From IMG/VR virus record IMGVR_UViG_3300019888_000209: DNA of 64,000 nucleotides; one strand, written 5' to 3'. The notes below the pieces were generated by a model. It was not told the origin of the DNA. It ran no database searches and saw only the letters and a program-made list of their open reading frames with translations. The position numbers and the translations under genes were made by a program. How positions within the stretch are numbered: the stretch's first letter is position 1; each line of letters opens with the position of its first letter. Origin of the DNA: a virus (Duplodnaviria > Heunggongvirae > Uroviricota > Caudoviricetes). This document shows, in pieces, positions 1-64,000 of this stretch.

Positions 1-50
1 CCAATATCATCGTCTCCAAACATCGTCGAATCGGCGATGGCGTCGCTCGA

Positions 51-878
51 ATGCGCAAAGTGATCATCGACGCGGAACATTATTATCTGATCGGTCGACG
101 TCTGATGGAATCGCGGCCGAAATTCGTCGCAGAAGTCATCCGGCAGATCAACGAATTCATGGCCGACCCGGCTGCCGTCAAAGAAGTTCCAGATGATCGA
201 ATGCGATTGGTGTATGCGGCCGGTTACGCCGCCTTTCGTTCCACTTCAGAGCTTATCAAAGGCCCGGGATTCGACGAGCGCCAAGGCTGCATGGACAATT
301 TCCGCGCTTTCCTGCTTCAACACGCCGCCCAGGCTTTGCAAGACGTGACCAGCGAGACGTTCCTGAATCATTTCTGGAGCGATGTGCTCTCCGGATTGCA
401 ACGCGGCAAGGCGAAACGCGCCTTTTTCGACATCCGCTACGTCCAGCGGCAAGAGGACGGCTCACTTAAAGAGATCAGGAAGGACGACAAGACAGCCGAG
501 AAGGTCTGCTACATCGCTCCGAAGTCAGTTTTCGATGATTACGCACAGGATTTACGCGCGCGCGGAGAATCCCCCTCACTGGATCTCGGCGATCTGCGCC
601 GGCAGATGGCAAAAGAGAAGTACTGGGTGGCCGCGCCAAAGGCCGAGCCTCGCGTTCATCGCGCTATGGTCAACGGCGCACAACAAACTTGCTGGGTAAT
701 CAGCCTAGGCCGCAACGGAACCGGAACTTTTCTGTTTCCATTCGCCGAAGACCTGGAGCAAATCATCGAACCGCTTCAGGCAGAAGAAGAACCCAGCGAG
801 GATTCCAGCCACGGTTCTCCAGCGGACGAGGATTCAGTGAACAACGAGCTGCTGGGCGGTGCTAAAAACAGCCATTAG
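51..878 (+). CDS. hypothetical protein; true start may lie upstream of the window (in-frame ATG at ~36)
   Basis: 275-aa ORF with mixed, non-repetitive composition; acidic C-terminus; no recognisable motif. Confidence 0.4.
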   Translation: MRKVIIDAEHYYLIGRRLMESRPKFVAEVIRQINEFMADPAAVKEVPDDRMRLVYAAGYAAFRSTSELIKGPGFDERQGCMDNFRAFLLQHAAQALQDVTSETFLNHFWSDVLSGLQRGKAKRAFFDIRYVQRQEDGSLKEIRKDDKTAEKVCYIAPKSVFDDYAQDLRARGESPSLDLGDLRRQMAKEKYWVAAPKAEPRVHRAMVNGAQQTCWVISLGRNGTGTFLFPFAEDLEQIIEPLQAEEEPSEDSSHGSPADEDSVNNELLGGAKNSH

Positions 879-934
879 TTCCATCTGCGACACTCGCTGG
901 CCCGCACCCCATTTCTTTCAAATTTTCGATTTGA

Positions 935-1260
935 GTTCCAGATGGAACATCAGCGATTTCGATTAGTAGCAAAACTGCTACTTTGCTACTAATTTGCTAC
1001 TTTGGTAAGTGCCAAACATCCAGCACTTTACCAGTTTGTAGTAGCAAAGTAGCAACGGACGCTAGAGCCTTTGTTTATTCACTGAACGCCTTTCGGTCGT
1101 GGCCGATCTCGCCGGTCGTCTTGGCCTCGTTGCGAACATACGTATCGTATTTTTTGCTACTTTGCTACTAATCTCTATTATTTATTGAATAAAGTATTCT
1201 TAATGAGATATATATAAGCTAGTAGCAGCGCTGTTTGAATTAGTAGCACGCTACTAACCC
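935..1260. promoter_or_regulatory. iteron array plus AT-rich stretch (candidate replication origin or operator region)
   Basis: About 11 copies of the hexamer AGTAGC/GCTACT in direct and inverted arrangement (e.g. TAGTAGCAAAACTGCTACTTTGCTACTAATTTGCTACT at 964-1005). Palindrome GTTCCAGATGGAAC at ~936, with CATCTGGAAC repeated at ~1288. AT-rich 1176-1215. Lies upstream of an HTH gene. Confidence 0.5.
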
Positions 1261-1343
1261 AAGGGACGCTGCAGCGCCGCTGATGTTACATCTGGAACTT
1301 TACGCTTGCCTTATTGTGAAAAACACGCATTGTCGATCTTCCT

Positions 1344-2252
1344 ATGCCGCGTCTCATCGTCCAACGATCCGGCCGTCGCCGCACAATTCCGCCCTGTGGA
1401 CGCCTGATCGAGTACAAGGAGCCCCATTCCCCTTTTCAGAAATTGATCGATGGGCAGCGCCGGCGTTACGGCCTCTCGGGGCGTGACCTGGCCGACCGCA
1501 TTGGCGTGTCGCAATCATCACTCTGGATTTGGCTGCACAACGTCAACGGCCATCCGCATCCGAAAGCGTTCAAGCCGCATCATCTTCGCGCACTGAGCCG
1601 CGCGCTGAAGATCCCGGAGGCGAAAATCAGAACTGCGATCGACGCGTCGCGCCACCTGTTCACCCCGACCGAAGACCCCATGCCCCATAAAATGCTCGAT
1701 GCGATGGACCAGTTCATCCAGATCCTCGAGAACGATAAACGGGTGCACGTCTCAAAGTCTTACGTGCTCAATCTGGCGAAGAACCTGCGCCACGGCGCAA
1801 AAGTGACGCTGCTCATGTTCGCGTTGTCGCTTGCGGCCGTCAGCGCCGACGAGCTGCAAACCCTCGTCACAACGACCGGGCATCGCTTCGAGAAAGCGCG
1901 CGTCACGGAAGTCACGGCGACGTCAATCACGATTCGACACGCGACCGGCCTCGCCCGCGTGCCGCTTAGCGAATTCCCGCCCGAGATTCAAAGGAAGTTC
2001 GGCTACGACGAGGCGAAGACCAGGGCGGCGTATGCGGAAGCGGCCAAGCAGCAACAAGCGCAGGAGGCCGCAGCGGAGTGGAAACGAAAGCACGACCGCG
2101 CTCGGGCCCGCGCTACTTACGCCGAGACGCAAGAGCGTCTGGAACATGCCCGCGCTATGATCAACGCGGTCTATGACCAGGCAACAGGGCGGTGGTATCC
2201 GTCTGCGGAAGAAGCAGCGCGCGCGAGAGAAGCCGCTCTTCGGTCCCGCTGA
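1344..2252 (+). CDS. HTH (XRE-like) DNA-binding protein with coiled-coil C-terminus
   Basis: Segment GLSGRDLADRIGVSQSSLWIW resembles a helix-turn-helix. Ala/Gln/Arg-rich helical tail. Follows the iteron array. Start codon uncertain. Confidence 0.45.
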   Translation: MPRLIVQRSGRRRTIPPCGRLIEYKEPHSPFQKLIDGQRRRYGLSGRDLADRIGVSQSSLWIWLHNVNGHPHPKAFKPHHLRALSRALKIPEAKIRTAIDASRHLFTPTEDPMPHKMLDAMDQFIQILENDKRVHVSKSYVLNLAKNLRHGAKVTLLMFALSLAAVSADELQTLVTTTGHRFEKARVTEVTATSITIRHATGLARVPLSEFPPEIQRKFGYDEAKTRAAYAEAAKQQQAQEAAAEWKRKHDRARARATYAETQERLEHARAMINAVYDQATGRWYPSAEEAARAREAALRSR

Positions 2253-2605
2253 CCCCCACGCCCCACTTTCCATAATTCTTCGCTGGACAGCCGAAGCAGA
2301 GACAGTCTGTCGGCTCAAGAATTGTCGATCGGTAATTCTTTTCGCCTCTTCGCATCCCGAATTCCGATTTTCTCTGGGCGGAACGCTCGCCGTAAACCTT
2401 ATCCCCCTAGCTAAACGTCGCAAAGGTCGTTTTCACTGGCTGATTTGCGCGGTTTTTGGGGCTAATGGATCGATCATGGCGCGCGCTATAGGAAAAAGGC
2501 GCGCTCTTCGCAGTCGGCGCGCGCGAGTGCGTTAGATTTAGGTGCATCCGCGAAGCTTTCCGGTCACGGCAAGCGGGCACGGTTGCGAACGAAGGATAAA
2601 CACCA

Positions 2606-3802
2606 ATGAAAAATAAAAATCAAGAAATATGGAATATGGGGCGCGGGGTTGCGCGCCATGATGCACTAGCGAGCAAAGCGCGCTTCGCGAAGGCGAAGGC
2701 GACGACACCGAAGCCGGAAGCGTGCGCGCTGCCGGTGGCCGTCGCCAGTCGCGCTGGTATCACGGCACGCGACGCGCAATCGCACGCGCTGGCGGTGCGC
2801 GACACACGGGCGCGCAACGTCGCGTATCACGTGTGGGACATGGCGCAAGCGTTCGCTCGATCATTCCAGCGGCGGTGGGAAGCGGAAGGCGGCAAGCCGT
2901 TTGATTCGTTGCGCGTGAATCCGTTTGATGAGCTCGCGGGCATGTATCGCGCGGCGTTCATCGGCGCGTACGCGCGCTGCAGCGTGTGTCCTAGTGGCAA
3001 GCGCGCGCTGTACCAGCGCGCCAGCAATCAGCTCGGCTTTCGGGCGATGTTGGCGTGGCATCGCGCATATAAGAGCGCATCCAGTCAAGTGCGCTCGTAT
3101 CTGTGGGAGCGCGGGGCGGAAGCGTGTCACGTGGAATCGTTGGCGAGTCCGTACGAAATTCGCCGGTGGGCGCTCACGCTTGGATGGAACAACGGCGAGG
3201 ACACGGAAGCGCCCGAAGCATGGCAAGGGCGCGCGGCGACGGTGGCCGATGCGCCAAGCTTGGACGCGCTGGGACACGTGGGCAGTCCGCTAAACTGGCG
3301 CATGTCGCCAGTTCACGCGCGGGCGGGCGCTGTGCCAGTGGCACGCGTGCGTCGCGAGCTACGCCATGCGCGCTGGTGTCTGCGGGCGTTTTGGATGGTC
3401 AACGCTTCGCGCAAGTGGCGCGCCGGTTACGTTTCCGACTCTCAGTTGTTGCGCGCGGTCACGCTGGCGGCGCGCGGCTACGGCGTGGCGGCGCTTGCGC
3501 CGGGACTGCTAAACAACGGCGACGCGACGCAAGGGCACGGAGCGCGGGGCGCGCGTGCGTGTTCGGACGCGCTACGGCAAGCCGTCAAGCGTCTCAAGGC
3601 GAGACTGCGCGACGGCGACAAGCTATTGACTGACAAGCCGGAAGCTTGCGCGCGAGCGTTTGTCGCGTGTGTGGGCGTGCGTGCGTCGCGTTTGCTCGTG
3701 GCAGATATACTGCCAAGCGCCAAGCGCGAAACGAAGCTGGCGACCGTGCCAGCGCGCGACGCGGCGGCAGATTTCGCGGCATTGCATGGCGTCGCGGACT
3801 AG
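2606..3802 (+). CDS. hypothetical Arg/Ala-rich protein in a markedly GC-rich segment
   Basis: 398-aa ORF preceded by the conserved motif GGATAAACACCAATG. Very GC-rich body with ORFs in all six frames, so coding frame is not secure. Confidence 0.3.
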   Translation: MKNKNQEIWNMGRGVARHDALASKARFAKAKATTPKPEACALPVAVASRAGITARDAQSHALAVRDTRARNVAYHVWDMAQAFARSFQRRWEAEGGKPFDSLRVNPFDELAGMYRAAFIGAYARCSVCPSGKRALYQRASNQLGFRAMLAWHRAYKSASSQVRSYLWERGAEACHVESLASPYEIRRWALTLGWNNGEDTEAPEAWQGRAATVADAPSLDALGHVGSPLNWRMSPVHARAGAVPVARVRRELRHARWCLRAFWMVNASRKWRAGYVSDSQLLRAVTLAARGYGVAALAPGLLNNGDATQGHGARGARACSDALRQAVKRLKARLRDGDKLLTDKPEACARAFVACVGVRASRLLVADILPSAKRETKLATVPARDAAADFAALHGVAD

Positions 3803-3926
3803 ATCGACAAGGCGGCCACAACGGCGCGCGCTGGCAACGGCGCGCGCCGTTTGCTTTTTCGGGAAACTGTCACACGCTGGCGGCGTGGAAGTATGAGCGC
3901 ACAAACAAACGAAAGGAACAAAGCAA

Positions 3927-4211
3927 ATGAGAACGCAAAAAGACAATCAAGCTGGCGAGCGGACGCAGGTTAGTCTCGAAAAATGGATTGAAGAACTTTT
4001 GGCCTCGGTTGACGGGATGTATGTCTACGCCGACGAAAATGGGTGCCATCGCGACCACAGCAATCCCGGCGCCCAACCAATAATCTACCGAGTCCGTGAT
4101 GCGGTCAGTAGTGAGGATGATATTAGTAGGATGGCGTGGATCGAGTGGCTGGAAGAACAGGGCGCAGAAGTAATCTGCGCGGAAAACGCAAATTTGCCGC
4201 AGGAGATATGA
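3927..4211 (+). CDS. hypothetical small acidic protein; N-terminus paralogous to the small ORF at 12540
   Basis: ORF starts MRTQKDNQAGERTQ; the 20-nt string AAGCTGGCGAGCGGACGCA is shared with 12562-12580. Confidence 0.3.
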   Translation: MRTQKDNQAGERTQVSLEKWIEELLASVDGMYVYADENGCHRDHSNPGAQPIIYRVRDAVSSEDDISRMAWIEWLEEQGAEVICAENANLPQEI

Positions 4212-4298
4212 CAAACAACACCGCAGACAATAGCGCTGTATGGCCGCGCGGTGCGAAACGGTCACGCGCTGGCGGCTCGGTGGACAAGCAACGTCTAG

Positions 4299-4586
4299 AG
4301 CAAAAACAAAAGCAGCCCGCGCGAGATTTTCCGGCCTGCCATCGTGGCCGGCGCGTATGCCGTCATTCTGATGCACAATCACCCCAGCGGCGACCCGTCA
4401 CCCAGCCAGGCCGACCACTCGTTGACGCGGCGACTAGCGGAAAGCGCGGAATTGTTACAAATTAAATTGCTTGATCACGTTATCATCGGCGCGGCGGCGA
4501 GAAGCGCGCCAGACGGCGCAACTGATTTCGGCGCGCAAATTTCGGCGGCTGGTTACTTCTCATTCAAAGAGGCTGGCGTTCTATGA
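4299..4586 (+). pseudogene. radC: RadC-like JAB/MPN domain fragment (C-terminal part only)
   Basis: REIFRPAIVAGAYAVILMHNHPSGDPSPSQADHSLTRRL...LLDHVIIG matches the RadC/JAMM motif block (HNHPSG...D...LDHxIIG). An in-frame stop sits immediately upstream, so the N-terminal half of the domain is absent. Confidence 0.6.
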
Positions 4587-4639
4587 CACGCGGCGCATGG
4601 ACAGCGGCGGCGGTCGCGCTTGACGCATTGAACGGCAAC

Positions 4640-4668
4640 GCTTCGCATAGCGAAGCGGCTACAACGCG
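4640..4668. repeat. family-E short form (CGCTTCGCATAGCGAAGCGGCTACA)
   Basis: 8-bp stem, 3-nt loop hairpin; also at ~59445-59475 and ~61012-61040, each translated HSEAAT in frame. Confidence 0.75.
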
Positions 4669-4751
4669 CCAATCTGAGGGCAACGCGCGACCTTTGGCGC
4701 GGCGAAACTTTATGACAAAAACAACAACCGCAATACTCGCGCTGTGCGCGC

Positions 4752-5426
4752 TTGTATTGGCCGCAAGCTGGGCGACCGCTGCGCCGCGTAATCCGCGGAG
4801 TTTCGGACAACATCAGAACCGGCCAAACACATCGCACCACCCGCGACGATAAAAACAAGCTGGCGCGCGGTCCCGCCTCCGAGGCGGGATCACGCGCTGG
4901 CGGCAACCCCTTTATGAACAAAACAAAAACAAAACCCGAGAGCGTCACAGTGAGCGGCGCGGCAAACTTGCCACCGCCCACAGCGAGCGATTTTCTCGGA
5001 GCTATAGGCAGCAAACCGAAAAAGGGCAACGGCAGCACTTATCCAGTGCACCCCGACCCGACCGGCGACGTTGCCAAACTCGTGCCGATCATTAAGCGCG
5101 AGGCATACCTAAGCAGCTTAGCTATTATGAGGAATATGAAAAACACAGACAGCCAAAACCAAAAGGCTGATAACGGCCAGAATGTTATCGACATGCTCGC
5201 GGAGTTTGCGAAACTCGAAATCGACAAAACCGGATGTGTCTTGGGCATCCGCTGCGGGCAAAACCACAGCGGGAACGACCGACTAGCGCAGGATGGAGCT
5301 TACTGTCAATGCGTTGGCTGTGGATATATCTACACCACAGCGGAAATCTTCGCGGCAGTCGGACGCGGCGGACAAAAGGGGACAAAGAAGGCTTACGACA
5401 TACGCGTAAAATATCAACCAGCGTGA
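4752..5426 (+). CDS. hypothetical protein with Cys-rich C-terminus
   Basis: ORF only; CQCVGCGY motif; start uncertain. Confidence 0.25.
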   Translation: MYWPQAGRPLRRVIRGVSDNIRTGQTHRTTRDDKNKLARGPASEAGSRAGGNPFMNKTKTKPESVTVSGAANLPPPTASDFLGAIGSKPKKGNGSTYPVHPDPTGDVAKLVPIIKREAYLSSLAIMRNMKNTDSQNQKADNGQNVIDMLAEFAKLEIDKTGCVLGIRCGQNHSGNDRLAQDGAYCQCVGCGYIYTTAEIFAAVGRGGQKGTKKAYDIRVKYQPA

Positions 5427-5461
5427 ACCCAGAAAAAAGAAAAGACGAAAAGACAAAAAAC

Positions 5462-5854
5462 ATGAAGACACAAAATGTTAAAATCATCGCAGAAAAAGTA
5501 GGACGCGAACTCACGTCGAAGGGAAATTTGAAGATCGGCAGCCACGATCAAGGGAGTCATGGCACACCCGGCAGCCAAGCGTACAACGAGGCGGTCTGCT
5601 ATTACCTGCTCTCCGACGACGGTGACTATCAAGTGGTCATTGATGATCGCTGGGGCAGCAACCAAGGCCGCATTAATAAATGGAACGGTGGGGACATCAC
5701 GAGAATGGACGGCGCAACCCTTGACGAGGTCATACAGCTCGCGCAGGACCATATCGAGTCCATGGATAATGCTGATGGGCTGATGCGTGCTTGGCGGATC
5801 GCATCGTCCGAGGCTCGCGCAACGATGCGGAAAGCTGACCGCGAAGCTGAGTAA
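5462..5854 (+). CDS. hypothetical protein
   Basis: Internal ATG (MKTQNVKII...) of ORF 5234-5854; balanced composition after that point. Confidence 0.35.
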   Translation: MKTQNVKIIAEKVGRELTSKGNLKIGSHDQGSHGTPGSQAYNEAVCYYLLSDDGDYQVVIDDRWGSNQGRINKWNGGDITRMDGATLDEVIQLAQDHIESMDNADGLMRAWRIASSEARATMRKADREAE

Positions 5855-5892
5855 ATGAATCGACTTAGAACATCCGACCGGGCACGCGAAGG

Positions 5893-6237
5893 ATGAAACG
5901 GCGAGCAAGCATGGCGACAAAAAACAAATTTCGTGGCGATGTGCCGACAATCCCGCCACCGCCGGACCGGGCGCAATGGGAAGCCGAACACCGCGAGAAG
6001 CCATCGCCAATTCTTGGCAGTGGCACGCGGCAGGTATGGCTGACGTGGAAAGCTCACCAGGCGCGGCGCTGTATAGAGCGCGACGCGGCCACGATTGACC
6101 GCGACAAGGCAATCAGCGAGCAGGTGAAGCTTGATCACATCTGCGAGCGCGTAAAAGTCGCGTTTCAGATCCCGAACGGCGATCACGTTTTCTTCGACCC
6201 GAGCGACAATCGATTTTGGGTTTACCCCGTGAGATAG
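5893..6237 (+). CDS. hypothetical protein
   Basis: ORF only. Confidence 0.3.
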   Translation: MKRRASMATKNKFRGDVPTIPPPPDRAQWEAEHREKPSPILGSGTRQVWLTWKAHQARRCIERDAATIDRDKAISEQVKLDHICERVKVAFQIPNGDHVFFDPSDNRFWVYPVR

Positions 6238-6333
6238 ACAGCTCGATGTTACCAAAAGCTTTAGTTCTGGTTGGCCGCGAATTCCAGAATTTTTTATTCG
6301 TATGGTTCGCGTGATTCGCGGGCCAACTCTTCG

Positions 6334-6786
6334 TCACCAAATGAGCGACGCTCCCGTGCCCGAACTTTCAGCGTTGGCGCCGGCGCCATCCGCTTCGCGC
6401 AGCAGAGTGTCCCAGCCGTCCAGGTCCGCTTCCATTTCGGCGAGAGCTTCGGCCTCCAATTTCAGAAGCTCGATGTTCGCGAAGCGCGCGGCCTCAGATG
6501 TACTCGAGTTTTCGGCGCTCAGCTCGATGTCGAATTTCTTCGCGGCTTTGCGAATCCGGCCTTCAATCGCGCTCAATTCATCGGCGCTATAACCCTTTCG
6601 ATTTTTCGTCTTGTGAATGTAAGACCAGGCAGCTCTGGTTCTCTTGGCCGTGTCGAGCGGATACTTGTAATTCGCCGGGTCGGCGTATTTCGCTTTGTCG
6701 GTTGGATAACCTTTGGGCGGCGACTTGTGAGTGATCGGCGTCTTGGCATTAGCGATGGCGTCTGACACAGACGCCCTACAAATCAA
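6334..6786 (-). CDS. hypothetical phage protein with a recognisably conserved motif block
   Basis: KYADPANYKYPLDTAKRTRAAWSYIHKTKNRKGYSADELSAIEGRIRKAAKKFDIE looks like a conserved block but I cannot name the family. Confidence 0.4.
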   Translation of the reverse strand: MICRASVSDAIANAKTPITHKSPPKGYPTDKAKYADPANYKYPLDTAKRTRAAWSYIHKTKNRKGYSADELSAIEGRIRKAAKKFDIELSAENSSTSEAARFANIELLKLEAEALAEMEADLDGWDTLLREADGAGANAESSGTGASLIW

Positions 6787-7086
6787 ACATGAACGGCTTA
6801 GTCAAACAAAATCTACCCCGTGAGATATTTCGGCGCTGGCGTGACGATGGAAGCCGGAATCTCGGATCATGTATGGTCAATCGAAGAAATTATCGGATTG
6901 TTGGATTCAAAACTGAGCCAGCGCCGATATTTCTGTGATCGCAAAAGAGTTACTGGCGAGCGAATCAGAGGCCAGGCAAGAGGTATGCCCCCGCTGCGGG
7001 GAACCGTGCAAGACAGCGAATCCGACAGCCGGGCGCGCTCGCCACAAGAGAATGAAACTTAGCCACTGGCACAGATACAAAAGGGC

Positions 7087-9033
7087 ATGGGAAACGCAGG
7101 CGGGATTATCTCACGGGGCGAATCTGTCACGCGCCAGCGTAATGAGGATATGAACCGACACGACCCGATCGCGCCGCACAGCGACGCGGCTACAGGAAAG
7201 GCACAAGGCCAGCGACTTGATGGTGATAATCTCCAATCGGTGCTCGATTCAGGCGCGAACGCCTGGCGCGTTGGCCGGCAACAGTTTTTCACGCCGCACG
7301 AGCTTGGCCGCACGCTGATGTTGCCGTTACCAGCGGCGCGCGAAAGCTTCGTCGATTTGACCATGGGCGCGGGCGCGTTGCTGAGCGCCAGCGGCGCAGC
7401 CAATCTTTACGGAATTGATATCGATTCACGTCTCGCCCGGAAGCCCACTTCTAATAATCTGGAAGCCACGAACCCAGGAAAAAAATCAAATTCATGGCCT
7501 CTCTCCACGGCGAGCCTTCGGCCTGGTTTCCAGATTCAAAATCAAAAATGGCACACGGTGTGCGCTGATCTTACGAGGTTTTATCCGTTGCTGCAGGAGA
7601 TTGATTGGCGCTTCGATCTCTGCGGGTTGAACCCGCCGTTTAGCGTGCGCTGGCATAAGCCGAACCTTGTCGCCCTCATCGATTCGGAGCTTGATACGGT
7701 GCGGCAAACATTCGGGCGCGGGAAGAAACCGACGATCGATTCCGTGTTGGCAACGTTTCTGATCGCGCTCGATCGCATGACCGATCGCGGCGAAGGTTTC
7801 CTGATTTGCACGGCCGCCGCAGCGCAAAAGATCGCAGCCACGCCGGTCGGCAAACACATCTGGCTATGGGTGACTGTCAAAGAAAAATCAGCCACGTCCG
7901 CCAGTCGGACGGACTCGTCCCGTGGCGAGGATGAACACGGATTTTCATTCGACGTGGCAGTGATTTACTTCGCGCGCGCGCATCGCGGACCGGAACCGTT
8001 TCGCCTATCCGTTGAATCTTCTCCTGGATTCCTGGCTTCCAGATTGACTCAATCTCTGGCTCCGATCGCGCGGCAGCGCGCTTTATTGCGCAAAGGTTTG
8101 TCGATCTTTTACCCCGACCATTTTTGCCCGCTTACACGCGAGCTTTGGGATGCGGCGAAGGAGGAATGGCTGCGCGTCAATCGCACAGAGGTTCCCGGCG
8201 ATTACAACATCTGGCTGAGAAAAGACGGGACGATCTGGCGGCACTTGACTCCGTTCCAAACTTGGAGCGGCAAAATCCCGCGCGCCAAAGCGGACTTGTT
8301 GAACCGGCTCGCCGGCCAAACGCCAATGTCGTTGGTAGTGCAAAAGGCAACGCGGCTGGCCTTGCTGGCCGCGATCGGAAAAAATAATCTGGAATCCAAG
8401 AATCCAGGAATTATTTCCGGGAAAAAGGGCTCCTGGTTTCCAGATTCAATTAAATCTTCCCCGTGGCGCGTTGACCCCGATCTTACAGCGGCCGTCGAAA
8501 ACGCGCTCGCCGAATATCACGCGCAACGCGCGCCGTTTTATCCGCTCAACGAAGTGCAACGCCTCGGATATCTGGACGAGGAAGACATGATCAAGTGCAA
8601 ACTCGAAGGTCTAACCGGATTCAAGCCTGGCAAAACCTACCCGCTCAGCTCGGAAACAATCGACGTGGAGCGCCAGGACGAGCGCCTGAATTTACTCGGC
8701 AACATCGAAGAGATAACGCTACAGGGAAAAGAACTCGCCTTTTACATCGAGGACGAGCGCGGCGACAAACACGCTTTCCTGCCCGCCGAAGCCCCCTGCT
8801 CCGCACTGCGTAGCTTCAGCAGCGCGCGTGAAGGAGATTACCACCACGATTTGCACGCGCTCATCCGGTATTTCGAAATTCCAGAAGTGGCGGACGTGGC
8901 GCAGATCGACCCCGACCGATACAATAATTTCGTGAACCAGATCCGCGCAATCGAGTCGGCAGTTAACAACAGAATTTCTCACCACGAAGGACACGAAAGC
9001 CACGAAGCTAAAACAGCAGTAGCCTCTTTCTGA
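7087..9033 (+). CDS. N6-adenine DNA methyltransferase (gamma-class motif order) carrying three in-frame family-A repeat insertions
   Basis: QQFFTP (motif X-like) at aa 65-70, Gly-rich TMGAGALL, then GLNPPFS (motif IV, NPPF) at aa 180-186. In-frame repeat insertions at 7456-7538, 8019-8045 and 8386-8446. C-terminus HHEGHESHEAKT is encoded by CACGAAG heptamers. Confidence 0.7.
   Translation: MGNAGGIISRGESVTRQRNEDMNRHDPIAPHSDAATGKAQGQRLDGDNLQSVLDSGANAWRVGRQQFFTPHELGRTLMLPLPAARESFVDLTMGAGALLSASGAANLYGIDIDSRLARKPTSNNLEATNPGKKSNSWPLSTASLRPGFQIQNQKWHTVCADLTRFYPLLQEIDWRFDLCGLNPPFSVRWHKPNLVALIDSELDTVRQTFGRGKKPTIDSVLATFLIALDRMTDRGEGFLICTAAAAQKIAATPVGKHIWLWVTVKEKSATSASRTDSSRGEDEHGFSFDVAVIYFARAHRGPEPFRLSVESSPGFLASRLTQSLAPIARQRALLRKGLSIFYPDHFCPLTRELWDAAKEEWLRVNRTEVPGDYNIWLRKDGTIWRHLTPFQTWSGKIPRAKADLLNRLAGQTPMSLVVQKATRLALLAAIGKNNLESKNPGIISGKKGSWFPDSIKSSPWRVDPDLTAAVENALAEYHAQRAPFYPLNEVQRLGYLDEEDMIKCKLEGLTGFKPGKTYPLSSETIDVERQDERLNLLGNIEEITLQGKELAFYIEDERGDKHAFLPAEAPCSALRSFSSAREGDYHHDLHALIRYFEIPEVADVAQIDPDRYNNFVNQIRAIESAVNNRISHHEGHESHEAKTAVASF
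7456..7538. repeat. family-A inverted-repeat element (CTGGAAxCCAGGAA...TCCTGGTTTCCAGATT), inside the methyltransferase
   Basis: aatctggaagccacgaacccaggaa...cctggtttccagatt; subtype with internal CTCTCCACGGCGAG. Confidence 0.85.
8019..8045. repeat. family-A half element, inside the methyltransferase
   Basis: ctcctggattcctggcttccagatt. Confidence 0.8.
8386..8446. repeat. family-A element, inside the methyltransferase
   Basis: aatctggaatccaagaatccaggaa...ctcctggtttccagatt. Confidence 0.85.
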
Positions 9034-9081
9034 ATCCGTGTTTCATAAGTTTACCCGCCGTGGCGGGTGTCAATCCGTGGC
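9033..9081. terminator. family-B hairpin (GTTTACCCGCCGTGGCGGGTG) between convergent genes; likely bidirectional terminator
   Basis: Perfect palindrome ACCCGCCGTGGCGGGT immediately after the methyltransferase stop and before the convergent gene 9196-9540. Confidence 0.4.
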
Positions 9082-9195
9082 CAAAATTCCAAAAAAGTGG
9101 CCGCGCCAGCTTGCGCCAACGCGGCCTGATCACCCGGCGCTCTGAGAGCGAAGGATAAACACCAATGACTACCCTAGGTGACGGAGATATGCCAG

Positions 9196-9540
9196 TCAAC
9201 GCGAGTCGTGATCGTCGTAGTCCGTAATTTTGCCGTTGACTTCGTAGCTTCCCCGGCTCAGCGATCTCATTTCGCGCCTATCTTTTGCAGTAGGTGTCCA
9301 ATCGGGTCCGTAGATATTTTGCATCATCGTCGTGAGAGCCTCCTCGTTCTTTGCGATTTCGGATCTTGCTTCCCCTGGATTTGAAGCTTCGCGCGAGTAA
9401 ATGTGGTCAACTATTGGGTCTGTCGGCGCCGGCGGCGTATTCACATGGGTCGTCCACGCAAGCACACAGACGGCAACTGCCACGATGACGAGGTAAATCT
9501 TTAGTAAGCGCGGAATATCTTTTATTTTTTTCATTTGCAT
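9196..9540 (-). CDS. small membrane-anchored protein
   Basis: N-terminal hydrophobic helix LLKIYLVIVAVAVCVLAW. Confidence 0.4.
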   Translation of the reverse strand: MQMKKIKDIPRLLKIYLVIVAVAVCVLAWTTHVNTPPAPTDPIVDHIYSREASNPGEARSEIAKNEEALTTMMQNIYGPDWTPTAKDRREMRSLSRGSYEVNGKITDYDDHDSR

Positions 9541-9607
9541 CTATACGAAACTTTCGTATGGTTGGGGTTAAATAATTGCCGGACCGACGTTACCGCCGAA
9601 TCCGGCA

Positions 9608-9868
9608 GTGAACAAAAACCCAACACCGTTAAATGAAAGGAATTCGTTCTTATGCAAAATACCATTGATTATGAAACTAGCAAAGCAAATCCAGTCGGCG
9701 CGAAAGGCGTTAAGGCTCAGCCAGTCCGAAGCCGCCACCATGTGGCAGATCAATCTGCGCACGCTTCAACATTGGGAGCAGGGAAGATCAGAACCCAAGG
9801 GGCTGGCGCGGATAAAACTGCAAGAAATCATACGGCAATCGAAAAAATCTTCTGGCCGGAAAGAGTGA
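9608..9868 (+). CDS. XRE-family HTH transcriptional regulator
   Basis: LRLSQSEAATMWQINLRTLQHWEQGRSEP is a typical XRE HTH pattern; its TGA stop overlaps the GTG of the next gene (GTGA). Confidence 0.6.
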   Translation: MNKNPTPLNERNSFLCKIPLIMKLAKQIQSARKALRLSQSEAATMWQINLRTLQHWEQGRSEPKGLARIKLQEIIRQSKKSSGRKE

Positions 9869-12516
9869 TCTGGGAGTCGCGCATCGGCGTCCGCAGCCAG
9901 AGTCTACGACAGGGCGGCGATACGGCATTTCGGTCGTTTCGCGCGGTTAAATTTCCCTCGCGCGTCAAGAACAGACAAATGAACGCGACAATGGAATCGC
10001 TTGAAATCGGCGCGAGTGAAGCGGCACGACCGACGCCGGCTACAAAGACGATGCCAGCGTTGCGGTTTCGCGCCTTTCAGGTCGACGACCTTGCCCGCGC
10101 GGCAATGTATGATGGGCTAATTCTTGGGTGGGATCCAGGCTTGGGCAAAAGTTTCGCCGCCTACATTTGGCCGCAACTAAAAGGTGCGCACAGGACCCTG
10201 ATCGTCGCGCCCGAACAATTGCACGAGCAGCTCCGGATCGAAGCTGGTCGCTTCTCAATTAAGTTACAGCCGTTGATGACGCACGAGGACTTCTACAATG
10301 ACGAACTCCTTCGCGCCGTGGCCTTGGAATACTCTCAATATTCAACCATCAGCTCTCAACTTTCTGGCTGGTGGCTGACGAGTTACAGCGCGCTTGGCTA
10401 CAACGGTGGAGATGAATGGAGTCCAAAGGAAAAGGAAAACGGCGAGATCATCCTTAATAGGACCATCGTTGGCAGGCGACAGACACACCCGATCTATCGC
10501 GAGGAATTTGATTTTGGAATTGGAGAAGAAAAATCCATCTGGAACCCAGGCCGAAGGCTCGCCGTGGAGAGAAACCAGGAAGAAGAAAAGGGACAAGGGG
10601 TTCCTGGGTTCTTGGCTTCCAGATTAGATCACTCTGTCAGGTGTGTGTTTACACCCACGCTGGCATTACTCGTTGCGGATCTCTTCGACTGCGTCGTATG
10701 CGATGAGGCCGTGAGAATAAAAACTGGCCAGACTTACTGTTCGCTGGGCGTACGGATGCTCACACCAAAATATCGCCTAATTCTTACGGCGACTCCAATC
10801 AAAAACACATTGCCAGATATCTTCTGGCTGGCGCAATGGGCTTGCGGTGGCCATTTAGGCGCCACGGCGCGCTGGCCATACGCCAACGCTTCCGACGCTA
10901 AGGAAACTTTCAGCACTGAACACCTTTTGATCGAACGCAATCACACCAAGGAAGCGGAACACCAGCAGCGGACCGGCCGTCACAAATCATTCAAGAAACG
11001 GACACCGAAGATTTGCAATATCCATCGGCTTTGGAAGCTGCTCGGACCGGTCGTGCTACGCCGGCGCAAAGACGACACCGGCGAAGAGATCGTGCCGAAG
11101 ACAATCATCCCGATTCGGGTGCGGCCAGGCACGGCGCAACAGGTCGTTTACCGGTTTCACCTGGATAATCCGCCGAAGATCGCCAAGAACGGCAAGCCGA
11201 TGGAAAAAATGGCGTCCATCGTGTCGCAGCTACAAAACTTGCGGCAAGCGGCGCTGTGCCCCGACTCCACGAACCTGAGCGAAATCGGATTGTCCATGCA
11301 CGGCCTTCGCGAGTTAATCAAGAAAGCTAAACATAATCCGGAAGCCGACCTTGCGTTGACGCACAAAGCGGTCCTGGTGGCGGTCAAAGGTGAACGCACG
11401 CCGTTTGAAGGGGAAAAGCAAGTGGCGTTGGCAATCCTCGAGCGATGGTCCCGCCTCGAAGGCGGGAGCAAAATCGATGTCGCCAAGATCATCGAAGCCG
11501 CGCCGACACTCGAAGAACATCTACGGCCGTTCATTGTCGATCTGGACGCGCGGAAGCACGCGCGAAGCTGGACCGATCACAACCCGAAACAGGCGGCCAT
11601 ACTCAAATTGATTGAAGAACTGATTTCGAAAGGCGAACAAGTCGTCGTCGTCTCGCCGTTCCAGCACTTTTCGCAGACGCTTTACCGGCGTCTCATGGAA
11701 GCCAACGTCAGCACGTGTTTACTCGACGGCAACGTGTCGCCCGACAAACGCGGCAAGCTGGCAAAACAATTCAAACAGAAACGGTTTGCCGTGCTCGTTG
11801 GCGGAATTAAATCGATGGGCGAAGGTTTTTCCTTCGAGTGCGCCAGCAATCTCATTTTGCCGTCGATCGAGTGGGCGTTTGATAACAACAAACAATCGAT
11901 CGATCGCGTGCACCGCTTGATCTCCGAAAAACCGGTCACGATTTACACGATGGTAACGATCAACACCATCGACGAACGATTGGAAGGCGTGTTTCGCGAC
12001 AAGGGCGACAGTTCAAACCTCGCGCTGGACGGCCGCTTGTTCGCAGACAAGACCGACGAAATCAATCTCGGGAAACTTTTGGCCGATGCCATTCGCGACT
12101 TCAATCCGGCTGCCGAAACCATTCCGGAGAAGGATATCGAAACGGAATGGGAAGGCACGTTACGCCAGAAACTGCGCATGGCAGAGCAACGTTTCCGCGA
12201 ATTTTGGCCGCCGATCGTACCGGACATTGCCGGCGCGAAACTTTCGGCTGCCGAAGTGCGCCGCGCCATGGAGAAACTTTCGTCCCGCGATGGCGGGACC
12301 GGCGGCATCGCATCGATTATCAACTGCATCCCGAGCGCGACCATCGGCGCGTTGACCGGCACCGCGGACCGCGAGAAAATCGAAAAGGCCCGGCGCGCGT
12401 TCACAGAATTTTGCATCGCGAAAAACATCAGCGATTGGAAGCAAGGCTGGCGCGCCTGGGAAGCCACCGGCGGGGTGGAGAAGTTGCCCGCGAATCACGC
12501 GAATAGACGCGAATAA
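9865..12516 (+). CDS. SNF2/RAD54-family helicase with one in-frame family-A repeat insertion
   Basis: Motif I DPGLGKS, motif Ia TLIVAP, motif II VVCDEAVRIK (DEAx), motif III LTATPIKN, C-terminal helicase domain VVVVSPFQ...SIDRVHRL. GTG start at 9865 coupled to the upstream HTH gene. Insertion at 10535-10626. Confidence 0.75.
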   Translation: MIWESRIGVRSQSLRQGGDTAFRSFRAVKFPSRVKNRQMNATMESLEIGASEAARPTPATKTMPALRFRAFQVDDLARAAMYDGLILGWDPGLGKSFAAYIWPQLKGAHRTLIVAPEQLHEQLRIEAGRFSIKLQPLMTHEDFYNDELLRAVALEYSQYSTISSQLSGWWLTSYSALGYNGGDEWSPKEKENGEIILNRTIVGRRQTHPIYREEFDFGIGEEKSIWNPGRRLAVERNQEEEKGQGVPGFLASRLDHSVRCVFTPTLALLVADLFDCVVCDEAVRIKTGQTYCSLGVRMLTPKYRLILTATPIKNTLPDIFWLAQWACGGHLGATARWPYANASDAKETFSTEHLLIERNHTKEAEHQQRTGRHKSFKKRTPKICNIHRLWKLLGPVVLRRRKDDTGEEIVPKTIIPIRVRPGTAQQVVYRFHLDNPPKIAKNGKPMEKMASIVSQLQNLRQAALCPDSTNLSEIGLSMHGLRELIKKAKHNPEADLALTHKAVLVAVKGERTPFEGEKQVALAILERWSRLEGGSKIDVAKIIEAAPTLEEHLRPFIVDLDARKHARSWTDHNPKQAAILKLIEELISKGEQVVVVSPFQHFSQTLYRRLMEANVSTCLLDGNVSPDKRGKLAKQFKQKRFAVLVGGIKSMGEGFSFECASNLILPSIEWAFDNNKQSIDRVHRLISEKPVTIYTMVTINTIDERLEGVFRDKGDSSNLALDGRLFADKTDEINLGKLLADAIRDFNPAAETIPEKDIETEWEGTLRQKLRMAEQRFREFWPPIVPDIAGAKLSAAEVRRAMEKLSSRDGGTGGIASIINCIPSATIGALTGTADREKIEKARRAFTEFCIAKNISDWKQGWRAWEATGGVEKLPANHANRRE
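10535..10626. repeat. family-A element, inside the SNF2 helicase
   Basis: atctggaacccagg...ggctcgccgtggagag...ttcctgggttcttggcttccagatt. Confidence 0.85.
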
Positions 12517-12539
12517 AGAAACAGGGAAAATAACAAAAA

Positions 12540-12692
12540 ATGAAAAGAAATAAACCAACTAAAGCTGGCGAGCGGACGCAAGAGCAATACCCGGAAGCGG
12601 AGCAAGTGGCAAACCTGCTTAACGTTATTAAGCAACACGAAGACCAATACGTTCTTGGCAAAATTGAAGACGGGAAGCTCACGCCGAATTGA
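12540..12692 (+). CDS. small hypothetical protein (50 aa), paralogous N-terminus to 3927-4211
   Basis: MKRNKPTKAGERTQ...; shares AAGCTGGCGAGCGGACGCA with 3947-3965; below the ORF-track length cut-off. Confidence 0.25.
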   Translation: MKRNKPTKAGERTQEQYPEAEQVANLLNVIKQHEDQYVLGKIEDGKLTPN

Positions 12693-12747
12693 AGGAACGC
12701 CGTGCGACGCGCCCGGAATGGTATTACACTTCGTGAGGAACCAGCCT

Positions 12748-12885
12748 ATGCTCGAACTCACCAAAGGAAATATTCTCGAAGCGGACACCGAAGCGCTCGT
12801 CAATACGGTCAACACTGAGGGCGTAATGTATGAGGCTTACCGAAGAGCGTGCGAGGCCGCACCCAGCCGTGTAGTCCGTGGCTAA
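12748..12885 (+). pseudogene. macro-domain (DarG-like) N-terminal remnant
   Basis: MLELTKGNILEADTEALVNTVNTEGVM matches the macro-domain N-terminal block (GNIL...EALVNTVN..GVMG) but the frame terminates about 35 aa in. Confidence 0.35.
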
Positions 12886-13027
12886 TTTTTTAAGAAAGAC
12901 AAATTTTGATTGACAAGCTCCAAGCGCTTGTTCCATATGTAACACTTTACTCCGTGAGATACAACCCGGGAACACAAACCACGCTCACGATGTTATCTCA
13001 CGGGGCCAAAAAACAGGATAAACACCA

Positions 13028-14065
13028 ATGCCACAGAAAAAACGAATCGAAGATATCGCCAAGGGACGCACTAATCTATTCTCGTTGCCCTGGCGAGATT
13101 GCGAGCCCGCGGTAATCGACGACGCCGGCCGTCCCGTAAAACTCAACACCCGCCAAGACTTCGGCAACATAGCCGAGTTTGCCGCGTCGCTGGCGGACGC
13201 AATCAGAGAGCCCGTTCTCGGATACATGGGCGAGAACGGGAAATTCCAGATCACCAACGGCGAGCGTCGCTGGCGCGGCGTCCAATGGCTGGAAAAGCAC
13301 AAGAGCGTAAAAGTTTTACTGCCGTGCGTGCGCGAAAGCCAGGGATATACCGACACCGATCGCAACGTCGACTTGCTCCGGACCAACAACGGCAAGCCGC
13401 TGGAAATGATCGAGCAAGCCGAAGCCATGATCCGCCTTCGCCAAGGCTACGGCGGACAGGCCAGCATGAGTGAGAAAGAGATCGCGCACAAAGCCGGTTG
13501 CTCGCCAACGCACGTGGCGAATTGCCTGGCGCTCCTGAACGACGCCGCGCCGGAAGTGCAAGAGGCAGTGCGCAAGGGCGAAATGACCGGCACGTTGGCA
13601 GTCGATCTCGCGCGCAGCGTGCCCAACAAAGAAAGACAAACAGAGATTTTGGAAAAAGGACGGGAGAAAGCGTTGGAGACGGCGCGCCCTCGCGCCGTAC
13701 GTGGCGAGGGCGCCACGTCTCCAACCAAGAAAACAAAGGTGACCGCGAAACATCTGTCGGTCGCCACCGGAAAGAAAGCGCAGTCGGCCAAGAAGGCGGC
13801 CAAGAAGCAGCACGACACCGACGCGCAGTTTTGGGACCAGAGCCAAGGCAAATTCGTCATCAAGTCGCCCCAGCGCTCCGTAAAGTCGAACAAGGCAGGT
13901 GGAAAATCTGCCGGGCTGGCGATGCTCGAGGAGCTTCTCGACGCCGTGGAGCGCAAAGATTGCGAGGACAAGGCGCGTTACGACACGCTCGAATTTCTCT
14001 ACGACTACAGTGCCGGCCGCCAGAACATGGCGAACGCCACAAAATTCATTTTGGGAATGATCTAA
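13028..14065 (+). CDS. parB: ParB-like partition/nuclease-domain protein with HTH and Lys-rich tail
   Basis: ITNGERRWRG (ParB GERRxRA box), central HTH EIAHKAGCSPTHVANCLALL, K-rich C-terminal segment. Preceded by GGATAAACACCAATG. Confidence 0.7.
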   Translation: MPQKKRIEDIAKGRTNLFSLPWRDCEPAVIDDAGRPVKLNTRQDFGNIAEFAASLADAIREPVLGYMGENGKFQITNGERRWRGVQWLEKHKSVKVLLPCVRESQGYTDTDRNVDLLRTNNGKPLEMIEQAEAMIRLRQGYGGQASMSEKEIAHKAGCSPTHVANCLALLNDAAPEVQEAVRKGEMTGTLAVDLARSVPNKERQTEILEKGREKALETARPRAVRGEGATSPTKKTKVTAKHLSVATGKKAQSAKKAAKKQHDTDAQFWDQSQGKFVIKSPQRSVKSNKAGGKSAGLAMLEELLDAVERKDCEDKARYDTLEFLYDYSAGRQNMANATKFILGMI

Positions 14066-14094
14066 CCACGAATGGACACAAATTTACACGAATG

Positions 14095-14121
14095 AATTCC
14101 TGGGTTTCCTGGTTTCCAGAT
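14095..14121. repeat. family-A half element, intergenic (parB to recombinase)
   Basis: ttcctgggtttcctggtttccagatt. Confidence 0.8.
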
Positions 14122-14168
14122 TATGACGACGAACACATCCTGCGAATGTCCGCAGTCGATTTTTAACT

Positions 14169-14987
14169 ATGAGCGAACGAATCCAGAAACCAACCGAGCA
14201 CGATTGCCCGGCTAAAGTTGTCGGCTACGTGCGCGGCTCCACCGACGAGCAGTTGAACACGCTCGAAGCGCAAGAGAATCAGATCCGCGCGTATTGCGCC
14301 TATAAAAATCTTGACCTGGTGAAGGTCTATATCGAATCGGGCGAATCCGGCAGCGTGAGTTTTTACGAGCGGCCGGTAGCAGCTCAAATGCTGCAAGAGA
14401 TTGGAACGAATCTGGAATCCAGGAAACCAGGAATTTCCTTTCGGGAAGACGGGCTCCTGGCTTCTAGATTAAATAATTCTGCGATTTCCGGCATCGTAAT
14501 CACCAAACTCGACCGCGGTTTCCGTAACGCGCTCGATTGCCTGTTTACTTTGGAGAATCTCACGGCGCGCGGAATCGGGTTGCACTTGCTGGATATTCAG
14601 CTCGACCCCGATACGCCGGTGGGAAAATTACTTCTGACCATGCTCGCCGCGATCGCGGAGTTTGAAAACAAACGGCGCAGCGAACGCCAGGTAGCCGCGT
14701 TCGCCGTGATGAAATCCAAAGGCCAGCGATGCGGGACCATTCCCTACGGCTATCAACTCTCAACTATCAACTCTCAACTTGTCGAAGACCCAGAAGAAAT
14801 GAGGGTTCTTCGACAAATCATTCACTGGATTGAAGTCGAGCACATGGCCGTTTCAAAAATCGCGCGGTTGCTCAACGAAGCCGGCACGCCCACCAAACAA
14901 GGCGGCAAGAAATGGTTCCCGGGGACCGTAAGTAGCGTTTACAAACATCGAAGAATTTCGGATATCGAAAACCGGAAAGCAGCATGA
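14169..14987 (+). CDS. serine recombinase (resolvase/invertase family) with in-frame family-A repeat insertion
   Basis: VGYVRGSTDEQ (catalytic Ser block), ITKLDRGFRN, EFENKRRSERQ. Repeat insertion TNLESRKPGISFREDGLLASRLNNSA at 14409-14470. C-terminus GTIPYGYQL recombinase-like. Confidence 0.75.
   Translation: MSERIQKPTEHDCPAKVVGYVRGSTDEQLNTLEAQENQIRAYCAYKNLDLVKVYIESGESGSVSFYERPVAAQMLQEIGTNLESRKPGISFREDGLLASRLNNSAISGIVITKLDRGFRNALDCLFTLENLTARGIGLHLLDIQLDPDTPVGKLLLTMLAAIAEFENKRRSERQVAAFAVMKSKGQRCGTIPYGYQLSTINSQLVEDPEEMRVLRQIIHWIEVEHMAVSKIARLLNEAGTPTKQGGKKWFPGTVSSVYKHRRISDIENRKAA
14409..14470. repeat. family-A element, inside the serine recombinase
   Basis: aatctggaatccaggaaaccaggaa...ctcctggcttctagatt. 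Confidence 0.85.
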
Positions 14988-15116
14988 GACACCAATTTTT
15001 CCACCATCGTCTCGACGTCGCCGCAGCGTCTTACAGACGAGGACGGCGCCGGGTTCTATGTGAAGGTGCCGGCGTTATTTCCAGGAGAATAACAAACAAG
15101 AAAGAACAAGAAAAGC

Positions 15117-15434
15117 ATGAAGACGAAGTTATACCGGCAAGGCGATGTGCTGATTGAGCAGGTCGCTAAGTTGCCGAAAAACCTAAAAAGGCAGGCAGGT
15201 GAGAATGGCCGGATCATTCTGGCTCGTGGTGAAGCGACTGGCCATCATCATTCGGTGAATATCGATGCTGCTGATTGGTGGAAATCAGATAGCGGCGAGC
15301 AATTTCTCACAGTCGAGAAACAAGCTGAAGTCACTCACCAGGAACATGACGCGCTGGTCTTGCTACCCGGGAATTACCGGGTGCGTCGACAGCGGGAATA
15401 CACACCAGAAGCGATCCGCAATGTCGCAGACTAA
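15117..15434 (+). CDS. hypothetical small protein
   Basis: MKTKLYRQGDVLIEQV...; composition suggests a beta-rich fold; no named motif. Confidence 0.4.
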   Translation: MKTKLYRQGDVLIEQVAKLPKNLKRQAGENGRIILARGEATGHHHSVNIDAADWWKSDSGEQFLTVEKQAEVTHQEHDALVLLPGNYRVRRQREYTPEAIRNVAD

Positions 15435-16479
15435 AGTAATAGAGAAACTGACGGCCGAGCAGGAGCTCGACCTTTCCGAGACCTATCGGCATGGGGTCGC
15501 AATCGGTCGATCATCGCTGCCGCTCGACCGACCGGCAGTGGCGACTATTATCCGCGAATTGTACGCCAGGATAGGAGAAGCGCCGCCCGTGTTGCTTTTC
15601 TTCACGTCGCCACTGCTCTGTATCTTGGCCTATGGAATTTTGTCCAAGATAGGGTCGCAATTGGGGTCGCAATTGGGGTCGCAATTGGGGTCGCAATTGG
15701 GGTCGCAATTGGAGTCGCAATTGAGGTCGCAATTGGGGTCGCAATTGGAGTCGCAATTGGGGTCGCAATTGGGGTCGCAATTGGGGTCGCAATTGGGGTC
15801 GCAATTGAGGTCGCAATTGAGGTCGCAATTGAGGTCGCAATTGAGGAACTATTTTGCAGGCAATCAGTGGTGTGCCTGGCAAGTGTTTTACGATTTTTGC
15901 CGGAGAATCGGTGTCCGATTTTCCGGCGAGCAAAATGAGCTATTGGATCTGTGGCTTGAGGAGGGGCGCCAATGTCATTGGTGGTGGTCGTATAAAGGCA
16001 TTGTCCTTGCCTCAGAACGACACACCTCGCTCAACTTGGACGATCGTGGCCGATTGCATTCAGTAACAGGACCAGCGCTTTCCTACGCAGATGGATGGAG
16101 TGTTTATGCGGTCCATGGCGTAAGAATCGAAGCAGAGCTCATCGAACATCCGGAGAAAATCACGGTTAAGAAAATCGAGAACGAAACTAATGCTGAGATT
16201 CGCCGGGTAAAAATCGAGCTTTATGGTCAGCAGCGTTATCTGTTGGATTCCGGAGCGAAAGAGATCCATACCGACGATTATGGGACGCTTTACCGAAAGG
16301 ATTTATCTGGCGATGAGCCAATCGTGATGGTGAAAGTGGTTAATTCCACGCCAGAACCAGATGGAACATTCAGGGATTATTTTCTTCGCGTCCCGCCGGG
16401 AATTACGAAAGCGCGCGAGGCCGTGGCATGGACATTTGATATTGAGTCGAATGCCTATGCCTTGGCTAAACAGACATGA
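15421..16479 (+). CDS. (GSQL)n tandem-repeat protein with conserved C-terminal domain
   Basis: ATG at 15421 overlaps the previous stop. N-terminal domain, then about 16 copies of GSQL/ESQL/RSQL encoded by a 12-bp tandem repeat, then a Trp-rich C-terminal domain (CHWWWSYKGIVLASERH...). Confidence 0.5.
   Translation: MSQTKVIEKLTAEQELDLSETYRHGVAIGRSSLPLDRPAVATIIRELYARIGEAPPVLLFFTSPLLCILAYGILSKIGSQLGSQLGSQLGSQLGSQLESQLRSQLGSQLESQLGSQLGSQLGSQLGSQLRSQLRSQLRSQLRNYFAGNQWCAWQVFYDFCRRIGVRFSGEQNELLDLWLEEGRQCHWWWSYKGIVLASERHTSLNLDDRGRLHSVTGPALSYADGWSVYAVHGVRIEAELIEHPEKITVKKIENETNAEIRRVKIELYGQQRYLLDSGAKEIHTDDYGTLYRKDLSGDEPIVMVKVVNSTPEPDGTFRDYFLRVPPGITKAREAVAWTFDIESNAYALAKQT
15652..15846. repeat. 12-bp tandem repeat (GGGTCGCAATTG)n, about 16 units with G/A and G/T variants
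   Basis: Read directly: gggtcgcaattg, gagtcgcaattg, gaggtcgcaattg units. Confidence 0.9.
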
Positions 16480-16961
16480 TGATGAGCGCGCTCAATATCA
16501 GGATCGTTCGGCCGCAAACGCGCGTAAGTTTGTTCGGTTACCCGTGGATCGTCGCCAAGCCATATCGCGATCTTGTAAAGACTCACGCCGTTGCTGGCGA
16601 GCAAACTGGCGAAAGTATGGCGCATCAGGTGCGGCGTGAGCTTGGTCTGGCCGATCATTTGCAGTTCCTGGTTTTTCGCGTGTTCGAGGAACGGCCGCGT
16701 GAAATCGTAGCGGTAACGGTTTGCGCCGTGTTTCACTTCCGGCCGGAGCATGTAAGGCTCGCGCAATCCGTAGCCTTTCAGAAAAGTTTGGAACCGTCGC
16801 GTAAGCGGGATGGTGCGTTCCTCGCGGTCCTTGAACTTGATTGTCGGAGTCCCGCGCAAGTGCAACAGGCCCGCGGGCAGATCGAACCACCAGGGCCGCG
16901 CCTCAATGATCTCGTTCTTGCGCAGACCGGCGTGAAATCCGCAGTAGAGCACAAACGTCAA
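16455..16961 (-). CDS. tyrosine recombinase (integrase) catalytic domain only; N-terminal core-binding domain absent
   Basis: AGLRKNEI (box I Arg), LTPHLMRHTFASLLASNGVSLYKIAIWLGD...TEQTYARL (HxxR, catalytic Tyr). Only 168 aa; an in-frame stop lies just upstream. Confidence 0.55.
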   Translation of the reverse strand: MTFVLYCGFHAGLRKNEIIEARPWWFDLPAGLLHLRGTPTIKFKDREERTIPLTRRFQTFLKGYGLREPYMLRPEVKHGANRYRYDFTRPFLEHAKNQELQMIGQTKLTPHLMRHTFASLLASNGVSLYKIAIWLGDDPRVTEQTYARLRPNDPDIERAHHHVCLAKA

Positions 16962-17092
16962 GTCTTCGCGTGTGCACCTTTTAATGAGTCGATCGCATTG
17001 CGCTTCCGAGCAGAAGTCTTTGAACCGCCGGCCTCGGAAATCCGTGGCGACAAGATCAAACTGCGAAGGATGAAACGGCGGGCAGGCCGACT

Positions 17093-18073
17093 ATGAGCGC
17101 GAACAGCACCATCGAGTGGACCGATCACACATGGAACCCATGGGAAGGGTGCACCAAGAAATCGCCCGGGTGCAAGAATTGCTACGCCGAAGCGCGCAAC
17201 AAACGGTTCGCCGGCGCGAATTGGGGAAAGGGCAAGCCCAGGCGGCGCACCAGAGAAGCGAACTGGCGGATGCCGCTGCGATGGAATCTGGAAACCAGGA
17301 AAACAGGAAAACGATTTAAGATTTTTTTGTCGCTATGCGACTGGCTGGACGAAGAAGTGCCGATCGAATGGCTGTCTGATTTCCTGGCCTTGATCTATGC
17401 GACGCCGAATCTCATCTGGCAATTGCTCACCAAATCGCCGGAGAATTGGCGCACGCGGCTTACGGAAACTTTGCACGTGCTCGTCCGCCAAGAAAATTTT
17501 ACCGCGGCGGTCGAGGTTCGGGCCTGGCTGCAACAGGAACCGCCGCTTGCACCGCAAAACGTCTGGCTGGGCGTGAGCGTGGAGGATCAGGAGCGCGCGG
17601 ATGAACGCATGCCGGTGCTGTTAAACATTCCGGCGAAACTGCACTTTCTTAGCTGCGAGCCCCTGCTCGAGCCCATCGACCTAGAAAACTATTTGCCCTG
17701 TAGCCGTCGCCCTGTGGGCGACGCGCGCGCTTCGCACAGCGAAGCGGCTACAGTCGATTGGGTAATCGCCGGCGGCGAATCCGGTCCTGGTGCGCGGCCG
17801 TGTGATATCCAGTGGATTCGCGAAATCATCGCGCAATGCGAGCTGGCCAAGGTGCCGGTGTTCGTGAAGCAGCTTGGCGCGTTTCCGTTTGATTTTGACG
17901 GGCGAGAAGAGGTTTGGTTGAAGACGCTGCCTCCGCAATACCGCGACGGAACGCGATACGCGATCGCCGAGCGTCGAATCAAAGACCGCAAAGGCGGCGA
18001 CCCAGCAGAATGGCCGGAAGACTTGCGCATCAGGCAATTCCCATCCGTGAAATCCGTGGTTGTTCCAAAATGA
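17093..18073 (+). CDS. phage Gp37/Gp68-family protein (DUF5131-like) with in-frame family-A and family-E insertions
   Basis: N-terminus IEWTDHTWNPWEGCTKKSPGCKNCYA, later WLGVSVEDQ, SCEPLLEPI, DWVIAGGESGP. Insertions WNLETRKTGKRFKIF (17285-17312) and CSRRPVGDARASHSEAAT (17699-17752). Confidence 0.7.
   Translation: MSANSTIEWTDHTWNPWEGCTKKSPGCKNCYAEARNKRFAGANWGKGKPRRRTREANWRMPLRWNLETRKTGKRFKIFLSLCDWLDEEVPIEWLSDFLALIYATPNLIWQLLTKSPENWRTRLTETLHVLVRQENFTAAVEVRAWLQQEPPLAPQNVWLGVSVEDQERADERMPVLLNIPAKLHFLSCEPLLEPIDLENYLPCSRRPVGDARASHSEAATVDWVIAGGESGPGARPCDIQWIREIIAQCELAKVPVFVKQLGAFPFDFDGREEVWLKTLPPQYRDGTRYAIAERRIKDRKGGDPAEWPEDLRIRQFPSVKSVVVPK
17285..17312. repeat. family-A half element, inside Gp37/Gp68
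   Basis: aatctggaaaccaggaaaacaggaaaac. Confidence 0.8.
17699..17752. repeat. family-E nested palindrome (GTAGCCGTCGCCC..GGGCGACG..CGCTTCGCACAGCGAAGCGGCTACAG), in frame in Gp37/Gp68
   Basis: Near-identical copy at 45935-46010; translated CSRRPVGDARASHSEAAT. Confidence 0.85.
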
Positions 18074-18498
18074 GCGAGTCAATTGTCATTAAATACGGCG
18101 GACGCCAATACTGGGCGCGCAGAATTTTTACAGAAGATAACCCGCCACGGCGGGTAAACTGCGGACCGGATCTTGCCCGCCGTGGCGGGTTGCCTTCTGT
18201 TAAATCTCTTCAATCCGTTAGCATTGGGGTAGCATTTCTCAAGCCTGTTCATCACCAACGCCACGTGATTATGCCAGATGAAGAATCGGCGCGCCGCTGG
18301 CTAAGCGACAACGGCTTGCGCAAGAGCAAAGCCAAAAAGCTGCTGTCAGCCGCTTTACGCAACGAGGGCGATTACGCAGATCCATTGCACCCGCACAGAG
18401 TCAGGGAGCCACGGATGGACACGGATTTACCCCGTGAGATACAGCCCCAGGACGTGGGTCACGCCCACAATGTTATCTCACGGGGTAAACTGCTATGA
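18070..18498 (+). CDS. hypothetical protein containing in-frame family-B hairpin
   Basis: ATGA overlap with the Gp37/68 stop. NPPRRVNCGPDLARRGG is translated from the ACCCGCCGTGGCGGGT hairpin pair. Confidence 0.25.
   Translation: MSESIVIKYGGRQYWARRIFTEDNPPRRVNCGPDLARRGGLPSVKSLQSVSIGVAFLKPVHHQRHVIMPDEESARRWLSDNGLRKSKAKKLLSAALRNEGDYADPLHPHRVREPRMDTDLPREIQPQDVGHAHNVISRGKLL
18143..18195. repeat. family-B hairpin pair (CCCGCCACGGCGGGT / CCCGCCGTGGCGGGT)
   Basis: Two adjacent palindromes; other copies at 9033-9081, 31455-31508, 38286-38350, 59748-59790. Confidence 0.8.
18425..18490. repeat. family-D inverted repeat (TTTACCCCGTGAGATA...TTATCTCACGGGGTAAA)
   Basis: Other copies at ~6225, ~6815, ~7105, 12945-13005, ~31830, ~31900, 40722-40775. 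Confidence 0.8.
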
Positions 18499-19150
18499 AA
18501 GGCAAAACAGCACACCGCGCGCGCTTGAGCGCCACTACAGCGCCGCGCAACGGCGCGCCGCCCTCAAACCCGGCAGGACAGCACCGCACTCGACGCACAG
18601 CGGCCAACGTCGCGCCACGGTTCGGGCGTTACGCGCGTCGTCAGATCGTAAGTAAGCAACGGCGCCACATCATGCGAAAAAAGGCAGACGGCTTCTGCAT
18701 CTACGGCGGCTGCCACGAGAAAGTTGATGGCAACTATCGCGAGGCCCACAGGCGCAAGGTCAACGTGCAAACCCGCGAGCGGCTGCATCGCCTTGGCCTG
18801 GCGCACCGGCGCAACCTGAACTCCGCCAGCTACCATTATGGCAACGGGAGCGCGCTGCGATGAGCTTTCCAAAGCCAGGCCGCTGTTTCAGCCGACACGC
18901 AGAAAAGCAGATCGTCCGGATACGTCGAATGAAAGCCCAGATCCGCGCACAACTGCAAGAACTCGAACAGCGCGAACGGTTGGCTGGGCTGGCACGGAAA
19001 ATGAAGCAAGACGTGGCCGCCAATTTGAACGGAAAAGAAAGACAAGATTCGAACCAGGAGTAGAATTTCCACCACGAAGTTCACGAAGAACACGAAGATA
19101 TTTTCAGTAACTTCGTGGAGCTTCGTGATCTTCGTGGTAAAAGAGAATTC

Positions 19151-19489
19151 ATGACAAAGTTACTTTGCACCCTCGCTATAGCCACTGTAGCCACCGGCCT
19201 GTGGCCGGTCCACGCCGATGACAAGACAATCCGCGACGAGACCGGCCGCATCATTGCCACCATCTCAGACACGGCCAACGGCCGCACCGTTCGCGACAGC
19301 GACGGGAAGATCATCGGGCGCATCGAGGACTCAGCCACCGGTCGCGTAGTACGCGATGAAAACGGGAAGATCATTGGCCGAATTTCCACCACGAAGGACA
19401 CGAAAGACACGAAGCAGGGGAATTACTCACAAAGTTACCCCTGCACTGTTGCAAGGGGTTGCGGTGCGGGCAGCGCGACGGCGTGGTAG
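19151..19489 (+). CDS. secreted small protein with three ~17-aa repeats
   Basis: Signal peptide MTKLLCTLAIATVATGLWPVHA; repeats TGRIIATISD / NGRTVRDSDGKIIGRIED / TGRVVRDENGKIIGRIS. Confidence 0.45.
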   Translation: MTKLLCTLAIATVATGLWPVHADDKTIRDETGRIIATISDTANGRTVRDSDGKIIGRIEDSATGRVVRDENGKIIGRISTTKDTKDTKQGNYSQSYPCTVARGCGAGSATAW

Positions 19490-19508
19490 GTGTTACATGA
19501 GCGAGGAA

Positions 19509-19916
19509 CTACCGATCTACAAGACTTGGATCGAAGAAGCCGCTTTGCTTCGCGACGCATTCTTTCTCACCGCTCGCACGATACACCCAAAACTCCCAAA
19601 ATGGTTCGTCCGCATAGCGGTCTTGAAAGACGTAGGAGTGATCGCAACCGAGGATTTCGGAGAGATGCGCATTCACGGTATGCATCCACTCGACATACTG
19701 CGAATAAAAGGCGTGAAATTCTTCGTCCGATGGCTCAGGGCTCCACTGCTTCGCTGGGCGAACACTGTTCGTTGCACGGTCGTAATGTATCGATGGCTCA
19801 AACGCAACCGTGCAAACAAAGCCGCTTCCGAACGAATGCTGGAAAACGTAACGATCATCCATGGGAAAGGGGTCAAATGAGTATTCATTCCAGAGTGCTA
19901 GGACGTTTCCATGCAC
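19509..19916 (-). CDS. hypothetical protein (aromatic-rich)
   Basis: Preferred over the antisense ORF 19356-19880 because of balanced, aromatic-rich composition. Confidence 0.3.
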   Translation of the reverse strand: MHGNVLALWNEYSFDPFPMDDRYVFQHSFGSGFVCTVAFEPSIHYDRATNSVRPAKQWSPEPSDEEFHAFYSQYVEWMHTVNAHLSEILGCDHSYVFQDRYADEPFWEFWVYRASGEKECVAKQSGFFDPSLVDR

Positions 19917-20187
19917 ACTACGTCCCCGTCCTGTGCTTTCTTAAGCTGCGTCAGAAGCGCATTCGTTTTCTCCAATTCCTGTTGGAGTGCCGCATGGCCC
20001 TCAACAAGACGCGCATTGTCTGCCTCAAGCGCGGCTACCTCGCGGGAAATGAGTCGAATTTGAGATCGAATGCGATCCTTTGGCGCGTCTGTGTCAACCA
20101 TCCGGTCGAGATCGTCAATGTCTTCTTGGAGTGTTTTCATGAGGTATTGAAGGAGTTGAAAAACTTGTATAAATCTGATTCTAGCAC

Positions 20188-20220
20188 TTGACAACCCAAA
20201 TAATTTAGGGTAATGTGATG
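20188..20220 (+). promoter_or_regulatory. sigma70-like promoter of the IS1595 transposase
   Basis: TTGACA, 17-nt spacer, TAATGT, about 6 nt before the ATG at 20226. Confidence 0.35.
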
Positions 20221-20225
20221 CCGAA

Positions 20226-21140
20226 ATGAAAAACATATGTGAATTCAAAACACTTGCTGAATTTCTCGAATACTTCAAAGACGAGGAAACATGCCTCAGG
20301 CATTTCGCGGCAATCCGTTTCCGTAATGGCGAGTATTGCCCGCACTGCGGACATACCGAGATTTACACGTTCAGCGACGGTAAGCGTTATCGCTGCGCAA
20401 AGTGCAAACAGGATTTCACGATCAAGACGGGCACGGTGTTTGGGGAAAGCAAGTTGCCGCTCAAAAAATGGTTCATTGCCATTTATTTACTTTCCACGAC
20501 GAGCAAGGGGATTTCCTCGGTTCAACTCGCCAAGCACGTGGGCGTGACGCAAAAGACGGGATGGTTCATGGATCACCGGCTCCGCAAGGCGATGAAACAA
20601 AACAAGGGGCAATTGTTCGGCACGGTGGAAGCTGACGAGACATTCGTCGGCGGATTGGAGAAAAATAAACACAAGTCGAAGCGGCAGCACATCGGAACGG
20701 GCGGAACGGGCAAGACGCCAGTGTTTGCAATGAAGAGCCGTGACGGAGAACTCCGAGCGCGAGTCGTGCAAACTGTGCGCTCCGAAGAATTGCAACATCA
20801 CATTCGAGATACGGTTACTAATGGTGCGACGGTTTACACGGACAACTGGGTTGGTTACAGAGGATTGAAAGGCTACGTGCACACGGCCATCAATCATAGC
20901 AACGGTGATTATGTTCAGGGTGATGCCCACACCAACAGCATAGAGAGCTTTTGGGCGCTCTTTAAGCGCGGCTATCATGGTGTTTACCACCAGATGAGCC
21001 GGAAGCATTTGCAGCGTTACGTTGACGAATTCACTTTTCGTTTCAATCGACGCAAGGTCGAAATGCAGGACATGTTCTCCGACATGGTTGAGAACGTCAC
21101 TGAGAGCAAGAAGCTGCCGTACAAGGAACTCATCGCATGA
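20226..21140 (+). CDS. IS1595-family (ISXO2-like) transposase
   Basis: N-terminal zinc ribbon CPHCGH...CAKC, then VEADETFVGG, GKTPVF, INHSNGDYV..HTNSIESFWALFKRGYHGVYH..KHLQRYVDEFTFRFNRR. Confidence 0.8.
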   Translation: MKNICEFKTLAEFLEYFKDEETCLRHFAAIRFRNGEYCPHCGHTEIYTFSDGKRYRCAKCKQDFTIKTGTVFGESKLPLKKWFIAIYLLSTTSKGISSVQLAKHVGVTQKTGWFMDHRLRKAMKQNKGQLFGTVEADETFVGGLEKNKHKSKRQHIGTGGTGKTPVFAMKSRDGELRARVVQTVRSEELQHHIRDTVTNGATVYTDNWVGYRGLKGYVHTAINHSNGDYVQGDAHTNSIESFWALFKRGYHGVYHQMSRKHLQRYVDEFTFRFNRRKVEMQDMFSDMVENVTESKKLPYKELIA

Positions 21141-21314
21141 GCCGACCACGGAAAATCCACAAGCGGATCAAAGCGCAATTCAACCAAATATTGGCAGCGG
21201 TAGCGTCAGGGCAGGGCAAAGGGAAAGCTACCGTGAATAAGCTGCTGGCGCAGAAAAAGCGGGCGAAGAGACCGCCGAGAAAACCCGTTTGAACATCTTA
21301 AAGCTGAGCGACGC

Positions 21315-21854
21315 ATGAGAGCGATCATCGGAACTGCCGTACTGACCTTGTTGCTCGCAGGGTGCGATAAGGACAAAGCTGCGACTGTGCAGAAAAAAAA
21401 TCTCAAACAGAAGGAAGCAACAGCCAGCGCTACTCCGACAACTTGGCGCTACTCCGAGCAGGAAGACGCAATGGGACGCGGCTCGGGGCGCAGAGCCGTA
21501 ATTGCGTCGCTGAATACGGTAAGGCTCAAGTTCCCTTACGGTGATACGCACATGCTGGTAAGGCTGGAGGAAAACCCAACAAATGGAAAGAACGTAGTGC
21601 TAGTGGTTGAGAGTGGACAGTTCTTCGACCGGTCGGTCACGGTCAAACTCGATGATGGGCCGCTTAAGACGTTTCACATTCTGCTTTCTTCTGACGGGAG
21701 GAGCAACGTCGTCGGTCTCGATGTCGATTACAACGAGTTTGTGGCTGAACTCACTGCGGCGCGGACCATGAAGATCGAAGCCGGGTTCTTCCAGGAAGCC
21801 CCGCGTGTGTTCACCTTCGACGTTCAGGGACTCAACTGGAAAAAATCAAATTAA
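21315..21854 (+). CDS. lipoprotein (cargo of the IS1595-bracketed segment)
   Basis: Signal peptide with lipobox LLLAGC; lower-GC segment. Confidence 0.5.
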   Translation: MRAIIGTAVLTLLLAGCDKDKAATVQKKNLKQKEATASATPTTWRYSEQEDAMGRGSGRRAVIASLNTVRLKFPYGDTHMLVRLEENPTNGKNVVLVVESGQFFDRSVTVKLDDGPLKTFHILLSSDGRSNVVGLDVDYNEFVAELTAARTMKIEAGFFQEAPRVFTFDVQGLNWKKSN

Positions 21855-22018
21855 GGGTAACAATGTATATAATTCCCCGAAGCAGGAGCCGGCGAAATGA
21901 AAACCGTTGAATTGACCTTCGTGTTACCTCCAGTTTACCCGCCGCGGTGGGTGACTTCCGTGGTAAAAATCGAGGATTATCGGCTTGACGCAAGGTCAAA
22001 ACAGGGCACCGTATCAAA

Positions 22019-23071
22019 ATGCGGGAGTGGATTTCAGACCTTATCCAATTCCTCAAATCAGTCATTCTTCGATGGTTCAACGTTTTCGCCGGAGCGTTCG
22101 TTACAACGGTATGGACGATTTACCAACAAATCACCGGGAGGCCGCTCCCGATGACAGCTTTTTGGTCGCTAGTTGGGGTTTGCATTTCGATTGCTGTGTT
22201 TCAGGCGTGGCGTGAAGAACACAAAAAAGCCCTGGCGCGGGTTGGGCTAATTGGCCGCATTCTTTCTACCGTGTATTTCGAGGGCACGGATGGGCGTGTC
22301 GGAATTGTCGTAAAGCTTCAAATAACTAACAGAGGCGAGCCAACTGTAGTCGATGGGTGGGGGATGACTTTCGACTTAAATGGTTTCAATGCGTTACCAG
22401 CCACGCATCCCTTAGACGGAAAGATCGACATCAATGATAACAAGGGTAAGGTCGTTAGACTTAAGTCGTCAGACCTACTGCACGAGAAAGTCGGCATTCA
22501 CCAGATAGCTAAAGGAGGGCGAGTTTCAGGGTTTCTTGTCTTTCTAACCAAGGGCATTTCTTACGAACGACTGGCCTCCGCGCGCCCGAATGTCACTGTT
22601 CTTTTCCGTGACGCTTTCGGACAGGAATATACGGCTATGAACCAAGGTACCGGTATAGCCGCGCCGATGCATGAACCTGGGATCGACGACCCATTTGCGC
22701 ATATTTTAATCAGGCAAGCCAAGGAAGCAAAAGAGGGTCAAAAGCTCCTGTACTCAGTTGTCGAGAAGATAAGCCACGGTAGCCGTCCAATAATGGCGTT
22801 AATCGAGTTAGGCGTCGCTGACGAGTTAGACACGAACGAGGATGTCCTGAATTTGTGCCGCCAATTAGTTACAGATGGACATGGAGACCCATTCGAGCAC
22901 CTTGGGAACAGGTATCCGCCTCCAGTGAGGCAGGAATTTTTGAAGGAGGCTCGGCGCAAAAATTTGAAGTTCCCGAACGCAATATCGGAGGTGGAATTTG
23001 TGTACGACGGATTAAGGAAAGACCTCGCGCTAGCGAAAGAGAGAATGGAGGCGCAAAAAGCAGAGGATTAG
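22019..23071 (+). CDS. membrane protein with two N-terminal TM helices and a large soluble domain; function unknown
   Basis: TM segments FAGAFVTTVWTIY and AFWSLVGVCISIAVF; the C-terminus overlaps the end of the second transposase gene. Confidence 0.45.
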   Translation: MREWISDLIQFLKSVILRWFNVFAGAFVTTVWTIYQQITGRPLPMTAFWSLVGVCISIAVFQAWREEHKKALARVGLIGRILSTVYFEGTDGRVGIVVKLQITNRGEPTVVDGWGMTFDLNGFNALPATHPLDGKIDINDNKGKVVRLKSSDLLHEKVGIHQIAKGGRVSGFLVFLTKGISYERLASARPNVTVLFRDAFGQEYTAMNQGTGIAAPMHEPGIDDPFAHILIRQAKEAKEGQKLLYSVVEKISHGSRPIMALIELGVADELDTNEDVLNLCRQLVTDGHGDPFEHLGNRYPPPVRQEFLKEARRKNLKFPNAISEVEFVYDGLRKDLALAKERMEAQKAED

Positions 23072-23985
23072 GCAGCTTTCGTAAGCTCCGCGTATGGCAA
23101 CTTTGCTGCGTTCACCAACTTTGTGAGAGTATCCCTAAAGATGTATTCGTTTTTACGGTTGTTAAAGCGATGCTCCAATTCATCCAGATAGGCGTCCAGA
23201 TGTTTGATCGAGATTTTGTGATAGGTGCCAACCACGGAGCGTTTCAAGAGGCTCCAAACGCTTTCAACGTTGTTAGTGTGAACCTCGCCATTTACCCATT
23301 CTTCTGCCGCGTGCCTCACTGTCTCATGCCGCGTGTCGGCATCCGCTATGCCAAGATAGGCTTTAGCTTCGTCTGTGTAGATCGCTTCACATTTCGGGTC
23401 TGTCGTTTCGTGAATGAATTTGTGAAGCCAGTAGTGACTAGGCGATTTAATAACCTTGAGACGTATCTGTCCCTCACGTTCAACCGCTCCAACAACTACC
23501 GCCTTGTTGCCTTTGTAGCCATGTCCCCTTCCATGAAACCGTCCGCCAATATAGGTCTCATCGACTTCTACAATGCCTTTCGAAAGATCGACGCTAACTT
23601 CTCGCATTGCAGCACGGATACGATGACAGAGATACCAAGCCGTCTCATAAGAGACGTTCAGCGTTCGCTTCATTTGAAGTGCGGAAATTCCTTTTTTGGA
23701 TTCCGTCATCAAATAGGTTGCCAAAAACCACTTGGTCAGCGGAAGATGCGTGTCGTGAAAGATGGAGCCGCTTGTTACAGAAAACTGGTATCGACAAGCG
23801 TTGCAGTCATATTGGTCGCGCTCCGTGATTGTCGAAACGCTCTTAGACTGGCAACGCGGGCAAGTAAGACCGTTAGGCCAGCGCAGTTCAGCAAGGCGAG
23901 TTCTGCATTTCTCATCGCTTCCAAACTCTGCAATGAGCTTCGGAAGATTCATTTCTGCTTTGAAGGATTTGGTTCGTTTTTTCAT
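23068..23985 (-). CDS. IS1595-family transposase (divergent second copy, opposite orientation)
   Basis: CPRCQS...CNAC zinc ribbon, VEVDETYIGG, HTNNVESVWSLLKR, KHLDAYLDELEHRFNNR. TTGACA-N16-TAAATT promoter-like element upstream at ~24110-24150. Confidence 0.8.
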   Translation of the reverse strand: MKKRTKSFKAEMNLPKLIAEFGSDEKCRTRLAELRWPNGLTCPRCQSKSVSTITERDQYDCNACRYQFSVTSGSIFHDTHLPLTKWFLATYLMTESKKGISALQMKRTLNVSYETAWYLCHRIRAAMREVSVDLSKGIVEVDETYIGGRFHGRGHGYKGNKAVVVGAVEREGQIRLKVIKSPSHYWLHKFIHETTDPKCEAIYTDEAKAYLGIADADTRHETVRHAAEEWVNGEVHTNNVESVWSLLKRSVVGTYHKISIKHLDAYLDELEHRFNNRKNEYIFRDTLTKLVNAAKLPYAELTKAA

Positions 23986-24667
23986 AAGTATGCCTAGATC
24001 AAAAAAGAAAGCTCATCAGATGACCGACAAGGAACTGATGCGCAATTTGTTTCATCCGAAGGTGCGGGCGCACGTCAAAAAAGTTGCGCACGCCGCTCGG
24101 AAAAAGCGCAAAAACTAATTCGGTCATGCACTAATTTACACTATGGCGAACCTGTGTCAAGCCGATAATCCTCTAAAAATCTGATGAAGCCGCAACAAGC
24201 TTTACTAGTTCTCTGCGACGACGCGGCGGACCTGAAAAAGATCGCGGCAGGTCTGCGTGGAATTCCCGGAGTGAGCACAGTCCGGACCGGAGCTTTCAGG
24301 CAGGAGCACGTCAGTGAACGCCAGGTGGCGATGTTTTTTCCGACGGTCCCGCGCGGCCAGTCGCCGCCAGCGATAGAAGTCTCGCCGCCGTCCGACCTTC
24401 TTTGAAAGGCACAAAGCGACCACGAATTACACGAATCCCACGGATTCAAAAAAGCAGACCTCCTCCTATCAGTGCCATCCGTGTCATCCGTGGTTAAACT
24501 CTTATGATCAAATCCCTGCTCACAGACCCACGGCTGTTTAACTACATCATCATGTCGCTCTACACCCTGAGCGCAATTCGTTGGGCGTTCCATCGCTCGT
24601 GGACAGACGTCTGCTATTGGATGTCGGCCTTCGCCATCACAGCGACGGTCACGTGGGGGTATAAACA

Positions 24668-24760
24668 TTAAAGCAGCCACGGATTAACACAGATGAAACA
24701 CAGATTCAGAAGTCTTATCCGTGAGAATCCGTGTCAATCTGTGGCTAGATTCTGACTGCC
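24668..24760. repeat. CACGGAT/ATCCGTG heptamer hairpin cluster
   Basis: agccacggattaacacagatgaaacacagattc...gaatccgtgtcaatctgtggct; similar at 24465-24500, 34985-35030, 43855-43890, 45035-45070, 59205-59245. Confidence 0.8.
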
Positions 24761-24776
24761 CCCACTTCGTGGTGGA

Positions 24777-26882
24777 TCAAGGTGGGTCGATGCGCTGGAA
24801 GCGGCCGGAGTACGTGAACGCGAACTTGTACGCTTTCACAGTCGCGCCATCGAACGGCATGTACTCCGTGCTCTCGCGCTCCTGGTCAGGCTCGGGGTAG
24901 CCGCCGCCGGCCGTCGATAGAGATTTCTTGCCGCGGCCCCAGCTCTGCGCGGTGCCCAACGATACCGCTCTCACCGAGCCGGTGACCTCTTTCACGGCCG
25001 GCGTCACGCCGCAGCTAGGCTGGACGAATGGATCCCCGAAGGGAATTTGAGTAAACACCGCGTGATCGACACTGAACGTCGTCGCCAGCGTCACTTCCGC
25101 TTCCAGGATACTATCGCCCGATGCCAATGGCCCGACAAAGCTTACCGAGAACGTGACGCTGCGCAGAATAGTGTCGCTATCGGCGCTGGCCCAATTATGG
25201 GTGCGCTCATCCTTGGTAACGTGCCCGATATCAACCACAATGGCATCTATCAACGCGTCGGCCTCACCGGTTGTCTCCGCGATCGCGGTCCCCGAGTAGG
25301 TCACCATGGTCAATTGCGACGTATAATCTTTCGAGATTTGCTCCTCGTATTCAATGGCGCCGCCGGCCGGCACAGCGTGGAACGTGTAACTGAACTCCAC
25401 GCGGGCAAAGACTCGGACAGGGTAAATCCCATCTATGCCCCATACGGCGTGCACAGTCTCGCGCGCTGATAATTGCAGCCCGGTGTCTGGCTTGAACGAC
25501 CGCGCCAGTGCCATGGCGTCGTCCTCTGTAGCGGCGACGGCGAAGCCGCTCACAACCGTGGTGCTTTCGGCGAATGTTTGGTCGTTCGTTTCGCTGCTTA
25601 CTTCGGCATAAAGCAGCGAGCCCTTCCGCGCGTACTCATAAGAAAAGACGCATTCCACAAATTGTTCCTGATCTCCGTCGATCTGCGAGCTGGTCAAGGC
25701 TTCGCTGGAGGCCAGCGTGATGGGATAATTGGCCGCGCCTAGATCGCGCGCTTTATCCAGCGCGTTCGACGCGATCAGCGCGGTCACGCGGCCAGAGTAA
25801 GTCGTGATCAGAAGACCGCTCTTCGCGTCCTCGCGATCGGTTACGGTGAGCTGCCAGTTGAGAATGTCCAGTGGCTCCCGGAATTCGAGAGTGAACGAGA
25901 GCTCATTGTACGCGTCCGGCGTATTGGTGGTGGTATCGTCGGCGCCGTCCATGACCTGGTTGCTTTGGTCGCTCCGGCGCAGCGTCCTGTTACCCACGAG
26001 ATAAGTGCTGGTGATTGCGGCAAGCTTCGTTTGCGCAGCGGCCAGCGTGTTCGCGCGAATCCTGCCGCGCACGGTCGTAATGCGTTCGCTTCGCTCCCGC
26101 TCATCGCGCGCGTCCACCTGATATTCCGTCTCGGTGTAAGTGCCGGACGGAAACCGGCGATAAGCGGCGGTGAGCGTCCATTCCAGCTCGTAACTGCCAT
26201 CCTTAATATCAGCGTCAATAGTATCGATGCGCACGATCTGGCTGAACGTGCCAAAAGCGAGCGTGGTCTGCTTATGATCGGCGGCCCCGCCGATCGCGTC
26301 GCGTTGCCCCTGCAAATACGTGCGACGAGTCGTTTCGTCCTGAGTCGGGTCTGCGACTATTTTGCCACTGGCAACAACCGAACCGATCGCTTCACGTCGG
26401 TTATTGATGCTGAACGTAGGCCGCTCAGTCCGGACAGCTTCGCGCCAGCCGGTCACATTCAGGAGCGTGACGCTGCCGGTAGTTGGCACGGTCCAGCTCA
26501 CCGTCGCATTCACGGTGCTGTTACTGATGATCTCCGTGGCCTGAAACGCGACGGTGCACTCCGTCATGTGCTGGCCCCATTGGTCCGGAAGATTGTCATC
26601 CTGCGGGCGCGCGGTAACATCAACGAGCGTCGTATCGTTTTCGTCCTTGATCAGCAACCGGCCTTCCGGAGCGGATCTGATTGCGGCCAGCATGGCCTGG
26701 TACAATTCCTGATTTTCCGCGAACGTGTCTTCCAGGAACCATTGCGCCACGGTGTAGGTGACGATCGCGCGCTTGGGCCTTGCGCCGATCGCGTCGCCCT
26801 CGTATTTCGCCTGGCGCAAGAAATGCGCGCGGCCGTTGTCCGAAAATTCGTAACCGTTGTAACTAATGGAAAACCCAGGCAT
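24777..26882 (-). CDS. tail protein downstream of the tape-measure gene (distal tail or tail-fibre candidate)
   Basis: 701-aa ORF immediately downstream of the tape-measure gene on the same strand; no named motif. Confidence 0.4.
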   Translation of the reverse strand: MPGFSISYNGYEFSDNGRAHFLRQAKYEGDAIGARPKRAIVTYTVAQWFLEDTFAENQELYQAMLAAIRSAPEGRLLIKDENDTTLVDVTARPQDDNLPDQWGQHMTECTVAFQATEIISNSTVNATVSWTVPTTGSVTLLNVTGWREAVRTERPTFSINNRREAIGSVVASGKIVADPTQDETTRRTYLQGQRDAIGGAADHKQTTLAFGTFSQIVRIDTIDADIKDGSYELEWTLTAAYRRFPSGTYTETEYQVDARDERERSERITTVRGRIRANTLAAAQTKLAAITSTYLVGNRTLRRSDQSNQVMDGADDTTTNTPDAYNELSFTLEFREPLDILNWQLTVTDREDAKSGLLITTYSGRVTALIASNALDKARDLGAANYPITLASSEALTSSQIDGDQEQFVECVFSYEYARKGSLLYAEVSSETNDQTFAESTTVVSGFAVAATEDDAMALARSFKPDTGLQLSARETVHAVWGIDGIYPVRVFARVEFSYTFHAVPAGGAIEYEEQISKDYTSQLTMVTYSGTAIAETTGEADALIDAIVVDIGHVTKDERTHNWASADSDTILRSVTFSVSFVGPLASGDSILEAEVTLATTFSVDHAVFTQIPFGDPFVQPSCGVTPAVKEVTGSVRAVSLGTAQSWGRGKKSLSTAGGGYPEPDQERESTEYMPFDGATVKAYKFAFTYSGRFQRIDPP

Positions 26883-26894
26883 AAATTTAATTCA

Positions 26895-26973
26895 AATCTG
26901 GAAACCAAGAACCCAGGAAGGTTTCTGAATTCTGCAATTCTACGTTTTTTCCTGGTTTCCTGGCTTCTAGATT
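26895..26973. repeat. family-A element, intergenic (tail protein to tape-measure gene)
   Basis: aatctggaaaccaagaacccaggaa...cctggtttcctggcttctagatt. Confidence 0.85.
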
Positions 26974-26987
26974 AAAAAACGTATTCA

Positions 26988-29900
26988 TTAAATCGCTCCG
27001 GTTGCAGCGGATTGCGCGCTGTTAATTCGCTGGCTGTTGATGAAGCCGCGCACTTCATCGCGGATACCAGTCAGCTCCGCGTCGAACCGGGCGACCACCA
27101 CATCTTGCAAATGCGTCGTTAATTCCGCGATTTGATCGCGCACGTCGATGTTGATAGCCGGCAGGTTGAACGCGCCCGGCAAATTCTTCACGTCGATACC
27201 CTTGGAGTGCGGCGATACCTCGAGATTTTGGCCGACCTTTTTGTTGATATCTTCTACGGCCTTTTTGATCGCGTCGCTCAACTGCGAGAACACGCGGTTC
27301 AGTTGGGTTTGCTCGCGCTCCAGATCACGCGCGCGAGTCGGCACAGTAGGCGGTAACGCGCTGGGATTAAATTGCTGAATCGATCGGCGCGTTTCCTGAT
27401 CGAGAAATTGAAATTCGTTTTCACTGAAACCGCGCCCGCCGCGGTTTTGGATGAACTTCGCCGTGAGCGCCGCGCGCAGTTGATCTTCTCGGCTGGCAAG
27501 CTGAAGCGATTTGCTGGCTTCCTCAGCTTCCTTGCGTTTCTCGTTCACGATATCCGCTGCCAGTTTGTAGCGGCGTTCGTCGAGCGAGAGCTGAATTCCA
27601 ACGAGACGATTTGAAAGGCCCAGCGCTTCGGCTTCCGCGCCAGCAGCCAGCGCCGGATTGCGAGTTGCGCGCGCCTCGTCGAATCGCTGCAGGACGCGCG
27701 GCAAAAGCTGAGACTGAATTCCGGCCGCTTCACTCGACAATTGCTCCGTTTCGTTGCGCCCGATCTTGAATTGCTCCGGCTGAATGGTGGCCTGGCGCAC
27801 GCCGCGCGCGATCTGGTCCTGCAATTCCGCATACGCGCGCAACGATTCCAGTTTGTCCTTATCCACGCGCAACGATTCGAGCGCGGTCTGTAGCTCTCCA
27901 TCACGCGCGATCTTCTCCGCGTTGGTGATGCCCACTGTTTCCTGAGCTAGTTCCATGCGTTCGCGCTCGATCTCGCGCGCTTTGTCTTCCACTTCGGATA
28001 TCTGCCGCTTGATCTCTTCCACCGCGCTCGTGCCGCCGGCCCCAAACAGTTCAGGCTTAGGCAGCGCCGAGAAAACTCGCTGGATTCCTTCGAATTGCGT
28101 CTGAAGCGCAGCCTTTTTCTGTTCGGCGGCGGCTTTGGCCGTGTCAAGCTGATATGGTTCTCCAACGTCCGGAAATTGCTCTACCACTGCGCCCGACAAG
28201 CGCCGCTGCAGCTCGCGTACCTGCCGCTGCTTTGCCTCGATCTCCTTATCCAAAGCATCGACGCGGGCCTCGTCTCCGCCGCGCGCCACAGTTTTTCGGC
28301 GATCTTGATCAAGTGCCAGCGCTTTTTGTTGAGCGTCGATCTCAGCTTTTAGCTTGGCAGTGGTCTCTGTTACTGCCCGTGCGTGGCCCGAGTACGCTTC
28401 AGTCTCCAATTGCTTGAGTCGCGCGTGCAAACCGGAGACGTCATTGAGTTTGATATATCCTTGAAGTTCTTCCCGTACCTGTTCCTGTCTACGGACGTCC
28501 AGTGGAGCAACGAACCGAGCCGCGCTATCCACCAGGTCGCCAAGTTTCTCCACTGGCGCCCGATCGATTAGCTTCTCGATGGTCTGAATACCGCGGCCGG
28601 CCTGATCGAACGCGTTGCCGCGCTGTTCGATTTTGCCAAGGTCCTGCTCGAATTGGATCAGCTTCTTATCCGCGATCTCTTCCGATTCAGCGACACTCAG
28701 AGTGCCTTTCTTTTGTTTCTCCAAAAGCTCAAGCTGATGCTCGATCTCCGCGGCCCGTATGATGCCAGGCAGCCCCACCAACGGTTGCCCCTTGCCGCCC
28801 AGCAGTGCCGCGACCTGGTCGAACGTTCGCTGCGCCACCGGCCTTTGAAACGGAGCGATTTCCTTTCGCAGGTCCGATTCGCTCATCTGTTCGACCGGCC
28901 TGTATGGCTTGGACTGGCCGACCTTGTTCTCGACTTCGCTCAGCTTATTTAACAGAAGCGACAGTCCCTTAACCAACTCGGTGATGTTACTCTGCAGGCC
29001 GCCAGCGCGCCCGGCCGAAGCGACCCAAAACTTTTGCCATTCCGACGAGAGCGTGCCTAACTGACTGGCCAGGGTCTGGCGAATGGCGATGTTCTCGCGT
29101 TCTGCGCGCCCCTGATCCAGCGACGCTTTGATGCTCAACTCCTGCGTCTTCAGGTAGCCGTCCAACAGCGCAGCGATACGGCTGGCCTGGCGCGTGCCTG
29201 CGATCTTAATCAGAAGCTCTTGCTGTTCAGCCTGCGTCAGGTTTTGGTACGAGATGAATAATTCGTTAATGATCTCCGACGCTTTCTTCAGTTCGCCGCT
29301 AGGCGCGGTAATGCTCACACCAGCGATATCCTGTAGCGCCCCCTGCGTCGCCGGCCTGTTCAAGCGCGCTAGGAACGTCTGAAGCGCCACACCCGCTTCC
29401 GCGCCTGGACGTCCGGTCCTTCCGCTAATCGCCGCTTCGTAACCGATCAATTCGTTCAAGCTAATGCCAGCCTGTTTCGCCAGAGGAGCGACACGAGCCA
29501 GACCTTCCAAAAGCTGCTTGTTCGTGACGTTAAAGCTGTGGCTAACCGTGTCGAGACTCCCTAGGACGCCGGCGAGCTGGCCTACCTGTAATTGGTAGGC
29601 GGACAGAATCGACTGTAAATATTTTCCCGACTGCGCGAGATCGAGCTGGGCAACATTCGCGGCCACCAGCGCCACACGTGTCGCTTCTAAAACTTCAGCC
29701 TGCCGAAAACCGAACCTTGCGAAATCCGTCGCCACTTCCAGCGCCGCGGTCCCGCTTTGCCCGAGCTTGGCCGCCTGATCCAGCACAGCTAACCCAACGG
29801 CATGCGCCTCGTCCGCCGTGCCGTGATAAACAATCGACAGCGTCGCAAGTTGGCGCTCGAATTTTATGGCCGCTTCAATGCCGAATTCAAAGCCGCGTAT

Positions 29901-31235
29901 CAATAGGTCGATACCTCGATAGATGGCGATGAACTTCGCCGCCATACCCACCGTGCCGAGCAAGGTGCCCTGTGTCGTGCGACCGACGCGACTGATCTTG
30001 CTATTCGTCTCGTCCAGCGTGGCGTTCAGCAATTTGCCTTGCGCGTCCAGGCGCGAGGTGAGCGTGATCGATTCGCGCATCCCATCGTTCTCGCGAGTGA
30101 GCGTCTCGCGCTTTACCGTTTCACCGGTTGGCAACGTCGTGCGGCGTGTCTCCCCAGCCTCAGTGAACGCCGGCTGTAATTGCTGGAAGCGAGTCACAGC
30201 GGTTTGGTTGAGCTGCCGTTCCGCTTCGGCCGCGCGCCGTAACAATGCCGCGCCGCGTACTTCGGCGCGTTGTTGATCCGATTGACCGATGAAGCCGCTA
30301 AAGCTCCGGCCGATGTTCTGGATGGCCGCGGCTTCGTCGCGCAACAATTGCACTTCCGCGGCAGATCCGCGCGTCACTACCACGCGGCGATTGGCGAATT
30401 CGGCAGTGTTCGCCCGGAGCGCGTTGCGATATTGCTCGAGGAAATTCGTGTTTTCGATAACGACTTTGCCTTCTTCGCCGAGCGCAGTCCTGGTCTGGCC
30501 AACGCCAGTTATGAATTGCTGTTGGGCGAGCTTACGGTCGCCTTCTTTTTCGATGTACCGCTCGCTCAGAAGCACGTCGCGTTGCGCAGCCGCACCAAGC
30601 GCACCCTCCGCTGTTACAACTTGACCAGCGGAAGTGGCTAGTTGCCCCATCTGTCCGGACTTTGTTGCGACCACCTGGCCTTGCTGGGAAAGCGCACTCG
30701 TCGCGCCAGTCGCGGCCGCGGTTACTTTTTGCTCCGCGGCAGCCAGTGCCGTTGCTTCGTGATCGGTTATCTTTTGCGCTCCTACATCCGACGGCAAACC
30801 AACAGTTATTTCCTGTCGCCGCAGGTTCAGCGCAGCCGTGGCCGATTCGATCTCACTCAGCTTTTTATCCAGCGCGGGATTTCCCACCCGCAGCGGCGAG
30901 CCCGGCCCCGGCGAGCCGGCCGAATATCCCCGGAGCTGCGCCAGTTTTTGATCGATGAAAGTTACTTCCTCGCCGAGCGTGGCGAACCCTTTTCGCATGG
31001 CAGCAGTCGCGTCTGTTTGCCCGAGCCGCTCGAAACTTTGCAGCACGAGCTTCGAATAATCGCTCATCTGCCGCACAGATCCCGCCACGGCGCTAAAGCC
31101 TTGAATGGCGATGGGCGGCAGCTTCGCCAGGCTGTCGTAAATGGTCTTGAATTCCTTGAGCGACGCGATCGCCGCATCCAGCCCGGGCGTCTCGACACGC
31201 GGCGACGTGATTCTCAGCTCGATTATCTCGACCAT
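26988..31235 (-). CDS. tail tape-measure protein
   Basis: 1415 aa, helix and coiled-coil rich. Central block GTVGMAAKFIAIYRGIDLL...AGISLNELIGYEAAISGRTGRPGAEAGVALQTFLARL resembles the tape-measure core region. Bracketed by family-A repeats at both ends. Confidence 0.65.
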   Translation of the reverse strand: MVEIIELRITSPRVETPGLDAAIASLKEFKTIYDSLAKLPPIAIQGFSAVAGSVRQMSDYSKLVLQSFERLGQTDATAAMRKGFATLGEEVTFIDQKLAQLRGYSAGSPGPGSPLRVGNPALDKKLSEIESATAALNLRRQEITVGLPSDVGAQKITDHEATALAAAEQKVTAAATGATSALSQQGQVVATKSGQMGQLATSAGQVVTAEGALGAAAQRDVLLSERYIEKEGDRKLAQQQFITGVGQTRTALGEEGKVVIENTNFLEQYRNALRANTAEFANRRVVVTRGSAAEVQLLRDEAAAIQNIGRSFSGFIGQSDQQRAEVRGAALLRRAAEAERQLNQTAVTRFQQLQPAFTEAGETRRTTLPTGETVKRETLTRENDGMRESITLTSRLDAQGKLLNATLDETNSKISRVGRTTQGTLLGTVGMAAKFIAIYRGIDLLIRGFEFGIEAAIKFERQLATLSIVYHGTADEAHAVGLAVLDQAAKLGQSGTAALEVATDFARFGFRQAEVLEATRVALVAANVAQLDLAQSGKYLQSILSAYQLQVGQLAGVLGSLDTVSHSFNVTNKQLLEGLARVAPLAKQAGISLNELIGYEAAISGRTGRPGAEAGVALQTFLARLNRPATQGALQDIAGVSITAPSGELKKASEIINELFISYQNLTQAEQQELLIKIAGTRQASRIAALLDGYLKTQELSIKASLDQGRAERENIAIRQTLASQLGTLSSEWQKFWVASAGRAGGLQSNITELVKGLSLLLNKLSEVENKVGQSKPYRPVEQMSESDLRKEIAPFQRPVAQRTFDQVAALLGGKGQPLVGLPGIIRAAEIEHQLELLEKQKKGTLSVAESEEIADKKLIQFEQDLGKIEQRGNAFDQAGRGIQTIEKLIDRAPVEKLGDLVDSAARFVAPLDVRRQEQVREELQGYIKLNDVSGLHARLKQLETEAYSGHARAVTETTAKLKAEIDAQQKALALDQDRRKTVARGGDEARVDALDKEIEAKQRQVRELQRRLSGAVVEQFPDVGEPYQLDTAKAAAEQKKAALQTQFEGIQRVFSALPKPELFGAGGTSAVEEIKRQISEVEDKAREIERERMELAQETVGITNAEKIARDGELQTALESLRVDKDKLESLRAYAELQDQIARGVRQATIQPEQFKIGRNETEQLSSEAAGIQSQLLPRVLQRFDEARATRNPALAAGAEAEALGLSNRLVGIQLSLDERRYKLAADIVNEKRKEAEEASKSLQLASREDQLRAALTAKFIQNRGGRGFSENEFQFLDQETRRSIQQFNPSALPPTVPTRARDLEREQTQLNRVFSQLSDAIKKAVEDINKKVGQNLEVSPHSKGIDVKNLPGAFNLPAINIDVRDQIAELTTHLQDVVVARFDAELTGIRDEVRGFINSQRINSAQSAATGAI

Positions 31236-31243
31236 AAAAACTT

Positions 31244-31314
31244 ATCTAGAAACCAGGAAACCAAGAAAAAAGAAAAAAGGGACGGCGGGCTCCTGGCTTC
31301 GTGGCTTCCAGATT
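31244..31314. repeat. family-A element, immediately upstream of the tape-measure start
   Basis: atctagaaaccaggaaaccaag...ctcctggcttcgtggcttccagatt. Confidence 0.85.
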
Positions 31315-31404
31315 AAATCATCACAGCTTCCCTATCGCGCTGCGCGTTGTCTTTCAAAGAAAAACGACGCGCGCCGTAAAAATTAAAGCAACTGCTTTAG
31401 GATT

Positions 31405-31462
31405 TATCTGGAAGCCAGGTCGCAGACTCGCCGTGGAGAGAATCCAGGAATTTCCGGAATCT
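31405..31462. repeat. family-A variant followed by a family-B hairpin
   Basis: atctggaagccagg...ctcgccgtggagagaatccaggaa; then gtttacccgccgtggcgggtg at 31470-31500. Confidence 0.75.
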
Positions 31463-32248
31463 GTGCTTCATAAGTTTACCCGCCGTGGCGGGTGTCAATC
31501 CGTGGCTAGATTCTGCGGGCAGGGAGCGAGAAATTTGTCGCGGCCGTCGCCGAGCGTGTAACCGCATTTGCAGCGCCACTGGCGATTTTGCGCGCTGACA
31601 GGATCGATCTCCAGCTTGTGCGTTGTAGAGGGGCTCGTGTCGAGCGCCGTTAATGGCGGTTTATCGGTTTCCGATAGCTCGCCCGGGAATGATTGCTCTT
31701 TCACCACAATCCTCCGCGCGCGATCGCCAGGAAAGCGTACCCGGCCAGCATGATCAGCGCGCCGAGCATGATCACGGCCCACCCGAGCCAGATTAAAGTC
31801 GCGCCTAACAGTCCCATCCGTGTTTAACCCATGAGATAGACAGTCGATTGCCACCAAAACGCTTCATCAGAAATAGAGTTTTTCATTACCAATAAGGGTG
31901 TGCTCGCTTATCTCACGGGATAAATCCCACGTGCTTAATCCGTCGCACCCAATCCGCCTCTGCCGAACTTCGCCCACTTGGGCGGCAACGCCGGCGGCGT
32001 CGGTTTGTTTGGATCGCCCTTGGCCGCTTTCATCTTTTCGTACCAGTAGGATTCGCGGATTCCGTGCTCGATGTAATGCATGACGACGATCGCTTTTATA
32101 TTCGCGTCTTCGCGCATCCAGTCTCCCAGGTTGTAGTTAAAAAATCGCGCAGCCTCGCGCTCGATGTAGGCAGCGTCCTGCTTCGCTCCATACCCTTTAT
32201 CCTTCGATTTCCAGTGCCGCAGCTCCGGGATGGCTTCGAGCCGGCACT

Positions 32249-32872
32249 TTAGGTAAAAACCGCGCGCTCGATCGGTTCGCTTGATAGCTCGCGAATCGAC
32301 GCCTCAAGGCCGTCTAGGATACGGACAGTGAAATGCTCGGCAAGATAGGCCGCCCTTTCTTCGAGAGTCTTACCAGGGACTTCGAGATCGACCAAACCCA
32401 TTGAGACTGTCGCGGCCCGTTTCAGCTCGCGATGGCGATTCAGCTTTGCGCGGTATTCCTTGTTCTGCCAGTCGTAATCCTCAAGGCCGGCAGCTTCTGT
32501 TTTCGTCGGCTTGCCAAGGGCCAGGCTCGGGCCACTGGGCTTCGGTTTTAACGGCGGCAACGGTGACTCCGAATCGAGGGCGTCAATTTCGCGCTGCTCG
32601 TTCACGTCCAGCGGCCTTATCTTCACTCGAACCGTTCTCCCGGCGCGCAGATCCAGCACCACCGTTTTCGGTTCGCGCGCGATTCCGGAAAACTGTTCCA
32701 GCGACGTAATAGCGATCGCTTCGCGGTCTGCAGTAAGGCGACCATCCGGCGCGATACTGAATCCGCCGGGATGCTCTTTCAACAAGCTCATGATCGCGCC
32801 CTCTTCGTTGATTTTTCCTTCGTCAGGATTTTGGGGTTCGGGTTCCGGGTTTTCTTCTTTGGCATTTTCCAT
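32249..32872 (-). CDS. hypothetical acidic protein upstream of the tape-measure gene (possible tail assembly chaperone)
   Basis: Position only. Confidence 0.3.
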   Translation of the reverse strand: MENAKEENPEPEPQNPDEGKINEEGAIMSLLKEHPGGFSIAPDGRLTADREAIAITSLEQFSGIAREPKTVVLDLRAGRTVRVKIRPLDVNEQREIDALDSESPLPPLKPKPSGPSLALGKPTKTEAAGLEDYDWQNKEYRAKLNRHRELKRAATVSMGLVDLEVPGKTLEERAAYLAEHFTVRILDGLEASIRELSSEPIERAVFT

Positions 32873-32917
32873 ATATTTTCTCTTTCACTACCGGGCAGAG
32901 GATTCAGCGCGTCTATT

Positions 32918-33010
32918 TAACCACGAAGGTCACGAAGTGCACGAAGGTAATCAGATTTTGAGGAGATTATTTCCTACTTCCATCTTCGTGGCCTTCGTGT
33001 GCTTCGTGGT
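32918..33010. repeat. CACGAAG-heptamer cluster in inverted arrangement (ACCACGAAGGTCACGAAGTGCACGAAGG ... CTTCGTGGCCTTCGTGTGCTTCGTGGTGG)
   Basis: Similar clusters at 19060-19140, 19380-19420, 33415-33445, 34300-34330, 38255-38280 and 53355-53395. Confidence 0.8.
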
Positions 33011-33453
33011 GGAGTTTTAGCGTTTTGTCCTTCTACGAAAAACAAAGCTTGCCTATCGCCGTGCGCCGCGGCAAGCTTTTTATTCGTGCCATTCGACCCC
33101 TACTTCACTCACGATGGCGCCCGCAGGTTCACCTGCCTGGGCCAACCGCGCGCCGTGTATGACGCACAGGAACAAGCCGAAGCCAACCGGCTATTGGCGC
33201 TGCCTGAAGGCGAACAAGCAAAACTGAACCTCGACATCGTCGAAAAGCGTCGCGCCCACGTGCCGGTGACCCGTCCCGAGCTTTTGTTTCATCACACGCG
33301 GCGCAAGCGCGCCTACGCCCAACGCCATCTACCGCCGCAGCTCGTTCATCGAGCCGAGGCCGACGCGGCCCTATCCCAAAGATCGCACGCCCACGCTTGA
33401 TTCCGCTAATGAAAAAGCTTCGTGTTTCTTCGTGTCCTTCGTGGTGAAAATTT

Positions 33454-34005
33454 ATGTTAACGCTTAATTCAGATCCAGTCGGCGCGCGCGAGACCGAGCG
33501 CAATGCCGAGGAGTTGCTCAACGAATTTTACAAAACGTTTTTCAATGGGCAACCGCATACCACTCAGATTTCGCCGTCGCCCGTCACCTTCCCTGTGTGC
33601 GACTTGTTCTTTAACCAGGCGCAATTGCCCAAGCTCGGCACGCGCCCGCAAATCCACACCGTCTTTACAGACGTTCGACGAATTGTTGGATTGCTCCGCG
33701 GCGGCAGCGAACAATGGTACGATCGTACGCACAAGCTTGTTACCGCCGAGTGCGATTTGTCTATTTTCGTGCGCGTAGCTAATGATGGCGCTGAGGGCAA
33801 CGAAGCCGATTTCCTTTGCCGCAAAACGGCAGACCAGGTCAAAGAAATTTTCGAAAGCCAGGACCGCTCCGCGCTCGCACAAAAGGGCGTGACGCATCCG
33901 CGAGTTTTACGTGGCCCGGTCCCGGTAGGCACGATCGGTTTCCAGGCGCGCCTGCTCATCGTGCGCTGCCGGTTGCAATATAAAATCCCCCGCACCGGAA
34001 GTTAA
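33454..34005 (+). CDS. hypothetical protein
   Basis: First gene of a plus-strand block; preferred over the antisense ORF 33469-33897. Confidence 0.35.
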   Translation: MLTLNSDPVGARETERNAEELLNEFYKTFFNGQPHTTQISPSPVTFPVCDLFFNQAQLPKLGTRPQIHTVFTDVRRIVGLLRGGSEQWYDRTHKLVTAECDLSIFVRVANDGAEGNEADFLCRKTADQVKEIFESQDRSALAQKGVTHPRVLRGPVPVGTIGFQARLLIVRCRLQYKIPRTGS

Positions 34006-34007
34006 TA

Positions 34008-34032
34008 AATCTGGAAACCAGGAACCCAGGAA
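34008..34032. repeat. family-A half element, intergenic
   Basis: aatctggaaaccaggaacccaggaa. Confidence 0.8.
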
Positions 34033-34036
34033 AAAT

Positions 34037-34303
34037 ATGACTCCACTCGATTTCCCTGAGTCAAACCTAACTCTCGGGCCACCGAAAGGCCAAACCGACG
34101 AAGATTGCGCGCGCCTTCCAGCCTGGCGCGGCAAAGACGATTCTGGACAGAAGATGATCGTTAGTTGCTGGGAACCTGCCGATGAGGAAATCGGCGCGCT
34201 TTTACTCGGCGAAAAAGTTTATTTGCGCGTCATTGGCGAGAACACGCCGCCCGTAGGTTTGCAGGTAGGATCGCCGTTCATCCATCAGCCCGAATCGGCC
34301 TGA
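34037..34303 (+). CDS. hypothetical small protein
   Basis: ORF only. Confidence 0.3.
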   Translation: MTPLDFPESNLTLGPPKGQTDEDCARLPAWRGKDDSGQKMIVSCWEPADEEIGALLLGEKVYLRVIGENTPPVGLQVGSPFIHQPESA

Positions 34304-34335
34304 TCACTTCGTGTTTTTCGTGGTTAAAAAATCAG

Positions 34336-34926
34336 ATGAAATTATCCGAAGCCCTTAAGGTTTCTTCCCGCTGCAACGGCGCCAACGCAGCGCGCGCGGT
34401 GCTCTACACCGCAAAAGTGGAAGGCGTTTTGATCGCCACCCGGCTCAACGGCGTAAACGAATATGACCCGCGCCAGCGCATCATTTTTCTTTCGTTGCAC
34501 GCGTACCATCGCGCCACCGCCGAATCGATCGCCATCGGCGCGCACGAGGCCGGCCACGCAGTGCAACATGCCCGGGGCTACCTGCCGTTCGTGATCCGAG
34601 CCGTTCTTTTCACGCCGGCCCGCGTCGCGGCGCTGCTATTGCCGCTCCTATTTCTGACCGCGCTCATTTTTCACACACACTGGCTAGTAGCCGTTGTCGT
34701 TGCCGGATATGCCTGCCTGATCGCGTTTCATCTTCTCACTCTCCCTATAGAAGCAGACGCCTCCAACCGAGGGCACGCCGCGTTACTCACAACTGGCTTG
34801 GTCGAATTCGGCGGTGCAGACAGCCAGGCAGTTAAAAGGGTGCTCCGCTCGATGCTGCGATCGTACGTGTTCAGTTTCTTGCTCGCGCCACTATGGCTTG
34901 TTGTCAGGCTCGCTAAACGACAATGA
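34336..34926 (+). CDS. membrane zinc metallopeptidase, YugP-like (Zn_peptidase_2 family)
   Basis: YDPRQRIIFLS...IAIGAHEAGHAVQHARGYLPF...LTLPIEADASNRG parallels the YugP motif block, with HExxH; followed by TM helices. Confidence 0.75.
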   Translation: MKLSEALKVSSRCNGANAARAVLYTAKVEGVLIATRLNGVNEYDPRQRIIFLSLHAYHRATAESIAIGAHEAGHAVQHARGYLPFVIRAVLFTPARVAALLLPLLFLTALIFHTHWLVAVVVAGYACLIAFHLLTLPIEADASNRGHAALLTTGLVEFGGADSQAVKRVLRSMLRSYVFSFLLAPLWLVVRLAKRQ

Positions 34927-35156
34927 AAAGCAAATTTGCAATGGACTAATCGGCCCGGGCAGTTACGGCCTGGGCGTGATCAGTATCTAGCCACAGATTA
35001 ACACGGATGAAACACGGATTAGGAATTGACGGGTTATATCGGGTGACGACCGCTTACCTCTGTGCAGGCTTTGTCGTTGAGCATTGGCTTGTAGTGCGGT
35101 GTGCTCCGATACTCCGCCGAGCAGAGCGGAATTCCTGGTAGTGGGCTACTTGAAAA

Positions 35157-35708
35157 ATGAGTGAATTTTTACGAAGTTTATTGTCCGGCGTGCGACGGCT
35201 CAGGCCGTTCGTGGTGGTTGGGCCGTGGGAACAGGGCGTTCGGATACGATTCGGCAAAACCGCCAAACTTCTTTATCCGGGCTTTCATTTGATTATTCCG
35301 ATCTTGGATCGGGTGTTCGTTTACGGAACGCAGAGGCGAACAGTTAACATTCCGATGCAAACCGTCACGACCTCGGATGGCGCGCCGATCACTATCGCTG
35401 GCGCGTGTGCTTACACGATCAAAAACTTACTCACGCTCTATACCTCACTTCATTGTCCAGACGACGCAGTTATTAGCTTTAGCCAAGGGGCTGTCGCAAA
35501 GTTCGTGACTGGCCATCCAGTAGCGGAGATCGATCCCGAAAAAATCGAGGCTTACGTGGTCAAACAAATTGATCTCACTAAATACGGACTCTCTCAGATC
35601 GAAGTATTTATCACCGACATGGTACGGGTGAAAACCTACCGAATTATCAACGATTCACGCTACCAATCGCTTGGGGACATTCTGCGATTGACCGGAAAAC
35701 AAGAGTGA
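35157..35708 (+). CDS. SPFH/band-7 (stomatin/HflK/C-like) domain protein
   Basis: VVVGPWEQGVRIRFGK...PGFHLIIPILDRV...VNIPMQTVTTSDGAPITI is a typical SPFH N-terminal block. Confidence 0.7.
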   Translation: MSEFLRSLLSGVRRLRPFVVVGPWEQGVRIRFGKTAKLLYPGFHLIIPILDRVFVYGTQRRTVNIPMQTVTTSDGAPITIAGACAYTIKNLLTLYTSLHCPDDAVISFSQGAVAKFVTGHPVAEIDPEKIEAYVVKQIDLTKYGLSQIEVFITDMVRVKTYRIINDSRYQSLGDILRLTGKQE

Positions 35709-35718
35709 AAACACTTGA

Positions 35719-36300
35719 CAATACGTTTGGACGTGGGTAGCAATTGACCCGGACACAAAACTAATTCCGGCTTGGTACGTCGGCGACCGCACAGCGCAAA
35801 GCGCGTATCCATTCATGCGGTCAGTGGCGAAGCGGATGAAGAACCGCGTTAAGTTATCAACAGACGGACACCGCGCTTACCTCATAGCCGTTAAAGCCGC
35901 ATTCCATCTGCAAGAGATCGACTTCGGGATGCTCCGCAAGATTTACGGAGAAAACACGCTGGAGGGCAAATATAGCCCCGGCGAGTGCATTGGCACAGAG
36001 CGTACGGTCATTAGCGGGAAGATCACGAAAAGCGAAATCTGCACAAGCCATGCTGAGCGCCAGAATCTCACGATGCGTATGCAAATGCGGCGGTTTACAC
36101 GCCTCACAAACGCCTTCTCGAAAAAGATCGAGAATCATCGCCTCGCGTGCGCTCTGCACTTCGTTCATTACAACTTCTGCCGAATCCATTCGAGCTTGCG
36201 AATAACTCCGGCAATGGCTGCCGGTCTTAGCTCGCACGTTTGGGAGATTTCGGACTTGGTAGGACTTTTAACCGCTGAGGAGGTCGCCCTTGCCGCGTAA
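35719..36300 (+). pseudogene. IS1-family transposase (InsB-like) remnant lacking its N-terminal part
   Basis: WTWVAIDPDTKLIPAWYVGDR..., STDGHRAY, HAERQNLTMRMQMRRFTRLTNAFSKKIENH..HYNFCRIH parallels IS1 InsB conserved blocks; no start codon and no DDE-1 region. Confidence 0.55.
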
Positions 36301-36499
36301 GCTTCTCAGCTTTAGCAACGACGCTGTGAGCTATCTGGTTCGCGTCAGGCTTGCGCTTGCCGCGTTTCTTTCCCTTCGGCCAGCCACCGAGCCTAGCGTT
36401 CGCGCGTGCGGCCTTGGTCTTGGCTCTGGACTTCGCGCTGCCGAGCAACGCGCCAATGTTTATTTCGTTTCCACAATGCGGGCATTTCATCGCCCGCAA
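36227..36499 (-). CDS. small zinc-ribbon, Lys/Arg-rich protein
   Basis: MKCPHCGNEI then a basic tail; overlaps the 3' end of the IS1 remnant. Confidence 0.25.
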   Translation of the reverse strand: MRAMKCPHCGNEINIGALLGSAKSRAKTKAARANARLGGWPKGKKRGKRKPDANQIAHSVVAKAEKLTRQGRPPQRLKVLPSPKSPKRAS

Positions 36500-36555
36500 C
36501 TTACAACCCCTAACGCCTATGATTCATGCACAAAATCGAAGTAGCCCACTACCGA

Positions 36556-36582
36556 ATTCCTGGCTTCCTGGTTTCCAGATTA
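36556..36582. repeat. family-A half element, intergenic
   Basis: ttcctggcttcctggtttccagatt. Confidence 0.8.
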
Positions 36583-36585
36583 AAA

Positions 36586-37221
36586 TCAGGCCGTCCCGCG
36601 CATTAACTTCCGGATGTGCTCGCGCCAATCGTCCGCAGCGCGCACAATAAAATGCTCAGACCATCCGAGTAGCAATTGCGGATAGATCTCTTCCGCGGCT
36701 TCTTCGGCCTCGAGACCGACAAAATCACGCAGCACGTCCATTAACCTTTCCCAGCCGGGCTTGCGCAGCTTCAACGCATACATGACACGCCACGCGATTT
36801 GTAGATCGCTTTTGCCTGCATCGCGTTGGTCAAGTTCTTTACCCGGATCGTCACTTGAGCTTTTCTCACGGCCAGCGGCTACCCAGCGTTCTACGTCTTG
36901 TATCGAAAGACTACCCAGCGTAAATCCAGCCACCGTATCAGGCTCTTCTGTCCCTACGCGCGGCGCGATGGAAAAGCTGATTCCGGATTCGACCGTGTCG
37001 TCATAAAATTCCGCGACCACACGCGCGGAGATCTCTGTTAATTTCGCAAGCCATTCCGCTGGGTCGACGCCGGGCGGCTGGAGCGCCACCAGCGTTTGCT
37101 CCACGATCCGGCGCGCGACCTGCGTCCATTCCGATTGCATCTCGCGATAGAACGCTTCCGGATGCGACACCCTTTCGCGGATTCGCTCGAGCTTCGAAAT
37201 GACGGCATCGATAGTCGCCAT
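36586..37221 (-). CDS. hypothetical virion-module protein
   Basis: ORF only; first gene of the minus-strand block. Confidence 0.35.
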   Translation of the reverse strand: MATIDAVISKLERIRERVSHPEAFYREMQSEWTQVARRIVEQTLVALQPPGVDPAEWLAKLTEISARVVAEFYDDTVESGISFSIAPRVGTEEPDTVAGFTLGSLSIQDVERWVAAGREKSSSDDPGKELDQRDAGKSDLQIAWRVMYALKLRKPGWERLMDVLRDFVGLEAEEAAEEIYPQLLLGWSEHFIVRAADDWREHIRKLMRGTA

Positions 37222-37230
37222 TTTGATTTT

Positions 37231-37304
37231 AATCTAGAAGCCAGGAAGCCAGGAATTTCCGGACTTAAAAAAGATTCTTTTTCCTGGATTCCTGGGTTCC
37301 AGAT
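37231..37304. repeat. family-A element, intergenic
   Basis: aatctagaagccaggaagccaggaa...tcctggattcctgggttccagatt. Confidence 0.85.
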
Positions 37305-37753
37305 TCATTCTGTTTTTCGTTTTTCTCATCATGACCGAATGGCCACCAAGGGGGCTCTGTAGAGGAAGTCCTATATTTCCTAATGACTGTCTTTGGGGTA
37401 AATGCCGGAGCCGGCGGCGTGGGACTAATTTCGCGTCTCTTTACCGACGTTACTGCCCTTGGCGAGTTAGTAGGAGTAGGAGAAGGTATCGGGGTTGGGG
37501 TTGGGAAGAATTCCGATCTTTCATTCGAACTATTGTCCCATTTCACACTCGCGAAATCCTGTCTCAGCGATTTTATCGAATCCACCACGCCAAGAATTTG
37601 TGAGTGGATCAATTGTTCCTCTTCTTGAATGGCTTTAAGATTTTTTTCCTCTGCCCGATACTGAAAAACATTGACCACCACTCCCGCAATCATTGCTACA
37701 ATCGCAACGGACAATATTACGATTCTCCAAATGTTCTTATCTTTATCGCTCAC
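37265..37753 (-). CDS. membrane protein (N-terminal TM)
   Basis: IWRIVILSVAIVAMIAGVVVNVF. Confidence 0.35.
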   Translation of the reverse strand: MSDKDKNIWRIVILSVAIVAMIAGVVVNVFQYRAEEKNLKAIQEEEQLIHSQILGVVDSIKSLRQDFASVKWDNSSNERSEFFPTPTPIPSPTPTNSPRAVTSVKRREISPTPPAPAFTPKTVIRKYRTSSTEPPWWPFGHDEKNEKQNESGTQESRKKNLF

Positions 37754-37782
37754 AATGTAACATCCTTTCTTTCCGTGTTCAG

Positions 37783-38247
37783 TTAGTTGCTTTTCCTTAA
37801 CAAGAACGTTTGCGACAGCAAACTGCCACCTATCACCAGGCTCCAGTAACCAGCCAGGTCTTTGCCAACCGTGGCCTGCACGTATATGTCGCCGCCGAAT
37901 TCGAACCGAAGCTTTTGCATCGTCGTTAGATCGACAGGATTGCCGTCCGTGTCGTAGATTGTTCCCTCGAACGTAACGATCGCGTCACCGGCCTGGATCT
38001 CAGTGAACTGGCGCTGGACAGTTCTGGCGCTAACAATGTGCACCAGGCCGCCGATTGTTTTTGTCTTCTCGACTGGCGCTGGGCTGGGATAGCTACTTTC
38101 GACGTTCGGATCGAAATTTGGGTCGGGAGCATACGCATCGACATAATGCAGAATGATATCGCAGGCGTTCAGTAAACGCTGCTCGATCAGTTTACCCAGG
38201 AAACGGCCAAGCCGTTTCTCAGCCATGTGCACCGCCATAGTGATCAC
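37783..38247 (-). CDS. hypothetical structural protein
   Basis: ORF only. Confidence 0.35.
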   Translation of the reverse strand: MITMAVHMAEKRLGRFLGKLIEQRLLNACDIILHYVDAYAPDPNFDPNVESSYPSPAPVEKTKTIGGLVHIVSARTVQRQFTEIQAGDAIVTFEGTIYDTDGNPVDLTTMQKLRFEFGGDIYVQATVGKDLAGYWSLVIGGSLLSQTFLLRKSN

Positions 38248-38285
38248 GAGATTTTAACCACGAAGGCCACGAAGAAACACCAGGT

Positions 38286-38350
38286 AACACATTTTCCGAA
38301 TCCGTGTTTCATAAGTTTACCCGCCGTGGCGGGTGTTAATCCGTGGCTGA
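38286..38350. repeat. family-B composite (CACGAAG heptamers, TCCGTGTTTCATAAGTTTACCCGCCGTGGCGGGTGTTAATCCGTGGC)
   Basis: Near-identical to 9033-9081 and 31455-31508. Confidence 0.85.
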
Positions 38351-38710
38351 TTTTTTTGGCTTTCTTTTACTTGCCAAGAAGAACGAAAACACCAGCGGCG
38401 ATAGCAAGCACCGCTGGAATCCAGCTAACCTGGCCCAAGGAGATGCCGAATAATGCAATGCACCCTATCAAGATAAGGTAAATCGCTAATAGAATGAGTC
38501 CGATGTTTTTGATCATATTTATCCTTTCTTTGTCTTTTTGCCTTTCACAGAAGTTCGCTTACGAAGTCGCCGCCAACCAAACTTTCCGTATTCACCCTTC
38601 TTGCGCAAATGATCGGTCAAAGCGCCGTCGATCGACATCGCGCCGCCGCTAGGGAAAGCTTCGCATTTTGTGCCTTTCGGCCGGCGTCCGGAGCGGCGCT
38701 GGTGCACCAC

Positions 38711-39181
38711 TTACGCTGGCACCTCCCCTTCCTGGGCCATTGTCTCGGCGTCGAACGTCAGGTTTTGATTCGGCGTCGTGACCTTTTGGCCGCGCAACGT
38801 TACCGCCCCGTACGTGCGTTTCGCCCTCAACCCGGTGTCTTCATCCGTCCATTCGATTACCATCGTGTATGGCAGGTCCGGATCGATATCCGGAACACCG
38901 GGCGGATTAGTGCTCGCGTCAATGAGATACAGATTCCCGATTTCAATTACGTGGCTCTCGCCTATCTTTTTCTTCTTGGCCTGCGCTACGCCTGGGATTT
39001 CAACGTCGCGTCGCGGATATTCGTCGGTGCAGACGATGTTGTCCGCGCATCCGCCTATCCAGATTTGCGCGCCTGGGTGAGCCGGGTCATAGAACGAAAT
39101 GTCGGCCTCCAGGATCGTTAGCGGTATCCCGTTCATCGATTGAATCTGGAAGCCAGGAAACCATGAAATTTCTGAGCACAA
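38711..39181 (-). CDS. hypothetical structural protein
   Basis: ORF only. Confidence 0.35.
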   Translation of the reverse strand: MCSEISWFPGFQIQSMNGIPLTILEADISFYDPAHPGAQIWIGGCADNIVCTDEYPRRDVEIPGVAQAKKKKIGESHVIEIGNLYLIDASTNPPGVPDIDPDLPYTMVIEWTDEDTGLRAKRTYGAVTLRGQKVTTPNQNLTFDAETMAQEGEVPA

Positions 39182-39210
39182 ACCCTTCCTGGATTCCTGG
39201 TTTCCAGATT
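39142..39210. repeat. family-A element, intergenic
   Basis: aatctggaagccaggaaaccatg...tcctggattcctggtttccagatt. Confidence 0.85.
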
Positions 39211-39218
39211 TGAATTCC

Positions 39219-39692
39219 TCATATACTGATCTCGGGCGGCTGCGTCATCACTTCAACCGTCGCGAGGGTAAGCGGCCAACCCGGCCTCAGACTGTGCACA
39301 AATTCGTCGAAGTTTTGGCGCGTTGTGAACACCGCCGACCCGTCGCGAATATCGTAAATGAGCTGCGCGAGTTCAGCCAACAGGTCGCGTTTCCGGTGGC
39401 CGGCATCATGGAGAGTGATTTCGCGGGTATGCAAACGCATTTCGCCGTCTTCGCCGCCAACCATCAGCTTGCATGCGTCGTAGCAGGTTAGCGCAAAGTC
39501 GTCTCCGCTTTTCAGATCCGGCACGATCTCTACCTGGTCTTCGTCCAGCGCGTAACCGGCCGGCCCGCGTCCGAGCAGAAAAATGGATTTGACGGCGCTA
39601 TCCAGTTTGTCGTCCGAGTAATTCCATACGCCATGGACCTCCTCATCGCCCAGGATGCATCGCAACGTGTCGTATAGCGCATCGAAGGTCAC
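39219..39692 (-). CDS. hypothetical structural protein
   Basis: ORF only. Confidence 0.35.
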   Translation of the reverse strand: MTFDALYDTLRCILGDEEVHGVWNYSDDKLDSAVKSIFLLGRGPAGYALDEDQVEIVPDLKSGDDFALTCYDACKLMVGGEDGEMRLHTREITLHDAGHRKRDLLAELAQLIYDIRDGSAVFTTRQNFDEFVHSLRPGWPLTLATVEVMTQPPEISI

Positions 39693-39702
39693 AGGATTTT
39701 TT

Positions 39703-39765
39703 ATCTGGAATCCAGGAATCCAGGAATTTGATGAGATTTTTTCATGGCTTCCTGGTTTCCAGATT
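39703..39765. repeat. family-A element, intergenic
   Basis: atctggaatccaggaatccaggaa...cttcctggtttccagatt. Confidence 0.85.
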
Positions 39766-39857
39766 CATTTCCGGTAAAAGTTGCCAGCACGATTCGGCAC
39801 CGTCTTCGCCGTTAAAACGAGCATAGCGGTGTCCGCAATCGCGCCAGCAAAATCGTG

Positions 39858-40700
39858 TTACGAGCCGGAAGGAACAGGAGTGCTAAAGACGAACGCTTTC
39901 TCATAGTTGCCTGTCGCTCGTGCTTCATCCTCACTGTCGCCGTCGCCGTGACGCGCGGTAATAACCGGTCGCCATCCGACGAACAGTGCGCGCTCGGTCA
40001 ATAGCCGATCGTCTTTCACGGACTCAATCATGGCCGTGAGCCTGTGCCCGTTCAGCCGCATCAGGCCGTCGCCGTAGCTCGTATATTTAGCGGAGCACTC
40101 AAGCGTGGGCACATCGGAACGGCCCTTCTTAATCCAGCGCGCCCCATCGTAGCCGCAAGGTATCGCGACCGATTTCGGAGACGGAAACGCAGGATTCTTA
40201 TCCATCGCACAGGCGACAAAACGAAACGTGCTCGGCAACACATAAAGCAACCATCGGTTGCCAGTTTTGCCGCCGCTGATCGAGCTCAAGCTGTCGATCG
40301 AAACGATCTTTTTGTTTTCGTTGCCGCCGCCTTGCACAGTTAGGTCCACTGCAAACCCGATCGGAAAATCGAAGCCCTGGTTCAGCGCATACGATGGCGG
40401 GCTAAAGATTGCCTTCGCGGTTCCAGTGCCGCCGCCTTCCATGTGAACGGCAAAAATAACGTCGATCTCTGCCGCCGAGAGAATGCCATTATCGGCCATG
40501 ATCACCATATCCTGCGGGTCGGTCTCAGCCGAATACGCCGGGTCAGGCGTCCAGGTTGCCGAGCTATCGCCGGTTTGCTGCAGCGTTCCAACTGATAATG
40601 CGTCATCCCAGGAGACGCTCAGAAGACTTTCCACGCCGATCATCCCCGAGGCGGCCATATCCTGGTCTGCGGCCGCGATTGCTGGAATTGCGAATTTCAT
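39858..40700 (-). CDS. hypothetical structural protein
   Basis: ORF only; directly downstream of the capsid candidate. Confidence 0.35.
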   Translation of the reverse strand: MKFAIPAIAAADQDMAASGMIGVESLLSVSWDDALSVGTLQQTGDSSATWTPDPAYSAETDPQDMVIMADNGILSAAEIDVIFAVHMEGGGTGTAKAIFSPPSYALNQGFDFPIGFAVDLTVQGGGNENKKIVSIDSLSSISGGKTGNRWLLYVLPSTFRFVACAMDKNPAFPSPKSVAIPCGYDGARWIKKGRSDVPTLECSAKYTSYGDGLMRLNGHRLTAMIESVKDDRLLTERALFVGWRPVITARHGDGDSEDEARATGNYEKAFVFSTPVPSGS

Positions 40701-40779
40701 ATTTTATCGTCTCCTATTTTCTTTACCCCGTGAGATCTAGCCTTTGCATGAAGCGTGTTTCTTGGGTTATCTCATGGGG

Positions 40780-42078
40780 TTAGCTGCCGGCGCGCACCGT
40801 GTGATATTGCACCCCGGCCACGTTCACGAACCAGTTTCTCGGCAAACCCCAACCGACCACTTTCAACATCGACACCGAGCCCTTGTTCTGCTTTTGCATC
40901 TGGATCGTTTCGTCCTCGAAGGTCTGATCCATCCCAGGTTTCGTGAAATAGATCCCGATCGGCTTGTTGAACTTCACGTAGGCAACGCCCGCATCCGGAT
41001 CGAGCGTAGCGTCGCCGATGAACGTCCAGCGCACGCCGCCGTAGTTTACAACAAAACCAGTCTCAAAGACCTCTTCCACAACGGTGTTGCCAAAGCTCGT
41101 CATCTGAACGGCGCTCAGGAAGCCCATCACTTCACTGGACGGGATGTACACCGCGGTCGGATACATGATGCCGCCCTCAAGCGTGTTGTTTCCCCAGGCC
41201 GCGGCATATTTCAAAATCTCATCCATCGACTCTTTACGGAACAACGTGCTGCTGGTGTTACCCGGCGTGACTAGCAGGTTAGTGATCGGCAGGTTTTTCG
41301 TGTTGATGATCGTGTGCGGGACGTAAGTGCGCCCTGCCAGTGGCCCGGTAAGAGTGAAAGCGCCGATGGCCGATTTGATGAAAGGCCACATTAAGTGGCT
41401 GGTTTGCAGGCTGATGTCGCGCGCCAGATCCACGTTCGCTAGTGAAGCCGTGCGCACTTCGCCCCTGTAAATGTCACGTAAGACGTACTCGTATTCTTCG
41501 GTTGAAAGCTCGTGCAAATCGACCTGTGCGAAAGATTGGGAACGGATCGGCTGGGTTTTGCGCGCCCGTCCGTCTTGGCCGAGATAGCTCACCACGATTT
41601 GCTGACGTGTCGTGTTCTCAATATACGGGATCTCGTTGTCGGCTAAGTTCACGGTATCGAAAAATGCCAAAGGATTCGTGGACGCGATGACGAAATTATC
41701 GACCGTGATCACGCGCATTTGGGCCAGCGCCGCTTTCGCCTGGACATCGCCGCCGCGCGCTTTCTCAATCAGCTCCTTCATCTTCTTCTGCGACTTTTCC
41801 TCGTTCTCAGGCTTCAGGCTTTCCTCAAGCTGAACGAGCACGCCGTCGATCCTCGCCGCAGTGGATGGCTGTAGCACCTTGGCCCTGCACCTGAGATCCT
41901 TTAAATAAGCTTTCTTATCGAACAAGCCAAAAGCGGTCTGCGCAGCCGGAGCCAGTGGTATCGCCATCAAGCCAAACACGCAAATGGCGCCCATTGTCCC
42001 AAGTTGGACGGCTGCCAATAGCGCAACGAGAAGCGTGGCGCCCGCGCCGATATTGAACATCGTTTTGGTCATTTTCAT
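40780..42078 (-). CDS. putative major capsid protein
   Basis: 432 aa; sits downstream of a coiled-coil scaffold-like gene in the head part of the module; assignment by size and order only. Confidence 0.35.
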   Translation of the reverse strand: MKMTKTMFNIGAGATLLVALLAAVQLGTMGAICVFGLMAIPLAPAAQTAFGLFDKKAYLKDLRCRAKVLQPSTAARIDGVLVQLEESLKPENEEKSQKKMKELIEKARGGDVQAKAALAQMRVITVDNFVIASTNPLAFFDTVNLADNEIPYIENTTRQQIVVSYLGQDGRARKTQPIRSQSFAQVDLHELSTEEYEYVLRDIYRGEVRTASLANVDLARDISLQTSHLMWPFIKSAIGAFTLTGPLAGRTYVPHTIINTKNLPITNLLVTPGNTSSTLFRKESMDEILKYAAAWGNNTLEGGIMYPTAVYIPSSEVMGFLSAVQMTSFGNTVVEEVFETGFVVNYGGVRWTFIGDATLDPDAGVAYVKFNKPIGIYFTKPGMDQTFEDETIQMQKQNKGSVSMLKVVGWGLPRNWFVNVAGVQYHTVRAGS

Positions 42079-42161
42079 ATTTTGTCTTTCTTTACTGGTC
42101 AGGTTTGCTCTGGCGTTTATTCAGATTGGTTTTTCTTATATTGGATGAAACGTCACGTTTG

Positions 42162-42698
42162 TTATTCGAGGACTTCGATCAGCAACCGGCAACTGTTGCC
42201 ACTGTCATGTGGCGCAAGCTGTGCCCGGACGTATCCGTAAACTTCGTCCCCGCTTTCCACCGCAGCGATCTTCCCGGCTTTGCTGCTCACCTTCGTATCG
42301 ATTGGCGTGCTGTTAGTGAGGCTGGAATCGACCAGGTCAGGCCCTTCAACCTCAAATTCCTGCACCTTGCGCGCGCTCGCGTACCCGATCTTGGTGTCCG
42401 CGTTAACGGTGTCCGGATGGGTGAAATCCTCCATGAAGGCAATTTGCTCGAGCGGTATCGGCCCGACGATTACGTCGCGCTCAAGGTGGAAACCGCGCGT
42501 GCCATCCGCGAGCAGCCACGCTACGTTCGCATCGAAAACCCCGGACTTTCCCGCCGCGGTAGTTGGATCGATTTGCACCATTTGACCGCGCACGGCGACT
42601 TTGTCGCCCGCAACGGCATCATTGGCGGCTTTAATCTGCGCGCTGAGCGAATCGCCCGGCAGCGCCCGAGTTACTTTGAAGAGGTTTGCTCCTGCCAT
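42162..42698 (-). CDS. hypothetical head-associated protein
   Basis: ORF only. Confidence 0.3.
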   Translation of the reverse strand: MAGANLFKVTRALPGDSLSAQIKAANDAVAGDKVAVRGQMVQIDPTTAAGKSGVFDANVAWLLADGTRGFHLERDVIVGPIPLEQIAFMEDFTHPDTVNADTKIGYASARKVQEFEVEGPDLVDSSLTNSTPIDTKVSSKAGKIAAVESGDEVYGYVRAQLAPHDSGNSCRLLIEVLE

Positions 42699-42765
42699 AT
42701 ATTTACTTTCTTCTTTGGTTTCAGTTATTCAGACATTCTTTAATTGGGATGAAACGTCACGTTTC

Positions 42766-43752
42766 TTAAAATACGAGCGCCGGTGCTCCATCGTCGCCGG
42801 CTGGCATCGCCAACGACGCCCGTGCGCTGGTTTCCGTTCGACTGCTGGCACTCGTCGCGACCAAGCCCTTCACGGCTTTCACGCGGTTATCGAAAACTTG
42901 GTCGCCAGCGGCATCCAGCGGGATCGCCGCCATCTCGGTCACAAATTCCTCGCTGTGATTGATCTTGTTATCCGCGAGCACTTTCAAGCGGGCAGTGATC
43001 TTGGCTACGCGATCGGTGTAGCCCTCCTCCTTGAAGAAGTCATCCGGCAAGCGCGCCGCGACCGCTTCGGTGCAGACTTTGTCTTCCACCAGCTTCGCCC
43101 GAGCAGCGACAACGCGCTCCTTGACCTTCGTTTCAGCTTGCAGCGCGTCCTTGACCTCTTTCTCTTTCGCCTCGGCTGCGGCTTTGACCGCTGCCTCGGA
43201 ATCCGTCTTCTTAATATACTCGCCTTTTGCGATCAAATCTGCCTCAGCACTTTGCTCTGCCGTCGTGGTAAGTTCCTGCGAATACTGCGTGACCAAATCC
43301 GCTAGTCCCTCAGCCATGTCGAGCAGGTTCGCCGCGCTGTTCTGCAGCGATCGCAGGCCAAAACTAAGGTCGGATGCTGTCTCAAATTGTTCCAACGGCG
43401 GTAAACCGGCCCGCATCGCGTTCACCTGGTCGCGCAGCGCCTTGATCATTCCCGCGAACGCGTCCGCCGTGAATTCGCCGTTCATCGTGATCGGCTTGTA
43501 GCTGCCGATGTATCTGGCGGCATCACAAAATGGACCGGTCGCCAGTAACGGGATGCTCGTCCACGATGAAAATACGGCCACGCCCGCGCCCAACTCCAAG
43601 CTATGGAAGCCTACGCCTATGGCGATCGACGTCGCCATGACCAAAACGACCGAAAGAGGAATGTGAAAAGTGAAATTAAGAAGTTTGTGAGCTATTCGTT
43701 TCATTTTGCCTTTCTTGGCTGGTTTCGTCTTCAACATTGCATTGCAGATCAA
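42766..43752 (-). CDS. putative scaffolding-like protein (N-terminal TM helices plus long coiled coil)
   Basis: Long Ala/Glu/Lys-rich helical region just upstream of the capsid candidate. Confidence 0.3.
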   Translation of the reverse strand: MICNAMLKTKPAKKGKMKRIAHKLLNFTFHIPLSVVLVMATSIAIGVGFHSLELGAGVAVFSSWTSIPLLATGPFCDAARYIGSYKPITMNGEFTADAFAGMIKALRDQVNAMRAGLPPLEQFETASDLSFGLRSLQNSAANLLDMAEGLADLVTQYSQELTTTAEQSAEADLIAKGEYIKKTDSEAAVKAAAEAKEKEVKDALQAETKVKERVVAARAKLVEDKVCTEAVAARLPDDFFKEEGYTDRVAKITARLKVLADNKINHSEEFVTEMAAIPLDAAGDQVFDNRVKAVKGLVATSASSRTETSARASLAMPAGDDGAPALVF

Positions 43753-43901
43753 ACTCCAATGAACTCGTCAACAGAAATCTTTCGAGGGATCAAAAAAGAA
43801 CAAACCACCACAGATGACACGGATAACACTGATAAAGAAGATTCGCGCGCCGCCCATCCGTGCAATCCGTGTCATCCGTGGTCGTCTCAGGGCTTTCACG
43901 C

Positions 43902-45092
43902 TCAGTGCTCTATTGCTCCCTTCAAATCGTTGAACCGGCGAAGGACAAACCTGGCATTACTCAACGGAACCTGTCCGCCGTAGCCTTGACGAAGGCGGAC
44001 TCTTACCACCGGCTCGTCCTGGGTGGCCTTGATTCCCCAGCTCATGTCTTGCAGGCGCGCTACGCCGTCGTTCCATACTTTGTCGATGACGCCGCTGCGC
44101 CCCGTGCTACGAAAAGTTACTTTGCGCCCCATCAGCTCCTGATCGACCTGGCTCGCCGCCATTGCTATGAGCGTCCCGCCGTCGGCCGTTTGGGTGCGCT
44201 CCGCCTTGAAGGAAATGATCTTCGCTTCGCGCTCGGCCGGCCGCGGCGTGATTCCTACTCCGCGCAAATCCACCGGGTCACTGATGCCAAACACGAACAC
44301 GGCCTGTTCGCCATTCACCTTGCCAAGCTTCAGCGGATTCACGCCTAGCGCGCCCATCAGCTCGGCATCGCTCTCCACGTCCATGAGCGACGTTATCCGG
44401 TCCGGACCACGGCTCGGGAGATAGATCCCGAGATTGTCCATCGGCGTGATCGATTCGATCGACACGCTTTGCGTGTTGCGGCTGGCCTGGTGATCGCCAA
44501 TCATCCGGTTCACGCCATCGGCCAATTTAAAAATCACCGCCCGCGCACGAATGGACGGCGCTTTCTCAGGATCATCGCCAATTTTCCAGCCACCGGTCGG
44601 TTCAGGCGGAAAATAGGTCGCCACCACGCAGCCCACGATCCTGTCCCGCGAAATCGCTTTATCGTCCGTCGAATACTCCTTGAGCAAATGGTTCAGGTTC
44701 ATTTGCTGGTGCACCAGGCTTCCATGGCTTGCCGCCGCTATCTTCGGAAGATAAGTCGTGTAAAAACCCTCCTGCACAGGTCCCATTACGGCTGGCATGC
44801 AATGGACGATGTCGAAATCCATGTATGCCTTCCAGCGGTCGGCTTTCATGTCCAGCTTCGCGAACGGATCGTCCTCGGACATCGCGGCCGTCGAGCCCAC
44901 GTCGATTAGCCTGGCGTTAGTCACCTGCATCGGCGTTTCGATTCGCACCAGCTCGCCACCGCGTGAGGCGAAGCCTTTTACGCGGCCATCGCCGCGTGAG
45001 ACGGAGTCCTTTACGCGGTTCAAAGTTACTTTATCCGTGTCCATCCGTGTTAATCCGTGGCTGCTTTTTTTCAGGGATGCCCGGGAGCCCAC
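43902..45092 (-). CDS. hypothetical head protein
   Basis: ORF only. Confidence 0.3.
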   Translation of the reverse strand: MGSRASLKKSSHGLTRMDTDKVTLNRVKDSVSRGDGRVKGFASRGGELVRIETPMQVTNARLIDVGSTAAMSEDDPFAKLDMKADRWKAYMDFDIVHCMPAVMGPVQEGFYTTYLPKIAAASHGSLVHQQMNLNHLLKEYSTDDKAISRDRIVGCVVATYFPPEPTGGWKIGDDPEKAPSIRARAVIFKLADGVNRMIGDHQASRNTQSVSIESITPMDNLGIYLPSRGPDRITSLMDVESDAELMGALGVNPLKLGKVNGEQAVFVFGISDPVDLRGVGITPRPAEREAKIISFKAERTQTADGGTLIAMAASQVDQELMGRKVTFRSTGRSGVIDKVWNDGVARLQDMSWGIKATQDEPVVRVRLRQGYGGQVPLSNARFVLRRFNDLKGAIEH

Positions 45093-45103
45093 CGCTCCCT
45101 ACA

Positions 45104-45128
45104 TTCCTGGTTTCCTGGTTTCCAGATT
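45104..45128. repeat. family-A half element, intergenic
   Basis: ttcctggtttcctggtttccagatt. Confidence 0.8.
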
Positions 45129-45291
45129 GGATTCGGCGCGTGGCAGAAAATCGCGCAGAAGAAAATGACGCCAGCTAGAAATGCGATCGCGACTCCGTTC
45201 ACCAGCGGCAAATTGACTCAGTGTTGCCTTATTTTGTCAAGTTGTCTTTCTATGAAAGACAGTCGGCCGATCACCGATCACCTTCATTTCG

Positions 45292-45946
45292 TCAGTCCAC
45301 GCGATCAGTCCACGCGGCATAGATCCCGCGCTCCGCCATGCGTTTCAGGACAGCGGCCACACCGAGCTGCTTATCGATCGCCATTGGATCGAAGCGGCCG
45401 TCAGCCACGAATTTCCCGCGTCGATATTGATTGGTACCGCTCCAGATATAGGACGAGGGCAACCCGCGCTTCGCGTAGCCGGGGCCATTGAATAGCTCGC
45501 AATTCCAGAGCGCGAACCCGACCAAGTCCCAGCGTTTCGTGTCCAGATGATCGAGGTTTGGCGAATAGTAAGCATCTTCCGCAGCCTGTAAGAACGTGTA
45601 AGGCGGATTCACGCCAGGGATTCGTCCGCGTGGAACATGGCGGGACCTGTGCGTTAATGGGTCGCCTTGCGCCGGACTGCATGTCATGTCGTTATCCGCC
45701 TCGCGATAAAGCAGACAAAACAGAATTTCGGCTGGCACGCCATTCGAGCGCATCGCCTGAATTTCGCGATAGATTTTTTCCGTGCGCTGAAACCGACGAA
45801 CCAGAGTGTCCAGCGCGATATTAGCCTGCGGGTTCAGTCTCACGGCGTTCCACCGCACTTCCTGATCGACCGCTCCACCACGAGCCGGACAAACAAGAAT
45901 CAAAAACAAAAGCAGCCACAGATGGACACGGATTTTCACGGATAAA
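45292..45946 (-). CDS. secreted protein, candidate endolysin/peptidoglycan hydrolase (weak)
   Basis: Signal/SAR-like segment VHLWLLLFLILVCPARG. Adjacent to holin-like and lipoprotein genes. N-terminus of the longer ORF is a family-E repeat read antisense. Confidence 0.3.
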
Positions 45947-46010
45947 ATTGTAGCCGTCGCCCTATGGGCGACGCGCGCGCTTCGCACAGCGAAGCGGCTA
46001 CAGAATCCGT
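45935..46010. repeat. family-E element plus flanking CACGGAT heptamers
   Basis: gtagccgtcgccctatgggcgacgcgcgcgcttcgcacagcgaagcggctacag. Confidence 0.85.
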
Positions 46011-46043
46011 GTTTCATATCTGTGTTCATCCGTGGCTAAATCT

Positions 46044-46550
46044 TTATCCCCTTGCGAGACCGGCGCACAGAATCGAAAGCGCAATCAGAGACCCGATGCG
46101 AATAACTGTCGCCCATGCCACCCGCTGATGCGGAGTAAGGGCCACCCAGTCTTTCACATAGGTTCCGTCGTGCGCGTCCTGATCGACGGTTTGCCGGAAA
46201 AATAGATGGACGCACAGAAGATTCACAAACCAGACGGTACTCGTAACAGCCGGGATATAAATGAGGGCGCCCCACTTTTGGAATAGGGCTTCGTTCTGGC
46301 AGGCCATGTTCGCCACGACTACGAACACTAGCAACATCCACGTCCTGGCCAGAAAGCTCAAAATGGGAATGTTCCACCGGGCGTAAGTCGAGACCCATGA
46401 GGCAACAAGCAATATGACGAGAGCAGGAAGCACGGCGTAGAGAATAATTGCCGTATTCATGATTTGTAGATGTCCCGCATGGCAGTTGCAGTGAACCACA
46501 TTGCGACGGCCGAGATTCCGCCAGCGATCGCGAATCCTACGCCATGGCAA
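46044..46550 (-). CDS. multi-TM membrane protein (holin-like candidate)
   Basis: Four hydrophobic helices. Confidence 0.3.
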   Translation of the reverse strand: MPWRRIRDRWRNLGRRNVVHCNCHAGHLQIMNTAIILYAVLPALVILLVASWVSTYARWNIPILSFLARTWMLLVFVVVANMACQNEALFQKWGALIYIPAVTSTVWFVNLLCVHLFFRQTVDQDAHDGTYVKDWVALTPHQRVAWATVIRIGSLIALSILCAGLARG

Positions 46551-46639
46551 CCAAGACAGTCGTTAGCAAAGTAACCGCCGACCCATACAAAAGCGACACC
46601 GAGCCAGACGTATAAAATTTGCAAGCGAGCTTTATTCAT
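46457..46639 (-). CDS. small two-TM membrane protein (holin/antiholin-like candidate)
   Basis: 60 aa with two hydrophobic helices. Confidence 0.3.
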   Translation of the reverse strand: MNKARLQILYVWLGVAFVWVGGYFANDCLGCHGVGFAIAGGISAVAMWFTATAMRDIYKS

Positions 46640-46766
46640 TCGCCGTTCCCTCGCTTGCCTTTGTTGTCCGCCGTAATCCGGGCGGGTTTTCGCAGAAAGA
46701 ACAGCACACCGAACATCAGAACTAGGATCACCACGCCGCCGATAACGTGAAGAACGACTCCAGCTA

Positions 46767-47255
46767 TCATGGTACTTTCGACGCCACTTTAGCGGCGTAA
46801 CTAGCCAGTCGCCCGGTAAACCACAAGAAGGCGATAACTCCTATCACCAGGATGATTACAGCCGTAGCAATCTTCATCAGCAACGAGTGCCACTTATACC
46901 AGTTCAACTCTTTCCCGTACTTATTCGCCAGCGCGGTCATTTTTGCGTCATGATCGGACACCTGCCGGATCTGATCCGTTAAATCGGTGATCTTACTCAG
47001 CGCCCCACCAGTCGCTACCAACGCGATGCTGTTCGATTTCATCGCGCTCATCAGGGCGTCCCTCAGCTCGTCCCGCTCGGCCTTTGTGTCCTCGAAGATT
47101 TGCTGTTGGTGCTTGAGTGTCGCAATGATCGCTTCTTTCGGCAGTTTCTTTATGTCGGCGTCACTTGGAAACTTTTCGGCTGGCGTTGGCGTGGGCGCCG
47201 CGGCGGCGGACATTACGAGCGAGATTGCCGGAATCAGCCATGGAAGCATTTTCAT
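46767..47255 (-). CDS. membrane-anchored coiled-coil protein (spanin-like candidate)
   Basis: N-terminal hydrophobic segment, central coiled coil, C-terminal TM. Confidence 0.3.
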   Translation of the reverse strand: MKMLPWLIPAISLVMSAAAAPTPTPAEKFPSDADIKKLPKEAIIATLKHQQQIFEDTKAERDELRDALMSAMKSNSIALVATGGALSKITDLTDQIRQVSDHDAKMTALANKYGKELNWYKWHSLLMKIATAVIILVIGVIAFLWFTGRLASYAAKVASKVP

Positions 47256-47626
47256 TCGGATGGAAACAGCCAGATAAATTTCTCATTCAGCTCGAACCAA
47301 CGGCGGATGAGCACGTTTTTGCCTTCTGCCTGGTCGAGATTCTTACCCATCTTGGCCGTAACAACCTGCGCGCGCGCCGTCGAAGCCTGTGAGTTTGTCA
47401 CTGCGTTTCGCGTGGTCACAACGTCGCCGCGAACTCCGGCTGCCGTCTGCTGTGCGGCAGCGCCGGCCGTGGAAGCTTTGTTATGCGTCTGCGCGCAACC
47501 AAGCAGCGCCAGCCCTATCAGCACCAAAAACAGAAGACCAAAAGATTTAACAGAAGGCAACGAAGATAGCGAAGTTTCAGAGCCTTTGCTTCCTTTGTTA
47601 ACTTCTGTAAAAATTCCGTTTCTCAC
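47252..47626 (-). CDS. lipoprotein (outer-spanin-like candidate)
   Basis: Lipobox LALLGCAQ; 4-nt overlap with the downstream gene. Confidence 0.4.
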   Translation of the reverse strand: MRNGIFTEVNKGSKGSETSLSSLPSVKSFGLLFLVLIGLALLGCAQTHNKASTAGAAAQQTAAGVRGDVVTTRNAVTNSQASTARAQVVTAKMGKNLDQAEGKNVLIRRWFELNEKFIWLFPSE

Positions 47627-47687
47627 GGCTGCGCATTACCGCAGAAAGTTCCATGTGTGTCAATTTGTTTTTCATAACAGATCATGA

Positions 47688-47756
47688 AATCTGGAAACCA
47701 GGAAACCACGAAAAAGAAAAGGGAGTGACGGCTCCTGGATTCCTGGCTTCCAGATT
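47688..47756. repeat. family-A element, intergenic
   Basis: aatctggaaaccaggaaaccacg...ctcctggattcctggcttccagatt. Confidence 0.85.
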
Positions 47757-47760
47757 ATCC

Positions 47761-48102
47761 CTATCCCAGATCCGGCTTAATGATCACCTGGTTATAATCG
47801 CCGTTCGGAAAGGTCAGCAACTTCCCATCCGGCGCCCTCAACTCCCACTCCTGCCTGAAGGTGCCAGCATGCGACACGTCATCTGGAACAGGTTGATACT
47901 GAAACTCCGCCACTTCCACGGCATCGATCGTTTTCGAAACAATCGACGCGGCTCGCTTTACCTCCAATGAACCGCCCTTCAGGAGAAACGAGACCGTGTA
48001 CCCATCGAGGGTAGAGAACGGAATGTTAGCGCCGTCGATCGTGGGAATATCAGTGAACAGCGGCTTCGTGTCGTTTCGCTTAATGACGATTTTTTTACTC
48101 AC
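47761..48102 (-). CDS. hypothetical protein
   Basis: ORF only. Confidence 0.35.
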   Translation of the reverse strand: MSKKIVIKRNDTKPLFTDIPTIDGANIPFSTLDGYTVSFLLKGGSLEVKRAASIVSKTIDAVEVAEFQYQPVPDDVSHAGTFRQEWELRAPDGKLLTFPNGDYNQVIIKPDLG

Positions 48103-48179
48103 GCTCAGTTCGCTTATCTTTTCTTTCTCAGGAAATCAACAACATTCACAATCTTGCCGCGTGGCGAAGCTTTACGCGG

Positions 48180-50786
48180 TTATCCCACATCCGCTACTTC
48201 GTATTCGAGATTGTCTTCCGCGTCTTCGACTTCCAGGTTACTTACCGCGCTGGCCGCGAGCAGATTCGATCCAAAAGCTTCGCCGGCGTAAACGAATAAC
48301 AGATCGATGATCACGTTCGACTCACCCATGACTAAGCAGGTTCCATGCGCCAGAACGGACCTGGTAGATACAATAGCTGAATCGCAACTGGCAATGGCGA
48401 TGCCGGAAACCGATCCATCAGCGGCGACGTACACGGATGAGCTTCCGTCCGACGTGACCACGCAGATTCCATCTACCGATCCATCAGCGGCCACATACAC
48501 GGATGAGCTTCCGTCCGACGTGACCACGCAGATTCCATCTACCGATCCATCAGCGGCCACATACACGGACGAAGTCGCGCTCGCCACTGCGGTCCCGGCC
48601 GCAAGTCCAACGGCGTTAAATATAAAGGCGCTTGCACCAAGCGCCGAAGCGGTTCCATGAGAAGAAGCCGTCGATCCAGGTTCAGCGGCGTCGCCATCGC
48701 CCGTCACAGTGCAGGTTCCACTAGACGAGCAGCCGGCGACGACAAAGAAAAACGAACCTGCGCCAGCCGTTGCCAACCCGGCCGCCGAACCATCAGCGCC
48801 TACATAGACAGATGAATTCGCTACGGCCGTGGCTATTCCTGCCGCCGAAGCAGTAACATCCCAAACAGCGGACACATTGCCGTTAACGGCGCTAATCCCA
48901 GCCGAGATGCCTGATGCTCCCTTCGTGGAATTGGCTCGACCCGTAATGACACACACCCCCGACGATGATCCATCGGCCTCAACGTAATCAGAAGTGCTCG
49001 CAACAGCGATAGACGTTCCCGTCGCCGATGCCAGGGAATCCCATAAGGCGTTCGCCGCCGCCATCGCAGCGGCAACACCACTTGAAGAAGCTGCGCTATC
49101 TCTTACGGCCCTACCAACGCCAGCCACAGCACCGACCCCAGCAGAAGCGCCAACACTATCCCGTATCGCCTTACCAGCGCCGCTTACCGAGCACGTACCA
49201 CTTGAAACAGCCGCGCTATCCCATATCGCCTTGCCAACGCCACCGACTACCGCAATCCCGCTCGACGAAGCCGCGCTGCCTCGTATTGCATCGGATGCGG
49301 CGCTAACCGTGCACGTGCCATTCGAAGCTGCCGCGCTGTCTCGTATCGCCCTGCCTACCCCGGATGGCACCGCAACGCCGGCAGATGCGCCAACGGAATC
49401 CCAAATCGATTTGCCACTTCCGGACGCACTGCCTACGCCTGACGATGCGCCGACCACGCCAGCCCTCGATGACGAAACACCACTGGCCGAAGCTATACCG
49501 ACAGATGCGGCAGCAACGTCCCAGACCGCCTTGCCAATGCCAGACGCCGCGCCGGTGCCAGCGGAAGCACCAAGTGAGTCCCATATAGCCTTACCAGTGC
49601 CACTGACCGTGCCCGTCCCGCTCGATGAGGCCGCTCCGTCCAATACAACGCTGCCAGCGCCGCTGACTACACTAACACCAGCCGACGATCCAGTGGCAGA
49701 CACAATCGCGCCGGTACGCAGGATTACGTCGTTTGGACTAACTGCTCCTGCCTTGAGAGAAACCTGGACAAAGGCAATGAGAGGCCCAGGGGCAACCTCG
49801 TTTCCCACCCTAACAAACGTGCTTGCTGCTTTTTGATTATTGTATTCGCAGGTTATCCAGTCAGCATAACGCCGCACACTAGAAATCCGAACCTCATCAA
49901 CACCACCATCCCAAAACCGGACCGCCACGCCAGGGTCTTGTCCTATGTCGGTGGCTATTATACTAGCAAATAGAGCCTGGGGACTAGCTATAGCAGCGTG
50001 ATCGGATTCAGCATTAACGTAAACATTTAAGCCGCCAACGTTGTCGAATGCCGCAGCTACGTAATACCAAGTCCCGGTTGAAAGGGTATGAGATCCGGTT
50101 CCATCATACTCACGGTAAGTACCAGACCCAACAAACGCCGAAACGTAAAGTTTTCCGTTGCTTTTAACTTCAACAACAAACCGATCAGTTCCATCAGACC
50201 GACCAAACGGACAATTATACGCATTTGGCAACGAAGCCGCATTCACCCATCCGCTATAGGTCATGGCACTGTTGTGAAACCCGGTGCCGCAATCGATGTA
50301 CTGGCTCGATGCCGCTGCAAAAGCCGCCCCGCCATCAATCTGTCCAGCAACCGGCGTTGCGCCGTGGTTCGTGCCGTTATTGACATTTCGCGAATCAGCG
50401 ACACTCAGCGTCGTGCCGTCCTTTAAGTGGTAAACGCCAAGAAAGTTGTTCGTCCACACGTTCACAGGATCTGATTGATCGGTCGTGATGGAAGGATCGC
50501 CATAGCGTAGGAAAAACACAGTGTCCCCGCCACTCGCGACGCTGGGAATCTTGACCCACGCAACTAATTCGCCAGTCACGGGTGTATATCGCTCGATTTC
50601 CCACTTGAGCGGAGTCATGCCCAGAGCGTCACCGAAAAATCCGACGTCGAATCCATCACTTCTCTGGACGTGACCGCCGTACGCAATCGTTTTCAACGTC
50701 GCGTCAGTGAACCAGACGAGCACCGGAAAGTCGGTTTGCCCGCTCGGAACCTGGGCGTGGTCGATCGTTAAAGATCGCGTAAACAT
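48180..50786 (-). CDS. LamG/concanavalin-like domain protein with long Gly/Ser/Ala repeat region (tail fibre or receptor-binding candidate)
   Basis: N-terminal jelly-roll pattern (GTWYYVAAAFDNVGGLNVYVNAE). More than 10 repeats of about 25 aa (SGxGKAIWDSxxASAG). Perfect 63-bp tandem repeats near the 3' end. Confidence 0.55.
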   Translation of the reverse strand: MFTRSLTIDHAQVPSGQTDFPVLVWFTDATLKTIAYGGHVQRSDGFDVGFFGDALGMTPLKWEIERYTPVTGELVAWVKIPSVASGGDTVFFLRYGDPSITTDQSDPVNVWTNNFLGVYHLKDGTTLSVADSRNVNNGTNHGATPVAGQIDGGAAFAAASSQYIDCGTGFHNSAMTYSGWVNAASLPNAYNCPFGRSDGTDRFVVEVKSNGKLYVSAFVGSGTYREYDGTGSHTLSTGTWYYVAAAFDNVGGLNVYVNAESDHAAIASPQALFASIIATDIGQDPGVAVRFWDGGVDEVRISSVRRYADWITCEYNNQKAASTFVRVGNEVAPGPLIAFVQVSLKAGAVSPNDVILRTGAIVSATGSSAGVSVVSGAGSVVLDGAASSSGTGTVSGTGKAIWDSLGASAGTGAASGIGKAVWDVAAASVGIASASGVSSSRAGVVGASSGVGSASGSGKSIWDSVGASAGVAVPSGVGRAIRDSAAASNGTCTVSAASDAIRGSAASSSGIAVVGGVGKAIWDSAAVSSGTCSVSGAGKAIRDSVGASAGVGAVAGVGRAVRDSAASSSGVAAAMAAANALWDSLASATGTSIAVASTSDYVEADGSSSGVCVITGRANSTKGASGISAGISAVNGNVSAVWDVTASAAGIATAVANSSVYVGADGSAAGLATAGAGSFFFVVAGCSSSGTCTVTGDGDAAEPGSTASSHGTASALGASAFIFNAVGLAAGTAVASATSSVYVAADGSVDGICVVTSDGSSSVYVAADGSVDGICVVTSDGSSSVYVAADGSVSGIAIASCDSAIVSTRSVLAHGTCLVMGESNVIIDLLFVYAGEAFGSNLLAASAVSNLEVEDAEDNLEYEVADVG
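48409..48580. repeat. perfect 63-bp tandem repeat (about 2.7 units) inside the fibre gene
   Basis: Unit accgatccatcagcggccacatacacggatgagcttccgtccgacgtgaccacgcagattccatct; encodes SSVYVAADGSVDGICVVTSDG. Confidence 0.9.
48990..49700. repeat. imperfect ~75-bp tandem repeats encoding the 25-aa GKAIWDS repeats
   Basis: Recurring gccgcgctatc...atcgcc units. Confidence 0.7.
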
Positions 50787-50791
50787 GCCGC

Positions 50792-51136
50792 TTACGCCCC
50801 TACCAGTGTGTTCAGCGTGGCGCCGGCGACATCAGGGCTCCCAGCGAGATACGCTACAATGTAATAAGAGACACCGGGTTGAACAGTAAAACTGAAATTA
50901 CCGTTGGCGTCTGAGGTCGTCTGCGCCGCTTCAACATCCGCCGAGCGCCCGCTAACAGAATCGTTCGCCGTGAAAAATAGCCTAACCGTGCAGTAGCCTA
51001 GCGGCGCGCCGGTCGAGTCCCTGGTTACACCAGAGATGAAAAAATTTTGCTGCGCGTACTCGCCTTGCGGTTGCTCAGCGAACGAGACAACCCCGAGGAA
51101 CCTCGAGGGAACGCTCTGAACGATATTAGGAGATTG
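50792..51136 (-). CDS. carboxypeptidase-regulatory-like beta-sandwich domain protein (tail fibre associated)
   Basis: VRLFFTANDSVSGRSADVEAAQTTSDANGNFSFTVQPGVSYYIVAY resembles a CarbopepD_reg-like domain. Probable GTG start at ~51136 overlapping the upstream stop; the longer ORF N-terminus looks like an Arg-rich artefact. Confidence 0.4.
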   Translation of the reverse strand, partial: QSPNIVQSVPSRFLGVVSFAEQPQGEYAQQNFFISGVTRDSTGAPLGYCTVRLFFTANDSVSGRSADVEAAQTTSDANGNFSFTVQPGVSYYIVAYLAGSPDVAGATLNTLVGA

Positions 51137-51140
51137 CACA

Positions 51141-51854
51141 TCAGTTACGCGAAAAGATGTGAACGTTTTGCACAATGAACGAGTTCGTCGTGCTGGCCGT
51201 TTTCCGAATCGTAATGTTGCCGTTGATTGTGGTATCGACCGAGGCTTGCGTTCCGCCAAACGTAATGATCTGACCAAGACCGGTTCCTGAAACCACCCCA
51301 CCGGCAATCGCCAGGTAACCACCGCCAGTGACCTTGGAGTTAGTTCCGGCAGCGCCAACGGATTGCACGAGTAGATCAAACGCCAAATACCACGCCGCAA
51401 TCGCTATAGTGCTCGTGCCCTGTGTTAAACTCACGCCCAGAGTGGTTCCAGCGGGCCCCCATTGAGGAGTAACAATAAACGTGCCGCCCGTGAGCGAAAG
51501 AGTGCCGAAAGCCCTGACGCAATAAATTTTTCCAGCCTTGGCATCGTTGGCAAAAATTGGTGTCCACGTAATGCCAGGCCACATATCCTCGATCGTCGTA
51601 GCAGACAACGTTCCCAGTGCCGCAACCGGCGCGTCGATGTAAGGCCCATCGCCAAACAACTGCCGGCCGCACGTCGGATTAAAACCAGGCGGGCAACCCC
51701 TACGGGAACGCGACACGATGCGCTGCGCTTCCCACAGGCATTTGGCAAATCTTACGCCTTTTAGGGGATCGAGCAGCGTTGGTCCAACAAGAAGTGGTCG
51801 CCCGTCAAGGCGCTCCGCCACATATTCACCTGGCGTGATAATCGTCTTCATCAC
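51141..51854 (-). CDS. hypothetical tail/fibre-cluster protein
   Basis: Gly/Thr-rich beta-type composition. Confidence 0.35.
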   Translation of the reverse strand: MMKTIITPGEYVAERLDGRPLLVGPTLLDPLKGVRFAKCLWEAQRIVSRSRRGCPPGFNPTCGRQLFGDGPYIDAPVAALGTLSATTIEDMWPGITWTPIFANDAKAGKIYCVRAFGTLSLTGGTFIVTPQWGPAGTTLGVSLTQGTSTIAIAAWYLAFDLLVQSVGAAGTNSKVTGGGYLAIAGGVVSGTGLGQIITFGGTQASVDTTINGNITIRKTASTTNSFIVQNVHIFSRN

Positions 51855-52430
51855 TTAATCTTCCGTGACCGTGGACGTGGTTTTCAGCCGCGGAATCACG
51901 CCAACGTCCATGGTGATGTTGGGCGTCACAGTGCCGCTATAGAGCAGCACGCCAGCGCCGCTTAATGCCGTGCCAATACCGAAGTACGTAATCGCACCGC
52001 CTGCTGAAGCCGTGCATTCGCCAAAATCGATGTTAGCCACCGGGCTCACGCTACTGGCCGTGATGGTAAAAGCGCCAGATGAGCGGGCAAGTGGAATTCG
52101 CGCGTAGCCGGTATAACCCGTCTCGTTTGTGGTTTGATCGCCCGCCTCGCCCGGGTCGGAAGTATGCAGACTGATATAAAGCGAGCCAGCCGTCGAACTG
52201 CCGCGCAGCCCAGTAGCGTCTCCGATGTTGCCAGCATTCGTGTTATTGAACAACAACAGCAAAAGCGCGTTCTCCCAGGCATCGCTCTTGCTGCAGTATG
52301 CCTCTACACCAGGCGGCAGGAGACTGCGACGGTACCATCGGACAATACATTTCGCTTTCCATAGGCAATACGCGAACAGAAGCGACTTCCACGCGTGACG
52401 AATTCGGTTTAACATCAGCGCGCATCTCAT
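51855..52430 (-). CDS. tail-fibre-like protein
   Basis: GDATGLRGSSTAGSLYISLHTSDPGEAGDQTTNETGY looks like a tail-fibre N-terminal-type motif. Confidence 0.35.
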   Translation of the reverse strand: MRCALMLNRIRHAWKSLLFAYCLWKAKCIVRWYRRSLLPPGVEAYCSKSDAWENALLLLLFNNTNAGNIGDATGLRGSSTAGSLYISLHTSDPGEAGDQTTNETGYTGYARIPLARSSGAFTITASSVSPVANIDFGECTASAGGAITYFGIGTALSGAGVLLYSGTVTPNITMDVGVIPRLKTTSTVTED

Positions 52431-52473
52431 TTTGTTTGATAGAACAAGTCAAGAAATTTCTTTAATGTTCGCC

Positions 52474-52683
52474 TTATTTCGGATGCGACGGCCCTTCTGA
52501 TCTGCCTTCGGCTAATCCCTGGGCGTGCGCGAGTTTTTTCGTGACCTCAAGTAGCTCGCTCAAGCGACCGTCGAGTTGCACGTGAAGGATGTTCGTACGG
52601 CTGCGGATATACCATGTAATTAGTCCGAATCCGACAACGAGAGGCAGCAAAAACATTACGGCCAGTAAGAAGTTAACGCTCAT
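52474..52683 (-). CDS. small TM protein
   Basis: N-terminal hydrophobic helix. Confidence 0.3.
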   Translation of the reverse strand: MSVNFLLAVMFLLPLVVGFGLITWYIRSRTNILHVQLDGRLSELLEVTKKLAHAQGLAEGRSEGPSHPK

Positions 52684-53000
52684 GGCTTAGCCTTCAATAA
52701 ATCCTGGTTGTGATCAATGACCCTTTGCGGCACACGGAATCGGCCGCCATCGGATTGAATATCGTTGTCTTCGGCAATCGCGTAGTTGTATTTCTTTTCT
52801 AATTCCTTGTAATGCACCATCCAGTTTTGGTCCACTATCACCGTGCCGCCGCTCGCCATGGACGATCCAGCCTTCAAGTGGTTGCCCTTCGCCTGCCGAC
52901 GGGTCGAGTGTTTGTTATTCTTGCTGCTTTTTAACGACGTGATGCTAACTGCACAGGCTGAGCAAAGCGCGACGCTACAAAGGAGAGCGAACCTTTTCAT
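52680..53000 (-). CDS. small secreted protein
   Basis: Signal-peptide-like N-terminus. Confidence 0.3.
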   Translation of the reverse strand: MKRFALLCSVALCSACAVSITSLKSSKNNKHSTRRQAKGNHLKAGSSMASGGTVIVDQNWMVHYKELEKKYNYAIAEDNDIQSDGGRFRVPQRVIDHNQDLLKAKP

Positions 53001-53485
53001 TTCTTTTGGCGCGCCATTTCTTTGAGCGTGTCTTCGATACGTGATTGCCCGGACAAGATCGGATCTATCTTCTTGGTCGCCTCTTCCACCGCTCGTAATC
53101 TTTCTTCATAATGACCGTACTTAAAGTTCTTCGTCCCCTCGTCGTCCACTTTCTGACGCCACGCTTCCATCTCAATATGCCATTTTGTGTCATCCGCGAA
53201 CTGCTGTGACAACTTTCCCCATGCCACAGCGGCCAGAAGCGCCCAGCATATGAAAGCTAACGCCTGGCCGACGATAAACGTAAAGACGGGGCTCTTAAGA
53301 GCCCCATTCATCTTACTCGGGCTCGCTTCTCCTGAATTCATTTTTTCAACCTCAAAAAACTTCGTGTTTCTTCGTGACCTTCGTGGTGAACATTCAGCTT
53401 TGCTCCGCCGGCACGCCGGACGGAGTTTCGGTCGGCCGGCCGCCTTTAGGTCCGGTGCCACTAACGATTCCTTGCTTCGCTTCAA
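52997..53485 (-). CDS. membrane protein
   Basis: Central hydrophobic helix; overlaps the portal candidate's 3' end in another frame. Confidence 0.3.
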   Translation of the reverse strand: MKRSKESLVAPDLKAAGRPKLRPACRRSKAECSPRRSRRNTKFFEVEKMNSGEASPSKMNGALKSPVFTFIVGQALAFICWALLAAVAWGKLSQQFADDTKWHIEMEAWRQKVDDEGTKNFKYGHYEERLRAVEEATKKIDPILSGQSRIEDTLKEMARQKK

Positions 53486-54863
53486 ATGGTGGCGTGAAAC
53501 GCTGTTTGTTCTTGTTCGCTGTCACCAACCGGTCGCCCTCTTCTTTATCGTTCAGGCCCAACCATTCGCGCGTTGTCTGCGGTGAAGCGATGCCGTTAGG
53601 TTGCGCAAACCGTGAAAGCTCGATCAGGTTCTTTTTGGACGTGAACGTGACGGGACTCCAGCGCGGGACCAGATCGACTGGCGGATCTGCGTTACCAATG
53701 AAACTTTCATCACTGAAAATCGACGCCAGAAAATCACTGATCAATTTCCGTTGGCGCCGTCCTTCGGTTTCAAAAGCGTCCATCAGATACGGCGACTGCG
53801 TCGGCCCCGCCAGCAGCAACCTGCCAATCGGTCCCGCCCAACGTTCCAGCCGGGATAGCGTGCCTTCCATTTTCTTTATCGTAAAATAATTCGGGTCCAT
53901 GAACGGGTAGCCTATGTTCACGTCAAAGTTTGTGACCGAGTCGTACGCGCCATCCTTGTTCTTGTTCGCGTTCTTGATCTGATCCGATTCCTTTTTCTTC
54001 AGGAAATGGATCGGCTGCCCGGCCAGCGGTCCCGCGGTGATCTCGTGGCCTTTCTTGAATTGGCGTATGACCTTTTTCATCATCGACGCCGCGGCCCAGT
54101 CGCCAATGCCAAGCAGATCCATCGCGCCAATCTGCGTGAGAACCGAGCCGACCCTGGGCGCAGCCAAGCCTTTCCCCACCTTCGCGCGCGTAAGCACCTT
54201 AAAGCGGTCGCCCTCGGTTTTATCCAAAAGTAACTTCTTGCCTCCGCTAATCGCCTCGACATAGCGATTATCGAGGCCGCTCGCCTTGAGACGGGCCAGC
54301 TCCGCGCTCGATAGGCCGAGCTTGGGCACGCTTAGCGTGAGCATCTCCATTCCGAACGCGTTTTTGTATTCGCAAATCTCGCAATCGAGAATCGTAACGA
54401 CCGGAAGCTGCCCCTTCCCGTCGCTCTCCCCAGCCGCCTGCCAGAAGGCCACCACGTTATCGCAGACCAGCCATTCCTGCCAGGCGTCGTTCACTACCCG
54501 CGAAAAATCGTAGGCCTGGGCGCGCAGCCAGTTTTTCAGCTTCGTGTTATTGTTTTCGCCAAAGCTAAAGCTGTCGTTAAAAAAAAGTTCCTTGAGGTAG
54601 ATAATTGAGCTAAGGAAGTCACTGGACTCAGCCAGTTGGCGCGCTTGCTTGAATTGCTCCTTGCCCTGCTTACGCCCGAACAACGCGGCGTAAATATTCT
54701 CGAACATGAGATTGGCCGGCATCAGCGGCTCGATGGTGCCGCCAAGAATATCAGCGGCCTCCATTGCTACGAGCCGTTTACCGGCGCCCCGGCCGCGGTG
54801 GCCGTTCAATTCTTCTGCGCGCATCCCTGCCGCTCGCCTGGCCTGGCTAATTTTCTTGCTCAT
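53394..54863 (-). CDS. putative portal protein
   Basis: 489 aa, located between the terminase and head genes; assignment by size and position. Confidence 0.4.
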   Translation of the reverse strand: MSKKISQARRAAGMRAEELNGHRGRGAGKRLVAMEAADILGGTIEPLMPANLMFENIYAALFGRKQGKEQFKQARQLAESSDFLSSIIYLKELFFNDSFSFGENNNTKLKNWLRAQAYDFSRVVNDAWQEWLVCDNVVAFWQAAGESDGKGQLPVVTILDCEICEYKNAFGMEMLTLSVPKLGLSSAELARLKASGLDNRYVEAISGGKKLLLDKTEGDRFKVLTRAKVGKGLAAPRVGSVLTQIGAMDLLGIGDWAAASMMKKVIRQFKKGHEITAGPLAGQPIHFLKKKESDQIKNANKNKDGAYDSVTNFDVNIGYPFMDPNYFTIKKMEGTLSRLERWAGPIGRLLLAGPTQSPYLMDAFETEGRRQRKLISDFLASIFSDESFIGNADPPVDLVPRWSPVTFTSKKNLIELSRFAQPNGIASPQTTREWLGLNDKEEGDRLVTANKNKQRFTPPFEAKQGIVSGTGPKGGRPTETPSGVPAEQS

Positions 54864-55168
54864 GGCTTTTCAACAGGTGCGATTTTGACAGGCGGCGCGT
54901 ACTCCCTTCGGATTCGGACCTGTTCGGATTTGATTTGCTGCACGGACGCCTGGATTTGCGGGAGCGTTCTCAGCGCCTGATTGTTGTCGTTGATCCATTT
55001 CAATCCGGTGGAGATTAGCAACCAGCTAATGCTAGCAATTACCGTCGTCAGGACGGCGTTAAAATTGATCGTGATCCCAAAGACTGTAAACAGTCCGCCA
55101 TAGTCGGGCTTCTTTCTGGTCCGGGGCTTCGTCTTATTGCGCCTCATGCTGGCGCTCGTTGAAATCAC
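54860..55168 (-). CDS. small membrane protein
   Basis: Hydrophobic helix VLTTVIASISWLLI. Confidence 0.3.
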   Translation of the reverse strand: MISTSASMRRNKTKPRTRKKPDYGGLFTVFGITINFNAVLTTVIASISWLLISTGLKWINDNNQALRTLPQIQASVQQIKSEQVRIRREYAPPVKIAPVEKP

Positions 55169-55258
55169 ACCCGGCTATGAACGTCAAGTCCTGTTTCCGG
55201 AAAGCTGTTCGCCATGCCGCGCGTGGTTCGAGAGCAAGAACAGTGCTTGGGTAGTGTC

Positions 55259-55711
55259 CTAATTTGAAGTCTGAAATCGCAATTTCCGCTGCCGCATCCT
55301 GAGAGCGTAGGTTCGCGATGCCCCTTTGGTGTCCTGAAATCCGAGTGAAACGCGAGACCCTGGCGGCAGGGTGTGGAGCATCAATAGTTCCGGCCAGACG
55401 GAGACCAGTGCATCGAAGTGCTCCGCGTATCCCGCTTTAATGAGTCCCGGCGTTAGCACGACGTATGTAATGCCGAGAGCTTTGCAGACGGCATGGAATT
55501 TTTCTTTCTTCGGATTTCGGCCATGATCGTTCGTAATTGCAATCCACGCCCGATCTTCGGTGAGTGGTTGAAGCCATGTGCTTTCGGCGGTTGCACGGTC
55601 ATAAAAATCTAGGACATGGCACGTTTCAAGGTCTGGATGATCTGCGGCATAAAACGCTTTGATTTCTTTGGCGAGTTTCCGGCTACAGCACTCGTCAAAG
55701 TAAAGCTTCAC
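55259..55711 (-). CDS. PIN-like protein (DUF5615-like)
   Basis: N-terminus MKLYFDECCSRKLAKEI matches the characteristic MKxLxDEN start of DUF5615 PIN-like proteins. Confidence 0.45.
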   Translation of the reverse strand: MKLYFDECCSRKLAKEIKAFYAADHPDLETCHVLDFYDRATAESTWLQPLTEDRAWIAITNDHGRNPKKEKFHAVCKALGITYVVLTPGLIKAGYAEHFDALVSVWPELLMLHTLPPGSRVSLGFQDTKGASRTYALRMRQRKLRFQTSN

Positions 55712-55719
55712 AGTCCGAC

Positions 55720-56409
55720 TTAAACGAGTGCCAACTCAGAATTGCAGTATCTGTAAGCGGCATCAACGGAATCAACGCCGACCTCATATAGTTCCGCGGC
55801 TTGTTCCAAGCTGCCCTCGGCGACGGCGGCTTTGTAGAGTGTTGCGGCTGTGTACCCGTTTTCCCTGATAGCAGGCTCTCCGAAATGAACCTTGGGAGTG
55901 AGTATAATTTCTTGGCCCTTATAGCGAAACGCAGTGTAGAGGCGTGCCATGCCGTCAATATCAAACTCTAGGTCTCTCATGTAAGCTTCGATACAAGGCT
56001 TCATGGATTTTTGGCCGGTCAGTTTGCCGGTTAATTGAACCGGATTGCGCGGGTCTTCGGGGAGGTAGATGTGCAAGTCGGGCCACAGTACGACTGTTTT
56101 ATGCTTTTGGTGAGCGAATGGATGCTCAATTCCGTATCTTTCTCTAGCGTTCTTGATTGCCTCACGGATTTTCTGGAAAGAAATCCCGTAGTCCATGCGC
56201 AAGGAGCGAATTGCGACGGCCTCGATCAAATCGAGAAATGTAATTGCCCTGAAATCAGGGGACTCGATCTCTGCGTCCCGAATTGGCGGTCGCCCACCTG
56301 AACCAGTGAACCAGTTTCGGAGGCTTTTTCCGTGCATTTTGACGTACCGCGCCGCCTCTGGAATTGTGTAAATCCCCGTCTGTGGCGCGGCAGATAGCAA
56401 GCTTATCAT
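55720..56409 (-). CDS. hypothetical partner protein of the PIN-like gene
   Basis: Ends 9 nt upstream of the PIN-like gene on the same strand. Confidence 0.35.
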   Translation of the reverse strand: MISLLSAAPQTGIYTIPEAARYVKMHGKSLRNWFTGSGGRPPIRDAEIESPDFRAITFLDLIEAVAIRSLRMDYGISFQKIREAIKNARERYGIEHPFAHQKHKTVVLWPDLHIYLPEDPRNPVQLTGKLTGQKSMKPCIEAYMRDLEFDIDGMARLYTAFRYKGQEIILTPKVHFGEPAIRENGYTAATLYKAAVAEGSLEQAAELYEVGVDSVDAAYRYCNSELALV

Positions 56410-56446
56410 GACTGTTTTCCTTTCAGTTTAAGCCGTAGAAGCCTGA

Positions 56447-56740
56447 GCAAGCAAGACCTGCCTCATCCACTCGGAAAAGTCGGTTCTCGCCTGTCTAGCG
56501 GCTAATCCAGCGCGGACAATCCGGCTGACAATCGGGCATATCGTGGACAAATCCAAAGGTGGCGACGACTCGCTTTCAAATCTCAGGGGCGAGTGCACGA
56601 ACTGCAACGAGGGACTTCAAAACACCGCCCCGCCTAAACCCGATACAATCCACCTTCTGTCTCAGCTAAGGCGGGCAACAATCGACGGTCAGCTCGCCGC
56701 GCTCAATTGGCTTCTTAAAAAGTATCCTAAATCAAATTAG
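56447..56740 (+). pseudogene. HNH endonuclease remnant
   Basis: IGHIVDKSKGGDDSLSNLRGECTNCNEGLQN is an HNH core motif; no credible start codon. Confidence 0.5.
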
Positions 56741-56792
56741 GACACTACCCAGTGCTTGACTTACTTAGCCAAACAAAATAATCTATGCGTCG

Positions 56793-57075
56793 ATGCCAGA
56801 ACCTATTCAGGCAGCAAAGTTCGCGTTTCAGTGCAGGCACTGTGGCGCGCTAGAACCCGCAGAGGCTGCCTTGGGCGGCAAAGAGAAAAATAAGCACGCC
56901 AGTAAGCGACTCCACTCAGTTGCCGCAATGATCTACACCGACGATCATCAATCGGTTTGGACGATTACAATCACGAGTCGGTAAATCATTCGGTGGGCGA
57001 ATACGTGCGCGACAAGGCGCATACGAACGGCATCGAATCGTTTTGGGCGCTGCTCAAGCGCGGCTACATCGGAAA
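56793..57075 (+). pseudogene. IS1595-family transposase remnant with internal deletions
   Basis: FQCRHCGALE zinc ribbon, GGKEKNKHASKR, then in another frame AHTNGIESFWALLKRGYIGK (the conserved HTNxIESFWxLLKRGY block). Confidence 0.5.
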
Positions 57076-57322
57076 AGATCAAGCGCCTCCAGCTTGCGGC
57101 GGCTCCACCACGTGACCCAACTCTTCGCGCCTTTGCTTCTCCCAACGCCGCCCGAGAATTTCGCCGAGCTGTTTTAACAATTTCGCCGCCGTCGCCTCGG
57201 GAATCGTGTATTGAATTTTCGCGCCAGTATTGATCGCGATGTAAATATCCCCGAACGTCCCATTGCGCTCCCGGCTTGGCCTCTCTCCAAAATTGATGTC
57301 GTTCAACATTTCCCTAATTTTT

Positions 57323-57370
57323 CTTCCTGGCTTCTCTCCACGGCGAGTCTGCGACCTGGTTTCCAGATTA
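57323..57370. repeat. family-A variant at the 3' end of terL
   Basis: ttcctggcttctctccacggcgagtctgcgacctggtttccagatt. Confidence 0.75.
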
Positions 57371-57374
57371 TTTT

Positions 57375-59165
57375 TCACACGAACATCGCAGCCGTCTCAT
57401 CTTCTTCGATGTTTGCTCCTTTTCGTAAAATCAGCTCGCCTCCAGCAAAACCCATTAGCGCAGCATAGGCGAGGTCTTTCTTTCCTTTCGCCTCAAACAT
57501 CTTGAATCCGCGCTTGCTCGTTAGCGGTGTTACGCCGTCTTTGTCAGTCAATTGCCGGACGCTCGAAAGCTCCTTCGATGCCGCGTCCAGTAATCGCGCG
57601 GCCCAAAGCTGCTCTCGCCGCCAACGCTTCACTTCTACCGGGCTGCGGTCTTCGATCGGCATCGGCCACTCATGTTCCTGCGCTTCCCACGATTGCCTGA
57701 ACCGCCTGTGCCACCATTCAATAAATCCCTCTTCAGCCGTCAGAAATTGCGGCGTCACGACTTCGTCCAATTCGTCGCCGCGCTGGAAGAAGCAGACGAT
57801 CGCTTGCTTATCGGCCTGGATCGGCTCGAATCGCGTGCACAACGGCACAACCTGGGTCGGAATTCCTTCGATGAGTTGCTCAGATTTCTTTAGCTGCTCG
57901 TAAATGAACAGGCCGCCGCCGCGCGGATCGAGAATGATCTTGGCGAAGCCAAATATACGATGGAAAAGATGAATAAGTCCGCCAACGACCGCCGCATCAG
58001 CGTTCTTCAATCGATGCGCAAATGAGAAGGCCCGGTTAAATTTGCGCCCCTCGAGTGTAAGCGTCACCCGCGGCATCGCCAGCATGTCATCCCGAGCGAA
58101 GCGCAGCGGAGTCGAGGGACCCCGTTTATCAATTATAAATTTATTCTTCCGCTCGATTTCTTTCTCTAGCTCGACGTCGATCTCCACGATGCGATGCACC
58201 ACCGCAGACGTCCAGTCAGCGCGGATCGATGTGCTCTGCGCCGTGTCGAATCCGAGCACATTGATCTCCCTGTCGAAGAGCCTACCGAAATACGGCGCAA
58301 GATACGGCCGGCAACTCTGGTAGAGAACGTTCTCCGGATAATAATTCGCGCCGTCCCGGCTCCAGATGCCGCGATATTTCCTTTCGAAATAGCTCGGCGT
58401 GAGTATTCGCTTCTCATCGGCAATCACGTTATCCTCGCGATATTTCGCCGCGAATTTGGGTGTCCAATCCTTGAAGTCGAACGTGATTAAAGACTGCCGT
58501 TGGCTGCCATCCAGAATCGCGCGTCGATAGCCGCGATAACGGGAATAGCCCTTGTGGGTCGGTGTCTCAGCGTGCCCCAGGAATTTTTGATGATTACACC
58601 AGATCGGATGGTTCTTGTTGAAACACGCGCGCGTGACGCGGTCCACGAGCTGCTTCGAAATGCCCTCGCCCATATCTTCAGCGCGCAGCCAGTCGTCCAC
58701 CACCAGTGTATTGAATCGCCTGCTCGCCTGTGTTTGAGAATCGGTCATGAACGATGGCGCCGGCATAGTGAACCGGCTCCTGTTTTTGTAATCCATCACC
58801 CACGCGCCCTGGTATTTGTGCTCGCCCAACTTGTTGTGATCCACCTTGAACTGCGATCGGAACACCGGCGCGGTCTCCATGAACCGGTCGAAATACGGCC
58901 AGAACTCTTCCTTAGCTGTCTGGAAATTTGGAAAATACACCGCGCACACATGATCTGGCAGCAGGATGCATCGCAGATTCGCGTAGATGAATTGCACGAT
59001 CGTCTTCCCGCTCGAGACCCCACTTGAATCTACCGTGACCGGTGTCCACCAATAAAACCGGAGCCGTGCTTGCTGGAATACATCCAGTTCCGCGTTCATG
59101 ATAGCGTAAGCCGCCAGCACCGGATCGAACAAGAACTGTTCGATTGTCGATTGATTTACTTGCAT
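57375..59165 (-). CDS. terL: terminase large subunit
   Basis: Deviant Walker A VDSSGVSSGKT, Walker B NTLVVDDW, and a C-terminal RNaseH-like nuclease block VLGFDTAQST. Confidence 0.65.
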   Translation of the reverse strand: MQVNQSTIEQFLFDPVLAAYAIMNAELDVFQQARLRFYWWTPVTVDSSGVSSGKTIVQFIYANLRCILLPDHVCAVYFPNFQTAKEEFWPYFDRFMETAPVFRSQFKVDHNKLGEHKYQGAWVMDYKNRSRFTMPAPSFMTDSQTQASRRFNTLVVDDWLRAEDMGEGISKQLVDRVTRACFNKNHPIWCNHQKFLGHAETPTHKGYSRYRGYRRAILDGSQRQSLITFDFKDWTPKFAAKYREDNVIADEKRILTPSYFERKYRGIWSRDGANYYPENVLYQSCRPYLAPYFGRLFDREINVLGFDTAQSTSIRADWTSAVVHRIVEIDVELEKEIERKNKFIIDKRGPSTPLRFARDDMLAMPRVTLTLEGRKFNRAFSFAHRLKNADAAVVGGLIHLFHRIFGFAKIILDPRGGGLFIYEQLKKSEQLIEGIPTQVVPLCTRFEPIQADKQAIVCFFQRGDELDEVVTPQFLTAEEGFIEWWHRRFRQSWEAQEHEWPMPIEDRSPVEVKRWRREQLWAARLLDAASKELSSVRQLTDKDGVTPLTSKRGFKMFEAKGKKDLAYAALMGFAGGELILRKGANIEEDETAAMFV

Positions 59166-59245
59166 GGCCGCCTGTCATTCCGAGCGAAGTCGAGGAATCT
59201 CATTATTGCCCATCCGTGTTTCATCCGTGTTAATCCGTGGCTCAG

Positions 59246-59659
59246 TCACGTCGGCTGCGTATCGGTCTTGCAATCGCAGTTCAGGCATTGCACCGACACG
59301 GGCGACGCCTTACCTCTCAACACCCAAACGAGCTGAGGCCACTGGCAATTCGCGCAATTGTAAAGCTTCGCGTAATACATCGACGCCACATCAGCATCAG
59401 GCACCGTCCTTAGAACCGGCTCAGCCGGGATCGGTGATCCCGGTTTCCCTGTAGCCGCTTCGCTGTGCGAAGCGTCCCCCGATTCAACCATCTTCCCCGC
59501 CTGTTCCAGCGTGCTCTTGAGTATGAACTGCATTCCGGCCAGCATTCGATCGGCCCACTGATCAACAATGTCGTCGCCGTGCCCCACCTTGCCGAAGTCA
59601 ATCTTAACCTGTTGTGTCGTGGACCGACTAACAGTGGCAGATACGACAACCTGGTTCAT
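59246..59659 (-). CDS. hypothetical protein upstream of terL (small-terminase position); contains in-frame HSEAAT element
   Basis: Position only; Cys-rich C-terminus. Confidence 0.25.
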   Translation of the reverse strand: MNQVVVSATVSRSTTQQVKIDFGKVGHGDDIVDQWADRMLAGMQFILKSTLEQAGKMVESGDASHSEAATGKPGSPIPAEPVLRTVPDADVASMYYAKLYNCANCQWPQLVWVLRGKASPVSVQCLNCDCKTDTQPT

Positions 59660-59813
59660 TGGAGTAATCTAACGACTGCAACGATGATGACGACCAGCGC
59701 GAATGCTCCTACCAGCCATGCCGCCAATCGGTCGCCTTCGTGAGCTTCCAGTTTACCCGCCGTGGCGGGTGTCCTTCGTGGTGGATCATACAAAGTAACT
59801 TTGTGCCATGCCC

Positions 59814-61103
59814 TCATGTGAAGAACGCCGCTGTTTCGTCCGACCTGTCCGCCATAGCCTTGGCGAAGGCGGGAGCATTGACATCCCTTGGCCCTTCGAT
59901 TGGCCCCGCCGGACTCGCCGCGGCTTGCTCGGTATCGTCTAAAATATCTTCGGTAACTTCGTCCCTACTCACCTCGCCCTCGTCTGACCGCGCTTCGGCC
60001 AGTCCCTGGGCGAATCCGCTTGCCAGCTTCCGGCAGGCGCGACGGCTTTGTTTGGTGGGCGACCAATCCTTTTCCCATAAATGTTCTTTCGCCTCCATCG
60101 CCATCAGCACCAGATCGGGGCGATACTGCGCAGGTCGCAGTCTGGTCGGCGTCGTAAGCAGCTCCACTTCCGCCGCGGTAAACAGTCCGTCGATTAGTTC
60201 GCGATCGTTTTCAGAATAATACTGCTGTATCGCCTGTAGCAGCGTGGAAAGGCAATCATTAAACGCCATCTTTTTCCGAAGCGTGCCACCCTGCATGTCC
60301 GCCAGGCCAAGCGTTTTCATGCTCGAATTCAACGCATCCTGCGCATCGCGCCTCTCTTTAAGCAGGCTTAATAGCTGAACATTGTCTTTCTCAACGCCTT
60401 GATGCTTCATCAGCTTTTCGCGAATCTCCTTGCGCAGTTCGCGAATTGTCGGGTCGAGGATAAAAAAGATCGCCGTTTCCTGCTGGATCAAGCTGCGCGC
60501 AGCCGCGCGTAGCCGATCGTCTTCCAGCCACGGCTGTAATTCCAGGCAACGCCCCGCGATATAGGCGCGTTCATCGGCGTTTTCAATGTCCGCGAAACCG
60601 TTCTCGCGAAGCAATTGGTCGGCAGTTTCCTGGTCAGGCGCCGGACGCGCGCGAATGTTCTCGCTTGATTTCGTTTCAAGCTGCGACCGCCGCCAATACG
60701 ATTTCGCGCCTTCGATATAGGCGTCGATCTCGCGCGGCTCGACGCTACGTTTCTCCGCTAGTTCCGCGATCGTCCAAACCCGCATATCGTCCGGATCGTC
60801 CACGCCGTAAAGCGGAGCGTTTCCGTAGATTCGGCAGATAATCGTCCAGGCCGGTTCCTGGCCGCACAACGCCTCGTGCCATTTCGACATGGCCTCTTTC
60901 TGTAGGGCGGCCGTGTCAGACGCCAATTCGAAGTCCGCGACCAGGTCCGCGCCACGCTCAGCCCGCCACTTGTCGCCGTTAGGCGCGTCGTACTCCACGA
61001 ACCCTGGCTCTGTAGCCGCCTCGCTGTGTCGAGGCGTTTCCTCACGCGCCTCAAAGTCGAGTTCGTCCTTCATTTTTTGAGCCAATCGATGACTCGTCGC
61101 CAA
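59814..61103 (-). CDS. hypothetical protein; contains in-frame HSEAAT element
   Basis: 429-aa ORF. Confidence 0.35.
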   Translation of the reverse strand: MATSHRLAQKMKDELDFEAREETPRHSEAATEPGFVEYDAPNGDKWRAERGADLVADFELASDTAALQKEAMSKWHEALCGQEPAWTIICRIYGNAPLYGVDDPDDMRVWTIAELAEKRSVEPREIDAYIEGAKSYWRRSQLETKSSENIRARPAPDQETADQLLRENGFADIENADERAYIAGRCLELQPWLEDDRLRAAARSLIQQETAIFFILDPTIRELRKEIREKLMKHQGVEKDNVQLLSLLKERRDAQDALNSSMKTLGLADMQGGTLRKKMAFNDCLSTLLQAIQQYYSENDRELIDGLFTAAEVELLTTPTRLRPAQYRPDLVLMAMEAKEHLWEKDWSPTKQSRRACRKLASGFAQGLAEARSDEGEVSRDEVTEDILDDTEQAAASPAGPIEGPRDVNAPAFAKAMADRSDETAAFFT

Positions 61104-61555
61104 AAGGCCGGCTTGCCCGCCGTAGCCTTGGCGGTGCCGAGTTGCCTTACAATCAAAAACACCGGCTCCATTTGCATGTGCACTGTTCCCTGTTGCTGTT
61201 GCATGATGAGCTTGAAAACTTTCTTAGCTTGCCGGTCTTCCAGTATCACCTGGCGAAAATTACCATCCGAGCATTTCAAGCAGACAATTAAGCCGCGAAC
61301 CCCGATCTTTCCCTTCTCAACGCCAGGTAGGGCTGGCAGTCCTCTGCCCGCCTCATCGTCGCCAGCAGGAGTGGCAACCAGGCGCCCAGTCACATCAACG
61401 ATCCCCGTGTCACCGGATTTAATCGGCCGCCCTGACACGTCGACAAGTGATTCGTCCCTGTTCATTGTTCTACATGGAACACCTTGTTTTGCTGAGAAAG
61501 TCAAGCCCCGATGCGTACGGCAAAAATCTCGCGCCGTTTCCGCTTCCAATCGCAA
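61070..61555 (-). CDS. hypothetical protein
   Basis: ORF only. Confidence 0.3.
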   Translation of the reverse strand: MRLEAETARDFCRTHRGLTFSAKQGVPCRTMNRDESLVDVSGRPIKSGDTGIVDVTGRLVATPAGDDEAGRGLPALPGVEKGKIGVRGLIVCLKCSDGNFRQVILEDRQAKKVFKLIMQQQQGTVHMQMEPVFLIVRQLGTAKATAGKPAFWRRVIDWLKK

Positions 61556-61781
61556 GGCCGATCAAACTGATAAAACGTCCGCTCAATCACTCGTTCCTCA
61601 CCGATGATTCTGACTAACCGTTCCACGATTTTACCGCCTACGCGAACCGGATCGAGCGCGTCCAGTCGCGACTGCTTCTCGCGTTCGCGATTCCACCGGG
61701 CGTTAGCCGCTTTTCCTGCCTGCTCCCTAAGCCTTCGTATTCGGTAAGTTACGGGATTCCGCATTTGACGATTTCGTATAT

Positions 61782-62051
61782 CTACTTGTTAGATGCCTTC
61801 GCGGCTTCGTATTGCTGCTTTTTGAAAGCCTCTGTCTTTACGGCATCATCCAGTTGTAATTTGGCCGTCTCTAGCCGCTCTCGCGCGTTCAGCAGTTCAT
61901 TTCGTGAGTCTTTCCAGACCCGCTCACAGGCATCTAACCATGCGCTGCAACTAACCTCTACCGGCTTGTCGCCGCCGAGAGCCGCAAAGATTAATAGGTC
62001 TGCGATTTCCTCCATGTCCATTTTGGTTCCATCCGTTTTGAGCATCGACAT
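61782..62051 (-). CDS. hypothetical small helical protein
   Basis: ORF only. Confidence 0.3.
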   Translation of the reverse strand: MSMLKTDGTKMDMEEIADLLIFAALGGDKPVEVSCSAWLDACERVWKDSRNELLNARERLETAKLQLDDAVKTEAFKKQQYEAAKASNK

Positions 62052-62054
62052 TTC

Positions 62055-62811
62055 CTAGTCTCCTTTCGTGAGCGCAGTTGAGCCGGTAGAGGTAGCTGAG
62101 CTTGAATCGTTATATTTCTGAGTCGCCGGAGCTACCGCTCCATTTCCGAGTAGCTGCCGACAGAGAAATTCCGCGTATATCGGAGGGATGCTTTCCGACA
62201 ATTCACCGCGAGTCATCCAGTCGATGCCCATTGCCTTGCGCCCTTCGGCGATGTTGTTCTTTCTTCCGGCCCGCGTGGCGGCGGTTTCGAACTTCATGGC
62301 CGAAAATTACGAAATAGTCCTCATCGTGACTCGGGCAAGGCGGAGCCAGCAAAAAGCAGTTGCTCTCGAACAGTCTGTGTCGCTTCACATTCAATCCGAA
62401 GGCGAGGCCGCATAGAGTCAGCGGATTTACGAGCGGAGCACCAACCACGTTCTCGATGATCCAAGGTCCGCCCCACGCTTCCAGCTTCGCCCTTATCGGT
62501 GCCACAAGGTCAGGGTGAGCGTGCGCGTTCTTTGCCGCGTTCTGCGCTCTCGTATATCGCTGGCATGGTGGAGACGCCCACACGAAATCATAGCCTCGCA
62601 AGTCTGCCGCGAGTGCATCGCCTTGCCTGAACTCAAATGGGTATCGCGGCTGCGGAGCTATATCCACTCCAGTCACATCGAAGCCAGCTCGAAAGATTCC
62701 CATGCTCGCGCCGCCAGCGCCGCAGAATAAATCTAGAGCCTTCGGCTTGCCAGGAATACGCGCTTCACTACTCGGTAATTCGCTGGATTCGGATTCGCTG
62801 GGATAACTCAT
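62055..62811 (-). CDS. C5-cytosine DNA methyltransferase, apparently split by a frameshift (62203-62811, then 62055-62297)
   Basis: Motif I LFCGAGG, motif IV PPCQ, motif VI ENV, motif VIII RHRLF. Overlapping downstream ORF contains LGNGAVAP (motif X-like) in a different frame. Confidence 0.55.
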
Positions 62812-62857
62812 CGCGGCACCTGAGCTTGATCGTTATCTCCCTCTTCTGGCGCAGGAG

Positions 62858-63583
62858 CTACCGCGCTCCTTTGTGAAAAACGATCCAGTGAGTCTTTGCG
62901 TGATTTCCTGTGTTGTGTCCAAACAGGGGTTTTTCATTCGTGAGCGCCAAGACCTTCGGAAGTGAAATCTCAGTGGAGCACCATTTGAAGATCAGAGTCC
63001 CGTTTCGCTTGAGGACTCTCATGCACTCCGATAAACCTTCCCTGATTGCACATTCCCAATCCCCAATCAGTCGGCCGTATTTCTTCGCGATTATCCCGGT
63101 CGTGCCGAGATTCGATAAATGCGGCGGGTCAAATACCACAAGCCAAAACGATTCATCTGGAAACGGTAGATTTGTGAAATCCCCCAACACGTCAGGGTCT
63201 ACGTTTACCACCAAGGTAGGGTGAGACGGACACGAACAATCATGTCGCTCCCTTCTCTGATCGAAGAAAAGAGCGCGACGATCCTTCTTGTCGAACCACA
63301 TCATTCGACTACCACAGGTGGCATCTAGCACAGGGGGAAAAGTTTGCTCGCTCCCGCGAGAATTATCCCCTGGTGCGCCAGAAGAGGGAGATAACCAGTC
63401 ACTGGAGGCAACGGCGATCCCGTCGTTATGCCCCGCTCGTTCTGTAGCCGTCTCAGTCATTATTCGCGCCCGTGCCTCAGTTCCGACGTTCGGCGGATTC
63501 CCTTTCGCGCGGACAAGCTCACAGATCGTGCAGATACACTTCTCGCCGTGGATTGCGTGTATTTGGTTGCTCAGCCGTATCAC
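62858..63583 (-). CDS. DNA methyltransferase (N6-adenine/N4-cytosine type, DPPH motif)
   Basis: VLDATCGSRMMW (SAM-binding-like) and VVFDPPH (DPPY/H catalytic motif). Confidence 0.5.
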   Translation of the reverse strand: MIRLSNQIHAIHGEKCICTICELVRAKGNPPNVGTEARARIMTETATERAGHNDGIAVASSDWLSPSSGAPGDNSRGSEQTFPPVLDATCGSRMMWFDKKDRRALFFDQRRERHDCSCPSHPTLVVNVDPDVLGDFTNLPFPDESFWLVVFDPPHLSNLGTTGIIAKKYGRLIGDWECAIREGLSECMRVLKRNGTLIFKWCSTEISLPKVLALTNEKPLFGHNTGNHAKTHWIVFHKGAR

Positions 63584-63742
63584 TTTTTCGCGCTCATGCT
63601 GAAATGCGGCCTTCCAGTGGTCTCGTTCTCGCGTGGTCTCACGTCGAAACTTTGGCGCAGTATTTTTAATGCTAGTGGCGTCCAGTCACAGGTGTTGGGT
63701 CCGATTCATTGGTAATCGGATCCGTAGATTAGGGGTGGTAGC

Positions 63743-64000
63743 TCATACTGGCTGTGGGAATCGACCGTCGTACTGGCCCGTTTTTTCCCGATTCTTCAAT
63801 TCCGCGTCCGCATAATCCTTCGCCAGCACGTACTCGTCGTCGGTCATCACTCTTTTGAGCTTCGACCACGTATTCGCCCCGCGCCGTTGCCCGAGCAACA
63901 CCTGTGTCACGTGCGACCGGCTCGAGAAAATCTGTTCAGCCAGCTTCTCGACAGTGAACTTTCGTCGCCAAAGTAACTTTTGCAGCGCCTGGTTTCTCAT
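63743..64000 (-). CDS. hypothetical protein; 5' end outside window
   Basis: ORF runs to the window end. Confidence 0.25.
   Translation of the reverse strand: MRNQALQKLLWRRKFTVEKLAEQIFSSRSHVTQVLLGQRRGANTWSKLKRVMTDDEYVLAKDYADAELKNREKTGQYDGRFPQPV

What the first reader, a model, noticed from the sequence alone, without database searches (positions are those of the whole stretch)
7087..18073. Palindromic MITE-like elements inserted in frame inside conserved enzymes (methyltransferase, SNF2 helicase, serine recombinase, Gp37/Gp68)
Family-A elements (core AATCTGGAAACCAGGAA...TCCTGGTTTCCAGATT, 25-90 bp) occur about 18 times in 64 kb.
- Three copies interrupt the N6-adenine methyltransferase, between its FFTP and NPPF motifs and further downstream.
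- One copy sits in the SNF2 helicase, one in the serine recombinase (between the catalytic-Ser block and KLDR), and one in Gp37/Gp68.
- Every intragenic copy keeps the reading frame and adds no stop, so the proteins would carry 9-35 aa peptide inserts such as NLESRKPGISFREDGLLASRL or NLEATNPGKKSNSWPLSTASLRPGFQIQNQ.
This resembles the in-frame palindromic elements of Rickettsia (RPEs). It is unusual in a phage-like region and implies either strong selection on element sequence or recent, frame-restricted spread.
Basis: seen in the sequence. Interest (0 to 1): 0.85.

Follow-up and report, generated by a model that had tools for sequence, protein, structure and literature searches.

The report
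In-frame hairpin repeats in prophage genes
A prophage of a soil Verrucomicrobia bacterium carries 18 copies of a short hairpin repeat that is common in its host group; a few copies sit in frame inside phage enzymes, mostly as tolerated loop insertions, and the same repeat arms flank a small nuclease gene in host chromosomes, which hints at how the repeat arises.

Summary
The repeat family is real. Arm matches fall in 18 loci in 64 kb, against 0.26 matches expected by chance.

Each arm is (TG)AATCTGGAA followed by one or two NCCAGGAA octamers. The loops vary.

The family is not phage-specific. The same hairpins occur in many Chthoniobacterales and Udaeobacter chromosomes.

Four copies are true in-frame insertions: two in the methyltransferase, one in SNF2 and one in the serine recombinase.
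- Close orthologues lack them.
- Three of the four map to disordered loops in structure models.
- In related phages, other palindrome families occupy the same loops.

Two "copies" add little or no length: the second methyltransferase copy and the DUF5131 (Gp37/Gp68) copy. The DUF5131 arm is shared with a homologue of only 55% identity.

Frame retention needs no special design. The arms have no stop codon in any of the six frames. Copies are strongly depleted from coding DNA (6 of 18 against 89% coding).

New lead: the same arms flank a GxxExxY PD-(D/E)XK nuclease gene in host chromosomes. This holds generally (61 of 78 loci, 0 of 78 controls). One 165-nt cassette is an internally deleted intermediate.

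Verdict: a new variant of a known kind, comparable to Rickettsia palindromic elements (RPEs) and intragenic REPs, with a candidate parent cassette that I could not find described.

The parts
7087..9033 (+). N6-adenine DNA methyltransferase-like gene (648 aa). It carries three family-A copies and a family-B tail.
   Evidence: ORF. It has 93 homologues, some with N6_Mtase or MTS Pfam domains. The model matches M.BseCI, CamA and M.TaqI.
7456..7536 (.). Family-A hairpin, 81 nt, in frame (aa 124-150). Its right arm carries the nested module CTCTCCACGGCGAG.
   Evidence: The closest homologue P0002/L001 lacks it. In the model the insert lies between strands 106-111 and 154-159, and residues 126-130 and 133-147 have pLDDT below 50.
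8015..8045 (.). Solo right arm (TTCCTGGCTTCCAGATT) with an AATCT...AGATT frame, in frame (aa 310-320).
   Evidence: It adds only +1 to +3 aa compared with homologues. It lies in confidently modelled strand/helix (pLDDT 82-93), so it is not a clear insertion.
8386..8446 (.). Family-A hairpin, 61 nt, in frame (aa 434-454). Net insertion of about 22 aa.
   Evidence: Absent from P0002/L001 and most homologues. In the model it is a loop with pLDDT below 50, aa 434-456.
9652..12516 (+). SNF2-family helicase gene.
   Evidence: Pfam SNF2-rel_dom and Helicase_C. Orthologues are in L002 and L004.
10533..10625 (.). Composite family-A element in frame (about aa 294-325): a left arm interrupted by the module CTCGCCGTGGAGAG, a loop, and a three-unit right arm.
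   Evidence: L002 is 16 aa shorter here. L004 has a different, TEDTE-type repeat at the same place. Its hairpin is weak (z = -0.3).
14092..14122 (.). Solo right arm, intergenic, between the ParB-like gene and the recombinase gene.
14169..14987 (+). Serine recombinase (resolvase/invertase) gene.
   Evidence: Pfam Resolvase, matched in two stretches, plus Recombinase.
14409..14470 (.). Family-A hairpin, 62 nt, in frame. The net insert is about 23 aa (roughly aa 79-105).
   Evidence: Absent from P0096, P0097, P0100 and more than 15 other orthologues. P0095 has the same element. L004 and L002 have other palindrome families at the same site. It is a disordered loop between helix 69-78 and strand 106-111. 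It is 55/56 nt identical to L290, against 82-89% in the flanks.
17093..18073 (+). DUF5131 (Gp37/Gp68) gene.
   Evidence: Pfam PF07505, E = 2e-71.
17285..17309 (.). Solo left arm in frame (NLETRKTG). It causes no length change.
   Evidence: The W64-F78 segment is 13 aa, at the short end (range 11-58) among 41 proteins. L291, at 55% aa identity, has AATCTGGAAGCCAGGAA at the same codons.
26895..26973 (.). Intergenic hairpin between the tape-measure gene and the next gene on the minus strand.
   Evidence: RNA fold -32.8 kcal/mol, z = -5.8.
31243..31314 (.). Intergenic hairpin just upstream of the tape-measure start codon.
31403..31460 (.). Left arm carrying the nested module CTCGCCGTGGAGAG, intergenic.
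34008..34032 (.). Solo left arm. It ends 4 nt before the ATG at 34037, so ...CCCAGGAAaaatATG reads like a ribosome-binding site.
36557..36581 (.). Solo right arm, between convergent genes.
37231..37305 (.). Hairpin that overlaps the last 13 codons of gene 37265-37753 (minus strand).
   Evidence: RNA fold -32.9 kcal/mol, z = -5.0.
39143..39210 (.). Hairpin that overlaps a doubtful TTG start of gene 38711-39181 (minus strand).
   Evidence: z = -5.2.
39702..39765 (.). Intergenic hairpin.
45104..45128 (.). Solo right arm, intergenic.
47688..47756 (.). Intergenic hairpin.
   Evidence: RNA fold -34.3 kcal/mol, z = -6.6.
57322..57369 (.). Solo right arm carrying the nested module CTCTCCACGGCGAG, intergenic.

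Best explanation
**What it is.** Family A is one family of a wider class of short hairpin repeats.
- Each arm is AATC followed by tandem 8-9-nt units of the form (W)SGAAANN. In family A this reads AATCTGGAA-NCCAGGAA-NCCAGGAA.
- The family is endemic to Chthoniobacterales (Verrucomicrobiota) chromosomes.
- The 64-kb window is a prophage of such a host and carries 18 copies that lack an ORF.

**Long form.** In host chromosomes the same arms enclose a cassette of about 455 nt. Its loop is a roughly 130-aa GxxExxY (PF13366 / TIGR04256) PD-(D/E)XK nuclease gene. Short hairpins can arise from this cassette by internal deletion; one intermediate was found.

**Where copies sit.** Most copies lie between co-directional or convergent genes. 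There they form stable hairpins of about -33 kcal/mol and probably act at the RNA or DNA level, much as REP-type elements do.

**Copies inside genes.** A copy that lands in a gene survives only if it keeps the frame and falls in a tolerant loop.
- This happens readily, because the purine-rich arm has no stop codon in any of the six frames.
- The result is the four real insertions: two in the methyltransferase, one in SNF2 and one in the recombinase.
- The surviving intragenic copies have shortened right arms and weak hairpins.

**Inferred, not shown.** I infer that new copies are made with help in trans from host GxxExxY nucleases. The nuclease would cut a hairpin, a cruciform or a target site, and repair would copy an ectopic element into the break. 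A conversion-type process of this kind would also explain three observations:
- the two same-length arm 'patches' (methyltransferase aa 310-320 and DUF5131);
- the replacement of one family by another at the same site in related phages;
- the unusually high nucleotide conservation of the recombinase element.
For: **Repeat family and structure**
- Repeat statistics and anatomy.
- Core arm positions pair in 47-68 of 68 hairpins (one, position 22, in 33). The N position of each octamer pairs only at chance level.

**Host-wide distribution**
- The exact 17-mer occurs in more than 120 genome stretches. Most are Chthoniobacterales, Udaeobacter or Spartobacteria MAGs.
- These include 43 distinct hairpins with conserved arms and unrelated loops.

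**The window is a prophage**
- It has a tape-measure gene.
- Host CsoR and P-type ATPase genes lie just past position 64000.
- The contig is 324 kb.

**The insertions are lineage-specific**
- Methyltransferase. Recombinase. SNF2.

**The inserts fall in loops**
- The models give pLDDT below 50 at recombinase residues 83-86, 88-92 and 94-102, and at methyltransferase residues 126-130, 133-147 and 434-456.

**No special coding design**
- Arms are open in 6 of 6 frames. Intergenic copies are open in 2-6 of 6, all but one in 4 or more.
- Only 6 of 18 copies are fully intragenic although 88.7% of the window is coding (P = 4e-8).
- Intragenic hairpins fold weakly (z = -0.3 to -4.1). Intergenic ones fold strongly (z = -5.0 to -6.6).

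**Link to the GxxExxY nuclease**
- L008 and eight orthologous loci have family-A arms around a TIGR04256 ORF (E = 4e-37).
- 61 of 78 metagenomic GxxExxY loci have flanking inverted arms scoring 14 or more, against 0 of 78 controls. The arm families seen are A, A' (AATCAGGAAAGCAGGAA) and B (CACGAAA).
- 21 of the 31 loci outside the common nuoG-adjacent site also have such arms.
- L032 is a 165-nt cassette that keeps only 28 codons of the ORF.

**Shared descent among window copies**
- The module CTCGCCGTGGAGAG is nested at the same arm position in four copies.
- A loop motif GGGA..GGGC is shared by five copies.

**Nucleotide-level constraint or recent exchange**
- The recombinase element is 55/56 nt identical to L290, against 82-89% in the flanks (binomial P about 0.002, my calculation).
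- The DUF5131 arm is shared with a homologue of 55% identity.
Against: - No movement was observed.
  - No clean filled-versus-empty pair defines the element ends or a target-site duplication.
  - The sequence next to each insert has diverged too far.
- No GxxExxY gene lies in the window or in the few kb of host DNA seen beside it.
- 47 of the 78 GxxExxY loci are a single orthologous site inherited vertically, so the number of independent associations is smaller than it looks.
- The association could run the other way: the nuclease gene may insert into hairpins that already exist.
- The function of PF13366 is listed as unknown (PMC3424549), and no solved structure matches it by sequence.
- The octamer N positions do not covary. 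That fits sequence recognition of each arm, but it gives no positive covariation support for a selected RNA structure.
- The same-length 'patches' could equally be old insertions trimmed back by later deletions.
Confidence: 0.65

Rival explanations
1. REP/REPIN-type elements: short extragenic palindromes copied by a RAYT (Y1 HUH, IS200/IS605-like) transposase of the host, with occasional intragenic copies as reported for GTAG/CGTC REPs.
For: - High copy number and conserved stems with variable loops.
- Both singlets and inverted doublets occur.
- Copies sit between co-directional and convergent genes. This matches the description of REPs, which include intragenic REPs in replication and repair genes (PMC3733652).
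Against: - The arms begin (TG)AATC. They have no GTAG or CGTC head.
- Each arm is a tandem octamer array, not itself a palindrome.
- No Y1 transposase appeared among the 25 most frequent Pfam families (of 98 matched) reported for 85 ORFs next to host copies. This sampling was shallow.
- The ORF found between matching arms is a PD-(D/E)XK nuclease, not a RAYT.
Confidence: 0.12
2. Classical MITEs: internally deleted copies of a DDE insertion sequence, moved in trans by its transposase and leaving target-site duplications.
For: - Terminal inverted repeats that often extend to 5'-TG...CA-3'.
- Short length and dispersed copies.
- Two IS1595-like transposase genes lie in the window.
Against: - The IS at 21972-24173 has unrelated 26-nt terminal repeats.
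- No target-site duplication is visible.
- Internal sequence differs between copies, apart from the loop motif shared by five window copies.
- No transposase appeared among the 25 most frequent Pfam families reported for ORFs next to host copies.
Confidence: 0.08
3. Not mobile at all. The hairpins would be regulatory or structural signals, such as mRNA-stabilising or RNase III sites, ribosome-binding-site sequestration, or protein-binding arrays. They would be kept by selection and homogenised by gene conversion. The intragenic copies would be by-products of conversion into sequence that already resembled the arm.
For: - Arm sequence is conserved across species at one orthologous site while the enclosed ORF has diverged to about 70% aa identity.
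- The recombinase element is more conserved than its flanking codons.
- Two arm patches change no length.
- The arms contain AGGAA motifs. One solo arm supplies a ribosome-binding-like site 4-5 nt before an ATG.
- Intergenic hairpins are very stable.
Against: - The four clear insertions add 16-26 aa of new sequence where orthologues have none, so new DNA did arrive.
- Copies occur in many unrelated contexts and with nested modules.
- A strong hairpin inside an ORF has no obvious regulatory use, and the intragenic copies are in fact degraded.
Confidence: 0.15

Closest known systems
Rickettsia palindromic elements (RPEs)
   Same: Short palindromic repeats that often lie in frame inside conserved protein genes, add a peptide and are thought compatible with the fold (review PMC10969869; PMC3733652).
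   Different: - Here the elements are shorter: 60-100 nt against roughly 100-150 bp for RPEs.
- The interior varies, so the only conserved peptides are those encoded by the arms (NLETRKPG / PGFLASR).
- The sequence family, host phylum (Verrucomicrobiota) and setting (a prophage) all differ.
- Most copies are intergenic (12 of 18).
- I did not compare the sequences with RPEs.
REP / BIME / REPIN elements, including intragenic REPs
   Same: - Conserved stems with variable loops.
- Singlets and inverted doublets.
- Position between co-directional or convergent genes.
- Some copies inside replication and repair genes (PMC3733652).
   Different: - No GTAG or CGTC tag.
- Arms are tandem octamer arrays with an unpaired N every 8 nt.
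- No RAYT gene was seen.
- A PD-(D/E)XK nuclease gene sits between matching arms.
ORF-bearing 23S rRNA intervening sequences, e.g. the Coxiella burnetii IVS with its S23p ORF
   Same: A selfish cassette of about 430-460 nt in which inverted repeats form a stem around a small ORF (PMC4990558 abstract). The host GxxExxY cassettes are about 455 nt with the ORF in the loop.
   Different: - The cassettes here lie between protein genes, for example upstream of a nuoG-like gene, not in rRNA helices.
- The ORF is a GxxExxY nuclease, not S23p or a four-helix-bundle protein.
- RNase III excision was not tested.
Intragenic bacterial MITEs (Coxiella QMITE, ERIC, Correia/NEMIS)
   Same: Small inverted-repeat elements that can fuse in frame with host ORFs (PMC10969869; PMC5896051 listed).
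   Different: No target-site duplication, no conserved interior and no matching insertion sequence were found here.

Membership tests
Rickettsia palindromic elements (RPE) | Palindromic repeat inserted in frame in protein genes, absent from orthologues | tested here: met
   Four copies are absent from close orthologues and keep the frame.
Rickettsia palindromic elements (RPE) | Membership of the RPE sequence families, about 100-150 bp, with a conserved encoded peptide along the whole element | not tested
   - No sequence comparison with RPEs was run.
- The size (25-102 nt) and the variable interior differ from the published description (PMC10969869).
- This is therefore an analogy, not membership.
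REP / REPIN | Conserved GTAG or CGTC tetranucleotide at one end of the palindrome | tested here: not met
   All copies start (TG)AATC(T/A)GGAA. The definition is taken from PMC3733652.
REP / REPIN | Association with a RAYT (Y1 HUH) transposase gene flanked by the repeats | tested here: inconclusive
   No Y1_Tnp among the 25 most frequent Pfam families (of 98 matched) for 85 ORFs within 2 kb of host copies. Only 8-kb fragments were sampled, not whole genomes.
REP / REPIN | Mostly extragenic, between co-directional or convergent genes | tested here: met
   12 of 18 copies lie mainly in the 11% of the window that is non-coding (10 entirely; two overlap gene ends). All are between co-directional or convergent genes.
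MITE | Terminal inverted repeats | tested here: met
   Arms of 17-30 nt, with core positions complementary in 47-68 of 68 hairpins (one position 33).
MITE | Target-site duplication | tested here: inconclusive
   No direct repeat is evident at the ends of more than 50 copies. No clean empty site was available.
MITE | Ends and interior derived from a parent insertion sequence with a transposase | tested here: not met
   - The IS1595-like element in the window has unrelated terminal repeats.
- Interiors differ between copies, apart from a loop motif shared by five window copies.
- The only ORF-bearing relative carries a PD-(D/E)XK nuclease, not a known transposase.
IVS-like ORF-in-hairpin cassette | Small ORF enclosed by inverted repeats that form a long stem, about 0.4-0.5 kb | tested here: met
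   This applies to the host long form only. 61 of 78 GxxExxY loci have flanking inverted arms, against 0 of 78 controls. Arm-to-arm length is about 455 nt.
IVS-like ORF-in-hairpin cassette | Excision of the stem from the transcript by RNase III | not testable with these tools
   Needs RNA-end mapping in a Chthoniobacterales strain or a heterologous host.

The most novel reading that the evidence does not exclude
The hairpin families A, A' and B, and perhaps the many other octamer/nonamer-armed palindromes of Verrucomicrobia and their phages, would be the non-autonomous form of an undescribed class of mobile cassette. The only gene of that cassette is the roughly 130-aa GxxExxY PD-(D/E)XK nuclease.

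The nuclease would recognise the tandem-octamer arms and drive break-and-copy (conversion-type) spread. That mode of spread could:
- insert new hairpins;
- overwrite resident sequence without changing its length;
- swap one family for another at the same protein loop.

This would give a function to a large protein family whose function is listed as unknown. It would also provide a mechanism that repeatedly remodels surface loops of phage and bacterial proteins.
Probability: 0.3. Interest if true: 0.8.

Novelty: new variant of a known kind. Interest (0 to 1): 0.6.

Why it matters
- In-frame palindromic repeats in genes are known from Rickettsia, Coxiella and REP-rich Proteobacteria. Here they appear in a different phylum and in a prophage.
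- Related phages carry different palindrome families in the same protein loops. These phage enzymes are therefore natural records of which loops tolerate 15-35 extra residues.
- The main gain is a lead on origin: repeat arms of this kind flank most sampled genes of the widespread GxxExxY nuclease family (61 of 78 loci), whose function is unknown, and a deletion intermediate exists. That makes the origin and spread of the repeats, and the function of the nuclease, directly testable.
- For annotation, these repeats create spurious small ORFs (for example the 33-aa call at 26887-26988) and odd protein tails. They can also hide Pfam domains: the methyltransferase gets no Pfam hit.

Tried and rejected
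- **Chance or native sequence.** Rejected for four copies by shuffles and by comparison with orthologues. For the DUF5131 and second methyltransferase copies, the 'insertion' reading was rejected instead.
- **MITE of the IS1595-like element in the window.** Rejected because its terminal repeats are unrelated.
- **Known RNA family.** No Rfam family reaches its gathering score anywhere in the window.
- **Assembly polymorphism of the elements.**
  - A second assembly of the same strain is 99.97-100% identical, and every element is present.
  - The only indel is a 66-nt tandem-repeat copy difference unrelated to family A.
- **Relatives of the recombinase in IMG/VR.** None were found.
- **Closer DUF5131 orthologues.** The best is only 54% identical.
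- **Transposase near host copies.** None appeared among the 25 most frequent Pfam families shown, of 98 matched.
- **Solved structure for GxxExxY by sequence.** None.
- **Literature on GxxExxY / PF13366.** Only a superfamily table that lists the function as unknown.
- **Covariation in the stems.** The variable N positions pair at chance level, so they give no compensatory signal.
- **Module CTCGCCGTGGAGAG in host loci.** Absent from 874 kb of sampled loci, so it may be specific to this strain or phage.

Full report

Yes.
- AATCTGGAAACCAGGAA with up to 3 mismatches gives 35 arm matches, against 0.26 expected from dinucleotide-preserving shuffles. The matches fall in 18 loci.
- Ten loci are full hairpins. 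Eight loci are solo arms.
- Each arm is (TG)AATCTGGAA followed by one or two NCCAGGAA octamers.
- In 68 distinct hairpins from the window and host loci, the core arm positions pair in 47-68 cases (one position, 22, in 33). The N of each octamer pairs only at chance level: 16 of 68 and 13 of 68.
- Four copies carry the same nested module, CTCGCCGTGGAGAG, at the same place inside an arm.
- Five copies share a loop motif, GGGA..GGGC. At least some copies are therefore related by descent.

**2. Context**

The window is a prophage.
- It has a tape-measure gene.
- Host CsoR and P-type ATPase genes lie just beyond position 64000.
- The same sequence sits on contigs of 124 kb and 324 kb.

The host is probably a member of the Chthoniobacterales.
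- Named methyltransferase homologues come from Chthoniobacteraceae and Verrucomicrobiota.
- The exact 17-mer occurs in more than 120 genome stretches. Most are Chthoniobacterales, Udaeobacter or Spartobacteria MAGs. I estimate about 70 chance hits over the whole 596-Gb collection, which accounts for the scattered hits in other phyla.
- Forty-three distinct hairpins from those chromosomes have the same arms and unrelated loops of 15-60 nt.

Family A is therefore a repeat of the host clade, not of the phage.

**3. Are the intragenic copies insertions?**

*Methyltransferase (7087-9033)*
- The closest homologue, P0002/L001 (77% identity), lacks copy 1 (net about 26 aa) and copy 3 (net about 22 aa).
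- Other homologues carry different repeat-like peptides at the copy-1 site. L001 itself has a 19-nt palindrome there, GATGCAACGTCACGTTGC.
- In the structure model both inserts are loops with pLDDT below 50: residues 126-130 and 133-147, and residues 434-456.
- The fold matches N6-adenine DNA methyltransferases, although Pfam reports nothing.

*Recombinase (14169-14987)*
- P0096, P0097, P0100 and more than 15 other orthologues have no insert.
- P0095 (83% identity) has the same element.
- The L004 orthologue has a GGAAAGCAGGAA-type hairpin at the same site, and the L002 orthologue has an ATCCGTG-type hairpin there.
- In the model the insert is a disordered loop between helix 69-78 and strand 106-111. 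This lies between the catalytic serine and the KLDR motif.

*SNF2 (9652-12516)*
- The element spans about 10533-10625.
- L002 is 16 aa shorter here, and L004 has yet another repeat at the same place.
- No structure model was made for SNF2.

*Two copies that are not insertions*
- The arm at 8015-8045 adds at most 1-3 aa and lies in confidently modelled strand/helix.
- The DUF5131 arm at 17285-17309 leaves the W64-F78 segment at 13 residues, near the shortest (range 11-58) among 41 proteins.
- A homologue of only 55% identity (P0172/L291) has AATCTGGAAGCCAGGAA at the same codons.

**4. Does frame retention need a special explanation?**

No.
- The consensus arm is open in all six frames.
- Intergenic copies are open in 2-6 of 6 frames, all but one in 4 or more.
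- Only 6 of 18 copies are fully intragenic although 88.7% of the window is coding (binomial P = 4e-8).
- Intragenic hairpins have a shortened right arm and fold weakly (z = -0.3 to -4.1). Intergenic hairpins fold at about -33 kcal/mol with z = -5.0 to -6.6.

This is the pattern expected from many insertions filtered by purifying selection. It does not suggest an element designed to be translated.

All four left arms that are translated use the same frame (NLE...). With so few cases this is only suggestive.

**5. Age and constraint**

- The recombinase element is shared with L290 and is 55/56 nt identical, apart from a 6-nt in-frame deletion. The flanking coding DNA is 82-89% identical. I calculate a binomial P of about 0.002.
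- This copy is therefore not a fresh insertion.
- Either its nucleotide sequence is constrained, or it has been exchanged or converted recently.
- The DUF5131 arm shows the same excess conservation.

**6. A candidate parent**

While screening ORFs next to host copies, I found a 143-aa ORF (as called, its first codons are the arm itself; about 132 aa from the next start) that begins inside a family-A arm.
- It is a GxxExxY protein (TIGR04256, E = 4e-37; Pfam PDDEXK_3).
- In L008 the layout is: stop codon of the upstream gene, then ATGAATCTGGAAACCAGGAAACCAGGAA, then the ORF, then TTCCTGGTTTCCTGGCTTCCAGATTCATG, where the final ATG starts a nuoG-like gene.
- Eight more loci show the same orthologous site.

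A scan of metagenome contigs with a GxxExxY alignment returned 80 loci, of which 78 could be scored.
- 61 have inverted arms flanking the ORF with a score of at least 14. None of 78 composition-matched controls do.
- All arms are of the form AATC plus tandem 8-9-mers: families A, A' (AATCAGGAAAGCAGGAA), B (AATCACGAAAACACGAAAG) and others.
- 47 loci are the single nuoG-adjacent site.
- The other 31 fall into roughly two dozen separate contexts, and 21 of them have such arms.
- Arm-to-arm length is about 455 nt.
- L032 is a 165-nt version that keeps only 28 codons of the ORF between intact arms. It is an internal-deletion intermediate towards the short hairpins.

The window itself has no GxxExxY gene. 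The literature held here lists PF13366 as of unknown function.

**7. How it most likely works**

*Shown*
- A host-wide hairpin repeat family is present in the prophage.
- Four copies are lineage-specific in-frame insertions, three of them in modelled disordered loops.
- The arm composition is free of stop codons.
- Copies are depleted from coding DNA.
- The same arms enclose a nuclease gene elsewhere.

*Inferred*
- The short hairpins are non-autonomous derivatives of the cassette.
- New copies arise by nuclease-triggered break repair that copies an ectopic element.
- This would also account for the same-length patches, for family replacement at one site in related phages, and for the high nucleotide conservation.

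Intergenic copies probably act as stable RNA or DNA hairpins in the manner of REPs. One solo arm (34008-34032) places AGGAA 4-5 nt before an ATG.

*Rivals*

Three rival readings are scored in the rivals section:
- RAYT-driven REPs;
- DDE-driven MITEs;
- non-mobile regulatory hairpins homogenised by gene conversion.

The family fails the tested defining features of REPs (no GTAG or CGTC head) and of MITEs (no parent insertion sequence and no conserved interior).

**8. Comparison with what is known, and novelty**

- In-frame palindromic repeats are known. A 2024 review calls in-frame MITE fusions 'not unusual' and cites RPEs as the extreme case (PMC10969869). Intragenic REPs in replication and repair genes are also described (PMC3733652).
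- New here are the sequence class (tandem-octamer arms), the phylum and the prophage setting.
- Also new is the recurrent occupation of the same protein loops by different families in related phages. L002 adds its own 49-nt palindrome in frame in SNF2, ParB and the resolvase.
- The arm-nuclease association is new as far as I can tell. Its closest analogue is the ORF-bearing 23S rRNA intervening sequence (PMC4990558).
- I rate this a new variant of a known kind, of moderate to high interest mainly because of the nuclease lead.

Noticed in passing
window 8983-9007; 19073-19136; 19390-19414; 32920-33010; 33428-33443; 34307-34322; 38259-38274; 53370-53385: A second hairpin family (B) with arms made of CACGAAG nonamers. 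Two copies supply C-terminal protein tails: HEGHESHE on the methyltransferase, and the end of gene 19151-19489.
   Followed up: partly
window 18043-18058; 24421-24492; 43804-43885: A third family (C) with ATCCGTG nonamer arms. A full hairpin lies in frame inside gene 24141-24668 (minus strand), and one arm forms the DUF5131 C-terminal tail. The same family occupies the recombinase loop in the related locus L002.
   Followed up: partly
window 9054-9067; 18121-18209; 31479-31492; 38320-38333; 59756-59769: A fourth palindrome family built on CCCGCCGTGGCGGG. Two copies lie inside predicted genes (18070-18498 and 59656-59817).
   Followed up: no
window 975-1168: A cluster of GTAGCAAAGTAGCAA octamer-repeat arms in both orientations in one intergenic region. 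This is the only repeat in the window that contains GTAG.
   Followed up: no
window 7501-7514; 10558-10571; 31427-31440; 57334-57347: The 14-nt module CTCGCCGTGGAGAG is nested at the same position inside four family-A arms. It is absent from 874 kb of sampled host loci.
   Followed up: partly
window 34008-36581: A solo left arm (34008) and a solo right arm (36557-36581) bracket 2.5 kb of a plus-strand gene block that sits inside the minus-strand late region. The bracketed genes include a Zn-peptidase and a Band_7 gene. This may be a cargo-carrying long form.
   Followed up: no
window 48409-48569 (gene 48180-50786, minus strand): A 66-nt tandem repeat has 2.4 copies here and one copy fewer in a second assembly of the same strain. 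This gives an in-frame 22-aa copy-number difference.
   Followed up: yes
window 15652-15843: Sixteen tandem copies of a 12-nt unit encode (GSQL)n inside a DUF6745 protein. The two assemblies differ by a few substitutions in this gene.
   Followed up: no
window 21972-24173 and 20226-21140: An IS1595-like insertion sequence with 26-nt terminal inverted repeats (88% complementary) carries a transposase gene at 23068-23985 (minus strand). A second IS1595-like transposase gene lies nearby.
   Followed up: partly
window 9652-10060: The first ~135 residues of the SNF2 ORF as listed have no counterpart in the two orthologues. The true start is probably near MPALRF.
   Followed up: no
L002 11107-11157; 14259-14307; 16355-16403: A related phage contig has its own 49-nt palindrome family (TGTAGCCGG...CCGGCTACA) in frame in SNF2, the ParB-like gene and the resolvase.
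   Followed up: partly
L008 1491-1949 and orthologous sites in L014, L015, L034, L092, L096, L101, L068, L032: A GxxExxY nuclease cassette with hairpin arms (family A in most; a related variant in L092) is conserved just upstream of a nuoG-like gene in many Verrucomicrobia. Related metagenome loci have family A' arms at the same site.
   Followed up: yes
window 26887-26988: A 33-aa gene called in the public assembly lies almost entirely within the hairpin element and is probably spurious.
   Followed up: no

What the first reader, a model, noticed from the sequence alone, without database searches (positions are those of the whole stretch)
7087..14987. DNA-modification and maintenance island: N6-adenine methyltransferase, XRE HTH, SNF2 helicase, ParB-like protein and serine resolvase
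A separate adenine methyltransferase and a large SNF2 helicase sit side by side. The HTH gene is translationally coupled to the helicase through a GTGA stop/start overlap at 9865-9868. They are followed by a ParB-like protein with no ParA partner and a resolvase-type serine recombinase.
The pairing of methyltransferase and helicase recalls the fused methyltransferase-helicase antirestriction protein DarB of phage P1 and the methyltransferase/SNF2 modules of DISARM class 1. ParB plus a resolvase suggests a plasmid-like (phage-plasmid) lifestyle or a defence/antidefence island.
The combination as arranged here does not match a named system that I recognise.
Basis: partly seen in the sequence, partly recalled or inferred. 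Interest (0 to 1): 0.7.

Follow-up and report, generated by a model that had tools for sequence, protein, structure and literature searches.

The report
Split methylase–helicase pair in a prophage
This stretch is part of the early-gene operon of a prophage from a soil bacterium, probably a Verrucomicrobiota member. Its adenine DNA methyltransferase and SNF2 motor protein are two halves of one conserved unit that is a single fused protein in many relatives, which makes it an uncharacterised variant of a known phage and plasmid theme rather than a new defence island.

Summary
All five genes are present and intact. The 648-aa protein has no Pfam or NCBIfam hit. Its predicted structure and invariant motifs (FFTP, DLxxGxG, GIDID, NPPF) mark it as a gamma-class N6-adenine DNA methyltransferase with a 350-aa C-terminal module that matches no solved structure.

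The methyltransferase and the SNF2 ATPase form one functional unit. SNF2 lies downstream on the same strand in 21 of 24 informative related loci. 17 of 120 SNF2 homologues are end-to-end methyltransferase–SNF2 fusions.

In the window the unit is split by an inserted cassette: a minus-strand membrane-protein gene with its own terminator, plus the HTH gene. The GTGA overlap exists, but homologues favour an SNF2 start at ATG 9979–10051, so translational coupling is doubtful.

The order methyltransferase/SNF2, then orphan ParB, then small serine recombinase is conserved in four related elements.

DISARM, BREX and Hma partners are absent. P1 DarB shares the architecture but no detectable sequence similarity. 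The element is integrated next to copper-resistance genes and carries a tape-measure gene and a primase-helicase, so a phage-plasmid reading is not supported.

Best fit is the "DNA methylase–helicase dyad" of Iyer et al. 2017, in a new family.

Side observation: a REP/MITE-like palindrome sits in frame inside three of these genes.

The parts
7087..9033 (+). Gamma-class N6-adenine DNA methyltransferase-like protein (648 aa ORF; probable start 7150). The methyltransferase core spans about aa 45-300. A conserved 350-aa C-terminal module of unknown fold follows.
9099..9126 (-). Terminator-like hairpin (12 bp stem, 9 G-C pairs, T-run) downstream of the minus-strand gene.
9196..9540 (-). 114-aa protein with an N-terminal hydrophobic helix and no family hit. 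It is part of the cassette inserted between the methyltransferase and SNF2 genes.
   Evidence: ORF. Called by the public gene caller. No Pfam hit. Only one sub-threshold PHROG hit, E 0.0084.
9543..9559 (.). 17-nt palindrome ATACGAAAcTTTCGTAT in the divergent region, 3 nt upstream of the minus-strand start codon. It is a possible operator for the HTH protein (inference only).
   Evidence: Read from the sequence.
9608..9868 (+). XRE-type HTH protein (probable start ATG 9671, about 65 aa).
   Evidence: HTH_3 and phrog_2104. A 64%-identical orthologue lies between the methyltransferase and SNF2 genes in L029.
9979..12516 (+). SNF2-family ATPase/translocase with GLGKS, DEAV, LTATPIKN and QSIDRVHR motifs. 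Start candidates are 9979, 9991 or 10051; GTG 9865 is less likely.
12748..12885 (+). Remnant of a macro-domain (DarG-like) gene. Only the first 27 residues of the domain survive.
   Evidence: PADLOC DarG 1.5e-9 and NCBIfam DarG 9.8e-8 over residues 32-58. No continuation in any frame.
13028..14065 (+). Orphan ParB/Noc-type protein: N-terminal domain with GERRWR, then a ParB HTH, then a divergent C-terminus.
   Evidence: No ParA motif in the window.
13672..13725 (.). 54-bp imperfect palindrome inside parB. It is unique in the window and a candidate ParB site at low confidence.
   Evidence: L029 has an unrelated 22-bp perfect palindrome at a similar relative position in its parB; L026 and L027 have none.
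14169..14987 (+). Small serine recombinase (272 aa). It has the catalytic domain with YVRGSTDEQ and the first half of the 'Recombinase' domain. It lacks the zinc ribbon and coiled coil.
   Evidence: Orthologues of 246 and 269 aa in L027 and L029; a 247-aa Resolvase-domain gene sits at the same position on the P0005 contig.
7456..7536 (.). REP/MITE-like palindromic element lying in frame inside the methyltransferase gene (aa 124-150).
8386..8446 (.). Second in-frame palindromic element in the methyltransferase gene (aa 434-454). It is absent from all six close homologues.
10536..10625 (.). In-frame palindromic element in the SNF2 gene, in a variable loop.
14409..14470 (.). In-frame palindromic element in the serine recombinase gene (aa 81-101).

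Best explanation
Region 7.1-15 kb is the middle of the rightward early operon of a temperate tailed phage. The phage is integrated in a larger replicon of a soil bacterium, probably a Verrucomicrobiota member.

**Core unit.** The core is a two-subunit version of a methyltransferase-SNF2 enzyme.
- One subunit is a gamma-class N6-adenine DNA methyltransferase carrying a family-specific 350-aa C-terminal module.
- The other subunit is an SNF2 double-strand-DNA translocase.
- In many relatives the methyltransferase C-terminus runs directly into the SNF2 N-terminus.
- Here the gene has been split by a small cassette: an HTH regulator plus a divergently transcribed membrane protein with its own terminator.

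**Inferred mechanism.**
- The SNF2 motor tracks along phage DNA and carries the methyltransferase. The phage genome is then adenine-methylated quickly and broadly after induction or entry.
- This would protect it from host restriction, in a DarB-like or 'methylase-helicase dyad' manner.
- The element has its own primase-helicase upstream, so SNF2 is not the replicative helicase.

**Downstream genes.** The orphan ParB and the small serine recombinase are conserved neighbours within this phage lineage.
- ParB most likely acts as a site-specific DNA clamp or regulator.
- The recombinase most likely acts in integration/excision or multimer resolution.
- Neither appears to be a subunit of the methyltransferase-helicase machine.

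**Shown:** gene identities, the fold, the fusion/split relationship, synteny and integration.
**Inferred:** DNA as the substrate, processivity, the anti-restriction role, and the roles of ParB and the recombinase.
For: - Methyltransferase fold and catalytic motifs.
- SNF2 motifs and profile hits.
- SNF2 lies downstream on the same strand in 21 of 24 informative loci, with gaps from -58 to 8189 nt.
- P0100 is a colinear fusion: methyltransferase at aa 2-569 (42% identity) and SNF2 at aa 556-1348 (54% identity).
- 17 of 120 SNF2 homologues carry the full methyltransferase module at the N-terminus.
- 35 of the top 150 family representatives are at least 1100 aa long.
- The inserts between the two halves vary. 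L029 holds a minus-strand gene, an HTH_3 gene and an HNH/AP2 gene. The P0005 contig holds three small genes.
- The synteny methyltransferase/SNF2, then ParB, then small serine recombinase holds in the window, the P0005 contig, L027 and L029.
- Phage context: a tape measure protein, Gp80 and PIN_10, DUF5131, and an upstream 1235-aa protein with DUF3854 and DUF927 hits, read here as a primase-helicase.
- Host genes flank the window on the right.
- The literature describes SWI2/SNF2 ATPases coupled to EcoKI/TaqI-like adenine methyltransferases, fused or as neighbours, in phages and plasmids, with an anti-restriction rationale (PMC5512222).
Against: - There is no experimental evidence for methylation, substrate or anti-restriction activity.
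- There is no detectable sequence relationship to P1 DarB.
- darB in P1 sits beside the portal gene, and DarB is packaged in the virion. This pair instead sits in an early operon far from the structural genes, so a virion-injected mode is unlikely.
- JGI labels some homologues 'predicted RNA methylase'. Some RNA methyltransferases appear lower in the structural hit list.
- The C-terminal module has no structural analogue, so how a target is chosen is unknown.
- The close, conserved linkage with ParB and the recombinase could mean a larger functional unit than proposed here.
Confidence: 0.55

Rival explanations
1. The pair is a prophage-carried defence module: a restriction-like or DISARM/BREX-related/Hma-like system. 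The methyltransferase marks self DNA. The SNF2 protein senses or attacks unmodified incoming DNA and so excludes competing phages.
For: - The SNF2 protein hits the PADLOC models ZorD (1e-26), DpdE, DrmD (3e-9), BrxH and HmaA (4e-6). The methyltransferase weakly hits MADS mad2 (6e-5).
- N6-methyltransferase plus Swi2/Snf2 cores occur in BREX-related systems (PMC12839542).
- Prophages often carry defence genes (general knowledge).
Against: - The hits cover only generic helicase lobes.
- No nuclease, PLD, DUF1998, PglZ or ATPase partner was found in the window's other large ORFs or in the SNF2 C-terminal tail, which has no Pfam hit.
- The genes sit inside the conserved early operon of a phage lineage, not in a variable island.
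- A fused methyltransferase-SNF2 without a nuclease is the architecture described for counter-restriction proteins of mobile elements.
Confidence: 0.15
2. The SNF2 protein and ParB are replication, recombination or genome-maintenance factors of an episomal phage-plasmid. ParB plus resolvase provide partition and multimer resolution. The methyltransferase is an unrelated stand-alone orphan enzyme.
For: - PHROG labels the SNF2 family 'DNA helicase'.
- ParB and a serine recombinase are conserved downstream.
- One relative lies on a 43-kb contig that could be a complete episome.
Against: - The methyltransferase and SNF2 are fused in many relatives, so they are not independent.
- The element has its own primase-helicase.
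- There is no ParA in the window and no LG(K/R)GL-type ParA-binding motif at the ParB N-terminus (sequence, motif definition from PMC12704722).
- This copy is embedded beside cellular genes.
- No repeated parS-like site was found, only one palindrome.
Confidence: 0.12
3. Methyltransferase-SNF2, ParB and the small serine recombinase form one conserved multi-gene system. One possibility is that ParB loads at a site and recruits the translocating methyltransferase, with the recombinase acting on the marked DNA to control lysogeny, excision or packaging.
For: The same gene order holds in four elements whose methyltransferases are 42-54% identical.
Against: - In more distant loci the recombinase lies upstream, at variable distance.
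- ParB is not detected within 10 kb in those loci.
- Variable small genes separate the components.
- Synteny within one phage lineage is expected from common descent alone.
Confidence: 0.1

Closest known systems
DNA methylase-helicase dyad of phage and plasmid 'polyvalent' proteins and their stand-alone or neighbouring versions (Iyer, Burroughs, Anand, de Souza, Aravind 2017, PMC5512222)
   Same: - An EcoKI/TaqI-like gamma-class adenine methyltransferase with an N-terminal helix capped by a TP motif, plus NPP(F/Y).
- A SWI2/SNF2-clade ATPase on its C-terminal side.
- Found fused or as adjacent genes in mobile elements.
   Different: - No LPD36-like four-helix N-terminal domain is evident: residues 1-40 are disordered and only three short helices precede the core.
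- A 350-aa conserved module lies between the methyltransferase and SNF2 and has no structural match.
- The protein is not part of a giant multidomain protein.
- The family is centred on Verrucomicrobiota (pro)phages.
Phage P1 DarB (2255 aa, anti-restriction against type I systems)
   Same: - Domain order: an N6-adenine methyltransferase followed by an SNF2-like helicase.
- The helicase motifs occur in the same order (ILGxxxGLGK, DE, LTATP).
   Different: - No significant sequence similarity: hhalign 8% probability, BLASTP E 0.2.
- DarB is a virion component and darB sits next to the portal gene. This pair sits in an early operon with replication genes.
- It is split into two genes.
DISARM class 1 (DrmMI + DrmD + DrmA/B/C)
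   Same: An N6-adenine methyltransferase and an SNF2 helicase lie in one locus.
   Different: - No DrmMI match.
- DrmD matches are weaker than ZorD or DpdE matches.
- DrmA, DrmB and DrmC are absent.
Orphan ParB-CTPase-fold proteins of mobile elements (PMC12704722)
   Same: - ParB N-terminal domain with the GERRxR P-motif plus a ParB HTH.
- No ParA partner and no ParA-binding motif.
- Encoded on a prophage.
   Different: - The ENLQR-type motif is replaced by RTNNG, so CTP hydrolysis is uncertain.
- The C-terminal 110 aa are unrelated to known dimerisation domains.
Small serine recombinases (resolvase/invertase) and large serine integrases
   Same: - A catalytic domain with the YxRxSTxxQ serine motif.
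- Similarity to SPbeta SprA/YokA that extends into the recombinase domain.
   Different: - At 272 aa it is longer than resolvases and lacks an HTH_7 hit.
- It is far shorter than large serine integrases and lacks the zinc ribbon and coiled coil.
- It carries a 21-aa insertion derived from a repeat element.

Membership tests
DNA methylase-helicase dyad (Iyer et al. 2017) | EcoKI/TaqI-like gamma-class N6-adenine methyltransferase with an N-terminal helix capped by a TP motif and an NPP(Y/F) active site | tested here: met
   QQFFTP and NPPF are conserved. Foldseek top hits are CamA, M.BseCI, PacII, HsdM and BpuSI. The profile hits EcoR124 HsdM at 2.3e-4.
DNA methylase-helicase dyad (Iyer et al. 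2017) | SWI2/SNF2-clade ATPase fused to, or encoded next to, the C-terminal side of the methyltransferase | tested here: met
   SNF2-rel_dom and Helicase_C hits. Fusions P0100 and 16 others. Downstream on the same strand in 21 of 24 loci.
DNA methylase-helicase dyad (Iyer et al. 2017) | N-terminal LPD36 domain (four helices, GxGU motif) | tested here: inconclusive
   No LPD36 profile was available. In the model, residues 1-40 are disordered and only three short helices (46-77) precede the core.
P1 DarB family | Detectable sequence homology to DarB | tested here: not met
   hhalign 8% probability. BLASTP E 0.2. tblastn against 50,697 phage records gave no match.
P1 DarB family | Packaged in the virion and protects DNA in cis against type I restriction | not testable with these tools
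   The gene lies in the early operon, away from the head genes. P1 darB is adjacent to the portal gene.
DISARM class 1 | DrmMI-type methyltransferase and DrmD SNF2 helicase | tested here: not met
   No DrmMI hit. DrmD at 3e-9 covers the C-lobe only and is weaker than ZorD at 1e-26.
DISARM class 1 | DrmA (helicase), DrmB (DUF1998) and DrmC (PLD) partners | tested here: not met
   No PADLOC hit in 10 other large ORFs of the element. No such Pfam domains were found in the genes that were called.
BREX / BREX-related / Hma | PglX/PglZ/BrxC, a nuclease-bearing Tudor-SNF2 helicase, or HmaB/HmaC partners | tested here: not met
   Only weak BrxH (2e-6) and HmaA (4e-6) helicase-lobe hits, and no partners.
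ParABS partition system | ParB with an N-terminal CTPase-fold domain and an HTH | tested here: met
   HTH_ParB 2e-9; TIGR00180 at 54.7 bits against a 58.45-bit cut-off; Noc and Spo0J structures aligned over aa 38-238; GERRWR present.
ParABS partition system | Adjacent ParA ATPase and a ParA-binding motif on ParB | tested here: not met
   No KGGxGK[ST] motif in the six frames of the 64-kb window. The N-terminus has no LG(K/R)GL motif (sequence; motif definition).
ParABS partition system | Repeated parS sites | tested here: inconclusive
   A single 54-bp palindrome lies inside parB and has no second copy. It is not conserved in relatives.
Phage-plasmid | Episomal replicon not embedded in host DNA | tested here: not met
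   The contig is 124,787 bp in ENA, and a 324,718-bp contig is on record. Copper-efflux and aldo-keto reductase genes lie immediately to the right of the window.
Large serine integrase | Resolvase catalytic domain plus a full recombinase domain, zinc ribbon and coiled coil (over 400 aa) | tested here: not met
   The protein is 272 aa. The Recombinase domain is matched only over profile positions 1-53 of 102. Orthologues are 246-269 aa.

The most novel reading that the evidence does not exclude
The methyltransferase, its structurally unmatched 350-aa module and the SNF2 motor, together with the orphan ParB and the unusually short serine recombinase, could form one conserved phage system. In it a ParB-type clamp would direct a translocating adenine methyltransferase, and perhaps the recombinase, to phage DNA. 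That would be an epigenetic marking and anti-defence or lysogeny-control machine not yet described. Its unique middle domain would define a new way of coupling a methyltransferase to a motor.
Probability: 0.1. Interest if true: 0.7.

Novelty: new variant of a known kind. Interest (0 to 1): 0.35.

Why it matters
**Why the family matters**
- Methyltransferase-SNF2 dyads are widespread in phages and plasmids. Even for P1 DarB it is not established how the motor and the methyltransferase cooperate.
- This family has about 400 clusters at 50% identity.
- It offers natural split and fused forms, and a compact two-protein version of 648 and about 845 aa.
- It also has a well-predicted but structurally unmatched coupling module.
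- These features make it a tractable model for testing whether translocation drives processive protective methylation.

**Annotation corrections**
- The public gene call for SNF2 and the longest-ORF starts for the methyltransferase and HTH genes are probably wrong.
- The methyltransferase escapes both Pfam and NCBIfam.

**Overall.** This is an ordinary phage early region, not a new defence island.

Tried and rejected
- **Cultured phages.** DNA and protein searches against 50,697 phage records gave no match for the region or the methyltransferase. SNF2 gave only generic Helicase_C hits.
- **IMG/VR.** The viral-contig scan found only five distant loci.
- **P1 DarB.** Direct comparison showed no significant similarity.
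- **Defence partners.** A PADLOC scan of 10 other large ORFs found nothing.
- **ParA.** A six-frame search for the ParA motif found nothing.
- **parS.** Only one palindrome was found, with no repeats, and it is not conserved in relatives.
- **Macro-domain fragment.** It could not be extended in any frame, so it is a remnant.
- **SNF2 start.** Both are disfavoured by the homologue N-termini and by the real HTH gene.
- **SNF2 as replicative helicase.** I rejected this because a DUF3854 plus DUF927 primase-helicase lies upstream.
- **Promoters.** The sigma-70 promoter scan was uninformative: 1 site against 4.7 expected.

Full report
**1. What is in the sequence**

- Profile searches confirm an XRE-type HTH (HTH_3 6.7e-5; phrog_2104 5e-10).
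- They confirm an SNF2 ATPase (SNF2-rel_dom 7.6e-16; Helicase_C 5e-11; phrog_62 'DNA helicase' 4e-45).
- They confirm a ParB (HTH_ParB 2e-9; PHROG ParB-like 4e-23; TIGR00180 1e-14).
- They confirm a serine recombinase (Resolvase 2.4e-28 plus the first half of the Recombinase domain).
- The 648-aa 'methyltransferase' has no Pfam or NCBIfam hit. Its only profile hits are a PHROG DNA methyltransferase at 2.9e-5 and PADLOC mad2 at 6e-5.

**2. The methyltransferase**

- A database search found 93 relatives. Nearly all are unnamed metagenomic proteins, and several come from Verrucomicrobiota MAGs.
- An exhaustive profile search found 405 clusters at E<=1e-30 among 1.84 billion representatives.
- The alignment has invariant or near-invariant G94, G109, D111 and N182-P183-P184, plus a conserved QQFFTP helix. 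These correspond to motif X, motif I, motif II and motif IV (NPPF) of gamma-class amino-methyltransferases.
- An AlphaFold model built on 93 sequences has mean pLDDT 85.
- Its best Foldseek matches in the PDB are adenine DNA methyltransferases CamA, M.BseCI, PacII, type I HsdM subunits and BpuSI, at E about 1e-6.
- Homologues start at the residue matching M22, so the true start is probably 7150.

**3. The methyltransferase and SNF2 are one unit**

- In 24 related loci with enough downstream sequence, 22 carry the SNF2 gene. In 21 of these it lies downstream on the same strand, with gaps from -58 to 8189 nt.
- P0100 (1376 aa) aligns colinearly with both window proteins. Residues 2-569 match the methyltransferase at 42% identity. 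Residues 556-1348 match SNF2 at 54% identity. The methyltransferase C-terminus therefore runs straight into the SNF2 N-terminus.
- Seventeen of 120 SNF2 homologues carry the full methyltransferase module at their N-terminus. Thirty-five of the top 150 family representatives are at least 1100 aa long.
- The window is a split form. Between the halves lie a minus-strand 114-aa protein with an N-terminal hydrophobic helix (9196-9540), its strong terminator (9126-9099) and the HTH gene.
- A 17-nt palindrome (9543-9559) sits in the divergent region.
- L029, a relative with 50-58% identical methyltransferase and SNF2, has a 64%-identical HTH at the same place. It also has a minus-strand gene and an HNH/AP2 homing-endonuclease-like gene.
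- The P0005 contig has three different small genes at that position.
- The split site is therefore a variable insertion point. The HTH belongs to an inserted cassette rather than to the enzyme.

**4. Gene starts and the claimed coupling**

- GTGA is at 9865-9868.
- Seven unfused homologues begin 4-28 residues before the conserved FRFRAFQVDD motif. This corresponds to ATG 9979, 9991 or 10051 in the window.
- Nothing supports coding between 9868 and 9979.
- The public gene call (ATG 9652, 954 aa) overlaps the HTH gene, which has real homologues, in another frame.
- Translational coupling of the HTH gene to SNF2 is therefore possible but not supported.

**5. Context**

- The window is a prophage. 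It has a tape measure protein at 26988-31235, Gp80 and PIN_10 genes in the leftward operon and DUF5131.
- Just upstream of the window lies a 1235-aa protein with DUF3854 and DUF927 hits, which I read as a primase-helicase. SNF2 is therefore not the replicative helicase.
- Immediately to the right of the window are a CsoR-type repressor, a copper P-type ATPase, an HMBD protein and an aldo-keto reductase. The ENA contig is 124,787 bp, and a 324,718-bp contig is also on record. This copy is therefore integrated, not an episome.
- Two IS1595 transposase genes, a truncated tyrosine recombinase, a macro-domain remnant and many host-type repeat elements suggest an old or decaying resident.

**6. ParB and the recombinase**

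- The ParB aligns with solved Noc, Spo0J and ParB structures over residues 38-238, spanning both the N-terminal and HTH domains, and keeps GERRWR.
- The ENLQR-type motif reads RTNNG in this protein (sequence). The N-terminus has no LG(K/R)GL ParA-binding motif, using the motif definition in PMC12704722.
- No ParA-type Walker motif occurs anywhere in the window.
- That paper reports that orphan ParBs lacking ParA are common on mobile elements and that about 1% of ParB homologues are prophage-encoded.
- A unique 54-bp palindrome lies inside parB (13672-13725). It is the only parS candidate and is not conserved in relatives.
- The recombinase has the catalytic YVRGSTDEQ motif. It resembles resolvases and the N-terminal half of the SPbeta large serine recombinase, but it stops after half of the recombinase domain.
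- Short orthologues are conserved: 246 aa in L027 and 269 aa in L029, with a 247-aa Resolvase-domain gene at the same position on the P0005 contig. It is therefore a family, not a truncation.
- The order methyltransferase/SNF2, then ParB, then recombinase holds in four elements.
- In more distant loci the recombinase lies upstream and ParB is not detected. This fits shared descent within a phage lineage better than an obligate four-part system.

**7. Comparison with known systems**

- Iyer et al. 2017 (PMC5512222, section 14) describe the 'DNA methylase-helicase dyad'. It is an EcoKI/TaqI-like adenine methyltransferase with a TP-capped helix and NPP(Y/F), joined to a SWI2/SNF2-clade ATPase. 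[quoted passage not shown] P1 DarB is the archetype, and a translocation-coupled protective methylation model is proposed.
- The window pair meets the two architectural criteria.
- It shows no detectable sequence similarity to DarB.
- It shows no evident LPD36 domain.
- It has a unique module between the methyltransferase and SNF2.
- It lies in an early operon rather than beside head genes as darB does.
- DISARM, BREX, BREX-related and Hma memberships fail because their partners are absent and only generic helicase lobes match.

**8. Verdict**

- It is partly wrong on DISARM, on the phage-plasmid lifestyle and on HTH-SNF2 coupling.
- The locus is a new, uncharacterised variant of a known kind.
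- Interest is modest.
- The most useful outcomes are the split/fused relationship, the structurally unmatched coupling module, the corrected gene starts, and the side observation of in-frame palindromic repeat insertions.

Noticed in passing
window 7456-7536, 8012-8045, 8386-8446, 10536-10625, 14091-14122, 14409-14470; also 26896-26972, 31244-31313, 37232-37304, 39144-39209, 39703-39764, 47689-47755 and single arms at 17285, 31405, 34008, 36581, 45128, 57369: A REP/MITE-like palindromic element of 60-90 bp is scattered through the window.
- Its arms read ATCTGGAAnCCAGGAAnCCAGGAA ... TTCCTGGnTTCCTGGnTTCCAGAT.
- There are 32 arm matches against 0.3 expected by chance.
- Intergenic copies fold into strong hairpins, z about -5.
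- Degenerate copies lie in frame inside the methyltransferase (two or three copies), SNF2 and serine recombinase genes.
- These give window-specific loop insertions absent from close homologues (NLE..NPG.., PGFLASRL) that coincide with low-pLDDT loops.
- The arm occurs in more than 120 soil metagenome contigs. Sometimes two arms sit as inverted pairs about 430 bp apart.
- 19 of 67 full copies there lie within stop-free frames of at least 600 nt.
- The arm occurs in none of the 28 homologous loci held at that point.
- This is reminiscent of Rickettsia palindromic elements that insert in frame into genes (own knowledge).
   Followed up: partly
window 16455-16961 (-): A 168-aa ORF encodes only the catalytic domain of a tyrosine recombinase (Phage_integrase 2.4e-8; XerD 7e-5). 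It lies antisense to the ORF chosen by the public gene call (16476-17096 +), which has no homologue. This is probably a truncated integrase gene that was mis-called on the wrong strand.
   Followed up: partly
window 12748-12885 (+): A remnant of a DarG-like macro-domain gene lies between SNF2 and parB. Only the first 27 residues of the domain (MLELTKGNILEADTEALVNTVNTEGVM) survive, and nothing continues in any frame.
   Followed up: yes
window 15652-15843: A perfect-looking 12-bp tandem repeat of 16 copies (96% matches) encodes (GSQL)n inside the DUF6745 protein gene at 15265-16479.
   Followed up: no
window 20226-21140 (+) and 23068-23985 (-): Two IS1595-family transposase genes (DDE_Tnp_IS1595 9e-43 and 1e-35) lie in inverted orientation between the early and structural regions. 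They bracket about 2 kb of unannotated ORFs and may form a composite transposon.
   Followed up: no
SNF2 homologues P0130-P0212 (e.g. P0136); methyltransferase homologue P0045: A large subgroup of the same SNF2 family carries an N-terminal DnaJ (J-domain, PF00226) fusion instead of the methyltransferase. P0136 and methyltransferase homologue P0045 both have a longest contig of 44,506 bp on record and may lie on the same contig. This could indicate methyltransferase plus J-domain-SNF2 pairs that recruit host Hsp70.
   Followed up: no
L027 3632-7312: The relative that carries the fused methyltransferase-SNF2 gene has a prokaryotic ubiquitin-like set (Prok_Ub, Prok-E2_D, ThiF) just upstream in the same operon.
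   Followed up: no
P0006 (methyltransferase homologue): P0006 carries two copies of a different peptide insertion (…SLTD..GNLRKSAxSV…) in variable loops. This suggests that another repeat element has colonised the same gene family in frame in another genome.
   Followed up: no

What the first reader, a model, noticed from the sequence alone, without database searches (positions are those of the whole stretch)
17699..17752. Second in-frame palindrome family encoding the peptide HSEAAT in several unrelated proteins
The hairpin CGCTTCGCACAGCGAAGCGGCTACAG (8-bp stem) occurs at ~4640, 17699-17752, 45935-46010, ~59445 and ~61012. In the plus-sense reading it is translated as (A)SHSEAAT inside ORFs 4583-4852, Gp37/Gp68, 59246-59659 and 59814-61103. 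Antisense it forms the N-terminus of the candidate endolysin ORF. The long form adds a nested GTAGCCGTCGCCC/GGGCGACGGCTAC palindrome. The element is ORF-compatible in both orientations.
Basis: seen in the sequence. Interest (0 to 1): 0.7.

Follow-up and report, generated by a model that had tools for sequence, protein, structure and literature searches.

The report
Host REP hairpins inside phage-like genes
The repeated hairpin is an ordinary bacterial REP element (a GTAG-tagged palindrome mobilised by a RAYT transposase) typical of soil Verrucomicrobia. It has colonised a phage-like region, where a few copies survive inside genes because they happen to keep the reading frame.

Summary
The window has 10 units of one hairpin family, against about 0.5 expected by chance. 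Each unit is (C/T)T-GTAG-C, an 8-bp stem, a TGT/TAT loop, and the complementary stem. The two "long forms" (17698-17753 and 45948-46003) are inverted doublets of two such units.

This is the anatomy of a GTAG-tagged REP. The same 24-mer occurs in more than 120 genome stretches, and 119 of the 120 fetched are Verrucomicrobiota (Chthoniobacterales, Udaeobacter, Spartobacteria). There it is mostly paired and mostly extragenic: about 4-5% of copies lie inside genes, against 40% of random positions. Stems covary strongly under a constant head and loop.

Two host loci carry a REP-associated tyrosine transposase gene (NCBIfam NF047646, 111 bits) flanked by these very elements.

In the window, the copies in the DUF5131 loop and in the N-terminal extension of ORF 7087-9033 are truly translated. 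Others sit at gene edges or in doubtful ORFs.

The HSEAAT peptide is a by-product of which frames and sites tolerate an insertion. It is not a coding module. Intragenic GTAG REPs are already described, most abundantly in the verrucomicrobium Opitutus terrae.

Verdict: a new member of a known kind. The only mild surprise is REPs at roughly host-like density in phage-like DNA.

The parts
17698..17723 (+). REP unit, B-type stem: CT-GTAG-C-CGTCGCCC-TGT-GGGCGACG. Left half of the inverted doublet inside the DUF5131 gene.
   Evidence: Read as PCSRRPVGD in ORF 17093-18073.
17728..17753 (-). REP unit, A-type stem: CT-GTAG-C-CGCTTCGC-TGT-GCGAAGCG on the - strand. Right half of the doublet, read on the + strand as ASHSEAAT.
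   Evidence: The whole doublet folds as a three-way junction, -24.6 kcal/mol, z = -5.45. Both flanks score as coding in the same frame, +14.0 and +10.0. It lies in the hypervariable loop between EPLLEPIDL and VDWVIAGGESG. It is identical to the host doublets at L061 2735-2788 and L113 5769-5822.
45948..46003 (.). Second copy of the 54-56 nt inverted doublet (B unit 45948-45973 on +, A unit 45978-46003 on -). It is nested in the centre of a CACGGAT-type inverted repeat and lies within the first 27 codons of ORF 45292-46029 (-).
   Evidence: (D19, 98% identical to 17699-17753). No coding signal upstream. A GTG start followed by a signal-peptide-like KIRVHLWLLLFLILVC lies just after the doublet. 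This copy is therefore probably in the 5' leader and not translated.
59449..59474 (+). Single A-type REP unit, head on the + strand. Read on the - strand as ASHSEAAT in the middle of ORF 59246-59659 (137 aa).
   Evidence: The ORF is called in ENA and Logan assemblies. The flank 5' of the REP within the gene scores as coding (+11.9); the 3' flank is open but scores weakly (+2.1). No homologues exist to test for an empty site.
61010..61036 (+). Diverged single REP unit: CT-GTAG-C-CGCCTCG-CTGTGT-CGAGGCG. Read as PRHSEAAT at residues 13-21 of the called gene 61073..59814 (-).
   Evidence: Hairpin -8.1 kcal/mol, z = -3.8.
7170..7195 (-). Single REP unit: CT-GTAG-C-CGCGTCGC-TGT-GCGGCGCG. Its T.G wobble pairs only on the head strand. 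Read as APHSDAAT in the N-terminal extension of ORF 7087-9033.
   Evidence: head strand -8.8 kcal/mol; opposite strand -7.1 with an internal mismatch. Homologues start right after it, and there is no start codon between the REP and invariant Q50, so it must be translated. The 68%-identical homologue on L128 has three REPs of other stems at the same site.
4639..4664 (-). Single A-type REP unit with TT head and TAT loop, inside the small called ORF 4583-4852.
   Evidence: The ORF has negative coding scores, so this copy may be extragenic.
19185..19209 (+). REP unit with another stem: CT-GTAG-CC-ACCGGCC-TGT-GGCCGGT. Head on the sense strand, read as TVATGLWPV in the signal peptide of gene 19151-19489.
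   Evidence: Hairpin -8.0 kcal/mol. Related ACGGCCC stems are common in host loci.
6757..6781 (-). REP unit TT-GTAG-GGCGTCTG-TGT-CAGACGCC, overlapping the called GTG start of gene 6334-6768 (-).
   Evidence: The same GGCGTCTG stem occurs 6 times in host loci.

Best explanation
The element is a GTAG-tagged repetitive extragenic palindrome (REP). Its long form is an inverted head-out REP doublet, like a REPIN or BIME. It belongs to a REP/RAYT system of soil Verrucomicrobiota (order Chthoniobacterales).

Mechanism, inferred from the studied REPtrons of E. coli, Stenotrophomonas and Marinomonas: on single-stranded DNA the head strand folds into an 8-bp hairpin. A host HUH/Y1 REP-associated tyrosine transposase (RAYT, also TnpA-REP) recognises the hairpin together with the 5' GTAG 'guide'. 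It then cuts at a nearby CT dinucleotide. This lets single REPs or whole doublets be copied to new sites without target duplications.

The window carries no RAYT motif, so its 10 copies are non-autonomous passengers that would depend on a chromosomal RAYT acting in trans. The window is a phage-like, gene-dense region with little intergenic space. Copies therefore persist at gene edges, in N-terminal tails, in a signal peptide and in one hypervariable loop. They persist only where the reading frame is kept and the encoded peptide is harmless.

ASHSEAAT is simply the small, polar reading of the anti-head strand. The TAG in the head closes one frame of the head-sense orientation.

Shown here: the anatomy, the stem covariation, the lineage distribution, the extragenic bias in hosts, the RAYT linkage in hosts, and translation of two window copies. 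Inferred: RAYT-mediated mobility, and selection as the cause of the frame bias.
For: - Anatomy. All 10 window units have a (C/T)TGTAG head, a 7-8 bp perfect stem and a TGT/TAT loop (one has a 6-nt loop). Simulation expects 0.48.
- Structure. 76 distinct units were picked by head and loop position only. 85.4% of cells pair, against 62.3% in shuffles; 140 cells change on both sides, against 48; the covariation score is 0.575, against 0.18 shuffled and 0.09-0.16 in slid registers. Hairpins and the doublet fold far better than shuffles.
- Lineage. 119 of the 120 loci fetched are Verrucomicrobiota. At least 8 loci come from one MAG (BP_767).
- Host organisation. 254 of 335 units are paired. Doublets cluster at 74-82 nt with variable spacers, and some are 52-54 nt. 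54-nt doublets identical to the window's occur in two different MAGs.
- Extragenic bias. 4 of 113 doublets and 4 of 75 singles are intragenic, against 801 of 2000 random positions.
- RAYT. L049 1193-1657 and its L040 homologue match Pfam Y1_Tnp. The L049 protein also matches NCBIfam NF047646 'REP-associated tyrosine transposase' (111.2 bits, cutoff 80), and its best solved-structure match is 4ER8 TnpArep (E = 1e-9). Both genes are flanked on both sides by A-type REPs or doublets.
- Filled versus empty site. The L040 RAYT has an in-frame 8-codon segment, encoded by a B-type REP, that is absent from the 71%-identical L049 protein.
- Literature. The GTAG head with a stem and 2-3 nt loop, head-out dimers 1-5 or 20-100 bp apart, and intragenic in-frame REPs (most numerous in the verrucomicrobium O. 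terrae, often at N-termini) are described in PMC3733652. CT cleavage, the GTAG guide, and a group-3 REP of 8 bp plus a 3-nt loop are in PMC8266576.
Against: - No RAYT motif was found in the window. The rest of its 324.7-kb contig could not be read, so a cognate RAYT in the same genome is assumed, not shown.
- In the window most copies overlap predicted ORFs, the opposite of the host pattern.
- The two arms of the doublet have different stems, so it is not a textbook REPIN made of two near-identical REPs.
- Host spacers are highly variable, which could mean that pairs form by independent insertions and do not move as units.
- Mobility itself was not observed.
- The host loci were selected for containing the A-type 24-mer, so copy numbers and proportions are biased.
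Confidence: 0.87

Rival explanations
1. This is a dedicated, ORF-compatible palindromic mobile element, like the Rickettsia RPEs or PARCELs. Its niche is insertion into coding sequence, and it adds a defined peptide module (HSEAAT) to proteins.
For: In the window, 4 singles and the doublet are all read in the frame GCT ACA (..AAT) in five different ORFs. The related locus L128 reads three REPs of other stems in that same frame. The 54-nt doublet is a multiple of 3 and has an open frame in each orientation. Doublet lengths in hosts are modestly enriched for multiples of 3 (48 of 113, from the lengths).
Against: Over 90% of copies in the host lineage are extragenic, far below random expectation. 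Long host doublets often begin the spacer with TGA, which closes further frames. Other readings exist: TVATGLWPV at 19185 and ASPTGRRLQK in the L040 RAYT. The elements flank a RAYT gene. The number of independent window events is small (4-5), and one or two of the ORFs are doubtful.
Confidence: 0.05
2. The hairpins are primarily functional RNA or DNA signals of the phage-like element itself, such as mRNA-stabilising stem-loops, terminators or protein-binding sites. They would be kept by selection and only resemble host REPs.
For: REPs are reported to act as mRNA stabilisers or terminators and are often transcribed (PMC3733652). The G.T wobble at 7170 pairs only on one strand. Copies at 6757, 45948 and 4639 lie at gene boundaries.
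Against: No T-run follows any hairpin, as the sequence shows directly, so they are not intrinsic terminators. Identical 24-56 nt sequences occur in many unrelated chromosomal loci of many species, which a phage-specific signal would not explain. A secondary regulatory role for individual copies is not excluded.
Confidence: 0.06
3. The copies entered the region not by RAYT-mediated insertion but by recombination or gene-fragment exchange with the host chromosome. Alternatively, the region is simply old chromosomal DNA.
For: Copper-resistance genes lie directly right of the window, so the region is integrated in, or contiguous with, non-phage DNA. Two IS1595 genes and many other repeats suggest long residence. 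Copies range from consensus-identical to diverged.
Against: Flanks of the copies share no similarity with each other or with host copies, so only the element itself is shared. The same site in a related element holds different REPs, which looks like local insertion turnover. This rival concerns the route of arrival only. It does not change what the element is.
Confidence: 0.1

Closest known systems
GTAG-tagged REPs of REPtrons, especially the group-3 type (Stenotrophomonas maltophilia REPSm: GTAG + 8-bp perfect palindrome + 3-nt loop, cleaved by its TnpA-REP at CT; PMC8266576)
   Same: A 5' GTAG tetranucleotide, an 8-bp perfect stem, a 3-nt loop with conserved sequence, and a CT dinucleotide immediately 5' of GTAG. 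A RAYT gene is flanked by the repeats in host genomes.
   Different: A different phylum and different stem and loop sequences. There is one extra base (C) between GTAG and the stem. Several stem sub-families share one head and loop. Biochemistry is untested. The copies described here lie in phage-like DNA.
Intragenic GTAG REPs of Opitutus terrae (Verrucomicrobia) and other species (Di Nocera et al. 2013, PMC3733652)
   Same: The same phylum. Singles and dimers are inserted in frame in unrelated genes, dimers encode about 20 residues, and many sit at N-termini where translation is uncertain.
   Different: A different order (Chthoniobacterales) and family sequence. The decorated genes here are phage-like (DUF5131/Gp37-Gp68, a methyltransferase-like protein, ORFans), not DNA-repair genes.
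REPINs (Bertels & Rainey 2011; bioRxiv 10.1101/2021.07.10.451892)
   Same: Two REPs in inverted orientation with a spacer, linked to a single RAYT. Identical 54-nt doublets at two window sites and in two other genomes suggest that the doublet moves as a unit.
   Different: The two arms carry different stems (A: CGCTTCGC; B: CGTCGCCC or CGCCGCCC). The fold is therefore a three-way junction, not one long hairpin. Host spacers are highly variable. [quoted passage not shown]
E. coli BIMEs (mosaics of Y and Z REPs)
   Same: Two distinct REP types alternate in inverted orientation with a linker (own knowledge of BIME structure; the BIME is mentioned as a substrate in PMC8266576).
   Different: No conserved linker motifs or IHF site are evident. 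E. coli REPs have bulged stems, whereas these stems are perfect.
Rickettsia palindromic elements (RPE)
   Same: Palindromic repeats found in frame inside functional genes.
   Different: The original RPE-1 elements are described as longer palindromic insertions; their size of about 100-150 bp is from my own knowledge. No dedicated transposase is known for the CGTC-type REPs to which RPE-4 and RPE-6 were assigned. Here the family is mostly extragenic and linked to a RAYT.

Membership tests
GTAG-tagged REP (REPtron REP) | Conserved GTAG (or GTGG) tetranucleotide at the 5' end of the palindrome | tested here: met
   All 10 window units and 248-257 host units carry TGTAG(C). Columns 2-7 are invariant in alignment A2, partly by construction, because the units were selected on the head.
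GTAG-tagged REP (REPtron REP) | Short (20-40 nt) stem-loop with a 6-13 bp stem and a short loop | tested here: met
   8-bp stem, 3-nt loop, 24-26 nt in total. DNA folds of -8 to -10.6 kcal/mol, z from -2.5 to -6.
GTAG-tagged REP (REPtron REP) | Sub-families that differ by complementary stem changes (the structure is conserved, not the sequence) | tested here: met
   All 8 pairs show changes on both sides. 140 cells change on both sides, against 47.9 in shuffles. The score is 0.575, against 0.09-0.16 in slid registers.
GTAG-tagged REP (REPtron REP) | High copy number, dispersed over the chromosomes of a lineage | tested here: met
119 of 120 are Verrucomicrobiota MAGs, with up to 8 loci from one MAG. 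Copy number per genome was not measurable.
GTAG-tagged REP (REPtron REP) | Predominantly extragenic location | tested here: met
   In host loci, 3.5% of doublets and 5% of singles are intragenic, against 40% of random positions. This does not hold inside the window itself, where most copies overlap predicted ORFs.
GTAG-tagged REP (REPtron REP) | A RAYT / TnpA-REP gene flanked by the REPs | tested here: met
   L049 and L040: Pfam PF01797 for both. For the L049 protein also NF047646 at 111 bits against a cutoff of 80 and best PDB match 4ER8. REPs lie on both sides of both genes. Shown in host-lineage genomes, not in the window's own contig.
GTAG-tagged REP (REPtron REP) | Strand-specific binding and cleavage by RAYT at a CT dinucleotide next to the REP | not testable with these tools
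   CT directly precedes GTAG in 7 of 10 window units (TT in 3) and in most host units. Cleavage needs biochemistry.
REPIN | Two near-identical REPs in inverted orientation that fold into one long hairpin and replicate as a unit | tested here: inconclusive
   Inverted pairing is the rule: 254 of 335 units. Identical 54-nt doublets recur. But the two arms have different stems, the fold is a three-way junction, and host spacers are not conserved.
Rickettsia-type RPE / coding palindromic element | Element found mainly in frame within protein-coding genes | tested here: not met
   Host copies are strongly depleted from genes.
Intrinsic terminator | GC-rich hairpin followed by a T-run | tested here: not met
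   No T-run follows any window or host copy, as the sequences show.
Conserved protein motif of DUF5131 | The peptide is shared by homologues regardless of the DNA palindrome | tested here: not met
   The segment lies in a hypervariable loop. None of 119 other homologues contains SEAAT or CSR[RF].

The most novel reading that the evidence does not exclude
REPs are not only relics in old integrated DNA. They actively colonise a family of Chthoniobacterales phage-like elements: the window and its relative L128 carry different REP sets at the same site. They are retained in one benign reading frame. A mobile element could therefore carry REPs or REPINs between hosts, against the current view that REPIN-RAYT systems are strictly vertical and avoid horizontally transferred DNA.
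Probability: 0.12. Interest if true: 0.5.

Novelty: new member of a known kind. Interest (0 to 1): 0.3.

Why it matters
There are three practical points.

- The repeat is a lineage marker. It assigns this otherwise unannotatable phage-like region to a Chthoniobacterales/Udaeobacter-type host. Most of its large proteins have no Pfam or PHROG match, and no relative turned up in the phage-record or IMG/VR searches.
- It warns annotators that peptides such as ASHSEAAT or CSRRPVGD in Verrucomicrobiota proteins are REP read-through, not domains. It also warns that assemblies break at these repeats: one Logan contig ends inside the doublet.
- In Pseudomonas fluorescens Pf-5 the predicted phage regions are REP-free, and RAYT genes are said to be absent from horizontally mobile elements. 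REPs at roughly host-like density in phage-like DNA therefore point to long residence, or to REP spread into mobile DNA. That would be a modest extension of REPIN biology if confirmed.

Tried and rejected
- Megablast of window 17000-19000 against 50,697 phage records found no match.
- A search for relatives of the 596-aa protein (57375-59165) in IMG/VR found none, so no empty-site comparison with related phages was possible.
- Homologues of ORF 59246-59659: only the protein itself.
The second attempt found no candidates, not even the window's own protein. That tool cannot address how common the peptide is.
- Gene-call look-up for 43902-45092: not on record.
- Chance: rejected.
- Conserved protein motif: rejected.
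- Terminator: rejected, because no T-run follows the hairpins.
- MITE with terminal inverted repeats and target-site duplications: no duplications appear at the four identical doublets, which fits IS200/IS605-like single-strand transposition better (sequences).
- tRNA-like cloverleaf for the long host doublets: considered because some show an outer stem, two hairpins and a central TGAGAG..CTCTCA stem. Dropped because the central part is not conserved in sequence or length.
- A strict 'one frame only' rule: rejected after finding TVATGLWPV at 19185 and ASPTGRRLQK in the L040 RAYT.
Full report
**1. The observation**

The 26-mer CGCTTCGCACAGCGAAGCGGCTACAG occurs exactly at 17728-17753, 45978-46003 and, reverse-complemented, at 59449-59474. 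Copies with 2-3 mismatches lie at 4639-4664 and 7170-7195. Shuffles give none. The two long forms, 17699-17753 and 45949-46003, are 98% identical.

**2. Anatomy**

Read on the strand that carries GTAG, every copy has the same plan. It is (C/T)T, then GTAG, then C, then an 8-bp perfect stem, then a TGT or TAT loop, then the complementary stem.

A scan for that plan finds 10 units in the window:
- 4639-4664 (-)
- 6757-6781 (-)
- 7170-7195 (-)
- 17698-17723 (+)
- 17728-17753 (-)
- 19185-19209 (+)
- 45948-45973 (+)
- 45978-46003 (-)
- 59449-59474 (+)
- 61010-61036 (+)

200 first-order Markov simulations of the window gave a mean of 0.48 and a maximum of 3.

Stems differ between units (CGCTTCGC, CGTCGCCC, CGCGTCGC, ACCGGCC, GGCGTCTG, CGCCTCG), while head and loop stay constant.

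The 'long form' is two such units head-out, separated by GCGCG. Their CTGTAGCC heads pair with each other, so either strand folds into a three-way junction (-24.6 and -25.0 kcal/mol as DNA, z about -5.4). At 7170 the stem holds a T.G wobble that pairs only on the head strand.

**3. Where else it occurs**

An exact scan for GCTTCGCAYAGCGAAGCGGCTACA gave two IMG/VR contigs. Of the 120 loci fetched, 119 are Verrucomicrobiota MAGs labelled Chthoniobacterales, Candidatus Udaeobacter, Spartobacteria, Verrucomicrobiae or just Verrucomicrobiota/Verrucomicrobia. One is labelled Nitrospirota.

In those 0.86 Mb I found 335 units, 254 of them paired with an inverted partner. The commonest form is TCTT-CTGTAGCC-hairpin A, then a 20-30 nt variable spacer (often TGAGAG...CTCTCA), then hairpin B-GGCTACAG-AAGA, 74-82 nt overall. 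Short 52-54 nt doublets also occur. Two of them (L061, L113, from different MAGs) are identical to the window's doublet.

I also picked units only by head and loop position, which gave 76 distinct sequences. In these, 85.4% of stem cells pair, against 62.3% in shuffles. 140 cells change on both sides, against 48. The covariation score is 0.575, against 0.09-0.16 for slid registers. The hairpin is thus conserved as a structure under a fixed head and loop.

**4. Coding context in the home lineage**

I trained a codon log-likelihood model on long ORFs of the host loci. It classes 4 of 113 doublets and 4 of 75 singles as lying inside a continuous coding frame. For random positions in the same loci the figure is 801 of 2000. 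The family is therefore strongly extragenic in its hosts.

**5. The transposase**

A motif scan of all loci found two ORFs, L049 1193-1657 and one on the minus strand of L040.
- Both match Pfam Y1_Tnp.
- The L049 protein matches NCBIfam NF047646 'REP-associated tyrosine transposase' at 111.2 bits, against a cutoff of 80.
- The best solved-structure match of the L049 protein is 4ER8, E. coli TnpA-REP bound to a REP (E = 1e-9).

Both genes are flanked on both sides by A-type units or doublets, which is the REPtron arrangement.

The L040 gene itself contains an in-frame B-type unit (encoding ASPTGRRLQK). This coincides with an 8-residue insertion relative to the 71%-identical L049 protein, a natural filled/empty pair.

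No such gene motif was found in the window.

**6. Coding context in the window**

The window is a phage-like region. It holds:
- a 1415-aa tape-measure protein (PF10145);
- DUF5131/Gp37-Gp68;
- a Gp80-family protein;
- ParB, a resolvase and an SNF2 helicase;
- two IS1595 transposases;
- many ORFans.

The region lies on contigs of 124.8 kb (ENA) and 324.7 kb (JGI). Copper-resistance genes lie immediately to its right.

The status of each copy is as follows.

| Copy | Context | Status |
|---|---|---|
| 17698-17753 (doublet) | DUF5131; both flanks code in one frame; hypervariable loop between two invariant blocks; none of 119 other homologues has the peptide | certainly translated |
| 7170-7195 | N-terminal extension of ORF 7087-9033; see below | translated |
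| 59449-59474 | middle of the called 137-aa ORF 59246-59659 | probably intragenic; no homologues to test |
| 61010-61036 | codons 13-21 of gene 61073..59814 | near the N-terminus |
| 19185-19209 | signal peptide of gene 19151-19489 | near the N-terminus |
| 6757-6781 | overlaps a called start codon | gene edge |
| 4639-4664 | ORF 4583-4852, which has negative coding scores | doubtful ORF |
| 45948-46003 (doublet) | centre of another inverted repeat, just upstream of a GTG plus signal-peptide-like start | probably untranslated |

For 7170-7195 the argument runs like this. ORF 7087-9033 has 413 homologues. Most of those aligned begin at MKxQGQ, which aligns with window residue 37, immediately after the REP. 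No start codon exists between the REP and the invariant Q50. So the REP must be translated.

The closest homologue (68% identical, locus L128, same neighbouring SNF2 gene) has the same MNRHDP leader. At the same point it carries three REPs with other stems, all read in the same GCT-ACA frame.

**7. Why HSEAAT**

On the head strand, one frame is closed by TAG. On the opposite strand all three frames are open. They read ASHSEAAT, RFAQRSGY and LRTAKRLQ, as the sequence shows directly.

That amounts to only about 4-5 independent events.

Other readings also exist: TVATGLWPV at 19185 and ASPTGRRLQK in the L040 RAYT. The most economical reading is a selection filter on which insertions survive in gene-dense DNA, not a coding function. 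This step is inference.

**8. Comparison with what is known**

- Di Nocera et al. 2013 (PMC3733652) define GTAG-tagged REPs as a terminal GTAG with a 6-13 bp stem and a 2-3 nt loop. They describe sub-families with complementary stem changes, and head-out dimers 1-5 or 20-100 bp apart. They report GTAG REPs in the PVC superphylum. They also report intragenic, in-frame REPs, most numerous in the verrucomicrobium Opitutus terrae and often at N-termini where translation is uncertain.
- Corneloup et al. 2021 (PMC8266576) show that TnpA-REP binds the folded single-stranded REP but not its complement, and cuts at CT. GTAG acts as a guide. A group-3 REP is a 23-nt unit with an 8-bp perfect palindrome and a 3-nt loop.
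- The present family matches these points and is a new family member in Chthoniobacterales.

It departs from the textbook in two ways. The doublet arms have different stems, which is BIME-like rather than REPIN-like. And the copies lie in phage-like DNA. [quoted passage not shown] The mix of consensus-identical and diverged copies, the two IS1595 genes and the many other repeats suggest long residence in a REP-bearing chromosome.

**9. Verdict**

The element is a GTAG REP / inverted REP doublet of a Chthoniobacterales RAYT system (confidence about 0.87). It is a new member of a known kind, of modest interest.

Noticed in passing
window 7452-7535, 8012-8058, 8382-8452, 10530-10631, 14405-14476, 26889-26986, 31239-31327, 31406-31453, 36555-36594, 37224-37318, 39135-39223, 39693-39778, 45101-45141, 47676-47769, 57318-57375: A large family of inverted repeats built from triple octamers: AATCTGGAAnCCAGGAAnCCAGGAA ... 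TTCCTGGnTTCCTGGnTTCCAGATT. Some enclose a conserved core (CTCTCCACGGCGAG). They are almost absent from the 120 Chthoniobacterales host loci (1 hit), so they are specific to this genome or element. Their nature is unknown.
   Followed up: partly
window 7087-9033 (residues ~123-152, ~300-315, ~431-456, C-terminal ~630-648): Arms of the CCAGGAA-type and CACGAAG-type repeats lie in frame inside this conserved methyltransferase-like gene (NLEATNPGKK...LRPGFQIQ, SSPGFLASRL, NNLESKNPG...SWFPDSI, ISHHEGHESHEAK). In the alignment with homologues they fall in segments that most homologues lack. A second kind of repeat is therefore also inserted in frame.
   Followed up: partly
window 8973-9007, 19063-19145, 19380-19414, 32912-33013, 33412-33452, 38249-38283, 53354-53394; and 24414-24494, 24675-24764, 34971-35026, 43802-43882, 45030-45071, 45905-45946, 46004-46046, 59205-59242: Two further triple-repeat families, CCACGAAGnnCACGAAGnnCACGAAG and CCACGGATnnACACGGATnnnCACGGAT. 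They mostly occur as inverted pairs around intergenic regions. The REP doublet at 45948-46003 is nested exactly in the centre of one of them.
   Followed up: no
window 9051-9075, 18121-18209, 31476-31500, 38317-38341, 59753-59777: A hairpin TTTACCCGCCGTGGCGGGTG, about 10 matches to the core ACCCGCC(R)(Y)GGCGGGT on both strands and sometimes within a conserved 55-nt unit. None was found in the host loci sampled.
   Followed up: no
window 15654-15855: About 17 tandem copies of the 12-nt unit GGGTCGCAATTG inside ORF 15265-16479 (DUF6745). This gives an in-frame 4-residue repeat.
   Followed up: no
window 48409-48606 and 49099-49602: 66-nt tandem repeats and a 60-nt periodic repeat inside the 868-aa ORF 48180-50786, which has a weak DUF2341 hit.
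   Followed up: no
window 13431-13460, 43970-43999, 59844-59872: Another palindrome family, CCGCCTTCGCCAAGGCTACGGCGGACAGG. One copy encodes the C-terminal AFAKAMADR of ORF 59814-61103.
   Followed up: no
window 59421-59439: A headless 8-bp hairpin, CCGGGATC-GGT-GATCCCGG, lies 10 nt from the REP at 59449 and is read as KPGSPIPA in the same ORF. It resembles a GTAG-headed sub-family (CTGTAGCCGGCATCGGTGATGCCGG) seen three times in L128.
   Followed up: partly
window 20226-21140 (+) and 23068-23985 (-): Two IS1595-family transposase genes in opposite orientation inside the phage-like region.
   Followed up: no
L124 1-5447 (64.2-69.7 kb on the window's coordinate scale, just right of the window): A CsoR-type metal repressor, a heavy-metal P-type ATPase, and HMBD and DUF2127 genes directly abut the phage-like genes. 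The region is therefore integrated in, or contiguous with, non-phage DNA.
   Followed up: partly
L040, reverse strand 3811-3836: A host RAYT gene itself carries an in-frame REP, giving an 8-codon insertion relative to the L049 RAYT. The transposase gene is decorated by its own substrate.
   Followed up: yes
L128 3030-3115: A related element from another metagenome has three tandem, same-orientation GTAG REPs with different stems (one of them degenerate) at the site where the window has one. A partial duplicate of the downstream flank lies between them, so this looks like a REP insertion hot spot.
   Followed up: partly
L127 (Logan contig), whose end corresponds to window 45994: A short-read assembly contig terminates inside the REP doublet. 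These repeats break assemblies.
   Followed up: no
L093: The only one of the 120 genome loci not labelled Verrucomicrobiota is a contig of a 'Nitrospirota' MAG. It may be mis-binned.
   Followed up: no
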